The notes beneath the pieces are model-generated. The model had not been told where the DNA came from, made no database searches, and saw nothing but the letters and a program-made list of their open reading frames with translations. A stretch of 63,994 nucleotides of DNA, filler included, from Stramenopiles sp. TOSAG23-6 (taxonomy: Eukaryota): assembly GCA_900128565.1 (NCBI GenBank). It is 9 parts of 9 records of this genome, joined end to end, with 100 filler letters (N's around TTAATTAATTAA, not from the genome) between each part and the next. Parts side by side here need not be neighbours in the genome. Positions count along the whole stretch, not along the records: positions 28,973 to 36,104 come from LT636605.1; 8 more parts are not named here. One strand, written 5' to 3'. The position numbers were made by a program, and so were the translations under genes. This document shows positions 1 through 63,994 of this stretch, one piece after another. Numbering within the stretch: position 1 is the stretch's first letter; each line of letters begins with the position of its first letter.

Positions 1-11700: not shown

Positions 11701-13388
11701 GGTACAGGTAAAATGTCTTTGTGTACGATTTTCTGTATAAAAACATGATCATTGTATACAATGATTATAAGAATACATATAATCGATAGAAAACCACAAA
11801 TACATAGAACTGTTATTGGCGCCAGTACAAAAATGGATCCCATCCAAAAACGCCATTTGTTAATTAATGTATTATATGCGTCATTTTGACCGACAATCCT
11901 ATTTGCTTCGGGCATTTTAGCATCAAAGATATTACCAGAAAAAAATGATTTTAGAAACCATAGAACCCCAACCGAATCTTTTTTCCAAGTCCGACTTTCT
12001 CCACCCCCATTTGCAACAGCATGATGATTTAATAAAAATGGAATTATGAAATATGCACATAGTGAAAATGACACAATACCAACACCAGCAATTAGTCTGA
12101 TACGGTGTATAGCTCTCGGATAACTTGTATATATGTTTTCCATTGTTGTTTTTCGTTTTTTTCTTTTTTTTCGTTTTTCAGGAGGTTTTTTAATACAGTT
12201 ATGAAAGAAACTTTGAGGGACGAAAAATAATGCACATATAGAAACTATGGCAATATAACCGCAAATTATGTTCGACATTACAACAGTCGCAAGAGCAACA
12301 CCAGAAATAAAAACGTCAAATAGGAATTTATTCATATCTACTGTTTTTAATGTTGTTCTGTGTAAAATTGTTTTGGCAGTAAAAGTCAATGCTGGGAAGA
12401 TTGCAGCAACTGCGAATATTTGTGTCCATAATCCAGACCCATGCATTGTGAAAAAAATCAAAATTTGTTTTTTTCGTTAGGTATGAAATTTTCTTTTCAT
12501 TAAAAAAAAAAAATGATATGTAAGTGGATGATGTACATGGTGTACATAGCTTCCCCAACCGATGCCATAACTATTCAAGATATTTGGCGACATGTCATTT
12601 ATTACAACAAATAATACAGCTGGTACTGCTGAAGACCAAGTATTGTGAAAAAATATTTTAGAAAAAAATCATTAGGTACGGAATTGCGTAGGAAAAAAAA
12701 AATTGAAATTTATCATGGAAACGTACATGGATGTAAAGATAAATGTTGAAAAGAATAGTAAATAATACAAGGCATCAAAACTAAAACCGCACAAGCACTA
12801 AGATCTGTACTGTAACCATAGGAATTTGTCACATAATATCCAAATATTGAGTAAAGATCTGATCGTAATCTTTCAAACCAAACACCAGTATTGTGAAAAA
12901 ATATTCAAAAAAAAAAAAAGTTGTTAGACGCGGAATTTTGTACGACAAAAAAAAAATGATATTAATGATGTAAATGTACATAATAAGTAAGGCCAATGTT
13001 GATAATGACTTGTCAAAGGAAAGCCACAACCAATACCAGGAAGATAAAAGTCCATCGTCCATACAGATCTATGACGAGACGCAAAATCCACAATGACTCG
13101 GTGAAGTAATTGATCATTTCCAGCATATGGAAGAAAAGAGAAATGTTCAGAGAGCTTTACTAGAGAAAAACATGTAGCGATACCCACAAATGCTTGTGCA
13201 AGTAACTTAGAACATGAAAAGTTCACTGATAATAGGCCAATGATAAAGAAAATACTCTCTGGTCGGTAAATCCAAGTTTCTAATGTTGTATAAAAAAAAA
13301 ATACACCAAAAAGTGTGTAGTATACGCAGAAGCTATATCCTACTATAAGATGCGAGTCTTCCATTTCTTCTACCATTTCTTCTACCAT
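8791..13388 (-). CDS. Large multi-pass membrane protein: GT-C/YfhO-like N-terminal region, WSC domain, PA domain, TM helix and RS/K-rich tail; 6 introns
   Basis: Removing 12886-12979, 12638-12726, 12441-12536, 11058-11150, 10826-10917 and 10105-10203 joins the ORFs into one frame. Motifs: GCGFPLTSHYQH, GWGSYVHHGSGLWTQ, WSC-type YEGCFED...FAAIQNGDECWCG, PA-type IVIVRRGKCTFVDKV...GAVAIIVIDN. Confidence 0.75.
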
Positions 13389-13723
13389 TTCTTTTAAGAG
13401 TTCTTCAAATAATTTTCTATAAATCTCTCACAACTATCTACTTCATCATTGGCTTATATATGATATCGTTTTTATCCAATAATACAGGTGTACTTGTAGT
13501 AAAATAGGTTGATTGAGCCCCAAAATTTGTTTTTTGTTTTTTTCAAAAAATAACGGTCAATAACGGTTGTTTTCTCCGTCTTTCAGTTATTCCCTTGTTC
13601 AGTCTTTGCAACTGTGGGAAGGTTCGAAGTTCCAACGCCAAAATACAAAATACAAAATGACAACGTTATTTACGACATCCAATAAGGCATAATGCGTTCA
13701 CCGTAGCTTAACGAAACAGAAGA

Positions 13724-14342
13724 ATGTATTCTAAGCAACAGCAATATCTTCGCCATAGTTACTTATCGAGAAAGCTAAGATTAAAGGGTAATAGTATGTC
13801 GATTAAGCGAAATAGGGAATACAAAGAAGTTTCTAATAAAACAAAGACAGCAATTTTAATTGCATCAGGACTCCCAAAGAGTAAACCTCCTGTTCAAATG
13901 AATCGTCCAGCAACAGCTCAAAGCTCATCAAAATGCAAATACATCATTCAGTCCAAAAAAACTAAATTAAAAAAAAGGCGAGTACTTGTACGCAATCAAA
14001 AAGTAGAGTTACATCCTAAATCAGTGACTGATCAAAAAGTATATCGTCAAGCAGTAACTCGCGTTACTCAACAACCTAAACGGAAAATACATTCACATGG
14101 TCACATCAGTGCATACTCTGGAAAACGCGCAGATAATAGAAAATCTATGCACCATGCAAGAGTTCTTGTGAGAGCATTTGCAATCGAGAACTTTTCAACA
14201 AAGGCAAAACATAGTCTTGATATTACTCAGTGGAAAGCTATAGTTGCTGCGCAAATCATTCAGGCATGGTGGAAGCTTTTACTCGCCGAACGTCAAATGG
14301 TTCGATTATTCTTGGCTGAACAAGTCACAGATATACAGGCAT
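13724..14342 (+). CDS. Basic protein with an IQ-like motif, 3'-truncated at an intron starting 14343
   Basis: AAQIIQAWWK IQ-like motif, then the family donor GTATGTTTT; the contig ends in the intron. Confidence 0.6.
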
Positions 14343-14585
14343 GTATGTTTTATTTTTTTCAATTTCGAATTTATTTTTCGTACGAAATTTTGTACNNNNN
14401 NNNNNNNNNNNNNNNNNNNNNNNNNNNNNNNNNNNNNNNTTAATTAATTAANNNNNNNNNNNNNNNNNNNNNNNNNNNNNNNNNNNNNNNNNNNNATTTC
14501 AATTTTTTTTTGAAAATTTGTTAGGTACAAAATTTTTATAAAAAAAAAAATTCGAATTTTTTTGTAAAAAAAAAATAAAACATAC

Positions 14586-16014
14586 ACCATTAGGAGACCA
14601 GTATGCAGAGTTAATAGACAAGGAATGAGGAAGGGTCACAAGAGGCTCAGCATGTCCTGATTTAGTTTTTTTAAGCATACGGTAGTCCCAGATGCAAAGA
14701 AGGCGATCAAGTGAAGCAGTAGCAAGACAATACGTACTAGCAGATGGGAAAACACTCACCGTATTGATTTTTTTAGAATGTATGATGAAAAAATATTTCA
14801 AAAAAAAAAACTTAAATTTTGTTAGGTACAAAATTTCGTACGAAAATAAATTCGATTTTTTTGTTTAAAAAAAAATAAAAGATACATGAAGTTCCCAGAT
14901 TTCGACACCAGATGCTACCTTTGGAGATGCACGAATATCCCAATGCATAACACAACCATCTTCTTGGGCCACAAATACAGATGTAAACTCTTTGTCATTA
15001 TTCGTTGCATAGACAGAGTCCATGCATTGTGAAAAAATATTTTTTTATTTTTTTTGCAAGAAAACAAATCGTTAGGTACAAAATTCCGTACGAAAAAAAA
15101 CAATTGAAATGAAGTATGAAAATGTACATGGAATATAACGACACTTCTCCAGAATATGACTCCGAAATTTTCTGTTTCTCTACGTCCAGACATCTAATTG
15201 AACCATCATAACTTGATGATAATAGTTTAGACGTCCCTTGAAAAAGTAAGCCAGCTATCACCGAACTATGAGGATGTTGAGTTAGGACACCACCACTTTT
15301 ACCATTAACATCCAAAGGGCTTTCTTGTTGAGTTGATACAGCACCGACTCTCCAAATACCCAAGTTACCCTTTTTGTCACCTGCCGCTATAATGGTGTTG
15401 CGGGTGGCCGGGCTTATTGCCAATGAATATATACGCTCAGGTGTTAGCTTGCGAAAACCATGCTTATCATCAACTGATAGTTTCGCTAAACGTTCAGCAT
15501 ACTCTAGAGAGCCACTTTCCTGTATATTGGTTGATGAGTCGCTATTTTCTTCAGACATCGCCTTTTTTAGATCTGCAATAAAGTCCATTCCATCTGCAGA
15601 TATTTCCAATGTTCCAGGTGTAGGTTCCATTTTCGTATATGTGGAGTGTTGCGAAAGAGTTTTAAAGTCAGTAGGCAAAGCTTTGCCATCTGACGTCTTC
15701 CCTTGCTGACGCAGAGATACACGCCTTGGTCTTTTAGCTCTATCTCTACGCAATTGTTCTCGTCGTTTTGCACGCTGCTCCGCTTGAGCACGGGCTGCAC
15801 GACGAGAAGCAGCAGAGTTTACAAGGCTTGGTTGGATTTTGAGTGTTTCCTTTGTCTCAGCAATACCAAGCTTTTTCAGAAACTCGTTGTTTCGTTCGAT
15901 GTTTTGCAAACGAGCTAATTCATATGCTGAGATCTTTGGTTTCTTGCGTTTTGCAAGCTTTTCTTCTGCCCTGGGGCGCTTACGCAAAGCATACTCGCGG
16001 ACAACATTTTCCAT
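14586..16014 (-). CDS. WDR76: WD repeat protein 76 / Cmr1-like, 3'-truncated; introns 15022-15127 and 14778-14885
   Basis: SAYELARLQNIERNNEFLKKLGI, KLTPERIYSLAISP, AAGDKKGNLGIW, spliced LHSKKINTV, ATASLDR..IWDYR and SAYWSPNG. Confidence 0.85.
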
Positions 16015-16240
16015 TCCAACTCTGGGATCCACACTGTTATGATGACTCGCCAAAAGACCTCCGAAAACGTACTAGTAGATGTGTGCATGTAGTACCTGTT
16101 TGTGTGCCATGTGCGTTTTTAATTAAATTAATTTGATGTCCAAATCAAAAATGCTTTTAAACCAAACACGAAATCCAAAATCATAAAATTCAAAAACGTG
16201 TCGCTCGGATTTGTTCGGAGTTCTTTTCCTTCTCTTCTAA

Positions 16241-18664
16241 ATGTCCTTCATACCAAAGCCGAAAACTTCAGAATTTTCCTGCAATACGATATATTCTTCA
16301 AAGGAAATGACGTCCACAAAGGATACAATTTTACATGAAAAAGATTTTTGCGGTTTATTCTGTGATATTGAACGCTCCATAAATACGTATACGTTTGACC
16401 ATAGCATCAACGGAGTATTAGCTTCACCATTGAATAAAAATATTTTCTCAAGTGAAGACACTATGGAAATTGACCCTACGTTTGAAGATAAAGTATTGCA
16501 CAACCAAGCTTATGAGCCTGAGCTCCAAGATAAATTANTTTATGGGGAAATCTATGGATCGCAAAATTTGACAGAACAGTGCTATTTAAATTTGACAGTT
16601 GATCCATTCTTTCCATCGCACGACAAGTGTTCTAACTTACGACAGAAAAACGACCTACAAACGACAAAAACAAGTACTACGACTACTTCAAAATGGAAAA
16701 AAAATAAACACCTTTGTGTACAAACGCGTTTTTCATGTTCGCCTCGATATCACAATAAGCCAAATAATTCGAAAGTTGGTATGAAATTCAGAACAGACCT
16801 AACTCCACGGGAGTCACGTACACCAACACAGATTGCTGCATTTCAAAGTGCTTTTAGACTTTCACCAGTCCAGTCACCAAGATTACATTTGCCACATAAT
16901 AAGCACATATCTCCATTGGCAAAGAATGGCGGTGAGTTGTTCAAATGGATTGCCCCTTCAACAACAATGTCACCAAAGACTTGCAGAGTTGCCCTCACTG
17001 ATGCCAACTCTTTTAAGGCTTCTTCAAAAGATATGCAAGATCTGATGAGCTTACTTACACCAATGTCACCTGTAGATTTAAGTGACAAACGTTTTCGAAC
17101 AGATTCCAAACCGGCACCACGAAAAAGAACCACACATTCTTTGAAACGGATACAATCATACAGTAACCAGGCTAGAAATAAATTACTTTCTGGGAAATCT
17201 CCCAAAGTTCAAGATATTTGCTTGGATCCGGAACAGCGCTATGACATTGGACATATGATTAAAACCATGAAAAAAGAAAAGAATGAAAACAAAAAGAGAA
17301 AAAAAGATCAAACTGTAGCTTCTTCTAACGATGAAATGGTCGTCTCGCATGTGACAACACCGTGTGTGCGCAATGATGGATTAATTGTTATGGGTGTATG
17401 TATGGATATTGATTTGGGGATGACGCCAGAGGAAAGATATATTTCGGATCGACAAGCATGGGAAAGAGATGATGAAGAAGTTCTACGTAGCAAAGGTGAA
17501 AGCTGGATTATTTTTCTTGATACTAAGAGAGCCAAGAATGGAAACAAAAAGAAGAAAAAAAAGAAGAAGAAAACTACAAAATTACAAGACCCATATTCTA
17601 CATACTTCAATGTAAGCAAACAGGAAACACCAATCGATTTTATGTGCTGGCTTGGATCAATTGAAGAAAATGAACTATCGACGAAACAAACTTCTAGCAC
17701 AACGGAATCTTCAAAACGCCAATCGTATCTACTTGCTTCCTATGGAAACCAGATGTTTCTGATTCGTGTCTCGCAAGAATTTTGTAATGGTAGCATAATG
17801 AAATTCAAGACGTCGCGCATTAATCTACCACAAATTCATACAGGTGAAATCCGCGATATTGCTGTGAACCAATGGAAAGTTCTCACGGGTGGTCACGATG
17901 GAAAAATTGTTGTACAAGACNTTGAGAAATGTTGTTCGTATTTGCGTGACAAAACCGAAATTTGCGAGGAGTTTATAAAGGAAATGGTTGAAGTGTCTAC
18001 CTTGCTATTCGAAATACAATGTAAAGATGTTATTGGATCTCTACGCTGGAGTGCTTTTGAGGAAAATGTAATCAGCTGGACGGAAGACGGAGGATGGTTA
18101 CGTATATATAACCTAGAATCTCAGCAATTTATCATGGAAAAAGAAGTTGCATGTGCAACTGAGAGGAGAAAAGATGCTAAACATCCTTTCGCTCATGAGC
18201 ACTTTAACAAGAACATTGTAATAGTTGGTTATGCAAATGGACATGTAGAGTACATTGATAGACGTATTCAACGTGTGATAATTGATAAAATGGATCAAAA
18301 TGTGCCAGTTGTGGGCGATATTCGATTTAACAAAGATATGTCACAATATGCTGTTTTTGGGGTAAATGAATTTTCATTATGGGGGTGTAAAGATACTCGT
18401 ATTGGCATGATACGAAAAATGTTTGGTCATCACAATCTTGAACCAAAGCAAGGTCATTCAAAGGAGGAGATTGGTTCATTGATTGAGAGAAATATCCTGG
18501 CATGGAAAACGGCACAATCTAACTTGGAGAATGGTGTAGTTTCTTGTGTAACGAGTGGAGTATTCTTTCCCGATGGTAAGAATTTGGCAGTGTGTAATAG
18601 TAAAGGTATACTCGCCTTGTATCAGACTAATTCACGAATGCCTTGTATTGGTCGTTTCCATTGA
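16241..18664 (+). CDS. Protein with a disordered N-terminus and C-terminal WD40 repeats
   Basis: 807-aa ORF with HTGEIRDIAV..VLTGGHDGKIVV and further WD-like blades. Confidence 0.75.
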   Translation: MSFIPKPKTSEFSCNTIYSSKEMTSTKDTILHEKDFCGLFCDIERSINTYTFDHSINGVLASPLNKNIFSSEDTMEIDPTFEDKVLHNQAYEPELQDKLXYGEIYGSQNLTEQCYLNLTVDPFFPSHDKCSNLRQKNDLQTTKTSTTTTSKWKKNKHLCVQTRFSCSPRYHNKPNNSKVGMKFRTDLTPRESRTPTQIAAFQSAFRLSPVQSPRLHLPHNKHISPLAKNGGELFKWIAPSTTMSPKTCRVALTDANSFKASSKDMQDLMSLLTPMSPVDLSDKRFRTDSKPAPRKRTTHSLKRIQSYSNQARNKLLSGKSPKVQDICLDPEQRYDIGHMIKTMKKEKNENKKRKKDQTVASSNDEMVVSHVTTPCVRNDGLIVMGVCMDIDLGMTPEERYISDRQAWERDDEEVLRSKGESWIIFLDTKRAKNGNKKKKKKKKKTTKLQDPYSTYFNVSKQETPIDFMCWLGSIEENELSTKQTSSTTESSKRQSYLLASYGNQMFLIRVSQEFCNGSIMKFKTSRINLPQIHTGEIRDIAVNQWKVLTGGHDGKIVVQDXEKCCSYLRDKTEICEEFIKEMVEVSTLLFEIQCKDVIGSLRWSAFEENVISWTEDGGWLRIYNLESQQFIMEKEVACATERRKDAKHPFAHEHFNKNIVIVGYANGHVEYIDRRIQRVIIDKMDQNVPVVGDIRFNKDMSQYAVFGVNEFSLWGCKDTRIGMIRKMFGHHNLEPKQGHSKEEIGSLIERNILAWKTAQSNLENGVVSCVTSGVFFPDGKNLAVCNSKGILALYQTNSRMPCIGRFH

Positions 18665-18838
18665 AAATTTTTAACGGTTGTGGATTTACAAGAAAAGTGC
18701 AGATATCCTGTTTGGTATCATGTCTTTTATTATGAAGGAATATTATCATGATTATGGTAGAAATCAAATTAATTACGAAATAGAATGTATTTTAATGATA
18801 GCTATATAAGATTTAAAAAATTACGTGAAATATTATTT

Positions 18839-19825
18839 TTATGCATTCTGGAAAGTCGCATTTTGTTTCTTTATGACGGATTCTACATATTTTGCCATCT
18901 CCTCAACATATCCAGTCCCATTTTCTCTTTCTGTCATGCCATATGCTTCCATAAGCGTTTCCCCAGCCCATTTGTGTAACTTGGCATTCAATTTTAAATC
19001 TTCTGTATCTTTCTTGCCGTCACGGACTAATGGTAAAGCAGCAGAGCTTGCGAGAATGCCCACCAAACTTTTATAATTTTTTTTCGGTTTAATGTCCAAA
19101 GACTGCGCAAAATAACGACGTGCAGTGCGCAAGCTAGTAGGATCATTTTGCCCTGCAGTATAGCATAATTCAGCATAGTGAGTATGTCGTTCCGCGTCAA
19201 TAGGACTGAAAGTAATATACTCTTCTGCACAAAATTTAGCAAGTTTGTAGCGTCCCGTATCGCAGTACATTGAGTCTAACTCCTGCCAGGCATCCGCATC
19301 AGATTGAAAGATTTTCATATATTCATTAAGCTTTTTTATAGCTGCAGGGATTTTATTTTGCGCTCTCAGTATAGACACAATGCGTTTATGTGCCATGCGG
19401 TTAGCGGGATTCTCCTTAATAAGAGCTGTGTAAATATTTTCTGCCGCCTTGTAATGACTTTCCGCCGCACGAGAAGTCGAGCTAGCTGCCGCCAGAGCTT
19501 CACGGAGAAGACCTCGAAGTCTCCTGACCCGGGCACTTTCTGGTGTAAACTTCGACGACAAAATTTCTAGATATGTTTTAGACATTTCTATCTCATGTAC
19601 GTCTAGACAAGCTAAGAACACCTGTTCACACACAAACCAATAGTCGTCACCTAGAGAATGCGAGTAGTTATCCAAGAGAAGTAAACCAAACTTTTTACAT
19701 ATAAGCGGACGTCGTTCTCGGCGTCTATACATCAACTTTAGTACTTTAAGCATATCTGCCTTGGATAGCTTACAATCCTTGCCCTGCATAAGTAGCACTT
19801 TTAGTTCATCATTGGTGTCAATCAT
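18839..19825 (-). CDS. EMC2: ER membrane protein complex subunit 2 (TPR protein)
   Basis: LGDDYWFVCEQVFLACLD, SARVRRLRGLLREA, LNEYMKIFQSDADAWQEL and AKFCAEE. Confidence 0.9.
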   Translation of the reverse strand: MIDTNDELKVLLMQGKDCKLSKADMLKVLKLMYRRRERRPLICKKFGLLLLDNYSHSLGDDYWFVCEQVFLACLDVHEIEMSKTYLEILSSKFTPESARVRRLRGLLREALAAASSTSRAAESHYKAAENIYTALIKENPANRMAHKRIVSILRAQNKIPAAIKKLNEYMKIFQSDADAWQELDSMYCDTGRYKLAKFCAEEYITFSPIDAERHTHYAELCYTAGQNDPTSLRTARRYFAQSLDIKPKKNYKSLVGILASSAALPLVRDGKKDTEDLKLNAKLHKWAGETLMEAYGMTERENGTGYVEEMAKYVESVIKKQNATFQNA

Positions 19826-20035
19826 TCTACAGTATTTATTAAGACACTTTTTTAATAAGTTCTGAACGCGAATGGGATGGCCAATCCATCCAATTCTGAT
19901 TTCTGACTGTTCTGACTTGTATGAGATTACCGGGTAACGATTGACACGTGGGTTTGAAATACCTTACGAATCTCTCAATTTTAAGTGAATTGCAAACACC
20001 TTCACATTCAGAAAAAGTCTGAAACCTCAGAAAAA

Positions 20036-21580
20036 ATGGATGAAGTTAGCACAAGTTGGCTCTTTGCTGATGCAGATAAGGAGGTATGGCCTCCCAGACC
20101 CCTTATTGCATGGACCCAAAAAATAGAGATTCTGCAAGGAGAAGCTGGAGGCCACGGACACCAAGAACTAATATGGGACGCATCTCAATATTTATCACTT
20201 GCTTTAGAAAATAAATATCCGACTGGTTTTGGTGGTAAAACTGTCCTCGAATTAGGCTGTGGCGTTGGATTGCTCAGTGTATACCTTGCCGTGGGTGGTG
20301 GTAACGTTCTTGCAACAGATCTTCCGCCAGCTTTAATTTTCGCAAGGAAAAATGCTGCACATAATAAGCAGTCAATTCCTGAAGGTGCTTCTTTGAATCT
20401 TGCCGCACTGCGCTGGGGTTATGAAGACGAATACCCATGGGATGATATCAAAAAAATATCGCCGATAGATTTTATTGTTGCAAGTGATGTTATCTATTCA
20501 AAAGCGACTGCTGATGGTATATTAGAAACTATAGCTCATATTGCAACACAAGGAACAATAGCGTACGTAGCGCAAGATGGACGATTGAATCATTTCTTTT
20601 TTAGTAAAGCAACTGAACTCGGTCTACAATGGCAATTAGTAGATATCAACACAAAAGGAGGCACTTTGGAACCATTAGATTTGTCTCTTCAAAACGATAT
20701 ATTGAAAGATGCGACAAAACTTGGTTCCAGTCTTGTATGTGTAAAAATTTGGAAAACCAAAATAAAAAAAAATCCTGTCCTTTTCGAGTGGTTTTCTGAG
20801 AATTTGTGTCTATCTGATGTACAATGTCGCGTATTTTCTGCTGGTGCTTCAATTCAGTCAAATATACCTTTGGTAGTCTTGCTTCATGGTGCAGGTCAAA
20901 CTAGCCAGTCATGGAAAGCATTTGTGTATACTCTACTTCAAAATGTTCCTACTGGTAGTATCAGTGTCCTTGCTATAGACTTCCGTGGACATGGTGAATC
21001 AGACCCTAACCCTAACCCTAATACGCTGACTAGTCTCAAACATAAAAAGGAACCCCTTGATCTCTCAGCTACCACCCTTGTGGAGGATGTGAAGTCAGTT
21101 CTAGATAAACTAAGTTCCCATTTGAATACATCCATCAATGTTACATTAGTTGGCCATTCAATGGGAGGTGCCATCGCAACTAGAGTGGCCTATGATATTG
21201 TTTCCTCTCCTATTGATAGAGTGTATGTATGTTTTATTTTTTTTTTTTTTACCGAAAAAAAAAAATCGAGTTTTTTTTTTTATAAAAATTTTGTACCTAA
21301 CAAATTTAAGTTTTTTTTTTTTGAAATATTTTTTCATAATCCATTTTGATAGAAAATGGAAGATAGATGGCTTAATAGTTGTTGATGTCTGTGAAGGGAC
21401 AGCTATACAATCGTATGTTTTATTTTTTTCAATTTCGAGTTTTTTTTTCGTACGAAATGTTGTACCTAACAAAAATATTACAAAAAAAAAATATTTTTCA
21501 AAATACATGTTAGATTCAGTCGCACAAATGCTGTGCTCACGACCTCAATCTTTTCCATCAGAAAAGGCCGCAATAAAATG
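20036..21580 (+). CDS. METTL21-family lysine methyltransferase fused to a PME-1-like alpha/beta-hydrolase; 3'-truncated; introns 21227-21344, 21413-21508 and 21581 onward
   Basis: IWDAS..L, VLELGCGVGL, LRWG and DFIVASDVIY, followed in the same frame by LLHGAG, DFRGHG, LVGHSMGGAIA and VVDVCEGTA...RPQSFPS..AIKW. Confidence 0.85.
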
Positions 21581-21882
21581 GTACGTTTTCATTATGAATT
21601 TCAAATTTATTTTTTTTTCGTACGAAATTTTGTACNNNNNNNNNNNNNNNNNNNNNNNNNNNNNNNNNNNNNNNNNNNNTTAATTAATTAANNNNNNNNN
21701 NNNNNNNNNNNNNNNNNNNNNNNNNNNNNNNNNNNGATAAGTTAATCGATGATTATGATCTTAAAACATGTAATATACCTAAAATTTCATTATTTGATTT
21801 TATGCCATACAGGCAAACAGGCTATTTACTCTTTTCTATACAACTCTAAAAAATTTCATTATTTGATTTTATGCCATACAGA

Positions 21883-23933
21883 TTATTTACTCTTTTCTAT
21901 ACAACTCTTTGATAAACAAAAACAACCAAATGGATTTCCATATTTCTCGGAATCAATAATTATATCACGAATACTTGATGCTGTACCTAGTACAATCAAT
22001 ATAACACTCATAAAGATAAGTGAATAAATATTGTGAAAAAATATTTCAAAAATTTGATTTTTTTTGTTAGGTACATATTATAGTACAAAAAAAAATAAAA
22101 AAATAAAAAAATAAAAAAATAAATGATGATGATGAAAACGTACATATACTATACTTGCTCCAAAATGATAAACGTATAAAATTTTTCTTGGCTACTTCAA
22201 GATACAAAACAGATGGTATTAAAAGGGCTAGAGGTGCAGAACACAAAGCTCCTATAAGTTCAACAAAGTCATCAAAAAATGGAATTGCATTTGATAAAAT
22301 CCATGCTAAAACAGAAACTATTGATGTAATAAAGAACCACTCCACCTTGGATTTATGAAAACCTTTCTGAGAAGAATGAAGTACTGTGAAAAAATATTTT
22401 TTTTTTTGGAAAAAATTGTTAGGTACAAAATTTACTACGAAAAAAAACATTCAATTTCGAAAAAACATACAAGACAATCTGCAGATTTTGCATTATAAAA
22501 TTTATGGATGCGTTTACATAACACCTGTTGATTTAGTACGTATGAAACTATCATATGCAATAGCATTAGTGCATTAGCAAAATTTCTCTTTATATTATAG
22601 GGTAATACATCCATTATATATATATTGTGAAAAAATATTTTTTTTTTTTTCGTAAAAAAAATTCGTTAGGTACGAATTTTGGTACCAAAAAACAAAATAT
22701 GAAATAGGATGAAACATACAGTGTGGCGCTTTATCACCAAGAATTGTATAACCTGAAATACATATAAAAGAGTATATAATCAGCATCACTGGAGTTGCAG
22801 TCAATAAACTTTTAGTAAAATCCTCTGGGCGTCGCATTTCGTGCATCATTTCTAAGTAGATTTTTTGTCCAGACATTGCAAAAACAAATGAGCATGTCTT
22901 GTGAAAATTAAAAAAAAATCGTTAGGTACAAAATTTCGTACCAAAAAAACATTTAATTCAAAATTAAAAGTGAATTTTGAAAACGTGCATAATGTGGTAG
23001 AAATGGTCCAAAAACTGATATTTGGAGATACGATAAATGTTTCGCCAGTCTCAGGCGCAGGTGTATCGAAAATTTCAAAAGTACACATTAGTAGAACTAT
23101 AAAAATGTATTGAGAAAAAATATTTGTTTTTTGTAAAAAATTTTAAAAAATGTTACATACAAAATGCATACAAAATTTTTAAAAAATGGTACGGAAACCC
23201 TAACCCTAACCCGAGGAGGTAAAAAATGCCTGATGAAAACGTTCATAGTGATAGCTGAAAATAAGGATGCTAGTGAAATATTCTTTAGAGTTCTCATTTG
23301 ATTGGGTAATAGAAGAATCAAAACGATGATGATTCCAGCTACTGGTCGACAGATATCTGAATTGAAGAAAATACCTTGAAGACTCTTGGATAAAACAATA
23401 ACGTAGTCACCCAGTAGCAAAAATATGGAAATATATAGCATAGCATAGCATAAGCTTTTTCCTCGAGACCCAAAGACTTCACCTGCTAAATCACCTAGCG
23501 TTGTGATGTTAGGATAGTATGATCTTGCATATACGAGTAAGAAACCAGTATAAAGGTTAGCTGCGTAGCACAGAGGTAACAAGATTAAACCACCGAGCCA
23601 ACCAACTCTTGAGAATGCACCTAAAAGCGAAAGCACCCCTGAGCCAATGATATCTGCTAGAAGCAAAAAGGATACATGATACCATTCACTTACGGCAACA
23701 AGTTGACTACCACGAGATAAACGGCGTGTCTTTGACAAATCAGGTTGATGATGATAGTTCTTTGTAAAGTCAAACTCATCAGTACTGCTTTTTAGTGCAA
23801 AGTTAATCCTCGTAGATTCATTTTCAAGAGACGAAGGAAAACTACCAGATTTTGTATTAATTTTAAACATGGAACTATTTTCATTAACGTCATCGACTAC
23901 TTCCGAACGTCCTATTGGAATTACTGAATTCAT
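21883..23933 (-). CDS. Amino-acid transporter (AAAP/Aa_trans family); 5 introns
   Basis: LLADIIGSGVLSL...GWLGG, FAMSGQ...EMRRPEDF and IPFFDDFVELIGAL. The frame is restored by removing 23105-23244, 22894-22988, 22620-22719, 22379-22470 and 22026-22143. Confidence 0.9.
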
Positions 23934-24349
23934 CTTTGCAGAAATCTCGGTGTGAAACTTATTCTTCCAAGGTCAATCTAAATTATAATGTCATTTTTTT
24001 TTCTAAAACGTTAACGTAATGTTATGACCAATGGCAATGTCATGGTTTAAAATGATAAATCGAAATAACAACACGAAATATCAAAATTATGTAAAACCTC
24101 CGAATTTTATATAAAAATCGAAAAACTTGTAACGAGTAAAAGCTTTCAAGATTTATTATAATAATCAAATTTCACCAAACAAAAAAAATAATACAAAGTA
24201 AGTGTATATGTTTGATTTAAATGGTACGCTGCGTAAGCCTCTGTAGTTTTCTTTTGTGTCCACATTGTGAGTATTCATTTCATTTTTGAAGTTTGAAACC
24301 CTAACCCTAAATTTTTATCATGAAATAAATTTTTATCATGAAAGTTTTA

Positions 24350-25045
24350 TTAGTGTCTTTTTGACTTTGTCTTATTTCGTAATTTTCGTGATCGCTGCAC
24401 AAACATGTGTGTGTATAGAATGAAAAACCCAAATAGAAAAGCAGGGCCATATACAAAATATATGAAATCTTTAAGCAGAAATTTTGTACCTAGAAAAGTT
24501 CTCTCATGAACTTGGTCTTTAGCTAACCACATGACAGTTCCTTCTCCAAGAGCTCCAAGTGGATACATTGGTATGAATATGGTGTACCTGAGATATGTAA
24601 GTATTGATGGTGCACCGCCAAAGAATGATTTGCTAAATAACCAGGGGAAGCGAATCAACTCAGTTGAAACCCAAGCAATGTAGATTAGGAAAAGCGATTG
24701 TTCCTGATGCAAGGAAGGTGTGGAACACACAACAAGTATGAAAACCGTATTTCGTGCAATCAACTGTAATGCAACATTGAAAAATGGTGTAGGAAGAATA
24801 CCAGATAGGCTTAGCAGAAGCTCAAACATGGCGACTCGCTGACATAAAAGCATCCCCGAACCAGCCGCCAGATGATTAGTTTGGACAATTTTCTCAAAGT
24901 CCCAATCTTGAAGCACCGCATTTGTTATCATAGCAAGAGCAACACGATACCATAAAAAACATTGCGTCCCATTATAAAGTGTTGTGATTACTCTATGTAG
25001 CAATGCCTTTGTGTGCTCTATTTTACGAGGCGCGGAAGACATCAA
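24350..25045 (-). CDS. HACD: Very-long-chain 3-hydroxyacyl-CoA dehydratase (PTPLA/PHS1/HACD family)
   Basis: AWVSTELIRFPW, LRYTIFIPMYPLGALGE, and HMFVQRSRKL with a basic tail. Confidence 0.9.
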   Translation of the reverse strand: MMSSAPRKIEHTKALLHRVITTLYNGTQCFLWYRVALAMITNAVLQDWDFEKIVQTNHLAAGSGMLLCQRVAMFELLLSLSGILPTPFFNVALQLIARNTVFILVVCSTPSLHQEQSLFLIYIAWVSTELIRFPWLFSKSFFGGAPSILTYLRYTIFIPMYPLGALGEGTVMWLAKDQVHERTFLGTKFLLKDFIYFVYGPAFLFGFFILYTHMFVQRSRKLRNKTKSKRH

Positions 25046-25407
25046 ATCAAAGTCGAATTCAAAATGTTTCCCAAGATGGAATCAGATTCTAGCTATAGTA
25101 AGTACCTACTACGACACACACGTATAATACGTCATGGCCAAAAATTGCTACTTTTGATTTTTTTACAGTTATTTCGTGTTGATATATACGTACGGTAAAA
25201 TTAACCGATGAGATCGATGAGATCCAAAACTTTCGAAGATTTGTGTGAAAGAGAGATCTAGATCTCAAGATTGTGTTTTTCTAAAAATATTTGAAACTTT
25301 GTCGCATTGTATGCACCAAATATTTTAGAGAAACATTATAATATATACAACTTTTTCATTAGAAACCGTATTTGAGAACTTTCATTTAGTAAAAACGCTA
25401 TCGCCAA

Positions 25408-27085
25408 ATGTCTAATTCAGAATCGTTCGACGAAGAAAAAGAAAATCTGACCATTGCTTCCACAACGGAAGATCTCCGAGAAGAAATATTGTATTCAATT
25501 GAAGCTATTCTTGTTTCTCACCATGAGAATTTGCGTCGAACGGCTAAGATTGAACAACGCTTATCTTTATGCATGGATCAAGTTGAAACACCGTTTCCAA
25601 ATTGTTTGTCTTTGCTCATGCCTGCGCTGGTTCTTTTAGAGATAGATCTTTATGAATTTTTGCCTACGTACATTTTTGCGCTGCAGATAGCGATAGTATG
25701 CGTCGTTTTTCTTACATACATGCATACTAATTTGTGGAAAATAGTGAAAACTATTCAGGGTAATATTCAAATAAACAAAAACGCAACTACCAAAAAAGAT
25801 ACAAATAAATTGTGCGTAAAACTGTTTAAACATAACGACGATACAAATAAACGAGATTCTATAAATACAAAAGCAATTCCAATTCTATCGCCTCTGCAAC
25901 AAAAGACACCAACAAAGGAAAGTGATATGTCATATGTATCTTCTCTAGTCAAATCCATTGCTCTGTCAGCTGATACGTTACATAATTTAGGGCGACATGT
26001 ACGTTTTCATTTTAATTTCGATTTTTTTTTTTTTGTACCAAATTCTGTACCTAACAAATTTTTAAAAAATATATATTTTTTCACATACATGAAGAAGTCG
26101 TTAAACTTCTAGAGAATGGAAAGTGTGGTAATGTATATTCACTGGCTTTTGAATTAAGAGGAATATCTAAAGCAGTGCTTTTATGGCGATTAGCCCGTGC
26201 TTATTGGGAGTTAAGTGAATTGAGAAAAGCGGCAAAAGATTCAAAAGGAAGGATAAAAATGTCAAGACACGCAAAATATACGTTTTCATCATTATGAATC
26301 TTTTTTTTTTACTATGAAAATTTTCATAGGAAATTTTGTACCTAACAATTTTTTTTAGATTTTTTTTTGAAATATTTTTTTACAATATTTATGTTTCATT
26401 TGAAGCACTCAAAACTGATCCACTTTCTCCAATGGGATATATTTGGTATGCAATATGTAATGAGGAGGCAGCAAGTGCAGGTGGGATTATTGTTGAAAAA
26501 GTGAAAGCGGGTCAGGAGTTCAAAGAAAATGTACATTTTCAAAATTGAAACCCTAACCCTTTTTTTTTTCATAGTAAATTTTGTACCTAACAAAAAAAAA
26601 TTTTCAAAAAAAAAAAATATTTTTTCACAATACATGCCTCAAAGGCCTTGAAAATGCTTGAAGACAATGCAAATAGTGCTCATGCTTTCCGTGATAAATT
26701 TGGCCAAATTCTCGTATCAAATGATTTTGATATCACTGTGGAGAGTGAAAAATGCAATGTTTTATATATGCTTGGTCGATGGTCATATGAGGTGGCATGT
26801 ATCAGCTGGTGGGAGAGAAAAGCTGCTGAAGCAGTAGCTGGAAAGATTCCAGAATCATCATTCAATGAAGCCTTAGATATGTTCAATCAGGCTTTGAATT
26901 GCAATATTGAATTGAAACCAGGTTCAACAATAATGCACGCAATCTATTTGTGGAAGGGTAAAACTCTGATGAAGTTAAATAGAAAAGACGAAGCGGTCGA
27001 AAGTTTGAAGAAAATCACTACAAAATTACCACAAAATACTCCAGAGCAAAAAGCTTTCCACAAACGAAGTCAAAAATATATATGA
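25408..27085 (+). CDS. Regulator of microtubule dynamics (RMDN/PTPIP51)-like TPR protein; introns 25999-26090, 26278-26390 and 26531-26635
   Basis: LLWRLARAY, WYAIC and YMLGRWSYEVACISWWERKAA...PESSFNEAL. Confidence 0.85.
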
Positions 27086-27102
27086 TATTTTATATAAATA
27101 AA

Positions 27103-27507
27103 CTAAATAATTATACATCCAATTGTCGAACAACATTTTAAATATACAGGTTGCCTTGAACTCGAAGTGCGTTGTACTTGTCGAGGAGTTGTTGTACTCA
27201 AGTTGTATGTTTGAACCAAATCTTCAAGAACAGTATCTGGTAATATCTTCTTTACCATAATCATCAATGATGGTTCACCTATTTTATCTCGGATTAAGCT
27301 AAACAGTGTATTCCACTCGTCTCTGTTAAGAAGCTCCTCATTTTGCTTTTCTGTCAAGTCCCAGAAATCGAGTAGAACACTAGCATTGTCAATAAGATCA
27401 CGTTGTCCGATTGTGTTTGTGGCATTTGTGTCTAGAACTGAGAAAATACGAGCTGCAACACGGCCAAGAGGAATCTTTGTAATATCATTTTTATCGCATA
27501 CCGGCAT
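27103..27507 (-). CDS. Small protein with a degenerate EF-hand-like motif
   Basis: IFSVLDTNATNTIGQRDL, and a CC-containing C-terminus. Confidence 0.5.
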   Translation of the reverse strand: MPVCDKNDITKIPLGRVAARIFSVLDTNATNTIGQRDLIDNASVLLDFWDLTEKQNEELLNRDEWNTLFSLIRDKIGEPSLMIMVKKILPDTVLEDLVQTYNLSTTTPRQVQRTSSSRQPVYLKCCSTIGCIII

Positions 27508-27705
27508 ACTAACTATTTTGTTATAAAATATTCCCTATATAATGGTTTCCTTCTGTTTGAATGCAAAAGAATGTTCTTCTTAAATATAGATAGGCTACTA
27601 TTAGGAATCTAGTCAAAATTTTCATCAAACCATCAACCTCAAACCGTGTCAAAAAAAACAAAAAAAAAATGATTTGATTTCGCATGTCATTTTCCTTTCT
27701 TTTTC

Positions 27706-28872
27706 TTAATTTTTCTTTCTTTTTCTATATTTCTTTGATTTTTTTTTAATTTTTTTCTTTGTAGATTTTCTGTGTGCTTTGNTATTGTTGTTACTCTTGC
27801 TAAATTTTTCTCCAACTGAAATGCTTGACTTGAAAAGCTCATCAAAGAATTCAAGAATTTCGAGCCGAATTGCTCTGATTTTGTTACCCATAAGTTCTTG
27901 TAAGCATTTTGTATTTTCTGAAAGATTTTTTTTTCTTTTTTGTTTTTTTTTCGAATTCTGTTTTTTTACTTTGTTTTTCATAGGGAATTTTGTACCCATT
28001 ATTTTTTTTACTTCAAGTTGTTTATCTCCACTGCCTGAATGCGACGTTAAGTTGACTCTATCCGAAAATTTTGTAAATGTATCCGATGCCAGTTGATATA
28101 TATACTGTGAAAAATATTTTTTTGTAAAATTTATTAAAAACTTTGTACGAAACCAAAAAAAAAAAAAACATAAATTTGAAATTTATGAGGAAAATATACA
28201 ACTGCGCTGCTCCCACATTTAGCATATGTTGTACAGTGCCTTCATCAAGAAAATAACGTGTCTTGAAAAAAATTGGTATCTCAGATGGTGGTGCAATATC
28301 TACAGGTCGAAATGGCAATCTATGTTTTTTTATTTCTTCAAGAATGTATTGTGAAAAATATTTTTTTTGTTTTTAGAAATAAAAAAAATCGTTAGCCTAT
28401 GAAATTTGTACGAGAAAACAAAAGTGTAGATAAAAATCCAATTTTGAAAATGTACATATTGTACCGTAAACTTTCCATTACATATCTTAGATTTAGATGT
28501 ACTGCAGCAATAATATTAGACATTTTTTCAATTGATTGTGACTTTGAACAAACTGCTTCTATACCGTCCTTTGCCAGTAAATTAATAAATCCATCATGTA
28601 TTGATTTGATATTAAAAGTATTAAATGTCGATGGAAATCTTACTTCATCAATTTTGAAAAGCTTTTTTAAAGTGTCAAGTTTTTCTTCTATAGTGCCTTC
28701 AATCAGAGAAGGCACCTGATGAAATCCATTTAATCTTAAACCTCCTGAATCATACTGACCTAGAGAGATGACATCTCCAAGATTCATAGTTGCATGANGC
28801 CTGCCTNGAGGTACGTACATAGTCTCTCCTTTCTGTAATATACATGAGGCTATCATACCTTTATCTCGGGCT
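27706..28872 (-). CDS. JmjC/cupin domain protein, C-terminal part; introns 28344-28455 and 28100-28199
   Basis: CILQKGETMYVPxGRxHATMNL matches the JmjC C-terminus. Splicing joins three ORFs that end in a Lys-rich tail. Confidence 0.75.
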
Positions 28873-29063
28873 NNNNNNNNNNNNNNNNNNNNNNNNNNNN
28901 NNNNNNNNNNNNNNNNTTAATTAATTAANNNNNNNNNNNNNNNNNNNNNNNNNNNNNNNNNNNNNNNNNNNNATTTCAAAAAAAAAAAACTTAAATTTGT
29001 TAGGTACAAAATTTCGTACGAAAAAAAAACGATTTTTTTGTTAAAAAAAAAAATAAAACATAC

Positions 29064-29936
29064 ATAAGTAGTGGATTGCCTCCAATGTCAAAATACATGC
29101 CAAGGTTTGAAAGTTGAACTTGTTTAGAAGAACAGAAAGTTACAAGTGCTTTAAACTCTTTCAAGCAAAAAGTCAATTGTGTGTCTATAGTTAACTGACT
29201 ATGAACAAAATCATTCCGTATTGTGAAAAAATATTTTTTTTTGGTAGAAATAAAAAAGTCGTTAGGTACAAAATTTCGTACGAAAAAATAAATAAATTTG
29301 AAATTCATGATGGAGGCGTACACAATTAATACTCAAATCTGTCTGTAAAGTATTATATACATCAGCGCCATCAAGTGTTGGATGGAACGAGGAAAGATTT
29401 AAAGATGTCTCTGACGCTTCTACGGCTAAAACAATTTCTTGCGTTCCAGCAATATGATCAACTAACTCTTTTAGCATTAAAGTGCGTGCAATCACCATAT
29501 TAGAAACCTTATCTTGGTCATATAAAGCCTGCATGATATCGGCTTCCTCGAAAACAAAAGAATATGTTTTTACCATACCATATTTACAGTGAACTTTGAA
29601 AATAAGTGCTGGTTCAACACCGTCTGTGTGGAGGGTCATGACAACACGCTCAACACTACGAGACGTCCGAAAAACACTAAGGCAACATTTCATCGATATT
29701 CGAATAGGCGGCACATTGCCAGTGGAACGAAAGTCTTCAAAGAAATCAACACAGAAGTCAAACTTTGAGAAGGCTTGTTTGGAATCACTGAGAGCTCGAA
29801 GACGCATCATGGAATTGCAAACTTCAATCGAAACTTCTTTTCCGATTTGAGCAAGGCATTTCAAAGCTTGAGATAGTATCAATAAATTATTGGCACCGAC
29901 CGACGCCATGAAAGATGCATTTCCAGAGGAAGACAT
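29064..29936 (-). CDS. RAD9: Checkpoint clamp subunit Rad9, 3'-truncated; intron 29216-29321
   Basis: ALKCLAQIGKEV, LRALSDSKQAF, CKYGMVKTY, TFCLKEFKAL and YFDIGGNPL. Confidence 0.9.
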
Positions 29937-30541
29937 GCTGCCAAATAGTAGGATCTACTAGTTCTAAACTTGATTTATACACACTATTATAATGATAGGC
30001 TAAGTACAAAAAATATGGATATCATGACAGTCCAAATATGATCTTTATTCATTATTCATACTTCATGTTAACGAAGAAGAACTGTTCAACTGTTTTGTCG
30101 TTCGTTGTGACTTTGACAACCTTTAACTTAAGTTAAGTTAAGTTTGACTTTGACAGACTTGACTGCGACTTGACTAAGTCTTTGACATTGAAATAAATCA
30201 ATGAAAAAATGAATCAAATTTGTCAAAAACAGTTTTGTTCCACTAGTATTAAAAGAAGAAATTTTTTTGAAAATTATTTTTATGTTTTTTCAAATTATTA
30301 CTGCGATTGATTACTTGCCGCGCGCCCGCAGCGACTACAGTATATTTACTATCTAGCGGCTGCTGCAGCAGCTATATAATAAAATAGCAAACGATACCTC
30401 TCTGAGATCTTTTTATCGTCAAACTGATAGATATTAGTAAGAAGAACTGATTGACAATTATTTTCAAATAGTAAGTGTATTATTTATTATTAGCAAAGTG
30501 AAAAGTGAAACTCGGGCAAAACTTAAACATACAAAGAAACA

Positions 30542-30973
30542 ATGTTAACGAATATTTTTCATATAATATTTTTAGCTTTAATTTTTGTCGGAAAAATCTC
30601 AAATGCTGAGGCAAAACATCACTCGCGCTTACGACGTAAGCTTAAGGCTTTACAGCATCATCATAATGGACAGAAAAAAGTACAAAATGACCAAAACGGT
30701 AAAGAAATTTCTCGTCGTCTTCTTCCTGAAATTCTTGGAGCGAATGTTTTTCGCTTTACAAAGGTTTCTAAAACAGACGACGATGACGACAAGAAAAAAG
30801 GCTTGACTAAACTTCAAATAAGCAATATCATTAGTCTTTGTAATGATGCGGATGATAATGGTCTTCCTCAAAAAGCCTGTATGGATAGAGAATTGAAAAA
30901 AGTGCAAAGTGAAGAAGATAACGCAGCAGCCTTAGACATAAATTACGCAAATGGACTCAATGAGTATCCTTGA
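30542..30973 (+). CDS. Small secreted hypothetical protein
   Basis: Signal-peptide-like MLTNIFHIIFLALIFVGKISNAEA; 143 aa. Confidence 0.6.
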   Translation: MLTNIFHIIFLALIFVGKISNAEAKHHSRLRRKLKALQHHHNGQKKVQNDQNGKEISRRLLPEILGANVFRFTKVSKTDDDDDKKKGLTKLQISNIISLCNDADDNGLPQKACMDRELKKVQSEEDNAAALDINYANGLNEYP

Positions 30974-31537
30974 GACGAAACTTCAACTGAAATTTCTTTT
31001 TATTTTGAATTGCCAAATCGGCTATCATTGTATAGATTGTATAACAATATCAATATAATGCTTGTATTACTATTAGTAAGAAGATAAATAGTTATATTAG
31101 TTTAGTAAGAAATGAGGATCGATGAGGATTAAAAGAAACTCTTTTTTTTTCGTGAGAAAATAAAATGTCGCGAAATTTGAAATTCGAATCTAATACTAGT
31201 ATTAATATATAATAATTATATAATAACTAATAAATTCTCCTTTTATAATATTATTATCGTAATTTTCACTTCAATTTTGTTTTTTTTGAGGTTTTTGATG
31301 TGATGGCGATGCGCGATGATGATGGCCGATTTTTCATTTTTTTGACTACTGTTTCGCACACAAACAAAGTAGATAGTGATGATCTAAGATCAAGATCATC
31401 ATCAGATTTTCTCAGTCTCTCTCTCTCACTCGTGTCTAAAGGCTAAAGTTATCGTAGCTAACTTCTTCGCCAACGAAAGTTGTACACTGGTTGTGTTACG
31501 TGGCATATTTATCCATTTAGATCAATACGAAGCCCAT

Positions 31538-34500
31538 ATGTCATCACCCAACCGAGATGGACTTTGGCATCCGCGGGAGCGTGACTATATTGGTGAAAAA
31601 GCGCAATTTTTTCTTTCGAGAGAACGCTGCAGTGACCATCCACTTGTTACAGAGGGGAATTCTTCTATGAAAAATGCCCGAGTCGTAGAAACGGAAAATT
31701 CCCCTCAAAAATCAAAACAAAAATCAAAACAAAAATCTTTATCTACGTCAGAAAATACAGATATCGATCCGTTATCTATGATGTTGACAGAGTCATGTGG
31801 GGACCCTCTCACTTCGATGATGTCTAATATGGACATTAAGTCATCAAAACCAATGCTAGAAAGGGCAAGCATTCACAGAGGCTCAATCAGTCGACCATGG
31901 AAACCTCGCTCGAAGGGAGAAGAGAAATGGGATGAAAAATCAGCTGAGATATTGAAAAGCTGTACACTAACAGGAAAAATTCGTTTTAACGTAAACATCA
32001 TGGATGATTCCGATGCTCAGACTGCTGGTGAAGAAGTAGGTGTATCTCTGGAAAAAGCACGACACAGACTCGAAGAACTTGAAAAACGTGCTAAATCTAG
32101 CGCTTTAACAGAAGAGTACAGTCAAACGGAGTATGTTGATATGATAGATGAGTTAAAAATACAAATCAGAGAAGCATGGGAGGGCAATGAACGTGTCAAC
32201 TCTCTAAAACGAGCAATTCAGTGTGCGAAAATGTTAGGTTCAACAAATGTACCTCAATTTTATCCTTCCATGTTTGTTTTAATATCAGGGGTTTTGGATT
32301 CATTTGGAGATCTTGTGTTTACCCGTATGAAGGCGCGGAGTGAGGAAGTCACGGGTACGTTTTCATCATGAATGTAAAAAAAAAATATTTTGTATGAAAT
32401 TTCGTACCTAACGATTTTTTTTCTTTTTTTTTTTTACAACACATGTGTTCCGTTGAAGGATGATTTTACCCATGAAGATGTTTGTCTAGAGGCTAAAGAA
32501 ACTTGTCGTAATTGGTTTTACAAAATCGCATGTATTAGAGAACTTCTTCCAAGAGTGTACATTGAGATGGCATGTACGTTTTCAAAATTGAATTTCGAAT
32601 TTTTTTTTTTTTTTTGTAAAAAAATTTTGTACCTAACAAATTTTTTTTATTATCCAAAAAAAAAAAAAATAATATTTTTCCAAAATACATTAGTACGATG
32701 TTATAGATTTCTCACATCGGATAAAGACTATCTTGCAATCATTACTAGGATCTCGCATATTCTTAGAGGCATTGGTGACCCTATGGTTGCTTTATATGCC
32801 AGGGTATATCTTTCTAGAGTAGCTCATTCACAACAACTCGATAGGTCGGATCCCACGATATCGTCAATTGATGACTATATATTCTCTATAGGCGAATTTA
32901 AACAGAAAAAAATACAAAATATAGCAAAATCAGCAGGGATTACTTTTGATGAGTTTATGTATGTTTTATTTTTTTTTTTAAACAAAAAATCGATTTTTTT
33001 TTTTTGGTTTCGTACGAAATGTTATACCTAACAATTTGTTTTTGAAATATTTTTCCAAAATACATGTCATTACAGTCTCATGGATTAGAAATGTTACTTC
33101 ACTACTCTGCAGAATTTATGACCAAAAAACAATTTTCAACGATTATGAAGAGATATTCTACTATTTCGGGAGAGAGTTCCGTATTAGTTCCTATAATTCG
33201 AGGAATGCCACCCAAATTTATGGATTTGAATGCGATGAAGTTTGTACATCTAATCAAGGAAAGTAAGATGTGTGATCGAGATGAAAGAAAGGTGGATGAA
33301 GCATATCCATTTGATACTTCACATGTACGTTTTCATCATTCATTTTAATTTCGAATTTAATTTTTTTTTCATACGAAATTTTGTACCTAACGTAAAAATC
33401 AAATTTTTGGAAAAAATTCACAAAATATTCGGATGCATTTATGTACGTTTCATATGAATTTCTATTTAAGTTTTTTTTTCATTTGAAATTTCGTACCTAA
33501 CGATTTTAATGTTTGAAATATTTTTTTATAATCCATGGCTTTAGGTCAAGGATTTTTGGATCACCCTCCACCTAAAGATCTTCGAATACCAGTACTCAAT
33601 GAAGCTTGGAAGGTTATTAAATCTGAAAAGTCATTTGCTAGATACACGTACGTTTTCATTTCATTTCATTTTCGAATTTCTTAATTTTTTTTGGTACGAA
33701 ATTTTGTACCTAACAAAATATTTTTTCACTAAAAAAAAAAAAATATTTTTCACAATACACAAAATGTGTAAAGACGTATATGGCTGTACTTGTGGAACAC
33801 TATAGTGAACGAGAGGTACTAATCCTCTTGAAGGATCTTGTGAAACACGCTAATCAAGTGGAAAACAAAGATATTGAAGATAATTTAGAGGCCATTGAAT
33901 CAACGGTTGAGTCCGTTGTGAAAAATGCATCAGATTTCGGTATGATTTTGACTTCAGAACATTTTATGGCAGTGATGGATTTATTTAAGAGTGACAAGAA
34001 AACAACACTTTGTAAATCAATGTTGACTCATTTTTGTACTACATCTGGTACAACGTCCGATCCTGTTGTCATTCATACAGTATTTGACTTGGCACGAAAT
34101 CTACATGATTCAGTTGATTTGTTATCTACTGTGGAAGAGCGCGAAACTATGGCAAATCTTATTTGCAAATTTATGGAAAAAGTTGATTTTGGGCGTGATT
34201 TGGAACAGCAACTTAATGTATATGTTGATTGTCGTTCAGGCTTTGCAAACTTAGACTCTGTGAATGTGTATGTGTTCAAAATTGAAATTTTTACCTATTT
34301 ATTTTTTCGTACGAAATTTCGTACCTAACGATTTTTTTTAAACTAAAAAAAAAAAAATTCACAATACATCCGGCTTGTTGTTTCAACTGCATCTTTGGTA
34401 ATGCGTGCTCATAAAATTATGTCAGGTCGGCATAATCGTAAAACTGCTGCATTTACTAAAGCTTGTTTGGCATATTGTCATGTTACTATCCCTACAATTG

Positions 34501-35500
34501 ATTCATGTACCTTTCAAAATTAAATGTTAATTTTTTTTTGGTATGAAATTTCGTACCTAATGATTTTTTTCTACAAAATTTTTCACAACACATGTTTTAC
34601 TCGGATGAAACTTTTCTTACATTGTGGGAGAGTTGCATTAATAAATCAGTGTTTACCTCAAATGGAAACAATGCTTAAAGAAGCAATCAATCTTATTGGT
34701 GATGCTCCTGCGATAGACTACATACCTAACTATTCGCGCCTTGGCACAAAGCAGAATACTGAAGGGTGGATGATTTCTTATATTTCTTCTTTATTATCAC
34801 TTCTTGTAGTTATACCAGGGAATCCAGACCCAAAGAAAGGAGCATTTTTTATTTTCAAGGGCTTACTAAAAGCAGTACAGAAATATCCATGGGTTTTGAG
34901 TCAAGGTGGAAAGACGGATGTGTACGTTTTCATTTCAATTTCGATTTTTTTTTTCGTACGAAATTTTGTACCTAACGATTTTGCTTTTGAAATATTTTTT
35001 CACAATACGTGTACATCAAAATGATATCAATGTTGTGTTGTTATTGCCAAAAGCGTCTTCCATATCACGTCCCTGGTGTATCTTCAAATGATGTATTGTA
35101 TGGTACAAGTGACAGAGAATATATTAAACAAGCAAATATTTATATTAATGATTTATTTGACGATGTGTGCCGCGAACAGTTACCCAAATTAATTGTGGGT
35201 GGACAGGAAGAAAAATTGACAAAGATAGGTATGCGTATGGCAATATCTTTACTTAATCAAATTCTCGCTTCAGTTGACATAACACCAAAAACAGCAAAAT
35301 ACGCAACGAAACTTCTGAAATTAGTAGCTAAAAATAAGACAGATCCTGAAACAAGTGAATATATATATTTTGCTAATACTGTTGAGTATCTCCATAAAAT
35401 GTCAACAGTTGCTGAAAGGGAAAAATCAACTACTGTAAAAGAAATCATTTCTCTTCATTTATCAGCTGTTTCTTGTCTAGATGAAACCAAGCGAAAATAA
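31538..35500 (+). CDS. VPS35L: VPS35 endosomal protein-sorting factor-like (C16orf62, Retriever subunit); 9 introns
   Basis: PQFYPSMFVL, AKETCRNWFYKIACIRELLPR, RGIGDPMVALYARVYL, LNEAWKV, DFGRDLEQQL and RKTAAF. Introns at 32355-32444, 32574-32690, 32959-33065, 33325-33428, 33443-33536, 33648-33760, 34268-34369, 34507-34593 and 34922-35010. Confidence 0.95.
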
Positions 35501-35546
35501 ATGGTATATAAAATTCATCAGGTTTACTTTCTTACAAGTAAGTCAA

Positions 35547-35690
35547 ATGTATGAGAGAAACAATGAATCTTTTTATTGAATTATGTATGAGAGACACAAT
35601 GAATCTTTTTATTGAATTATGTATGAGAGACACAATGAATTTTTTTATTGAATTATGTATGAGAGACACAATGAATCTTTTTATTGAATT
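35547..35690. repeat. Tandem repeat, 4 x 36 nt (ATGTATGAGAGACACAATGAATCTTTTTATTGAATT), with an inverted copy at about 36061-36104
   Basis: Units start at 35547, 35583, 35619 and 35655 with no spacers between them. Confidence 0.9.
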
Positions 35691-36284
35691 AGCTTTGGAA
35701 TAAATTAGATATGAAAATACAATGTGATAGAATAGAAATATGTCATAAAATTTTGACTAAATAATTTTATTTTCATATGCATTTCACTATCAATATTAAC
35801 TATGAATATTAACTATGAATATTAACTATGAATATTCCCGTTTATTTTACCTCACTTTTACGATGACCAAATCTAAGGTTTTACAATTTTGATGTGTTTG
35901 TAGTCGTGTAATAAAACTATCTTCTTAGGATTAAGGATCAAAATCATATTATTCAGATAATCTTTTACGAAAAGAGTTTTTTTTTTTTTTTTTTTTTTTC
36001 ATAAAAAATTTCATACCTAAAACAATTTTTTTTTTTTTTTTTTTTTTTCATACAAAATTTCATACATAATTCAATAAAAAGATTCATTGTGTCTCTCATA
36101 CATANNNNNNNNNNNNNNNNNNNNNNNNNNNNNNNNNNNNNNNNNNNNTTAATTAATTAANNNNNNNNNNNNNNNNNNNNNNNNNNNNNNNNNNNNNNNN
36201 NNNNGTATTGTGAAAAAATATATATTTTTTTGTTAGTAAAAAAAATCGTTAGGTACAAATTTTACTATGAAAAAAAAAGAATAC

Positions 36285-37176
36285 AACCTACATCTTCTCC
36301 GTCATTAGGTTCAATGAAATCTATGCGTTGTTTCAAATTATCCAATGCGGTTTTAACTTCCATATCCTCAATATACTTATCAAAATCAAGGTCTTGCGTA
36401 AATTGTAAAAGATCCTCCAATTCTTCTTCCTATAAAGTTCAAAAATATTTCAAAAAAACTAAAATTTGTTAGGTACAAAATTTCCTACGAAAAAAAAAAT
36501 ATTTGTAAAAATTTTAAAAAAATCTAGGGTTAGGATTAGGGTTAGGGTATACATCAAATACATCCAACTCATCTTTTTCTTCTTGTTGCTTTCCTTCCAA
36601 ATATGCCCATGCAGGTTTTTTTCCTTTACTAGCTTTTAATTTCTTTTTCTGCGCTTTCGATAATTGAAGTTGTTGTTCTTTCTTATGCAACTCTGCACCA
36701 AGATCTGCTAAATCACCTAACGATGATTCATCATCATCAGATGCTTCCAACTGTTTCGTGTCTTCTTCTGTTTCAGGTTTGTTTGAAGAAACACCTCTTA
36801 TTTTATTGCGAGCAGCTTGTTCACGTGCCGCAAATATTTTACGGTTTTCTTCTTTTTTTTGTTCTTTTTGTACAATCTCATTTTCTATTTTTTTTTTATC
36901 GGATTGAAGCTTCTTTAACCAACGTTTATGTTTTTGTACAACTGATAACTTTTTCTTTGGTTTTTCGTGTGATATTGGTTTTTTAGCTGGGTTAAGACCA
37001 AGCTCTTTATTAGTAACTAGGTTTCCACCCGCTCTGAAGGGTGCTCTGCCTTGTGATTTACTCCCTGCTGCACCATGAGCTCTAGCAGCACCAGCGGCAG
37101 TACCAGCAAATGGGCGGTTACACAACATAACCCCTTTATAATTACCGATTGACGGTGCTCCAGTACCGGTCGACAT
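36285..37176 (-). CDS. Hypothetical coiled-coil protein, 3'-truncated; intron 36430-36552
   Basis: IGNYKGVMLCNRP N-terminus, KPAWA, and spliced EEELEDLLQFTQDLDFDKYIEDMEV. Confidence 0.75.
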
Positions 37177-37633
37177 GATAATATGATTTCTGTGTAACAA
37201 TCAAATGGATAGATATGTGTTAACGAAGTGTCTACGTATATTCTTTTCTTGGTAAATATATATTTTGTGTACAACAAAGAAAGGTACTATTGAAATTTGT
37301 GAACATTTATTTGATGTACGGTTTCATAACAGAAACGGAAGTAACTGAAAGAATTTTGAACAAACCTGTTTTTTAATTTTTTTTCCCTCACAAGTCACAA
37401 AAAAAACAAAAAAAACAAAAAAAACTAAAAAAAAAGTCAAATCTTTCAAAATATATTGTTTTATTTTCAATACCATATATATATACAACGAAAATATATT
37501 TATAGGAGATACTAGTAAATATATTTACAATAGATTATCTTCTTTCGTGTTGTCTCTACGTAAAAAAAATGTTAGGGTTAGGGTTGAAGATTTCGTTTTC
37601 AAAATCTTGTAATTTTGTTGAAAAATGGTGACG

Positions 37634-39010
37634 TCACCACATTTTTTCTATACCATGTTTTATCATAGCATCCTTTGAAACAATAGTAACATCACCACAA
37701 CTTGCCCATACTTGTGGTGTTTGTTCACAATCCCAACGCCATTTATTGTACAAAAATATTTCAAAATTTGTTTTTTTTTGTTAGGTACAAAATTTCCTAT
37801 GAAATTTTTTTTTTAAATGTTTTTTTTTTTAAATATATAGTGTTTAACTATTTTGATACAATAAACGTACAACCAATGACATATTGACCGGGTGGTAAGT
37901 TGTCAGGGATCTTTACTAAATCAACAATTGCAGGAATTTCTTTTGTCTTATCTCCAGTTAATGGATTAGGATCAATATGATATCCCCAACATATATTGTG
38001 AAAAAAATTAAAAATTCGAAATTGGTCAAAAAAAATTCGTTAGGTACAAAATTTCGTACGAAAAAAAAACAAAAAAAAAAACACTTACAAGTTTCATCAC
38101 ATCCTTCAGGAGGTGGGAATTGTGGTGGTGAGCATGATTTCCCAGAGTACGTTTTTCCTACACCAATACCACCACAACTAGGAATTGGATTTCGTGTCCA
38201 TTGACTTCCTTCTGGGACAGTTCCTTTTGAAATTCGCATGGCATCAATCACAACTTCATGGCCATTATTCCATCGTAAAAATTGACTTGTACCAGAAAAT
38301 TCAAGTGGTGTTTTTTGAAAGCATTCTTCAGTAAGTGGCTCAGAGGAAGGACACAGACGGTAGGAGTATCCACCACCATGATTAGCTGTAATACCCCAAG
38401 ACACTTCAACAACTGAACCAGCGACCCAAGTGGTATTTGACCATGTAACCCGTGGAAGCCATTTGGAACCAAAAACGCCTTGCTTATGTGCAATCGTTTC
38501 GGTGCCAATTCCACCAGCTTTATCATTATTTACAGTTGAACCACCAGATACACCACATGCATCTAATACAGGAGCTGCGCCAGGATGTCGCCAAGGGTGG
38601 TGTAACGTCCAATCTCTAGGTAGTGGAAGAGTAGAGGGTCCACGAGCACCATGCCAACCAGGTCTCAAATTTCCTGGTTTGGTATTATTAACATTGTATG
38701 TTCGTAGCTCTTTTGGAAGAGTTGCATTTGGATATTCTACTCCACATGCGCTTGTGAAATTCATAAAATTGTTGAATGTGTCGACACATTTGTCACAGCC
38801 AATCGTACATCCTTGTGAAAACCACATACACGCCAAACCTTCACAGCCAGATGCATTGATACCTATAGGGTATCCTGGTAAAGCACCCGCATTTCTAGAT
38901 GGAGGATAATTCATTGCTCCATGGCCTTGCACGGATATCAATATACCTAATAAATATGATATGATTGATAATATAACACCTGTTTTGAAATTATTAAAGT
39001 AATGCATCAT
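37634..39010 (-). CDS. Secreted LPMO-like (His-brace) protein; introns 37991-38088 and 37741-37870
   Basis: Signal peptide ending VQG, then HGAMNYPPSRN; ANHGGGYSYRLCP; spliced PGQYVIGWRWDCEQTPQVWASCGDV. Confidence 0.8.
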
Positions 39011-39221
39011 AGATTGTCTTTTGTAAACCAGTAATATTGTAGAACCAGTAACTACTAATTGTTGTTGTGTTGAGTCAAAAAAAAAAGTCCAAATGTCATA
39101 AATTGAATGATGTCCGGTTACCCGGTACACCAAAAAAAAATTGTGTAGTATTTTTTAATAATTTTAATAATCATTTCATGCATATTCTCGACACAGTACA
39201 GCATTAANAGGTTGTCTACAG

Positions 39222-40525
39222 TTAAGTATCAAATATTTCTGTAAAAATGGCNCCCAATGCTATACAGTCTGAAAGTAAATTTTGAAAAGCAATTCTTTTT
39301 TTTTTGTTTTTCTTTACAGTAGTTGTTGAATCTAGTAATTTATTTTTCTTTTCTATTTCTTTTGTATCTAAATTTGTACCTAATAAATTAAAAATTGCAC
39401 CGGCTGCGGATACTTGGCATGAAATATCTGAGACAAATAATAAAGCTGTAAGTGATGGTATAGATTTCGTATTAGCTATAATAAGATTTCGTGATATTGA
39501 TTCCCTAGAAAGATTTTGAAGTGTTCCTGCCGCCGATGCAGTTATTGTATTATATATTGAATTTGTCGATTTATTTGATTTATTTAACTGTATGGCCAAC
39601 AGATTAATCAAATGATTAATTCCTCCTGATATACATTGTGGAAAATATGAAGGGTTTAGGGTTATGAAAATATTTAGAATTGTTTTCATTGTTTTTAAAA
39701 ATAATTATATAGACATGTACTTTCATTTTCATATAAAAAATAATAATAAATTTGAAATTCATAATGAAAAACATACATCCTTATTTTTATGATACTTTCA
39801 CAGTCCGAACTAAGATTATGAATTATTCCAGTAGCTCTTGCACGTAACGCATCATGTGAATTATTTAATAAGGGTACAATTAATGGAATAACACCTTTTT
39901 GACTAGCTATCACACGACCATCTCTTTGGTAGCAGATGCTTTGTAATGCACCAGCTGCACTTGTTTGAAGACCAATGTCATTCGATTTTATAAATGTACA
40001 TAAAATTTCAAGTCCAGAATTTTGTAAAACATATTTAACATTATACTCATCATAACACATATTTAATACAGCATTTGCACCTTCTTTTGCTATTTCAGGT
40101 GACCTTGGGAAACGAATGAGGTGCAGTACACATTGAACTCCAAGTTGTCCAATATTTTCCCTATTTTGTTGTTTACGTAAAAGTATTTTATATATTTGTA
40201 ACACATATAATGAAATCTCTGTAGATTTTTGAACAGCTTTGTTACTAGCAAACGCGTTCAATGATTCAAAATCATCGTTTTTGTCATTAGATAAATTGTA
40301 GCTTTCTGAAGGGACTTTATTTCCATTGACAAATACCTGTAACAAATTAACTAACTCAGAATAGTTTAATGTGATTGCTTGAGGATGTGACTTTAAATAT
40401 TGCGTGATTGACTTCATACTATATTTTTTATTACTCTTTATTGACTGTTGACACTCCGTATCAGAAGTTGAAGTAGCCAGTTTCTTTGTGTTTTGCTTTG
40501 AATCAATATCACGTTTTGATTCCAT
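39222..40525 (-). CDS. Armadillo-repeat protein; intron 39631-39776
   Basis: Repeated AAGALQSIC, ATGIIHNLS, AAGTLQNLS and AAGAIFNL ARM helices. Confidence 0.85.
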
Positions 40526-41129
40526 TTTGTAGTTTTTGTAGTTTTTGTAGTTTTTGTAGTTTTTGTAGTGTTTTATGTTTTGTTTTTATCTCTGCAAAAT
40601 TAGAAATATTTATAACTGCAGCACATCTACAGAGTATTGGAAAGTATATATGGTATTCTATATCAAACCGTACGGTAAAGTATCAAAGCCAATTACACAT
40701 GTATACCTACAGCATGTAGCAATCTCAAATAATAGTATACATGGTATTCTTCGTATTTGTATGTTTACTCAGTTGTAGAGATAGATATTATTAATTCCTA
40801 TGAATAAGCTAGTTTTATGAATGACATTTTCTTGAAAAATGAGTGACCGTTTCATAAAAAAAATTAAAAAAAACGTACGAAAAAAAAAATCCAGATTTTT
40901 TATTATAAGAAGACCGAAGAAACCAGTCCAGTCATCAGAGAAAGTCATCGTTATTTTTTTCGAAAATATAATTAATCATCACCCAATAACACCCAATAAC
41001 AACCGAAATTTTCTTTATTGAAAGATTACAAGGTCGACTAAAATTCACCAGTAGTATTGTTATTCCCAATTGATATGTTTTATAGTTGATTTAGCCGATA
41101 CCGATAAAAGTATTACGTGAAAAAATAGT

Positions 41130-41970
41130 ATGACTTCAATAATTCCAAAGACAGGAGATGCTGAAGCGTCCACGCAAACTTTTAACGAAACTCCTGAAGA
41201 AAAATTCTCAGGCTACCATTCAGATGATAAAGAAGATTTTGAAGATTCCGAAGATTCCGATGATGATGTGTATGAATCAAAACGTGCTGCTTTAGCCAGA
41301 GGTAGTTTGGCAGATTGGGCTAAAAGTGACGACGAGGAAGCTAACGAATTATTAGAGCAAACTCCTGAAATCCTAACAGGAGAAAGGAAAGAAAAATATA
41401 GAGGTCGTTCTCTTGTTGCTGGTCTTATTGCAGCGATTGATAATACACGCAAAGAACTCCGCAAGCCAGATGAACCTCCTGAACCTTATTATTGGGAAGC
41501 TGGTTATCCAGAAGACCCTGAAAACGTTGGCGTCACACAAAAAGTTGGAGAAAATGTCCATTGGATAGGTAGTAAAGGCGTGAGTGGTATGGAATACGTA
41601 GGAGAGACTGTTGTTAATTTCTTTGGTCTTGACCGAGATAAGTACCAATGGATGCGAGACCAAGCAGTACGTGATAGACAAAGACGTCGAGATCGTATGT
41701 TTTATTTTTTTTTAATTTTGATTTGTTTTTTTTTTTCGTACGAAATTTTGTACCTAACAAATTTTACGTTTTTTTTTTNACAACATAGGTCGGTTACAAA
41801 AATCAAAGCAACGTGCTTTATTACTCCAACAACAGTTAGATGCGGAAAATGAAGAGATTGAGAGATTAGAAAAAGAACTTTTAAATAATCCTGATACGAA
41901 AAATGATTCAATCGATGAATCTGGTGCATCTTCAATTGATGTAATGAAAATTGAGGAAATAAAAAAATAA
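41130..41970 (+). CDS. Acidic hypothetical protein; intron 41695-41788 (GT-AG)
   Basis: After splicing, the ORF continues as RLQKSKQRALLLQQQL...IKK-stop. Confidence 0.7.
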
Positions 41971-42148
41971 GTTTTGTAAAAGTTTTTTTTTTTAATTTAA
42001 CCCTAACCCTAACCAAAGAATCGGAGTGATCATAGAAAAACGTAGAAAAACAACAAGATGAAGAATAAAAAATCTTTTTCAGCACAAAAAATCACAAAAA
42101 TATACAGAAAAATATTGGAAATATCGTCGGAAGGGTAATCTTAATGAA

Positions 42149-43249
42149 ATGACGTCTGTTCCTGGAATGATGCATCTTTCAGCAAAAGAGGTAGAACCCA
42201 TCAGTGTTTTGACAGAGGATGTGTCATTAATGCATTCGATAGCCTCAGATCCTCATGTTACCTCGGTATTTGGAGCAGCCATGTCTCCTACTAATTGGTA
42301 TTGTGAGACATCCAGACATAGTAGTCCTATCCCGCTTCCTCCTCCTGGTCTTAACGTAGATGTTGAAAACGCGTGTTCGAGGTTGTCGAATAAGTTTTTT
42401 GCGAGTGACTCTATAGCTGTACATTCAACTCCATCTAAACGACGAAAACTGGAATCTAGCCCGTCCAACGTTGTCAGTTTTAAAGATGACCCAACAAAAT
42501 CTGGACAGTTGGCCGCACAAGTTTTAATCGGTGCGTGGGAAAAATCAAACGAACTACAAATGCAAACTCCAGACTTAAAAAACATTCTTCAACATGTTGC
42601 CACTGGTAAAGGCTTGCGCAAGGAAGGTAACAAGCACGAAATGCAATGGGAGCGTTTCTTTTCCGCATTTAAAAAGTATAAAATTGAAAATAATAGTAGT
42701 CATGTAAAAAAAACATATGAAGCTATACTTGAAGATGGTTCATCCTTAAAATTAGGCGCATGGGTGAAGTTGCAACGAGCATTGTTTCGTAAGGGAACCT
42801 TGCGTTCAGATCGTAAAAGAAAATTAGACGCAGCGAATTTTATATGGGAAATAGAGCATCATTGTATGCCAACATACACATGGGAACAAATGTACACTTA
42901 TGCTGTTGAATTTCGAATGATCAACGGACACTGTAAGCCTCCAGTGGGCACAAAAACAAGTGAAGGTTGGGATATTCGTAAATGGATTTCAACACAGAAA
43001 AAAAATGCAAAACTTACTGATAGAAAACGAAAATTACTTGAATTTATTGGAGTGAAATTCACAAGAAAACGGAAAAAGTTGATAGAAATTCCTCCTGAAA
43101 AAGTTTCTGTCATTTGTAAAGACGGAGAAGATAGTACAATAGATAAAAGCAATATAGTGGTGAAAGTTACAACAGCAATCAGTTCATCTGTTGGTATGAA
43201 GGACACCATACCAGTGGCAAAAGCGACAGAATTTGTCCATCCTTCTTGA
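42149..43249 (+). CDS. Helicase-associated (HA) domain protein with two repeats
   Basis: WERFFSAFKKYK...LGAWVKLQR...RKRKLDAANFIW and WEQMY...NGHCKPP...WISTQK...LLEFIGV. Confidence 0.85.
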   Translation: MTSVPGMMHLSAKEVEPISVLTEDVSLMHSIASDPHVTSVFGAAMSPTNWYCETSRHSSPIPLPPPGLNVDVENACSRLSNKFFASDSIAVHSTPSKRRKLESSPSNVVSFKDDPTKSGQLAAQVLIGAWEKSNELQMQTPDLKNILQHVATGKGLRKEGNKHEMQWERFFSAFKKYKIENNSSHVKKTYEAILEDGSSLKLGAWVKLQRALFRKGTLRSDRKRKLDAANFIWEIEHHCMPTYTWEQMYTYAVEFRMINGHCKPPVGTKTSEGWDIRKWISTQKKNAKLTDRKRKLLEFIGVKFTRKRKKLIEIPPEKVSVICKDGEDSTIDKSNIVVKVTTAISSSVGMKDTIPVAKATEFVHPS

Positions 43250-43428
43250 ATAAAATGGTAAATTTGTACCTTGGACTACTACTAGTACCTCGATTTTTTT
43301 TTTTTTTTAAATTTTATTCTTTCCGCATNNNNNNNNNNNNNNNNNNNNNNNNNNNNNNNNNNNNNNNNNNNNTTAATTAATTAANNNNNNNNNNNNNNNN
43401 NNNNNNNNNNNNNNNNNNNNNNNNNNNN

Positions 43429-44746
43429 TTTTTGTATTTTTTGTATTTTTTGTATTTTTTGTATTTTTTGTATTTTTTGTATTGTTTTTGTCTATAGTTG
43501 AAGCATTTATTGAATTTTTGTCCACTAGTCCAGGCCCAGTAGCATGATCCATCATTGCCATTTGCAGTTGCTCAGGAGACATTCCTCTTGTGTCTACAGT
43601 TTTTGCCCAAGGATAGGGATTAGGCGGTGGTTTACCCTCATTTGAACCTTCTTCACCATATAAATTAATATTTTTTCGACGAAGAAAGCCCTTCTTGACA
43701 GCAGCAGACTTTTTATTTCTATTTGTAGTGTCTTCACTATTATTTAATGTACATAATTTATTTGACGTCTTATTGAGTTTACTTTTAGTATCTTCGGCTA
43801 TAGCAGGTATATTAGATTCACTAAGTTTCCCAGAAGCATCAAGCATTTGTATGAGAGGCTTCTTTTTAGTATTATTTTTACATTTTAAGTTGTTGTTTTC
43901 GATCTCGAGAGAATGCGAAAGAGAAATATTTGGTGAATGACTTTGATTTGAATTACTTTGACTTCTAGAGACGCGCACTTTCTGGAGCACATCCAAAGGA
44001 CTATCATTGTTATTATTCGGATTATTCTGTATTTTTTCTCCCTGACAAATATCACCACTTTCAGCTACATCGCTCTCTGGGGTAATTAAGTCACTACTAA
44101 TATCAAATTGTACTGGTTGAACCCCTCGAGGTCCAATACCACCCTTATAAACACTACGTATAAATTTCCAACCTGGACGAAGTATAAAATCAGTTCCATG
44201 TTCGTCAACCATCCACTTTAAAGCCAAATCAGCAACATACACCTTGAAAGTATTGTCGTGCGCAGCGGTGTCAATGACCCAAGGATTGAAAACAACATCA
44301 ACAGCTACTGCAATACGACCAGAGGAGTCTTTAGTCTTCCGCAATTCGCCAACCAGTAGAGGGATTTGTCGCGCTGCATGCCCAGGCATTTCTATTTCAA
44401 TTTCTTCACCACTTGCAGTGAGTGGTAATTGAACACCAGGGTGTTTGCACAGGTTTACAAATAGTTTTGGTGCGTTTGGATTTCCCCTTTCCAATTTGCG
44501 ACCCTTGATAACAAATCCCGGCAGAGGCTCAATATAAGACTGCCGTTTTCGAGATTTCATATTCTTTAAAGTTTCTTCACCTTCTTTTAAATGCTTTGCT
44601 ACAAATTCTTTGTACGCATCGGGATCATTTGTCGACATATCGTCTAACATACGCCATAATCCGTCTGCTTCCGCACTTTGTTTCCGGATATCCGCAATCT
44701 GCTTTTTCGTAGGCTTCAACTTCGTGCCAAGTGGTTTATCAAACAT
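43429..44746 (-). CDS. PIH1-domain protein, N-terminal part (R2TP/DNAAF-type co-chaperone)
   Basis: LWRMLDDMSTNDPDAYKEFV, IEPLPGFVIK, KLFVNLC, IPLLVGE and AVDVVFNP. Confidence 0.8.
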
Positions 44747-45162
44747 TATGGTACGATGCAATTAAATTGATATTGAGTCGTCAATAATGAAGCGACGTAA
44801 TTACCAGAATTTACACTAAACTTGTGCTTCGCGGAACTACTACGCAGTATTTAGTTCCAGAAGTTACCTGTGATTTAGATTCTTCTTAGTAGTAGTACTG
44901 AATCCTCGCGGAAAATTGGATTTTTTTCCGTTAAACCATTTGAAGCAAACAACCGCCAAACGAAGAGTCGGTTATATTTTTTGGGTCTAAAAACAGGTCA
45001 ATATCGTTTTGATTTGGGTACTAGTAGCTAGAGGAAAGTAAAATTATTCTTATATGATGATGAATTTATTATTTAAAAATTGTAAAGCGAAGACAATCGT
45101 CTAATTTGATTTTGAACCATTCTGTATTATAAACCTTTTTTTTTTTTTTTTTTTTTTTTTTT

Positions 45163-45907
45163 GGAAATTTTGAAAAAGGTTGCTTCTTCAAATATTTCGT
45201 CCACCTGCGAAAACGGAGAATCGGAAAATCCGGATACTTCAACATTTATGAATCAACTTCTTGCAGCAGCTGATGAAGATTTTGCTGCAGCTCCAATTGA
45301 AGATCCCCGTAAAGCTAATGAAGAAATGATGAAAGAGTTTTCCAGATCATTGGAAACACTCGGTGCATTTTCTGGGTTTGCTAATGAATGTATGTTTTAT
45401 TTTTTTTCAATTTCGAATTTATTTTTTTTTCGTACGTAATTTTGTACCTAACGATTTTTTTTTGAAATATTTTTCCAAAATACATACAATAGTTCTAAAG
45501 AGACTAAACCCAAAAGTAATTCTGTCGATCGTAGTATTGAATACAATGCGTCTAATGATGGTCCTAATAGTATATCAAGTAAAACTAAATCCTCAGAAGT
45601 TTTGGAAGTAGGAGATTCAAGTATAAATCAATCCTCAGAAGTTTTGGAAGTAGGAGATTCAATTATAAAGCAACCGGAGCATAGTATCTTGGATGAAGGC
45701 AACAAACTGATAGTAAAAGTAAAACTTCCAGGTGTGTTGGATATTTCCTTAGTCGATTTAGATATCAAAAGTAATAAGATAAGGTTAAAGACTCGATCGC
45801 CTATTCGATACGAATTGTCTTTACTTCTTCCTCGCTCTGTAAATCCGGATTATGGATCTGCGAAATTTAACAAAAAGAAACAACAATTAAAAGTGATTTT
45901 TCGATAA
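45163..45907 (+). CDS. C-terminal CS/HSP20-like domain, probably the inverted 3' part of the PIH1 gene; intron 45390-45485
   Basis: LIVKVKLPGV...VDLDI...YELSLLLP..VNPD..SAKFNKKKQQLKV. The segment starts abruptly after a poly-T run, with no clear start of its own. Confidence 0.7.
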
Positions 45908-46103
45908 ATGTGAATAAATTGTAAATTTTATTCATTTTTCTTTAATAGCGAATAATATCAAAATATAGGTTTTAGATATAAAAGTATAATTTAACAAATT
46001 TTGATTATTATTTGAAGATTTGTTTCGATGAAACATGATCTACTTTGTCAATACATGTTTTGTTTCGTACCAAATTCCGTACCGAACATTGTTTTCGTCA
46101 ATG

Positions 46104-49100
46104 CTATTCGCCTTTCAATCTTTTAATTTCTTTCCAAATTAGAGCCGCGCGTTTATGCATTTGGTTTGTTTTTTCATCAAGTCTGCGAATTTCCGCCTTT
46201 CCCCGGTTCACTTTATCCTTCAAATTCTCCAGAGCTTCGTTTTTCTTAAACGCTAGGTCCCCAGAAGTGCTATCTTTTCTGTGTTCCTCGTACATAATAG
46301 ATTGCTTAACTTGCGTCAACTCAGCTTTGAAAGCAGTTTTTTTAAGACTCTCGAGACTTCGTATAGGTGTAAGAGTCGCAATATTATTTTGTCGTGATAT
46401 TGGCCTGGGTTTCTTTGAAAATACTCCACCGCCGAGGTTATAAAATGTTTTCCCTCCAAGAGACATTAAATTTCGAAATGATATCGTCAAATTGATGTTG
46501 CTGTGTTTCAGAGAGGCAAATATTACAGAAGACCCAATAACACCAACGTTAGCAAGTATTATAAATCCGTCAAGGACAAACTTTTGTGCTTCGGTACGTG
46601 ATGGATGTTCTCGCAAATACCAAGCCACGACATACATACTGCATTGTACTGATAATGAAAACATAGATATACAGTTCAATGCTGGAGATATAAAAGGTTC
46701 TCTAAATCCAACGTATCCAAAGAAAAGTAGAGTAATAACAATAGCAACCATGAGCTGCTCTGACGAATTTGGAAGTACATATTGAATGAATACACACACT
46801 ATCAATTTTCGAAACATTTCCATTACTTCAAACATATAAAATCCAGCACGATACTCTCCGTGCAAAAAACGGAAGCGTGATCGAATTTCTCTATATCTCG
46901 ACCACAAACGCTCCATAGATAGTTCTTCGGCTTTCCAAACTAGTGTCTTTAGTACAAAGTACGGAGTTCCTAAAGTGTACAGAAAAACACAAAGAAAACA
47001 CTCCGGTGCAACATTTTTCATTGTTTCCATCGTACATGGAATTGTAGGATTAATACTCAATATCCATTGAACTCCGTCTGGGTGTATTTGACACTGTGTC
47101 AAATCAAATATTGATCGTGTGACAGGAATAAATGATAGCATTAAAACCCAACATGATAGATTGTATGCAATTAAATAACGACGCCGTTCTGTCTTTCTTC
47201 TCTCATTCAATCGTTTAGAACTTTCATCTGCGGCACCATCTTTGACAGAAAACGCTTCCATTAATTGGCGCTTCCGATTCCAAATCGACTCAACAAAGAA
47301 GTCTTTGATATCGATACATTGTATTAGAAAACGTATACATAGTATTATTATAAGTGGCCCAACCACAATGTAAAGTAATAAATCTGTCAGAGGCTTATCC
47401 ATTGCGTTGTTAAGACATCCTGATGCATTTAAGAATGATACGTGAAGATCAATAAAATCAAAAAATATGAGGAATCTCCATATTAAATCAGTCCAAGGAA
47501 TAGTAAATACATGAGTCATTGCATTGAGGCATTGTATGTGACTGATGATTATTTTGGTATGTCCGATGATTTCATCATAACATTCTAGTCTTGCCTCGCG
47601 CTTTGCTATTTTGAGTGTTGTCTTTAGAAGTGCCTTTTCCTCTGGAGACATGCCCACGTACTTTGGGGCAGAATAAATATATTCTAATTTAGATGCTAAA
47701 GAATCATTCTTTTGGGGTACAGTTTCTCTCTCTTCTAATTTACTGCTCTTGCTTTCTTCTGCATCTCTAATACTATCATTTTTATTAATGGTATTTATTA
47801 CACTACCGTCTTTTTCAGTATCCTTGGTTTCATCAACAGCATCATGTATGATGAAAAAATATTTCAAAAAGAAAATCGTTAGGTACAAAATTCCGTACGG
47901 AAAAAAAATCGATTTTTTTGTTTAAAAAAAAAATAAAACATACATCATCTTCTTTATGATCAGAATCGTATTCGTACTCTGACGACGACGAATACTCAGA
48001 CGTTGTATTCACTTCATCTTTTAATACTTCTCCAAATAAAACTCTACAGTTAACCGCATCTTTATGACCCAAACTTGCACACGAAAAGCACCATCGAGCA
48101 ACCTTTTCCGACTCAATTCCCATTTCTGGATGCAATCTGCGACAATCTTGACAAGTCTTTCTGTGCTTCTTCTGTTTCATCTCTGGGCTCATTTTCTTTT
48201 CATCTCCTTTCACCGGGAGACTCCTTCTTCCCCCTCGAGCTTCACGAATGCCACACGAGATGTTCACTTTCTTTAATTCTCTATATTCCTCCCAGCATCG
48301 AATTTCATCTTGTTTTGATGCTTCTTCCCAAGATTGTTTTTCCTGGATAGTGAGATGACGCCACATAGCATTGAGTTCACGAAATAGTTGCTCTTCATCT
48401 TCTATGAGCTCCGGTCGACGCTGTAATATCCCTGGAGCCATTGCTTCTCTAAAAGCTTCTTTATTAGTCATATGACGCTGGCGAATACCACGGCTATCGC
48501 GGTCTTTATATTCAGCACGCATACGCCAAAGAGAATCTTTTTTTGTCTTGATTAACATTTCTTTACTCTCTACATTACTTATAGGAGAAATATGCCCTGA
48601 AACTTTGATATTACTCTCTTCATAAGTGTCCACTGCAACATGTATTTTACTTCTTCTAAAACAACAAAAACATATCTTGGCTAACAACAATAAAATCTTT
48701 CTGCAGGTCTGATACATCCAAACTGTAAAAACATGTATTCGTTTATATGCAGATAAGAATGTACCAAAGATGATCTTATGGAGGAGAGTAAAAATAGAAA
48801 TTTGATAGCAAAATATACAGCAATAAACCTTTGTCAATAAAAACAAAGCAAAGCAGAAACCGATGAATATTCCGAATGAAAGTCCATTACTTGTCCACAA
48901 AGGACCAGGAAGATTATCGGTGCATGACATACACATCTTATGAAATCTTATAAATCCACTTTCACATATTTTACAATATATTGATCCATCTAGATAACCA
49001 ACCGCACAGCTATCACCGGCTGTACCATTTACATTTGTCAAACTTATACATGGCATCTGCTGGCGAACAGTTTGGTCACACAATCTATTTGGAATTTTAC

Positions 49101-50490
49101 TAAAGTCTAAACTTTCTAAGATTGGTTTTGTTCGTTGAAACCCAGTTGATATTTGAGGTACAGCTGAGCCACCAACTGTTGTACCCCCTAATCCAATACG
49201 ACTGTTATAACAATGCGCACCGTATGGGCATTGCAAACAGGACGCACCATTAGGACTGTATTTTCCAGTTGGACACACATCACAACTGCGATTATCTTCA
49301 GAAACACGAGATCCTTGATCACATGCAACATCATAAAATGAAAAAATAGTTGTGTCTACATCTTCCCAATCCTTTTCAAGGGAGGATCCATTACACACCA
49401 TCTTGCTATCACAAGTAATTGCGTCAACTTCTGAGTATCCCACTGATAGGGCTGCGTTAAAGTGACTCTGGATTAGGGCTGTACCGTAGTCATTACCTTT
49501 GCTACCTGCTTGAGTTTTCCATAGAAGTTTCCCAGCAGCATTCCACCTTAATAGAGATACATCTTTATTCCCACACGCAATAATTCCACCAGATGTTGAG
49601 CACTGCCCCATGTCACCATCAGTATTTACAAGTATATATATATCAGTATCAGCGTTTGCTATAACTGAGCATTTTTCTTTTTCATTTATAGTTTTGCACT
49701 CAAGTTTAGGCTCAATGTACAAATCTTGTGGAATGTCAATTGTTGTTGTTTTTTTACCTACATCGACGTTGCGTACCTTACTTCCAAATGTATGCACCCA
49801 TTCAACACCGCGCTTATGTAATGCCGAGTCAGGATTAAACCGTAAAATAAACCCATCATTGTCATTGCACGTGGAGTTTTCGCTGCATATTTTTTTCTCC
49901 ATACTTTCGGTCCACCCGGTAGCATAGAGATACCCTGCGAAGTCCGTCGCGAGTGCAGTGATTGCTTCCCCTTTGCTACCGCCCATTAAATGCATCCATG
50001 TAATAGTGAAACTATCTTTGAAGGTACTCAGTCCGTAACCAACAGGACAAGGATTTGTCTTTGAATCACAAAGATCTGGATGTGTATAGTCATCACCGTT
50101 TAAATATGTCTTTCGTTCAAAACGAATAATTAATAAATCGGTACTCCCTCCACATTCAAAACCGTCTCCAGCGACCATCTCATAGCAAGCCCCACCCCAC
50201 ATATCTGTTGTTGTACCCGCGACATAAATTACTTTATCGTTATCCGATGGAGCAACAGCTAAAGCTTCTTCATCATAAATATCTCCAAATTGAATTGCAC
50301 GGTGTACCAAGCCATTAGTCATGTCAATCTCCATTAAAAACATGTCCTTAGCAAGAGGGTTTCTATTAATTGCGTTGCATCGCATCTGAATTTTAAAACT
50401 AAAATCATTTTCAGTTACACAATATTGTGCAAAAGCTTCACCTAGACCTAAACCAGGTGCAGGCGCTGTAGTAGTACCAACGAGATACAT
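46104..50490 (-). CDS. Large receptor-like membrane protein (beta-propeller repeats, Cys-rich region, multi-TM) with an internal HMG-box-like segment; 5'-truncated; intron 47844-47943
   Basis: TDFAGYLYATGWTES/DGFILRF propeller repeats, CDVCPTGKYS..CLQCPYGAHC, and RFRFLHGEYRAGFYMFEVMEMFRKL in the TM region. Confidence 0.8.
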
Positions 50491-50642
50491 ATATTTTGGA
50501 AAAATATTTAAAAAAAAAAACTAAAATTTGTTAGGTACAAAANNNNNNNNNNNNNNNNNNNNNNNNNNNNNNNNNNNNNNNNNNNNTTAATTAATTAANN
50601 NNNNNNNNNNNNNNNNNNNNNNNNNNNNNNNNNNNNNNNNNN

Positions 50643-51048
50643 GTGATTTTATTATCGCAATTTGCGGTCTGCATTTTTTTTTTGCGTAAAAATCTTCGCA
50701 AATTTCGATTGAAATTTACGTAAAAAGTAAATTTACGTAAATTCTTTTGACGGTCTTTTTAACGATAGTATTTTGTTTATGACAGTATTTTTCAAGTTTT
50801 TCTTTCAAAATTACTAGCAAATTTTTCTTATGGGTAGAAACACGTAGTCGTGACTAGTCAACAGTATGAGTCGCGATTGGATTGACTGTCAAAAAAAATG
50901 TCAAATTGACAAATTCGCGAAACTTTAAAAAATTGATATCAAAAATTTTCTCAAAAAAATTATTTTTTCAGTGATTTTTGTAAAACAGATTTTTTTTACG
51001 CAAAAAAAAAAAAAAAATGCAGACCGCAAATTGCGATAATAAAATCAC
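50643..51048. mobile_element. MITE-like element (second copy)
   Basis: Same terminal inverted repeats as 7250-7655. Confidence 0.8.
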
Positions 51049-51240
51049 TCTATTTAGATTCAAGAAGGTCGAACTCTTTTCTTTGATTTTTGGTTAATTA
51101 ATTTCGTAGAGAACGTTTTTTTCCGATTTTTCGTGTTTTTCAGGAACTCATAATGAACAGCAAAGAACCAGCAAAGAACAGGAATTACTTGCTTTCGCTT
51201 TCAAAGCATTCAGCATATACACCCTATTATATCATTCAAA

Positions 51241-51858
51241 ATGGAGAAAACAACATTCTTGTCAATACTTCTTTTAGTATTGACTACTGCACTTCAAACT
51301 GAATGTGCAACAGAGATTGAAGACGTTTCTTCAATACCAGAACCAGAATACATGCCCGATGAGCCTCATGCTACTACTCCATCTTTCGACAACTTGCCAG
51401 ATGATAATCTTGTAAGAATACTTGAATTTCTCCCTGTGAAAGATTTTTTAAAAGCTTCTCAAGTTTCAAGAAATTTTCGTCGTCAATCTCGTTTAGTAAT
51501 GTCTCCTGAAGAATTTAATACTTTAAAATATATTCGTGCTCAGATAATGGACAACCCAAGTTTTAAAAGTACTTTACCCGAAGCAGTTTTTCTCAGTCAA
51601 GCTAATGCATCGTGTGTAAAGAACTTTGAAAGTGAAGATGAATTTCAGGAGTACTTGACCGAGAACGTAATATCGATAGTCCCTGATAGGGATAAAAAAA
51701 TTTATTATGCTTATTATTGTAAAAATGCGACAACCGGAAGGATCACTGTATGTGTCGCCTGTAAAGGCTACCTTCATGGGGGATATTCATCGAATTATGG
51801 GAGTGATAAGAGTGGCATCGTCAAAGATGAAAATATACACTCTGTACTTTTGAAATGA
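51241..51858 (+). CDS. Signal peptide + F-box protein (duplicate)
   Basis: Identical translation to 7881-8498. Confidence 0.75.
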   Translation: MEKTTFLSILLLVLTTALQTECATEIEDVSSIPEPEYMPDEPHATTPSFDNLPDDNLVRILEFLPVKDFLKASQVSRNFRRQSRLVMSPEEFNTLKYIRAQIMDNPSFKSTLPEAVFLSQANASCVKNFESEDEFQEYLTENVISIVPDRDKKIYYAYYCKNATTGRITVCVACKGYLHGGYSSNYGSDKSGIVKDENIHSVLLK

Positions 51859-52150
51859 AAATGGAACAACGCTCCAGATGAAAATGTACATTCTCTACTT
51901 TGGAAAAGCAAACAAGTAAAACAATGATTTATTTTTCATAGTAAGAAAATCCATGAAATTTCAAATGTTTTGTTGTGAATGAGAATTCGATCCAACATTG
52001 CATAAAGTGCGCCAAACCATTGGATACATCCAAGAAAAAAAGAGATTTTATTAAAGGGAATTGTAAAAATAAAGAAACCTTTTTTATATCAATCTTTATA
52101 ATCCAATTTTATTTTGATTTTAACCGGTATGCTCTTTATACTATTAAATT

Positions 52151-55100
52151 TCACCTTCGTTGGCGGCTACTTCTGCTCTTGCTCCTTATCCTTCTGCTCT
52201 TGCTCTTGCTCCTTATCCTCCTGCTCTTGCTCTTGCTCCTCACCCTCCTGCTTTTGCTCTTGCTCCTCCTCCTGCCCTTGCTCTTGCTCCGGGTCCTCTT
52301 GCACCTACATGGAAGGAAAATCTGTTGCATTAAAATCTTCTTTGTAATATAATTTATATTGGAAAGGCAATGTTGAAACATAAAAGTTTTAAACCTCACT
52401 AAAACTATCGAAAAGATCACTAAAACTATCATCGAAAAGACGAAACCTCTTTTCTTCCAAATAGATGCATTATATTCGCACACAATGCGCTTATGTTGGC
52501 AGTCTCTGCAGTATCTCACTTGTATGTGAAATGCTATAAAATTTCCCTCTCCAGCGAATAATGAAACTTCATCATTATCAAATGTACATGTCCAATAGGG
52601 ATGATAATTCGTCTTTAAAACAACAATGCCAGGAACCCACTCATGTTCATTGCCAGCTTCTACAAATTTTGCGTTAACTCTCACAGAGCATTCATACATA
52701 TTGACTCCAACAAGTTCATCAAATATCTCAAGGTTAAGTGTGTCTCTGACTTCTTGAGTAAGGTCGCCATTAGTATATTTTTGTGGCATTTTATTAGCGT
52801 CTGCTTTATCTTGAAATGCTTCTTTATTCAAATATAGTTCACTTGCAATTTCAATGTCACGATTTCTCTCTTTATCGGCGTGAATTTCTATTTGTGCGAT
52901 ATATCCATGATTACCAGTAGACTTTTTATCCTTTAAAGATGCATTGGTACTTTTAGGATGCCCGAGTTTAAATATATTTAATGTTTTGTTGGCATCCCTT
53001 AATTTGACCGTGACAGCGACAATTTTGCTCTGATACAATCGATCAGCCGAAATCATTGTAGTCATTTCGCCTTTGGTGGTATCATTATCAATGACAATTA
53101 TTGCAACTGCTCCAAGTTTCTCCATGGCAGTTACTTTATCTACAAATGTACATTTCCCCCGACGTACAATGACAATAGATCCTTTAATCATTTCTTTATT
53201 GTGAGTGGGTATCTCATCATTGCATCCATCCGCTGGATCTGCCCAAATCAAGATTGAACTCTTTGCCATTTCAGTAATTGAAAAATCAGCTGCTACGCAA
53301 GGAACAGTTTTGATCATTTCATTGTCATTATTGCTAGTAGAAGATACATTTTGATAAAAAGTAACTTTGTAGACACTATTAAAAAACTGACCACCGCACA
53401 TACAGCCATCCCCATTGTGTGCTCGAATTCCTTTTTGCCTGCATTCCTCCGAAAAACAACACGGATGATTTGTGAAAAAATATTTCAAACATTTGAAATT
53501 CGTTAGGTACGAAATTCCATACGAAAAAAAAATATAAATTTGAAATGGAAGAGGACAACATACATGGCATGAATTTTTTGTATCTTTTTTTCTATCACTA
53601 AGTGAGGAACCACACCAACATTCATCACCATTTTGAATAGCAGCAAATTTTTCTCCTTTACGTTTACATATTTCAACACACTCAACGGGATGACTGTCTT
53701 GTTTTCCAGAGAATGTAAACATCCGACTTTGTTTGGATTTACCATCTTCAAAACATCCTTCATAATAATCTCCACAAACTTTCTGCTGTGAATGAAGTTT
53801 AATCATTTCGGGACCTGATAGAGTCAGCGTACAATATGTTTTAGGTTTCGTAGATTTAGTTCGCTCACGAAGTATAGTAGTTGATGCATCCGCATCATTT
53901 ACGGTTTGCTTGGAATTCATCATTGATGAAGATTTACTAATTTTTAAAAAATCTTTCGCAATACCTTCCGGTACACTTTCTGAATTAATTTTTAATTGAA
54001 ATACGCTAAAATACCCAAAAGGCTTAATAGACTTGACTCGAAAAAGTACAAATGGTGTAATTGAAACATGCTCATTAGATTTTGCTAATTTATCCCTTGA
54101 AATAGACACTAATTCAATTTTTTCTAAAAAGTCTGGATACGTCATCGCATCTTTCTGAAGATAATACTCTTTTGTTGGCATTACAATGTATTGTGAAAAA
54201 TGTGTTACATTCGAACTTTGTTAGGTACGAAATTTGGTACAAAAAAAATAAATTTGAAATTAATAATGAAAACGTACATGTATTGTACATTAAATTGTTC
54301 GCAATGCGATAGCTGAGTGTAATCAAATGTGGACACTGCCAACAGAGCTGCAGGAGCAAGCTGATGAAACCTCGGACCAAGCATGTCAAATCCATGTTCT
54401 TGTAGAGGTGCGTTTACATTTATTGTGAAAAAATATTTCGCGGATTTTTTTTATTAGGTACAAAATCTCGTATTAAAAAAAAGTTGAAATTAAAAAAAAA
54501 ATAAACATACTACCCATTTCGAATTAAAGTGCCAAAATCCAGCAAATATTCGTCCAGGTTTTAGTTCCTGTTGTCGTTTCAGAGTAAACACCAAGTCAGA
54601 GAACGAATGAGCCCAAAATGATTCTTGAAATCCCCCAGTTTTGTTTTGATAATACAAATGCCCACTTGCTTGACCCCATTTTGAATTTTCTTTATGCAAT
54701 GCAAAATTAGCACGTTCAACATTTCTTGAAATTATTGCATATCGGAATAATATTGAGCCGGTAAACATACAGAAAAATAAGTTTCGAATTATGGAAATAT
54801 TTCTTCTTGTTTTTTTTTTTCTGGTAATTCTAATAATTCTTTGATACAATATAATAAGTATTTCCATAAATATCGCGGATAGAAAGAGACCAAAAATGTG
54901 TACACCGCAAATAAACCGATGCAAATGTAAATCTTTCGAAAAAGGAAACATATTAATAATGTTTCCAAAAAATGCTGTTTTACGTCCCGAAAACATGAAA
55001 CATTGTATGATAAAAGAGACAATTATCCAGAAAGACAGATCTACGAGAAATAATAGTTTTGGTACAGGTAAAATGTCTTTGTGTACGATTTTCTGTATAA

Positions 55101-56748
55101 AAACATGATCATTGTATACAATGATTATAAGAATACATATAATCGATAGAAAACCACAAATACATAGAACTGTTATTGGCGCCAGTACAAAAATGGATCC
55201 CATCCAAAAACGCCATTTGTTAATTAATGTATTATATGCGTCATTTTGACCGACAATCCTATTTGCTTCGGGCATTTTAGCATCAAAGATATTACCAGAA
55301 AAAAATGATTTTAGAAACCATAGAACCCCAACCGAATCTTTTTTCCAAGTCCGACTTTCTCCACCCCCATTTGCAACAGCATGATGATTTAATAAAAATG
55401 GAATTATGAAATATGCACATAGTGAAAATGACACAATACCAACACCAGCAATTAGTCTGATACGGTGTATAGCTCTCGGATAACTTGTATATATGTTTTC
55501 CATTGTTGTTTTTCGTTTTTTTCTTTTTTTTCGTTTTTCAGGAGGTTTTTTAATACAGTTATGAAAGAAACTTTGAGGGACGAAAAATAATGCACATATA
55601 GAAACTATGGCAATATAACCGCAAATTATGTTCGACATTACAACAGTCGCAAGAGCAACACCAGAAATAAAAACGTCAAATAGGAATTTATTCATATCTA
55701 CTGTTTTTAATGTTGTTCTGTGTAAAATTGTTTTGGCAGTAAAAGTCAATGCTGGGAAGATTGCAGCAACTGCGAATATTTGTGTCCATAATCCAGACCC
55801 ATGCATTGTGAAAAAAATCAAAATTTGTTTTTTTCGTTAGGTATGAAATTTTCTTTTCATTAAAAAAAAAAAATGATATGTAAGTGGATGATGTACATGG
55901 TGTACATAGCTTCCCCAACCGATGCCATAACTATTCAAGATATTTGGCGACATGTCATTTATTACAACAAATAATACAGCTGGTACTGCTGAAGACCAAG
56001 TATTGTGAAAAAATATTTTAGAAAAAAATCATTAGGTACGGAATTGCGTAGGAAAAAAAAAATTGAAATTTATCATGGAAACGTACATGGATGTAAAGAT
56101 AAATGTTGAAAAGAATAGTAAATAATACAAGGCATCAAAACTAAAACCGCACAAGCACTAAGATCTGTACTGTAACCATAGGAATTTGTCACATAATATC
56201 CAAATATTGAGTAAAGATCTGATCGTAATCTTTCAAACCAAACACCAGTATTGTGAAAAAATATTCAAAAAAAAAAAAAGTTGTTAGACGCGGAATTTTG
56301 TACGACAAAAAAAAAATGATATTAATGATGTAAATGTACATAATAAGTAAGGCCAATGTTGATAATGACTTGTCAAAGGAAAGCCACAACCAATACCAGG
56401 AAGATAAAAGTCCATCGTCCATACAGATCTATGACGAGACGCAAAATCCACAATGACTCGGTGAAGTAATTGATCATTTCCAGCATATGGAAGAAAAGAG
56501 AAATGTTCAGAGAGCTTTACTAGAGAAAAACATGTAGCGATACCCACAAATGCTTGTGCAAGTAACTTAGAACATGAAAAGTTCACTGATAATAGGCCAA
56601 TGATAAAGAAAATACTCTCTGGTCGGTAAATCCAAGTTTCTAATGTTGTATAAAAAAAAAATACACCAAAAAGTGTGTAGTATACGCAGAAGCTATATCC
56701 TACTATAAGATGCGAGTCTTCCATTTCTTCTACCATTTCTTCTACCAT
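52151..56748 (-). CDS. GT-C-like/WSC/PA membrane protein (duplicate)
   Basis: Same ORFs and introns as 8791-13388. Confidence 0.75.
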
Positions 56749-57083
56749 TTCTTTTAAGAGTTCTTCAAATAATTTTCTATAAATCTCTCACAACTATCTA
56801 CTTCATCATTGGCTTATATATGATATCGTTTTTATCCAATAATACAGGTGTACTTGTAGTAAAATAGGTTGATTGAGCCCCAAAATTTGTTTTTTGTTTT
56901 TTTCAAAAAATAACGGTCAATAACGGTTGTTTTCTCCGTCTTTCAGTTATTCCCTTGTTCAGTCTTTGCAACTGTGGGAAGGTTCGAAGTTCCAACGCCA
57001 AAATACAAAATACAAAATGACAACGTTATTTACGACATCCAATAAGGCATAATGCGTTCACCGTAGCTTAACGAAACAGAAGA

Positions 57084-57702
57084 ATGTATTCTAAGCAACA
57101 GCAATATCTTCGCCATAGTTACTTATCGAGAAAGCTAAGATTAAAGGGTAATAGTATGTCGATTAAGCGAAATAGGGAATACAAAGAAGTTTCTAATAAA
57201 ACAAAGACAGCAATTTTAATTGCATCAGGACTCCCAAAGAGTAAACCTCCTGTTCAAATGAATCGTCCAGCAACAGCTCAAAGCTCATCAAAATGCAAAT
57301 ACATCATTCAGTCCAAAAAAACTAAATTAAAAAAAAGGCGAGTACTTGTACGCAATCAAAAAGTAGAGTTACATCCTAAATCAGTGACTGATCAAAAAGT
57401 ATATCGTCAAGCAGTAACTCGCGTTACTCAACAACCTAAACGGAAAATACATTCACATGGTCACATCAGTGCATACTCTGGAAAACGCGCAGATAATAGA
57501 AAATCTATGCACCATGCAAGAGTTCTTGTGAGAGCATTTGCAATCGAGAACTTTTCAACAAAGGCAAAACATAGTCTTGATATTACTCAGTGGAAAGCTA
57601 TAGTTGCTGCGCAAATCATTCAGGCATGGTGGAAGCTTTTACTCGCCGAACGTCAAATGGTTCGATTATTCTTGGCTGAACAAGTCACAGATATACAGGC
57701 AT
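57084..57702 (+). CDS. IQ-like motif protein, partial (duplicate)
   Basis: Identical translation to 13724-14342. Confidence 0.6.
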
Positions 57703-58089
57703 GTATGTTTTATTTTTTTCAATTTCGAATTTATTTTTCGTACGAAATTTTGTACNNNNNNNNNNNNNNNNNNNNNNNNNNNNNNNNNNNNNNNNNNNNT
57801 TAATTAATTAANNNNNNNNNNNNNNNNNNNNNNNNNNNNNNNNNNNNNNNNNNNNTAAATAATAATAATAATAAAATAAACTTGGTTTTTGTTAGTGTTC
57901 AAATTTATTGAACAAAACTTTTTTTTTCCAATCTCGATTTCAGCAAAAATTACTACACTACTTACCAGATCCTTATCATTTCCAATCAAATTTTGCCGCC
58001 AAGGGCTTTATAATTATCCAACTCCGTATCGTACCACTTATCGCACCAGCCACGCGACTTCCACTCAACTGGGCATGGATTTTCATACT

Positions 58090-58779
58090 CTAGTAGCAGT
58101 CTTTAACATTAAATTTCTTAACTTCCATAACTTTATACCAGTAATCGCAGATTCCATTCGACTTCCACTCAACTGGGCATGGGTCTTTCAACAAGCACAA
58201 CTTAAATCTTGCCAATGTTGTATGATGATCCGAACGTTTTACTTTTGTTCTCCCTTTACGATGAAAGCCACAGGGATTTTTGTAAGTATTAAAATAAAAA
58301 TCACCAGAATAAATGAAGCATCCTGCAATATCATTTTTGTTAAATTCAAAAAAAAATTTTTTTTTGTTTTTTTTTGTTTTTTTATCCAAATAATGCAAAT
58401 ATTCACATTCTCGTCTTGTTAAGCCACATATCTCTTCTCCTTTACTTAGATTGCTTTGACTTAGATTTCTTTGTATACGGGTCCTGTTATTACGTGAAAA
58501 GTTACAGCGATTAGGGTAAATATTAAAATAATAATTATTAGATGTATCCTTAAAGCATCCTGGAATGTCACGTCCATCATTAATTTCGAAAAAATTATGG
58601 CGGCTGGGGACCAATTTGCTACAATCGTTTTTTGTATAGCCACATATCGGATATCCCACTTTTTTTGTCACTGGTCTACCCCATGCGCATGGGTGAAATG
58701 GTGCTTTTTCATCGCAGCAGCCATAATTCTCATTTTTGCAATCAGCATATCCATCTTCGCAGCAGCTTTGTCCATACAT
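58090..58779 (-). CDS. Cys-rich protein with an internal repeat; possibly a gene fragment or pseudogene
   Basis: Two ICG.T...C...F.....DI.GCF.....YFN.Y.N.C.F units; an in-frame TGA lies just upstream of the ATG. Confidence 0.5.
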   Translation of the reverse strand: MYGQSCCEDGYADCKNENYGCCDEKAPFHPCAWGRPVTKKVGYPICGYTKNDCSKLVPSRHNFFEINDGRDIPGCFKDTSNNYYFNIYPNRCNFSRNNRTRIQRNLSQSNLSKGEEICGLTRRECEYLHYLDKKTKKNKKKFFFEFNKNDIAGCFIYSGDFYFNTYKNPCGFHRKGRTKVKRSDHHTTLARFKLCLLKDPCPVEWKSNGICDYWYKVMEVKKFNVKDCY

Positions 58780-60102
58780 CTTGCCTTCTCAATGGTGTAC
58801 CGCATTACCGGACTCCGAAAAACATAGAGGGTAGGAAGAACTGGCATAAAGTTATCCGTCGTCTAAATGCTCACGAAGCTCAACGCTGTAAAAATCGTAA
58901 CGGTGCTACCAACGATTCTTGCGGCAATACAATCAAGCGCAAAAGGATCATTGGTATTACACCATCGAAACCAGCACCATTATCAACGTTTAATCGTACT
59001 GTTAAACGTACTTGTATTCGTGTTCCCACACAGCAGAATATGTATAGCGCGCAGGAGAGGTTAGTACGCCTTGAGGTTGCTAGAATAATGGCTCAACACC
59101 GGGTTAGAAGTAACCACCAAAATATAATAAATCATTCTTACCCTGCAGCAAGATATCCAGCTACTGTTTTCAAGACATATCCAAAGTTTAGTAGCTGGTA
59201 ATTTCAGTTGGGTATATAAACTACATATATTATGAACATTTATAGTATAAAACAAAAATAAACAAAGAGTTTCTATCACAATATTTACTTTGAACCACAT
59301 TGACTTTTTTGTGTCAATATATTTTATTTTACTTACTATATATCAATTGACTTCTATGTTATTAATAGACTGGAATAGAACTCAGAGACTGAAATAGATT
59401 TTACGAAAACAATGACAAGAGTTGGAACATTTGAGATGACGCTTCTTTACAATAACTGGGCATTTTTATTTACATTCTTGTGAAAAATATTCCACTGGTG
59501 TAACTATATATTTTGGTATTATCAGAGATATGTATTTTTCTCACTAAATAAATTATTCGTAATATACATTGACACACACACAAAAAAGAATAAGAAGTCT
59601 TCAAGAAGAAAGAGAAACTAATTTCTGGAACAGGTTTGTGATGTCATAGGGAATAACCCTAACCCTACATATATACGTTACGAAGAAAAAAAAGGAAAAA
59701 AAAAGTAGCAAAGAAAAGTCACGTGATCCTTCCAACCACTCATAGATTCGTTACATGTACAATTATATTGGGTATTTGGTGGTGGCCTCTTTAAACTCTC
59801 TGGATGGATGATTATCTATCGGTAATTACCTTGGGCTTTGTGCTTTATGCAACACAATCATACTTGTTCTCGTAAATTATAATGGTGCGTCCAGTTTGAA
59901 GATAAAGTGTGAGTTATAACGTTTACGAACGAGTACCAATAGGTTTCTTACAGATTGCTTTTAACAAAGCGATCCTTTCACAAGGTATCTGGTCACAAGG
60001 TATCTGGCTGTGTTTGCATACTTCTAAAGCAAAGTTATTTAGCGAAACGGAAAGTTAATTAGCAATCGCAGATAGTTTCTCATCACTGAAATTACATTTA
60101 TA

Positions 60103-61062
60103 ATGATCTCAAGCTTTTTACTGAAACAAACTCCTTCCTATTTTAGACATCATCGAAGCCTTTACGGAGTTTTGTGTACACCTTTCAGATTTGGTGCTTC
60201 CAATGCATATGGAGTTAACACTTCATACACAACTTTTCTAAGAAGAAAAATGTTTACATTTCATGTTAAACATCGTAGTATGCATATGCTTGACATTGCG
60301 CATTGCTCGTTTTCGACCACCATAGAGATAGTTCGTTCGAAACCTTTTACATTTCAATTGGCTTTGTGTACAGGAAAGACACTCCTTGCAGATTATTTGG
60401 CACAAAAGTACATTGAAGGATATGATGCAATTGATTGGCGACGAAACATTGCATTTGGTGTTTTCGGGTTTTTATATCTTGGTGCCATACAGTATGGCAT
60501 GTATGTGAATCTTTATAGTAAAATGTTTCCTGGAATGGAACGTTTTGCAAACAAAACTCTTCGCGCAAAATGGAGAAACAAGCCAGGCTTACAGCAGCTT
60601 TCAAAACAAGTATTGGTAGATGTTTTGGTCATTGGACCCTTTATCTATTATCCTGCTTTTTATCTAACGAAACACTGTATTCAAACTTGCTTTCCAAGAT
60701 CTTCTGTAACATCTGTTTCCAGTACTCCGAATAAGTATAGTGACAGTTTCTTTACGTGTGTTTTACAATCAGCTCAAATTGAATACCTTGAAAATTTCAA
60801 AGGAGATTTACAAATGAATAGCTTTCTTTGGATTCCATTGAATATAATCGTTTTTTCTGTACCAATGTGGTTCAGGTTGCCAGTTAGGCATATTTTTTCA
60901 TTGTTATGGACTTGCTGGTTGAGTTCATGTAGAGGTGCCCCAACGGGAACAGACGGTGAAGAAACTTCTACCAAACATTCAGCTGAGGAAATAATGTTCC
61001 GTCCTGGTTTTAGTTTTAGTAGTAATTCAGATCATTTGAATGTTGAAAGTACCCACGTATAG
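60103..61062 (+). CDS. Mpv17/PMP22 family membrane protein
   Basis: KTLLADYLAQK, IDWRRNIAFGVFGFLYLG and WIPLNIIVFSVPMWFRLP...LLWTCWLS. Confidence 0.85.
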   Translation: MISSFLLKQTPSYFRHHRSLYGVLCTPFRFGASNAYGVNTSYTTFLRRKMFTFHVKHRSMHMLDIAHCSFSTTIEIVRSKPFTFQLALCTGKTLLADYLAQKYIEGYDAIDWRRNIAFGVFGFLYLGAIQYGMYVNLYSKMFPGMERFANKTLRAKWRNKPGLQQLSKQVLVDVLVIGPFIYYPAFYLTKHCIQTCFPRSSVTSVSSTPNKYSDSFFTCVLQSAQIEYLENFKGDLQMNSFLWIPLNIIVFSVPMWFRLPVRHIFSLLWTCWLSSCRGAPTGTDGEETSTKHSAEEIMFRPGFSFSSNSDHLNVESTHV

Positions 61063-61639
61063 AGTAAATAAATAAAGTTGATGGTTATAGTTTTCAATTT
61101 ATCAAATAAATTTCTTTATGTTTTTAAAATTTCTTTGTCTCAATCAAACAAATTAGCTGTACAGTTACTACAACGCAAAATATCAAGATTACTTTTGATT
61201 TGCGATGATATTACCCACCATCGTTTCATAGTTTTGTTTAATCTGATATATTGATACATTTTTAAAAGAGTATTCATTGTGTAAAAATATGTTGGGTTTA
61301 GATAAACACGAAATCTCAGGTAAAGGAGGATGGATAATAATATTCTGAGCGAATCACTGATAAATATTGACTTTCATAGACATGGATTTAGATTAAGGAA
61401 TTTATTGCCCCGTGCGTAGCAATAGTAATATGCGGTGCTATACAAAACTGTTGATGAAAGTTACTAATATAGAGCTTTTTTATTTTGCTCAATAACATCA
61501 ATAACAATTACTATAAATCGAAATATCACAAAAAGTATTTTTTGTCAACGGAAAAAAAATGAAAAAAAAAAAAAGAAAAAAAAAGAAAAAAAACATCTCC
61601 AAGCTTCTTCTCTTTGGTTTAGAGTTTTGGGAAAAGTTA

Positions 61640-62719
61640 ATGGCGTCTTTAGCATGTAAAGCGGCTGCACGGCAATGTCGTCGATTTAGCATTTCATCCA
61701 CATGTAATATAAAGGATACTCTAGGAGCTACTGTTGACGTAGATGCATTTCATAGAGATGGTGTTGGTGTTGTCAAACAATTTGCGTCTCGTGAAGAGTG
61801 TGAAGAAATGATGGAACGTATGAAAACACTGATTGATTCTTGGGACCCAAAAACCGTCGAAGCTTTTCGAACTGATGAAAAGCAAACTGAAGCTCAGGGT
61901 CGAAGCGACTACTTTCTGGATAGTGCAGATCGTATTCACTTTTTTCTTGAGCCTGATGCTATTGATAAAAATGGCTGTATGCTCAAAACGGTAGAGAAAC
62001 AAAAGAGCATTAACAAAGTTGGCCACGGTCTACATTTGGCTGACCCAATATTCCGTAGATATTCATTCAGTCCAAAGATTGCTACTTTAACTCGGGCGTT
62101 AGGCTGGATTGATCCTGTACTGCCTCAGTCAATGTATATTTTTAAGCAACCCCAAATTGGAGGTGAAGTAACGTCACATCAGGATAGTACCTTTTTATAC
62201 ACTACTCCCCGTCAGACATGCTTAGGACTGTGGCTTGCACTGCAAGATGCAACGTTAACAAACGGTTGTATTTGGGCTCGTCCTGGATCACACAAGGAAC
62301 CTATCAGACGACATTTCAAACGGAATCCTGAATATTTTGGAGATTCAGCAAAAATTGTAGATAATATATGTAAAGGAGATCCAAACGCTTCGCAAATGGT
62401 ATTTGAAGAATTCGAAAAATTAGATGATTCTCCTGCACCTTGGGAAGGGAAAATACCGGAAGGTTTCCCACAAGAAAAGGCAGCTCGTGATGCAGGATTT
62501 GAGGCGTATCCTGTTCGCCAAGGTGACTTGATACTTATACATGGCGCGGTGGATCATATGAGTTTAGATAATTCTTCTAATTATAGTCGACATACATTTC
62601 AATTACATCTTATCGAAGGACCAAGTGTAGACATTGAGTGGAGTCCTCATAATTGGCTTCAGTTTCCACAAGGGAAACCATTCCCATTACTTAACGGAAT
62701 TGAAAATTACACACTGTAG
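61640..62719 (+). CDS. PHYHD1: Phytanoyl-CoA dioxygenase domain-containing protein
   Basis: DYFLDSADRIHFFLE, SINKVGHGLH, QSMYIFKQPQIGGEVTSHQDSTFL, NGCIWARPGSH and SRHTFQLH. Confidence 0.92.
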   Translation: MASLACKAAARQCRRFSISSTCNIKDTLGATVDVDAFHRDGVGVVKQFASREECEEMMERMKTLIDSWDPKTVEAFRTDEKQTEAQGRSDYFLDSADRIHFFLEPDAIDKNGCMLKTVEKQKSINKVGHGLHLADPIFRRYSFSPKIATLTRALGWIDPVLPQSMYIFKQPQIGGEVTSHQDSTFLYTTPRQTCLGLWLALQDATLTNGCIWARPGSHKEPIRRHFKRNPEYFGDSAKIVDNICKGDPNASQMVFEEFEKLDDSPAPWEGKIPEGFPQEKAARDAGFEAYPVRQGDLILIHGAVDHMSLDNSSNYSRHTFQLHLIEGPSVDIEWSPHNWLQFPQGKPFPLLNGIENYTL

Positions 62720-62838
62720 AAAGAAGACTAAAAAAGAAAAAAGAAGACTAAAAAAGAAAAAAGAAGGCTAAGAGAGAAAAAAGAAGACTAAAACAGAAAA
62801 AAGAAGGCTAAGAGAGAAAAAAGACGACTAAAAAAGAA
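62719..62838. repeat. Degenerate tandem repeat of about 20 nt (AAAAAAGAAGACTAAAAAAG), about 6 units
   Basis: Directly visible after the PHYHD1 stop codon. Confidence 0.85.
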
Positions 62839-62904
62839 TGAAAAACTGTGCCAATTTATGACTATTTTTTTATCTTTTCTATCCTTTGTATTTTGATTTA
62901 AAAC

Positions 62905-63486
62905 TTATAATTTGGTCTTTGAAGATTTCTTTGCCTTTTTCACCTTTTTGGATTTCTTTGCTTTTTTAGAAGAGTCGGACTTATTTTTTCGTTTTCTCTT
63001 ATTGCTAGGACTAATACTTTCATTTTTTCTAGAAGACCCTCCAAGAGGACGAATACGCAAGCGCAAACCATTTACCTGAGGGACAACTTTACGATCCCAC
63101 TTTGGAACAGCTTCTTTATCTGACTGAAATACTTCCACAATGTCAAGCTGAAAAACAAAAGGTTTCCCAAGTTTTAAGTCTCCGGAACCAACTTTGCACT
63201 GAGTTGAATGGAATAAATTGAGCAATTGGACACTTTCTGTAACGTCACCAATGATGACATTGTACGTTCGATTACTAACACTGACGCTAGTCACTACAGT
63301 ACCTGGTGGGTCACTTGTGTCAAACTGAAGCTTCAGTTTCGACTCTCCGCCAAAAGCGACAGCCGCATCAAAATCCTTTGGTGCGCGGACAACCCACAAC
63401 TGCTTTACAGGAGAAGCACAAATTTCTTCGTGAGTAATGATATTTCCATCCGTTTCAACTCCGCTAAAACCAGTCGGAATTGCCAT
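62905..63486 (-). CDS. RNA polymerase I subunit RPA34-like
   Basis: KQLWVVRAPKDFD, PQVNGLRLRIRPLG, and a Lys-rich C-terminal tail. Confidence 0.65.
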   Translation of the reverse strand: MAIPTGFSGVETDGNIITHEEICASPVKQLWVVRAPKDFDAAVAFGGESKLKLQFDTSDPPGTVVTSVSVSNRTYNVIIGDVTESVQLLNLFHSTQCKVGSGDLKLGKPFVFQLDIVEVFQSDKEAVPKWDRKVVPQVNGLRLRIRPLGGSSRKNESISPSNKRKRKNKSDSSKKAKKSKKVKKAKKSSKTKL

Positions 63487-63825
63487 AATGTACTGTTTTA
63501 TTTTCAATCACTAGTAAATGTTGGGTTTTTTATTTCCCTACTTGTTGTTGTAGTAGTAGTAGTAGTAGTAGTAGTGTAGTAATAGGTAGAACGATGTGTC
63601 TTTATTACTATATTGGTTGTAGTAGTAGTAGTCGAGTAAGTAGAGGAAGACATAACTGGCTCTTTTTTTTTTTGCCCGGATTTCGTGGGTGTCCAAAAAT
63701 TAAAATTCAAAAAATTCAAAAAAATTCAAAAAAATTCAAATTTTTCAACAACATTTTAAATTTTCGCGTGCATCTTCTCCTCTCTAATCCATTCTTCAAC
63801 AGTATTATCTTTCGATTTGAAAACA

Positions 63826-63994
63826 ATGCCAATCACTCAAGCAAAGTCGAATCCTCTTGGGATACGAGTCGAGGAGGAAACAAAAGATGAACAATCAAAT
63901 GTAACTGCACCAACTGATGAAAACTCTAAAGAAGCAGATCATCATCATCCTCTGCTACAATTTGAGAAGCAGTTACCGTCACTTGAAACACCAA
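63826..63994 (+). CDS. Start of a hypothetical protein running off the window
   Basis: Open frame MPITQAKSNPLGIRVEEETKDE... to the window end. Confidence 0.45.
   Translation, partial: MPITQAKSNPLGIRVEEETKDEQSNVTAPTDENSKEADHHHPLLQFEKQLPSLETP

Follow-up and report, generated by a model that had tools for sequence, protein, structure and literature searches.

Introns of one repeated family in a marine stramenopile end mostly in AT and are cut in fixed register with a conserved 3' block

The window, the whole stretch of 63,994 nucleotides of joined records (filler included) analysed from Stramenopiles sp. TOSAG23-6, carries 38 complete, curated copies of one intron family, 87–146 bases long, whose last two bases are AT in 28 copies, TT in 4, AG in 2, and TG, GG, AC and GT in 1 each. 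Few signals in eukaryotic genes are as constant as the 3' AG. The copies are probably spliceosomal introns of a single repeated, introner-like family in this MAST-3 marine stramenopile, with the cut placed by a conserved sequence block at the 3' end. MAST-3 is the source name given for a protein of identical sequence.

The intron family and its conserved blocks

Three blocks are common to the family: GTAYGTTTT at the 5' end, a central block ending in ACCTAAC, and a 3' block, GAAATATTTTTTCACAATAC, followed by two further bases; a T run follows the putative, yeast-like branch box, (T)ACCTAAC. Mean pairwise identity of the copies is 65% overall, 75–80% in the three blocks, 54–59% in the spacers and 26–29% in the exon flanks. 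The highest identity between copies is 86%; the copies are old, with no sign of recent movement. A profile search of the 64-kb window returned 52 family matches, 7 inside a redundant piece and 45 outside it; ACCTAAC itself turns up 41 times over both strands, and this recurrence far exceeds chance. All 38 complete copies lie in sense orientation to the reading frame that they interrupt, and their host genes are unrelated (VPS35L, Rad9, PPME1-like, amino-acid transporter and FAM177-like, among others; Table 1). A 48-base degenerate family match at 46048–46095 lies outside long frames.

The intron starts with GT in 35 of 38 copies and with GC, GA or AT in one each, giving 37 of 38 an initial G; +3 is A in 37/37, +6 is T in 36/37, +5 is G in 29 and C in 2 of 37, and conservation in the logo extends to +9. 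Towards the other end, T occupies each position from −15 to −11 in 32–37 of 37 copies. Nearly all copies contain ACCTAAC or a TAAC-like box; in an alignment of 35, the T and A of CTAAC never vary. The family has the 5' site of U2-type introns (GT within a GTRAGT- or GTAYGT-like site), and ACCTAAC with the T run would, to judge from sequence, be a U2-type branch box and pyrimidine run; the terminal AG of U2-type introns is absent from 36 of 38 copies. A scan for GTA[ACT][AG]T together with neighbouring frames gave no clear case, anywhere in the window, of a different kind of intron, and a frame overlap at 2124–2224, considered as a conventional intron, was rejected as it looks like a frameshift.

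Table 1. Family introns and one micro-exon in the window; remarks name sequence peculiarities or, for some rows, the evidence on the junction.
Feature	Positions	Strand	Ends	Remarks
Family intron	192..288	-	GT...AT	CACAGTAC block with unused AG; ACTTACC instead of ACCTAAC
Family intron	10105..10203	-	GT...AT	
Family intron	10826..10917	-	GT...AT	9 bases ACAATACAT at both 5' exon end and intron end
Family intron	11058..11150	-	GT...AT	exon ending TA; single open register
Family intron	12441..12536	-	GTACAT...AT	
Family intron	12638..12726	-	GT...TT	single open register
Family intron	12886..12979	-	GT...TG	
Family intron	14778..14885	-	GT...AT	
Family intron	15022..15127	-	GT...AT	
PPME1-like gene intron	21227..21344	+	GT...AT	
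PPME1-like gene intron	21413..21508	+	GT...AT	exon ending TC; relatives at junction
Amino-acid transporter gene intron	22026..22143	-	GT...TT	
Family intron	22379..22470	-	GT...TT	exon also ending TT; unused AG in CACAGTAC block
Family intron	22620..22719	-	GT...AT	
GC-start family intron	22894..22988	-	GC...AT	ATGC at both borders
Diverged GA-start family intron	23105..23244	-	GAACGT...CTCAATAC+AT	contains GGGTTAGGGTTAGGGTTT
Family intron	25999..26090	+	GT...AT	one-base deletion in 3' block (CACATAC)
AT-start family intron	26278..26390	+	ATACGT...TT	
Family intron	26531..26635	+	GT...AT	
Family intron	28100..28199	-	GT...AT	unused AG in CACAGTAT block; TTTTTAAT instead of ACCTAAC
Family intron	28344..28455	-	GT...AT	
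Rad9 gene intron	29216..29321	-	GT...GG	
VPS35L intron 1	32355..32444	+	GT...AT	90 nt; starts GTACGTTTTCA, ends ...TTTACAACAC+AT
VPS35L intron 2	32574..32690	+	GT...AT	117 nt; starts GTACGTTTTCA, ends ...TTTCCAAAATAC+AT
VPS35L intron 3	32959..33065	+	GT...AT	107 nt; frame, relatives, X8 record 20
VPS35L intron 4	33325..33428	+	GT...AT	104 nt; X8 record 21, frame, relatives
14-base micro-exon between introns 4 and 5	33429..33442	+		X8 record 21 (12 letters + shared AT); frame, relatives
VPS35L intron 5	33443..33536	+	GT...AT	94 nt; 3' block TTTATAATCC; X8 record 21, frame, relatives
VPS35L intron 6	33648..33760	+	GT...AC	113 nt; frame, relatives
VPS35L intron 7	34268..34369	+	GT...AT	102 nt; frame, relatives
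VPS35L intron 8	34507..34593	+	GTACCT...AT	87 nt; ACCTAAT; frame, relatives
VPS35L intron 9	34922..35010	+	GT...GT	89 nt; frame, relatives; GTGTAC at both borders
Family intron	36430..36552	-	...AG	AG at equivalent place; contains CCCTAA repeats
Family intron	37741..37870	-	GT...AT	
Family intron	37991..38088	-	GT...AT	GTAAGT start
Diverged family intron	39631..39776	-	GT...AT	CATAACCCTAAACCC instead of ACCTAAC
Family intron	41695..41788	+	...AG	AG at equivalent place
Family intron	45390..45485	+	GT...AT	
Family intron	47844..47943	-	GT...AT	

Position of the 3' cut

The 3' block and the cut keep a fixed register, and the 5' cut lies at GT rather than two bases upstream. When each copy is removed from its GT to two bases past the block, the reading frame stays open for 75 bases on each side of the junction in 36 of 36 testable copies (the two copies beside the 14-base exon are excluded here and covered by the whole-gene frame and an RNA contig). 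This is the sole open register in 15 of the 36, and a first-AG rule gives an open frame in 18. The frame test fixes the cut modulo 3 only, and in most copies the pair of cuts is ambiguous owing to a border repeat of 2–4 bases; the exact position rests on nine VPS35L junctions compared with related proteins, one RNA contig that bridges two introns and one that starts at a junction.

With the nine VPS35L introns removed by this rule, the ten exons form a single frame of 866 residues that aligns with proteins P0002–P0014 without a gap at any of the nine junctions; these proteins are taken as intron-free relatives, their contigs being mostly about as long as the coding sequence. The deposited VPS35L model, P0001, is 100% identical in exon sequence and carries deletions or translated intron text at the intron sites. 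RNA support is thin and comes from Logan metatranscriptome contigs compared over 28973–36104, where most joints are chimeras between intron copies and were set aside. In the one clear bridging contig (X8 record 21), 33324 is followed by 12 letters, known by number rather than by sequence, and then by 33535; a second (X8 record 20) opens at 33064, preceded by 21 letters located elsewhere. Contig depth in X6 is high over intron copies and is unreadable as expression.

The two introns first singled out in the preliminary description, 32355–32444 and 32574–32690, were both found at those positions. The first has ACCTAAC at 32406–32412 and its 3' block at about 32427–32442; the exon before it ends in GG, so the cut is unambiguous to the left, and with the GT cut the junction residue is G, as in P0002. 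In the second, ACCTAAC lies at 32631–32637 and the 3' block at 32670–32688; a TAG three bases past 32690 is unused, the relatives retaining a residue (MALVRC) that the AG-based P0001 drops. The distances from branch adenosine to intron end given for this pair, 33 and 54 bases, also hold when counted from the second A of TAAC, the A itself left out, to the last intron base.

That description had further proposed that the 3' cut follows a terminal motif instead of the first AG and stands at no set distance from ACCTAAC, and the whole family bears out both statements. The interval from ACCTAAC to the end ranges from 28 to 54 bases across copies. An AG within the 3' block, five bases before the cut, is skipped in all three copies that have one (192–288, 22379–22470 and 28100–28199), and AGs in the next exon, at +3 after 32690 and +10 after 33065, are unused according to the related proteins; a cut at the latter, a TTACAG, would lead to a stop, as would one at the AG eight bases downstream of 23105–23244. 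Likewise, the two introns that do end in AG carry it at the equivalent place: 41695–41788 ends in ...NACAACAT+AG, and in 36430–36552, on the minus strand, AG comes 11 bases after GAAATATTTTT, a spacing identical to the consensus. A logo anchored on the 3' end (37 copies) has high information from −21 to −1, which collapses exactly at +1 and is at most 0.28 bit from there on. For the eight copies ending in TT, TG, GG, AC or GT, relatives check the exact cut only at 33760 (AC) and 35010 (GT), both with border repeats; around 33648–33760, ATACAC stands at both borders and the cut can slide six bases to the left.

Under the reading in which the 3' block places the cut, the RNA would be severed before the G of GTAYGT and exactly two bases past the block, and because of the latter the usual intron would be GU...AU, not GU...AG. 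The first step would be the ordinary one of the major spliceosome. A reader that recognises the sequence of the 3' block would then set the bond two bases downstream in the active site, whatever the bases there. Possible readers are a divergent U2AF-like factor, a second-step factor or an snRNA.

Branch point, border repeats and alternative readings

An arrangement that the preliminary description did not consider is a branch point within the 3' block itself, which would give a constant distance from branch to cut. On this account the branch would lie at one of the kept adenosines in TTCACAAT, and the cut would be set by a short fixed distance, as in minor (U12-type) introns. ACCTAAC would act as an enhancer or survive as a relic, and splicing could fall to a minor spliceosome that has been transformed, its snRNAs having co-evolved. 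The block does carry adenosines amid a pyrimidine run, at −9, −7 and −6 in 35, 34 and 34 of 37 copies, and it is retained in copies without ACCTAAC (192–288, 28100–28199 and 39631–39776). Conservation of the 5' end to +9 resembles U12-type sites, the fused branch/3' motif of Giardia is a similar arrangement, and the accessible text on Physarum U12-type introns places the branch motif 9–12 bases before the 3' site (10.1101/2020.10.12.336362). Against this, the 6–9 bases available here fall short of the 9–12 given in that text for Physarum (10.1101/2020.10.12.336362), and the 5' site, GTAYGT, has G at +5 instead of C; the consensus GTAYGTTTT is thus not the RTATCCTT of U12-type introns. On the U12-type branch motif TTCCTTRAC the evidence points both ways: ACCTAAC resembles it but sits 28–54 bases from the end, and the kept adenosines at −9, −7 and −6 are close to the end but in a block of different sequence. 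A TAAC-like box with its invariant T and A does persist, 28–54 bases upstream, in nearly all copies. The −9 A is not universal, one copy having CTCAATAC. In 25999–26090, a one-base deletion falls between CAC and TAC, and the frame tracks the cut at two bases past TAC, not the spacing from the CAC adenosine. We regard a branch inside the block as unlikely. An Rfam search of the window found no RNA family and no snRNA gene.

The preferred reading, of one repeated introner-like family, bears also on how the copies arose. Direct repeats of at least two bases flank 30 of 35 copies, compared with 24.8 (sd 1.7) when 5' and 3' sides are re-paired (P 0.002), and summed repeat length over these copies is 104 versus 84.5 in the re-paired controls (P 0.0006). 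Repeats are 2–9 bases long, ATGC/ATGC being one example; the exon's last two bases equal the intron's last two in 21 of 35 copies and differ in 14. Among the 17 copies other than AT/AT, the excess (12 versus 9.8) is not significant (P 0.10). The target-site duplication signal is modest, and the short direct border repeats suggest insertion by transposition. The family may thus be a mobile element that spread, with the dinucleotide after the block, usually AT, being a single copy of a short duplicated target site, in which case removal of the element with one repeat would restore the original frame. A 3' cut defined by position and independent of AG would let any such insertion be spliced out cleanly.

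On another account the family is no more than the common intron type of this organism, was never mobile, and owes its uniformity to strong selection acting on long splicing signals. In favour of this, the window offers no clear intron of another kind, conservation is concentrated in the three blocks, and the copies are old, none of them standing outside a gene. The excess of border repeats over re-paired controls does not fit this account, nor do the long stretches that sub-families share, AAACAAAAAAATCGA and AATTTCGAATTT, which have no known splicing role, and we consider it improbable. The family consensus has no terminal inverted repeats beyond GTA/TAC, and in the window no copy lies clearly outside a gene and no autonomous or coding copy was seen. 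Metagenome contigs contained the 17-base central motif at 64 loci and viral contigs at 6, and the 19-base 3' block occurred at 2 viral loci; all are chance matches, since in every case the seed alone is matched by the family profile.

A shift of both true cuts two bases to the left, which would make the introns AT...AC (NN...AC) and leave the AT after the block as exon, has very little to recommend it. AT precedes GT in 25 of 38 copies, so that either reading yields an identical mRNA there, and of 37 copies, 27 have C at −3 and 31 have A at −4. However, the first intron base would then be A in 25, T in 7, G in 4 and C in 1 of 37, an implausible spread for spliceosome chemistry. The left-shifted cut at 32355 gives C where P0002 has G, and at 21413 it gives M, whereas the GT cut gives S and PPME1 relatives have A or S in four of four. 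Other junctions were less telling: that at 34268 encodes V or I by choice of cut, both present in relatives; that of Rad9 at 29321 encodes C or W, with C, F or T in close relatives, and its exons match human RAD9A in an alignment that ends before the junction. A homologue search with the exon at 11151–12440 (430 residues) returned only three distant proteins, and a PDB search with 21345–21581 gave no match.

Removal without the spliceosome, whether through paired ends as in euglenids or by ciliate-like DNA elimination with short flanking repeats, is scarcely credible. The preliminary description had offered end pairing as one option, beside a dedicated factor or a guide RNA, and the consensus ends are indeed complementary (ATGTA/TACAT), with 81% of cells in that helix able to pair; two-base direct repeats at the borders would also suit such a process. 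Neither a consensus fold nor covariation emerged, however. RNAalifold found no consensus pairs in 35 copies, in the two helices proposed, ATGTA/TACAT and TTTCA/TGAAA, 74.4% of cells pair while shuffled columns reach 75.4% (437 of 500 shuffles at or above the observed value), single-intron folds have z from +0.6 to −2.7, and a GTACGA/TTGTAC hairpin before the TAAC box is without covariation. Where the exon ends in bases other than AT, matching borders are direct repeats (AC/AC, GT/GT, TT/TT) and not complements, and the copies carry the canonical GTAYGT, TAAC box and T run. DNA elimination was rejected because the intron stretches are still present in DNA: DNA runs with the window stretch contain 77–83% of its words, and RNA-library contigs also carry intron sequence.

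Known intron systems and implications

Among the matches listed, no description of such introns was found in the literature on MAST-3, on stramenopile non-canonical introns or on ACCTAAC introns; in the accessible parts of the MAST-3 single-cell genome literature, introns figure only in methods or in counts of genome architecture. The family resembles introner elements. As in these, many similar introns occupy unrelated genes, a resemblance additional to what the preliminary description had reported, and the hallmarks of a transposon were not seen. As portrayed in the available text, the introners of Micromonas, Aureococcus and dinoflagellates are near-identical sense introns of about 100 bases in unrelated genes, with short direct border repeats, and removal of the element with one repeat restores the frame (PMC7789003, PMC12130899). 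In the present family, by contrast, neither terminal inverted repeats nor an autonomous copy was found, nor any copy clearly outside a gene. Furthermore, Aureococcus introners have canonical splice sites in the portion of PMC7789003 at hand, whereas 36 of 38 copies here are without a 3' AG, and one survey, in its accessible part, treats families with unfamiliar splice sites as suspect (PMC12130899). The non-canonical introners of Amoebophrya, as far as the same source describes them, are likewise repeated non-GT-AG introns of a marine protist, with direct repeats of 3–5 bases overlapping the exon/intron boundaries and on which standard gene prediction fails (PMC7789003). They carry inverted repeats of 8–20 bases able to fold the ends together, none of which is found here, and their terminal dinucleotides are unfixed and U1 was not found, in contrast to the canonical 5' GT and branch box of the present family (PMC7789003, available text). 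The latter departs from the rule at its 3' end only.

Other systems share single features. In Fritillaria borealis, according to the accessible text, non-AG 3' ends are the norm and are read by a changed 3' splice-site reader, the kind of mechanism proposed here; this is an animal lineage in which U2AF paralogues were shown by experiment, whereas the reader proposed here is a putative one (PMC13326754). U12-type introns, including the expanded Physarum set, are described in part of 10.1101/2020.10.12.336362 as having a 3' site positioned from an upstream motif, tolerance of odd terminal pairs such as GT-AT and long 5' conservation; they differ in their RTATCCTT site and a motif 9–12 bases from the end, against GTAYGTTTT and ACCTAAC at 28–54 bases. 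Giardia introns, in the consulted portion of PMC10711314, combine a GTATGT-like 5' site, [G|C]TATGT, with a long conserved 3' terminal motif, CT[A|G]ACACACAG, which fixes the cut; that motif is fused with the branch box and ends in AG, whereas the present family has a separate TAAC box at variable distance and ends in AT. Finally, the non-conventional introns of euglenids share borders other than GT-AG, and the secondary structure joining their ends and the variability of both borders, as set out in the available part of PMC4770533, are not features of the present family.

With 36 of 38 introns in 64 kb lacking AG beside a normal 5' site and branch box, the family singles out the problem of how the site of the second splicing step is located, and a position-defined cut would explain the exact removal of a mobile intron whatever bases are duplicated on insertion. 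Gene finders that require GT-AG fail on these introns, as the errors of the deposited VPS35L model illustrate, and gene counts and completeness figures are probably underestimated as a result in single-cell genomes of this kind; errors in their protein sets pass into reference databases. A broader proposal, which we advance tentatively as somewhat short of probable, is that the MAST-3 spliceosome has changed its 3' rule, with GU...AU introns, cut at a point set by a block of about 20 bases instead of AG, as the main or only class, and that the change accompanied a burst, across the genome, of a single mobile intron that depends on a position-defined cut to be removed cleanly. If so, this stramenopile would be the first free-living protist with GT-AT as its majority class, and the family would offer a natural instance of a mobile intron co-evolving with the 3' splice-site reader.

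Copies of the intron family and the DNA that carries them

The DNA of the window is AT-rich and eukaryotic and consists of nine pieces, each close to 7.1 kb, with lengths falling from 7149 to 7113 bases (6139 in the last piece); as the linkers between them (N44-TTAATTAATTAA-N44) are artificial, neighbourhood across a linker is meaningless. Pieces 7250–14395 and 50643–57755 are 99.4% identical, have six introns the same and differ in 47 columns, all of which lie in a short tandem repeat outside genes at 7750–7860; the pair looks like assembly redundancy. Frames 1211–2224 and 2124–4832 (+) lie in different registers and overlap at 2124–2224; nothing intron-like separates them, and a frameshift error at a homopolymer is the probable cause.

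The box ACCTAAC occurs 41 times in the window, both strands counted, and nearly always within the context (AT)GTAYGTTTTCA ... AATTTCGA ... T run ... CGTACGAAATTTTGT-ACCTAAC-RA ... T/A runs ... GAAATATTTTTTCACAATAC plus 2 bases, as in introns 32355–32444 and 32574–32690 of piece 28973–36104. A profile built from 22 copies gave 52 matches in the window, including seven in the redundant piece 50643–57755, one with single Ns, one 48-base degenerate fragment and eight truncated where a piece ends, as though assembly had broken off at the intron repeat. The complete set of 38 comprises 35 curated copies and three added later (23105–23244 and 39631–39776, both missed by the profile, and 36430–36552, matched in part); none of these complete copies in the window is antisense or intergenic. 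Pairwise identity among copies averages 65% (maximum 86%), and by region amounts to 75–80% in the three blocks, 54–59% in the spacers and 26–29% in the exon flanks.

Several family introns and one stretch between genes carry telomere-like CCCTAA/TTAGGG repeats of 2–4 units. In X6, a set of contigs from RNA libraries, summed contig depth reaches thousands over intron copies versus 0–5 over exons, which may reflect many genomic copies, stable excised introns, unspliced RNA or DNA carry-over, sources that contigs cannot separate.

Positions of introns, repeats and other features in the window
Feature	Position	Strand	Details
Family intron	32355-32444	+	start GTACGTTTTCA; ACCTAAC 32406-32412; end TTTACAACAC+AT
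Family intron	32574-32690	+	start GTACGTTTTCA; ACCTAAC 32631-32637; end TTTCCAAAATAC+AT
Micro-exon, 14 bases	33429-33442	+	between two family introns; one supporting RNA contig
Telling border repeat	33648		AC/AC (ATACAC, 6 bases)
Telling border repeat	34922		GT/GT (GTGTAC)
Telling border repeat	22470		TT/TT
Telling border repeat	22988		ATGC/ATGC, with GC start
Telling border repeat	10917		9 bases
Telomere-like repeat	36500-36545	-	
Telomere-like repeat	26548-26562	+	
Telomere-like repeat	39650-39665	-	
Telomere-like repeat	23195-23212	-	
Telomere-like repeat	~24270-24290	+	
High X6 contig depth	28973-29210		over intron copies
High X6 contig depth	33019-33494		over intron copies
High X6 contig depth	34923-35160		over intron copies
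Linker	7150-7249		
Linker	14396-14495		
Linker	21636-21735		
Linker	28873-28972		
Linker	36105-36204		
Linker	43329-43428		
Linker	50543-50642		
Linker	57756-57855		

Position of the splice junctions

Removal from the GT to two bases past the 3' block leaves the frame open for 75 bases on each side in all 36 testable copies (the two flanking a 14-base exon being excluded), and in 15 of these it is the sole open register; the alternative rule, a cut at the first AG that lies 8 or more bases past the TAAC box, keeps the frame open in 18 of the 36. In the VPS35L gene (32000–35503), removal of nine introns yields a single frame of 866 residues. The open frame also reaches back beyond the ATG at 32000 as far as 31388 (31388–35503, +). 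A search with one exon returned 22 proteins with VPS35L domains, and the spliced model aligns without gaps at all nine junctions with P0002, a relative 74% identical in the query exon, and with eight further relatives; most of those compared come from contigs roughly equal in length to their coding sequence. The deposited model of the gene, P0001, matches the exon at 100% identity, and its source names it as an assembled CDS from a MAST-3 assembly. Most of the nine introns are wrongly spliced in this model, which deletes residues or translates intron text: at 32690 it uses a TAG 3 bases downstream and loses a V present in all relatives, at 33065 two residues are missing, and at 34268 and 34922 translation runs into the intron.

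RNA evidence came from one poly(A) metatranscriptome run. In record 21 of the contig set X8, letters 1–79 correspond to 33246–33324 and letters 92–197 to 33535–33640, and the 12 intervening letters plus a shared AT equal the 14-base exon. In record 20 the match starts at 33064 (ATGTCATT...) and is preceded by 21 letters located elsewhere.

The 38 copies terminate in AT (28), TT (4), AG (2) or TG, GG, AC and GT (1 each), and the two AG-ending introns have their AG at the equivalent position. An AG lies between the ACCTAAC box and the intron end in 11 of 35 copies, and in three copies one lies within the 3' block (CACAGTAC or CACAGTAT), 5 bases before the cut, where its use breaks the frame in every case. 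The distance from box to end ranges from 28 to 54 bases (median 38); from the second A of TAAC to the last intron base it is 33 in 32355–32444 and 54 in 32574–32690, the values first reported. A logo of 37 copies aligned at their 3' ends holds 0.9–2.0 bits at −21 to −1 and at most 0.28 bit from +1. The core proposal of the preliminary description, that the 3' site is anchored by a terminal motif independently of AG, is supported. The observation of motif-tied non-AG 3' ends is real and strong.

As AT directly precedes GT in 25 of 38 copies, a cut pair shifted 2 bases to the left, reading these introns as AT...AC, would give the same mRNA. The first intron base would then be A in 25, T in 7, G in 4 and C in 1, versus G in 36 of 37 copies of the logo (37 of 38 when all complete copies are counted) for the GT pair. 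At junction 32355 the GT cut gives G, as in P0002, and the shifted cut C; at 21413 they give S and M, respectively, with A or S in all four PPME1 relatives. Junctions 34268 (V or I) and 29321 (C or W; C, F or T in relatives) do not discriminate. The first-base G and the residues at 32355 and 21413 thus lead us to read the introns as GT...AT. Among 37 copies, the 5' exon ends in T 32 times and has A as its penultimate base 25 times, a bias unusually strong for coding sequence that could stem either from the element preferring such targets or from a need of splicing. The single frame 19985–21580 (+) joins an N-terminal part (VLELGCGVGLL...) that we take to be methyltransferase-like to a PPME1-like alpha/beta hydrolase, and, compared with other PPME1 proteins, it has an insert of 11 residues that extends across the junction of intron 21227–21344.

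Proposed recognition of the 3' block

The family introns have a canonical 5' site, a TAAC box and a T run, and their cut is tied to the 3' block. [quoted passage not shown] The closest proven parallel is Fritillaria, whose non-canonical 3' ends are bound by divergent U2AF paralogues (PMC13326754). The main rival places the branch inside the block, the cut being measured from there in the U12-type manner. A occupies −9, −7 and −6 in 34–35 of 37 copies, and in Physarum the U12-type introns have a branch motif 9–12 bases before the 3' terminus, with GT-AT borders among them (10.1101/2020.10.12.336362); against this rival, however, the 5' site of the family is not U12-like, one copy has T at −9, and in 25999–26090, with a one-base deletion inside the block, the cut is still tied to TAC+2. 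The euglenid-like end pairing also proposed in the preliminary description was not borne out: RNAalifold predicted zero pairs over 35 copies, the proposed helices pair in 74.4% of cells versus 75.4% when shuffled, which leaves end pairing as a feature of the consensus alone. A hairpin preceding the TAAC box fares no better (77.1% versus 77.5% shuffled), and folds of 14 single introns, with z from +0.62 to −2.73, mainly pair A runs with U runs.

Border repeats and probable mobile origin

At least 2 bases are repeated across the borders in 30 of 35 copies, versus 24.8 (sd 1.7) when 5' and 3' sides are randomly re-paired (P 0.002), and the summed repeat length is 104 versus 84.5 (P 0.0006); the 17 copies other than AT/AT have a weak excess (12 versus 9.8, P 0.10). 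These repeats fit, without proving, a short target-site duplication that prefers AT. No inverted terminal repeat beyond GTA/TAC was seen in the family copies, nor any autonomous copy in the window.

The family works like introner elements. The non-canonical introners of Amoebophrya likewise combine border repeats with the defeat of gene finders, but they have inverted repeats, whereas the present family lacks these and keeps GT (PMC7789003). Giardia also has a long 3' motif, but one that contains the branch box and ends in AG (PMC10711314). No literature linking introners or non-canonical introns to MAST-3 was found; in the sections available of a study of single-cell genomes from MAST-3 and other stramenopiles, introns appear only in the gene-prediction methods (PMC5778133). 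In introner surveys, families whose splice sites look unfamiliar are filtered out (PMC12130899). The family introns are repeated and probably mobile, a nature that the preliminary description had missed.

Follow-up and report, generated by a model that had tools for sequence, protein, structure and literature searches.

How is a conserved gene expressed when all nine of its introns are copies of one repeat family and none ends in AG, given that the GT-AG rule is nearly universal? The question is raised by a VPS35L orthologue at 31538-35500 (plus strand) in a 63,994-nucleotide stretch of DNA, here termed the window, from Stramenopiles sp. TOSAG23-6 (GCA_900128565.1). The window is a series of ~7.1-kb contigs separated by linkers of the form N-run/TTAATTAATTAA/N-run, and the gene lies on the contig part spanning 28973-36104. 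We consider it probable (roughly 0.7) that VPS35L is split by nine introner copies, which the major spliceosome removes at a non-AG acceptor. A broader reading is more tentative, with chances somewhat short of even: a free-living unicellular stramenopile (MAST-3) would have undergone genome-wide invasion by one introner family, the acceptor being a 3′ block plus two target-derived bases instead of AG. In the gene structure below, exon 1 starts at the first in-frame ATG (31538), and the 5′ end of each intron is fixed at GT.

28973-36104: contig carrying the VPS35L gene (N-run list, sequence)
31538-32354, plus strand: exon 1; contains RNA contigs X6 record 9, X8 record 25, and X8 record 26, ungapped
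32355-32444, plus strand: intron 1, family copy, GT..AT, 90 nt (frame, family alignment, nhmmer; junction in variable region)
32445-32573, plus strand: exon 2 (frame)
32574-32690, plus strand: intron 2, family copy, GT..AT (alternatively AT..AC), 117 nt (frame, family alignment, homologues)
32691-32958, plus strand: exon 3 (frame)
32959-33065, plus strand: intron 3, family copy of the GTATGTTTTAT subtype, GT..AT, 107 nt (frame, family alignment, homologues)
33066-33324, plus strand: exon 4 (frame; the first piece of RNA contig X7 record 19 stops exactly at 33324)
33325-33428, plus strand: intron 4, family copy, GT..AT, 104 nt (frame, family alignment; absent from RNA contig X7 record 19)
33429-33442, plus strand: 14-nt microexon (required by the frame; ungapped against homologues; fits 12 letters of X7 record 19 plus a shared AT)
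33443-33536, plus strand: intron 5, family copy, GT..AT, 94 nt (frame, family alignment; absent from RNA contig X7 record 19)
33537-33647, plus strand: exon 6 (RNA contig, frame)
33648-33760, plus strand: intron 6, family copy, GT..AC, 113 nt, with AC also as the two preceding bases (frame, family alignment, homologues)
33761-34267, plus strand: exon 7, the largest conserved block (homology)
34268-34369, plus strand: intron 7, family copy, GT..AT, 102 nt (frame, family alignment, homologues)
34370-34506, plus strand: exon 8 (frame)
34507-34593, plus strand: intron 8, family copy, GT..AT (alternatively AT..AC), 87 nt (frame, family alignment, homologues)
34594-34921, plus strand: exon 9 (frame; RNA contig X7 record 22 lies inside it)
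34922-35010, plus strand: intron 9, family copy, 89 nt, as GT..GT, or equally 34920-35008 as GT..AC (frame, family alignment, homologues)
35011-35500, plus strand: exon 10, with the stop codon at 35498-35500 (frame; RNA contig X7 record 23 lies inside it)

Retriever, a complex that recycles cargo, has VPS35L as its large subunit, an alpha-solenoid protein that binds VPS29 and VPS26C. Judged by homology, the gene encodes VPS35L (C16orf62), a retriever subunit, which upholds the identity proposed in an earlier note on this DNA. Human VPS35L (structures 8p0v, 8sym, and others) is colinear with the gene over its full length. The human chain (PDB 8p0v_O, residues 505-670) matched exon 7 (33762-34268) with an E value of 1.8e-25, and the closest full-length relative, P0002, matched human VPS35L at E 2e-140 (chain residues 76-900). 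Pfam gave only a weak Vps35 match, under its cut-off. From the start ATG (31538) through the stop (35498-35500), the ten exons together make up 3,060 nt, with 1,019 codons and no internal stop, and all six junction peptides quoted in the earlier note (including DEFMSLQSH, IPTIDSCFTRM, and KTDVYIKM) were reproduced in the spliced product. Protein alignment, a check that the note had named, found this product colinear with 14 full-length homologues and gap-free at junctions 2-9 in all 14. Junction 1 falls within a length-variable stretch where homology does not fix its position, and the N-terminal 90 residues are without conservation.

Identity to the nearest full-length relative found was ~45% or less. 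These relatives come from pico-size-fraction metagenomes, and their ORFs (P0017, P0005, and P0007, on contigs of 29-71 kb) are, as called, uninterrupted at all nine equivalent positions, a comparison with sequences at most 45% identical. Near-identical transcript-derived protein fragments crossing the VPS35L junctions numbered zero, the six matches each having 65% identity or less.

The claim that nine family introns interrupt VPS35L and that none ends in AG was confirmed when the boundaries were recomputed: with all mRNA-neutral shifts listed, 0/9 introns acquired an AG 3′ end. Their ends had been given as seven AT, one AC (33648-33760), and one GT (34922-35010). The first eight stand, and the GT end is correct as written but equally reads GT..AC at 34920-35008; with that shift, all nine introns can be written GT...YAY (seven AT, two AC). 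Lengths range from 87 to 117 nt (n = 9, all from one repeat family). Downstream of the branch motif, 9/9 introns lack any AG up to their 3′ end, and cutting at the first AG beyond it breaks the frame in 7/9. Intron 2 has a further frame-preserving option, an AG 3 nt downstream, disfavored only on the ground that it deletes a residue present in 14/14 homologues. Canonical U2-type GT-AG introns have the 5′ GT, branch motif, and pyrimidine tract in common with this family, whereas the 3′ AG is absent here (0/9 in VPS35L; 0/28 in the window).

The latter figure refers to 28 unique family copies, whose 3′ dinucleotides were AT (22), TT (2), TG, GG, AC, and GT (1 each), and AG (0), with boundaries outside VPS35L set by frame class only, such that shifts of 3 nt are indistinguishable. 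Selecting intron ends by open reading frame alone is too permissive, as A/T-rich intron tails are often open. At the 5′ end, 27 copies carried GT and one GC. YAY was the last intron triplet in 8/9 VPS35L introns (9/9 with intron 9 shifted) and in 21/28 window copies; it also stood just upstream of the 5′ site in 6/9 and 14/28, respectively. AG does seem to end two family-like copies (36561-36430 and 41695-41788), and it is therefore not excluded in this genome. AG is scarce over the whole intron, with 6 occurrences downstream of the branch site (19.3 expected) and 10 upstream (49.1 expected); since the copies share descent, this scarcity yields no conclusion on selection.

The nine VPS35L introns align as one family, with conservation at the 5′ site and in the branch and 3′ blocks. 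The family has GTAYGT as its U2-like 5′ site and TACCTAAC as its branch motif, together with a T tract; the conserved 3′ block that comes after this tract ends in ...ATAC and two further bases. The branch motif is close to the yeast TACTAAC, and GTAYGT together with TACCTAAC fits U2-type (yeast-like) signals. From the branch A to the 3′ end, the distance is 33-54 nt in the VPS35L introns and 28-54 nt across the 28 copies. Within the window, a 9-mer of the branch motif occurred 49 times at one mismatch or fewer against 6.7 expected (0/100 shuffles reached 49), and nhmmer returned 54 family matches at E≤0.01, none clearly antisense to its host gene. The four reverse-strand matches are weak (E≥0.001), and three of them overlap the palindromic core of a sense copy. 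Among 34 copies with a recognizable 5′ site, 31 had at least 30 open codons on both sides after cutting at the family-defined ends. DNA depth was 1e3 to 5e4 in intron bins versus 3-6 in exons; being summed over contigs, these values indicate high repetition, not copy number. Family copies break the assembly elsewhere, and some are cut at contig ends.

The borders suggest how such copies could have arrived. In 18/28 copies, the dinucleotide preceding the 5′ site is the same as the one that ends the intron (shuffle mean, 13.7; 0.6% of 10,000 shuffles reached 18); the other 10 mismatch, and the match holds for three of the six non-AT copies (AC/AC, GT/GT, and TT/TT). Extending the comparison to three bases gave 7 matches versus 5.3 expected, which is not significant. 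This signal, moderate in strength, is consistent with the last two bases of the family behaving like a target-site duplication. The ends of the family form an inverted repeat of only ~5-6 bp (ATGTAY/RTACAT), and no transposase was identified in Pfam scans of 19 long ORFs. An Rfam scan of the window gave no matches. The 19-nt family core was also sought in JGI metagenome contigs, where the three loci retrieved were rejected as chance matches without flanking similarity.

Introners are recognized by many similar copies serving as introns of unrelated genes, and such copies were found here in the VPS35L, Rad9-domain, and Aa_trans genes. Exons matching Rad9 profile positions 1-187 and 190-238 flank a family copy at 29321-29216, and Aa_trans exons are colinear with their profile (3-157, 202-258, 266-306, and 313-384) across four family copies. 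For the Aa_trans intron at 22470-22379, scored as TT-ending, the profile count is off by one residue; its true end may lie 3 nt later, in CAT. A second multi-intron gene (11151-12440, minus strand) had two weak homologue matches only, unusable for junctions.

Transcript evidence, which the earlier note had proposed as a check, bears on part of the gene. PolyA-RNA contig X7 record 19 covers 33246-33324, continues with 12 letters, and resumes at 33535-33640, the layout expected if introns 4 and 5 are spliced around the 14-nt microexon. Among the contigs listed, this junction support amounts to one contig of depth 2.7 over 2/9 introns, in which the 12 bridging letters agree with the microexon in number. 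At this low depth, none of the pieces listed from runs X6, X7, and X8 bridges introns 1-3 or 6-9, a result that counts neither way. Pointing the other way, RNA contigs X6 records 10 and 12 extend 16 and 31 nt into introns 2 and 9, which could be intron retention or DNA carry-over.

Several other accounts of the locus deserve weighing. Ordinary GT-AG splicing, with the non-AG junctions as a modeling artefact, would accord with the public model P0001 (931 aa, 99% identical in exon 7), in which the nine junctions are not used, as well as with the in-frame AG 3 nt beyond intron 2 and the two AG-looking copies elsewhere. Compared with its relative P0002, however, P0001 has lost conserved residues or gained intron-derived ones at 8 junctions; this damage, the AG-free and frame-shifting contexts described above, and the exact stop of X7 record 19 at 33324 with resumption at 33535 make an artefact very unlikely. 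Nine repeat insertions within 4 kb, from repeats that interrupt assembly elsewhere, might also mark a decaying pseudogene full of miniature transposons. Yet exact removal of all nine yields the 1,019-codon frame, residues are conserved across the junctions, several exons are covered by polyA-RNA contigs, and of 11 coding differences that separate wild contigs from the window, 8 are synonymous, with 21.5% expected for random changes. The view that this is a functional gene with an intact frame, not a transposon-disrupted pseudogene, was thereby sustained, and we give decay almost no weight. Just as little attaches to removal from the DNA of an expressed nucleus, after the manner of ciliate internal eliminated sequences, instead of from RNA. 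Such elimination would fit the shortness and AT-richness of the segments and the repeated dinucleotide at their borders, of which one copy is left behind, but the independent seawater DNA run X3 keeps exon-intron continuity (records 2, 5, and 6). Among the joints listed, that run holds no precise DNA-level joint or empty-site allele, and the only precise joint is in RNA. The elements bear spliceosomal signals, and a ciliate-type reassigned code is not evident, because the other reading frames are interrupted by all three standard stop codons.

Two further accounts accept removal from RNA and differ in the machinery. A transformed minor (U12-type) spliceosome tolerant of varied 3′ terminal bases has some appeal: AT..AC notation is possible for 3/9 introns, the branch block ends in CCTAAC, resembling the U12 motif TTCCTTRAC, and in the available portions of a Physarum study (bioRxiv 10.1101/2020.10.12.336362), U12-type introns tolerate non-AG 3′ ends, include GT-AT forms among non-canonical members, and are proposed to have spread by transposon. 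Against it, AT..AC is impossible for 6/9 introns, and 0/9 carry the U12 5′ motif [G/A]TATCCTT, beginning instead with GTACG, GTATG, or GTACC. The branch A also lies far from the 3′ end (at the 28-54 nt given above), compared with the 9-12 nt reported for Physarum U12-type introns in the same portions. GTAYGT with TACCTAAC fits U2-type signals better than U12, and we regard the minor-spliceosome account as improbable, if the least improbable of these alternatives. Marginally behind it comes structure-guided, non-spliceosomal excision, as in euglenid nonconventional introns, where paired intron ends would define the cuts. The short terminal inverted repeat (ATGTAY...RTACAT), its pairing in 6/9 predicted folds, and direct repeats at both borders, as in the euglenid and Amoebophrya elements of the partly available literature, speak for it. 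The fold energies, however, are ordinary (z of +0.64 to −2.32, a stability matched by 5 to 153 of 200 shuffles), the terminal helix is just 4-8 bp and AU-rich, and the best-conserved blocks are the 5′ splice site, branch motif, and T tract, which a structure-only route does not need. The central palindrome was likewise rejected as a functional hairpin, given those z-scores and a 5′ arm that is degenerate in many copies, although the branch motif is retained.

We therefore return to introner copies removed by the major spliceosome. Under this model, a short AT-rich repeated element (87-117 nt), present nine times in VPS35L, would act as an introner, each copy supplying its own GTAYGT 5′ site, TACCTAAC branch motif, T tract, and 3′ block. 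The major spliceosome would, we infer, cut at the GT of the element and directly after the two bases following ...ATAC. These bases, usually AT and then giving YAY, would be one of the two copies of a 2-nt target-site duplication that arose when the element inserted, and the element itself would probably have originated by DNA transposition. Loss of the element along with one copy of the duplication would restore the original frame. Because the acceptor is not AG, recognition of the 3′ site in this organism would have to accept or favor a pyrimidine as the final base, in an independent parallel to the Fritillaria case. A single source label, naming a MAST assembly, suggests that the host is a MAST-3 marine stramenopile; this label and the pico-size-fraction relatives led to the rejection of Fritillaria as the source.

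Non-canonical introns of Fritillaria were reportedly described by Henriet et al. in Current Biology in 2019. In the available portions of later accounts (NAR 2026, PMC13326754; review, PMC11282704), the larvacean tunicates Fritillaria borealis and F. pellucida carry non-canonical, MITE-derived introns that are short, repeated, and marked by transposon features, with 3′ ends in AT or AC, not AG. As here, YAY is their last triplet and often also precedes the 5′ site, the T-rich tract is kept, and intron positions, here apparently, are not common to relatives. The differences are that Fritillaria is a chordate, whereas the host here is apparently a unicellular stramenopile; that the main F. borealis classes begin with AG, whereas a good GT 5′ site is present here in 9/9; and that a single family dominates here.

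Introners are documented in Micromonas, Aureococcus, Chrysochromulina, Symbiodinium, and others (PNAS 2022, PMC9860276; PNAS 2025, PMC12130899). According to the available portions of these surveys, they share with the present family a high copy number, part of the splice signals borne within the element, an aquatic host, sense orientation of genic copies, and, putatively in the present family, a target-site duplication that supplies or abuts the other border such that splicing restores the coding sequence. The introners published there, unlike this family, have GY-AG borders, with rare 5′ GC or GA only. Both surveys begin from annotated introns, and PMC12130899 dropped families with unfamiliar sites that lacked transcript support; on this description of their methods, a family like the one here would be missed. 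In the parasitic dinoflagellate Amoebophrya, introner elements occur among non-canonical introns (BMC Biol 2021, PMC7789003). The accessible part of that paper describes, in a marine protist, repeated non-GT-AG introns with direct repeats (3-5 nt) over their borders and inverted repeats, features that recall the family here. Amoebophrya shows no dominant terminal dinucleotide, and its 8-20 nt terminal inverted repeats form hairpins, unlike the canonical 5′ GT and branch motif, ~5-6 bp inverted repeat, and AT-dominated 3′ end found here. In the literature consulted, including the available main text of MAST genomics papers (PMC5778133, PMC12614181, 10.64898/2026.04.17.719054, and PMC8163842, whose supplements might bear on the point), we found no report of non-canonical introns in MAST. 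The family is thus a variant of the introner-type non-canonical introns known from Fritillaria and Amoebophrya, its non-AG pattern having been described so far mainly in tunicates.

Fritillaria and Amoebophrya are the large-scale breakers of the GT-AG rule found in this comparison, and they provide the main handle on the tie between the spliceosome and AG. Another ocean lineage, unrelated to these and very abundant, in which one family is clean and uniform would offer a natural comparison in the search for changed 3′ site factors, useful in that a good 5′ site and branch motif are kept and the acceptor alone differs. If the proposed reading is true, AG-independent splicing by the major spliceosome would have evolved independently outside animals and alveolates, strengthening the argument that spliceosomes relax under transposon invasion. 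Published gene sets of the host lineage would then be systematically mis-spliced. Nearly all introns here cause damage in gene models restricted to GT-AG (8 junctions in VPS35L alone), and if this is general, the protein catalogues, completeness scores, and functional inferences for such uncultured grazers would be distorted.

A single plus-strand gene lies within 31300-35700, split into ten open stretches. Spliced together, its exons (31538-35500) yield 3060 nt with zero internal stops. Within exon 7, Pfam returned a below-threshold Vps35 match and nothing stronger, and human VPS35L (PDB) matched at an E value of 1.8e-25. A full HMMER search across 1.84 billion representatives retrieved 479 relatives at E ≤ 0.001, the nearest of which originate from pico-size-fraction ocean metagenomes; P0002, the nearest full-length relative, matches human VPS35L at E 2e-140. 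At 31706 in exon 1, a seawater DNA contig is 12 nt shorter with the frame kept, within a short lysine/serine/glutamine repeat; this is a length polymorphism of the non-conserved N-terminus. By eye, about four tandem copies of a ~36-nt unit lie directly past the stop codon (35540-35690), with an inverted copy at the contig end (36060-36104) and degenerate family-like pieces between.

Introns of the VPS35L gene (plus strand, 5' border placed at GT)
32355-32444, intron 1
32574-32690, intron 2
32959-33065, intron 3
33325-33428, intron 4
33443-33536, intron 5, separated from intron 4 by a 14-nt microexon (33429-33442)
33648-33760, intron 6
34268-34369, intron 7
34507-34593, intron 8
34922-35010, intron 9

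These introns open with GTACGTTTTCA or GTATGTTTTAT, contain a near-palindromic core whose end is GTACCTAAC, and close with a T run and then CACAATACAT or a near variant. The earlier note had stated that none ends in AG. When all border placements that yield an identical mRNA were enumerated, 0 of 9 introns could be written with an AG end, confirming that observation. The 3' ends were likewise as described (AT in seven, AC in one, GT in one); the GT-ending last intron is equally writable as 34920-35008, ending in AC. All six junction peptides quoted in the note were obtained from the spliced exons. All nine lack an AG between their branch motif and 3' end, and using the nearest downstream AG as acceptor shifts the frame in seven.

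Homologous proteins provided a separate view of the junctions. We aligned the spliced product with 14 full-length homologues picked from those fetched (30-45% identical to the product), and at junctions 2-9 the product itself requires no gap; the gap columns at junctions 3 and 9 are due to insertions that one to three outlying homologues carry. The comparison bears on junctions 2-9, since junction 1 lies within a length-variable stretch. Microexon residues pair with residues in 14/14 homologues. The database protein P0001 (931 aa, locus 31667-35500, source label MAST assembly) is 99% identical in exon 7 and is evidently the deposited model of the same gene. P0001 lacks these junctions, and its residues are missing or intron-derived at eight of them, where P0002 agrees with the spliced product. 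By this comparison, the model is wrong at 8 junctions, with conserved residues deleted or intron translated. Other genes of the assembly are likely mis-modelled in the same way.

Sequencing runs with matching sequence comprised an organism-labelled DNA set, seawater metagenomes, and metatranscriptomes; of these, three from RNA and one from DNA were compared with the VPS35L locus. Transcript evidence covers two of the nine introns. Introns 4 and 5 are absent from a polyA-RNA contig (X7 record 19; 197 nt, depth 2.7) that covers 33246-33324, 12 letters, and 33535-33640, the bridge being judged by its length. This layout fits removal of both introns, given that the microexon and intron 5 share their final two bases. 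Contigs from a second RNA run (X6 records 10 and 12) reach 16 nt into intron 2 and 31 nt into intron 9, which counts against the splicing evidence; retained introns or DNA, which such RNA libraries can contain, may account for this. In the seawater DNA run (X3 records 2, 5, and 6), exon-intron continuity is kept and contigs end inside repeats. Judged from a summed depth of 1e3 to 5e4 in intron bins versus 3-6 in exons, the introns consist of highly repeated sequence. Among coding single-base differences, 8/11 are synonymous against 21.5% expected. The stop-free product, the homologue-supported junctions, and this synonymous excess support the note's interpretation of a functional gene rather than a transposon-disrupted pseudogene.

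An HMM built from the nine introns matched the 64-kb window 54 times (E ≤ 0.01), with five matches repeated through a duplicated contig. That duplication spans ~6.6 kb, 100% identical between ~7750-14395 and 51110-57755 (offset 43360 nt, six family matches inside), and is probably assembly redundancy rather than real. Rather than a single molecule, the window is a series of contigs in order of decreasing length (7149, 7146, 7140 ... nt), joined by linkers of 44 N, TTAATTAATTAA, and 44 N (7150-7249, 14396-14495, 21636-21735, 28873-28972, 36105-36204, 43329-43428, 50543-50642, and 57756-57855), and genes across a linker from each other are not neighbours. Contig ends truncate several of the family copies; the repeats therefore break the assembly. 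No clear antisense copy was found in the window: the four reverse-strand matches are all weak (E ≥ 0.001), and three overlap the palindromic core of a sense copy. Three introns of the family contain telomere-like TTAGGG/CCCTAA repeats within their 5' portion (~36524-36549 in copy 36561-36430, ~26548-26562 in copy 26531-26635, and within copy 23244-23105).

Among matches at E ≤ 1e-4 reaching the model's 3' part, 34 have a recognisable 5' site. Cutting these at family-defined ends left at least 30 open codons on either side in 31/34, a frame class blind to ends 3 nt apart; the failures are one copy with Ns and two copies flanking the microexon. With the duplicated block and the N-containing copy excluded, 28 unique copies begin with GT (27) or GC (1) and end with AT (22), TT (2), TG, GG, AC, or GT (1 each), and never AG. 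In 18/28, the dinucleotide preceding the 5' site is identical to the one that ends the intron (shuffle mean 13.7; 18 reached by 0.6% of 10000 shuffles), and the matching pairs include AC/AC, GT/GT, and TT/TT, three of the six non-AT ends. We take the terminal dinucleotide of the intron to be one copy of a putative 2-nt target-site duplication that favours AT, which would explain why excision restores the frame.

Genes named by Pfam in the window are an ordinary eukaryotic set.

Pfam-named genes (all minus strand)
165-1256, kinesin motor
18842-19963, EMC2-like TPR
24353-25081, PTPLA
29322-29954, Rad9
37961-39154, LPMO_10-like domain
43376-44761, PIH1

The Rad9-domain exons flanking copy 29321-29216 (GT..GG) match profile positions 1-187 and 190-238, in exact agreement with the family-defined cut. 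Five exons of an Aa_trans gene join stop-free, four of them colinear with the profile (3-157, 202-258, 266-306, and 313-384). At its copy 22470-22379, the profile count is one residue off and fits an end 3 nt later, in CAT; non-AY ends are therefore not firmly established. Two minus-strand copies in the amino-acid transporter gene have 5' GA (23244-23105) and 5' GC (22988-22894). Two family-like copies, 36561-36430 (-) and 41695-41788 (+), join open frames and seemingly end in AG; both AG and non-AG acceptors may be in use in this organism.

The conserved blocks of the family, namely GTAYGT at the 5' site, the branch block TACCTAAC (its A positioned 28-54 nt before the 3' end), and a T tract followed by a 3' block, are by their sequence major-spliceosome signals, acceptor excepted. 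These splice-type blocks, together with ordinary fold stability, favour removal by the major spliceosome, which would require relaxed 3' site choice. Structure-guided removal ranks lower: the two intron ends pair in 6/9 predicted structures, but the stability of the nine folds is unremarkable (z +0.64 to -2.32). The minor spliceosome also ranks below the major one, as its 5' motif, given as [G/A]TATCCTT (bioRxiv 10.1101/2020.10.12.336362), is absent and the branch lies far from the 3' end.

Fritillariid tunicates are described as having MITE-derived introns with YAY ends, often AT or AC (PMC13326754, PMC11282704). A fritillariid source for this DNA is nevertheless disfavoured by the MAST label of P0001 and by the pico-size-fraction origin of the nearest relatives. 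Relatives' ORFs on 29-71 kb contigs continue through all nine intron positions, which, depending on how those genes were called, suggests a lineage-specific gain. In the article text searched, including PMC5778133, PMC12614181, 10.64898/2026.04.17.719054, and PMC8163842, non-canonical introns were not mentioned for any MAST lineage; for one MAST-3 assembly, complete protein matches were described as too few for gene-finder training (PMC5778133). Introner surveys, as described, begin with annotated GY-AG introns (PMC9860276, PMC12130899) and a non-AG family would therefore escape them. The elements described here are best explained as an introner family with non-AG acceptors, probably in a stramenopile.
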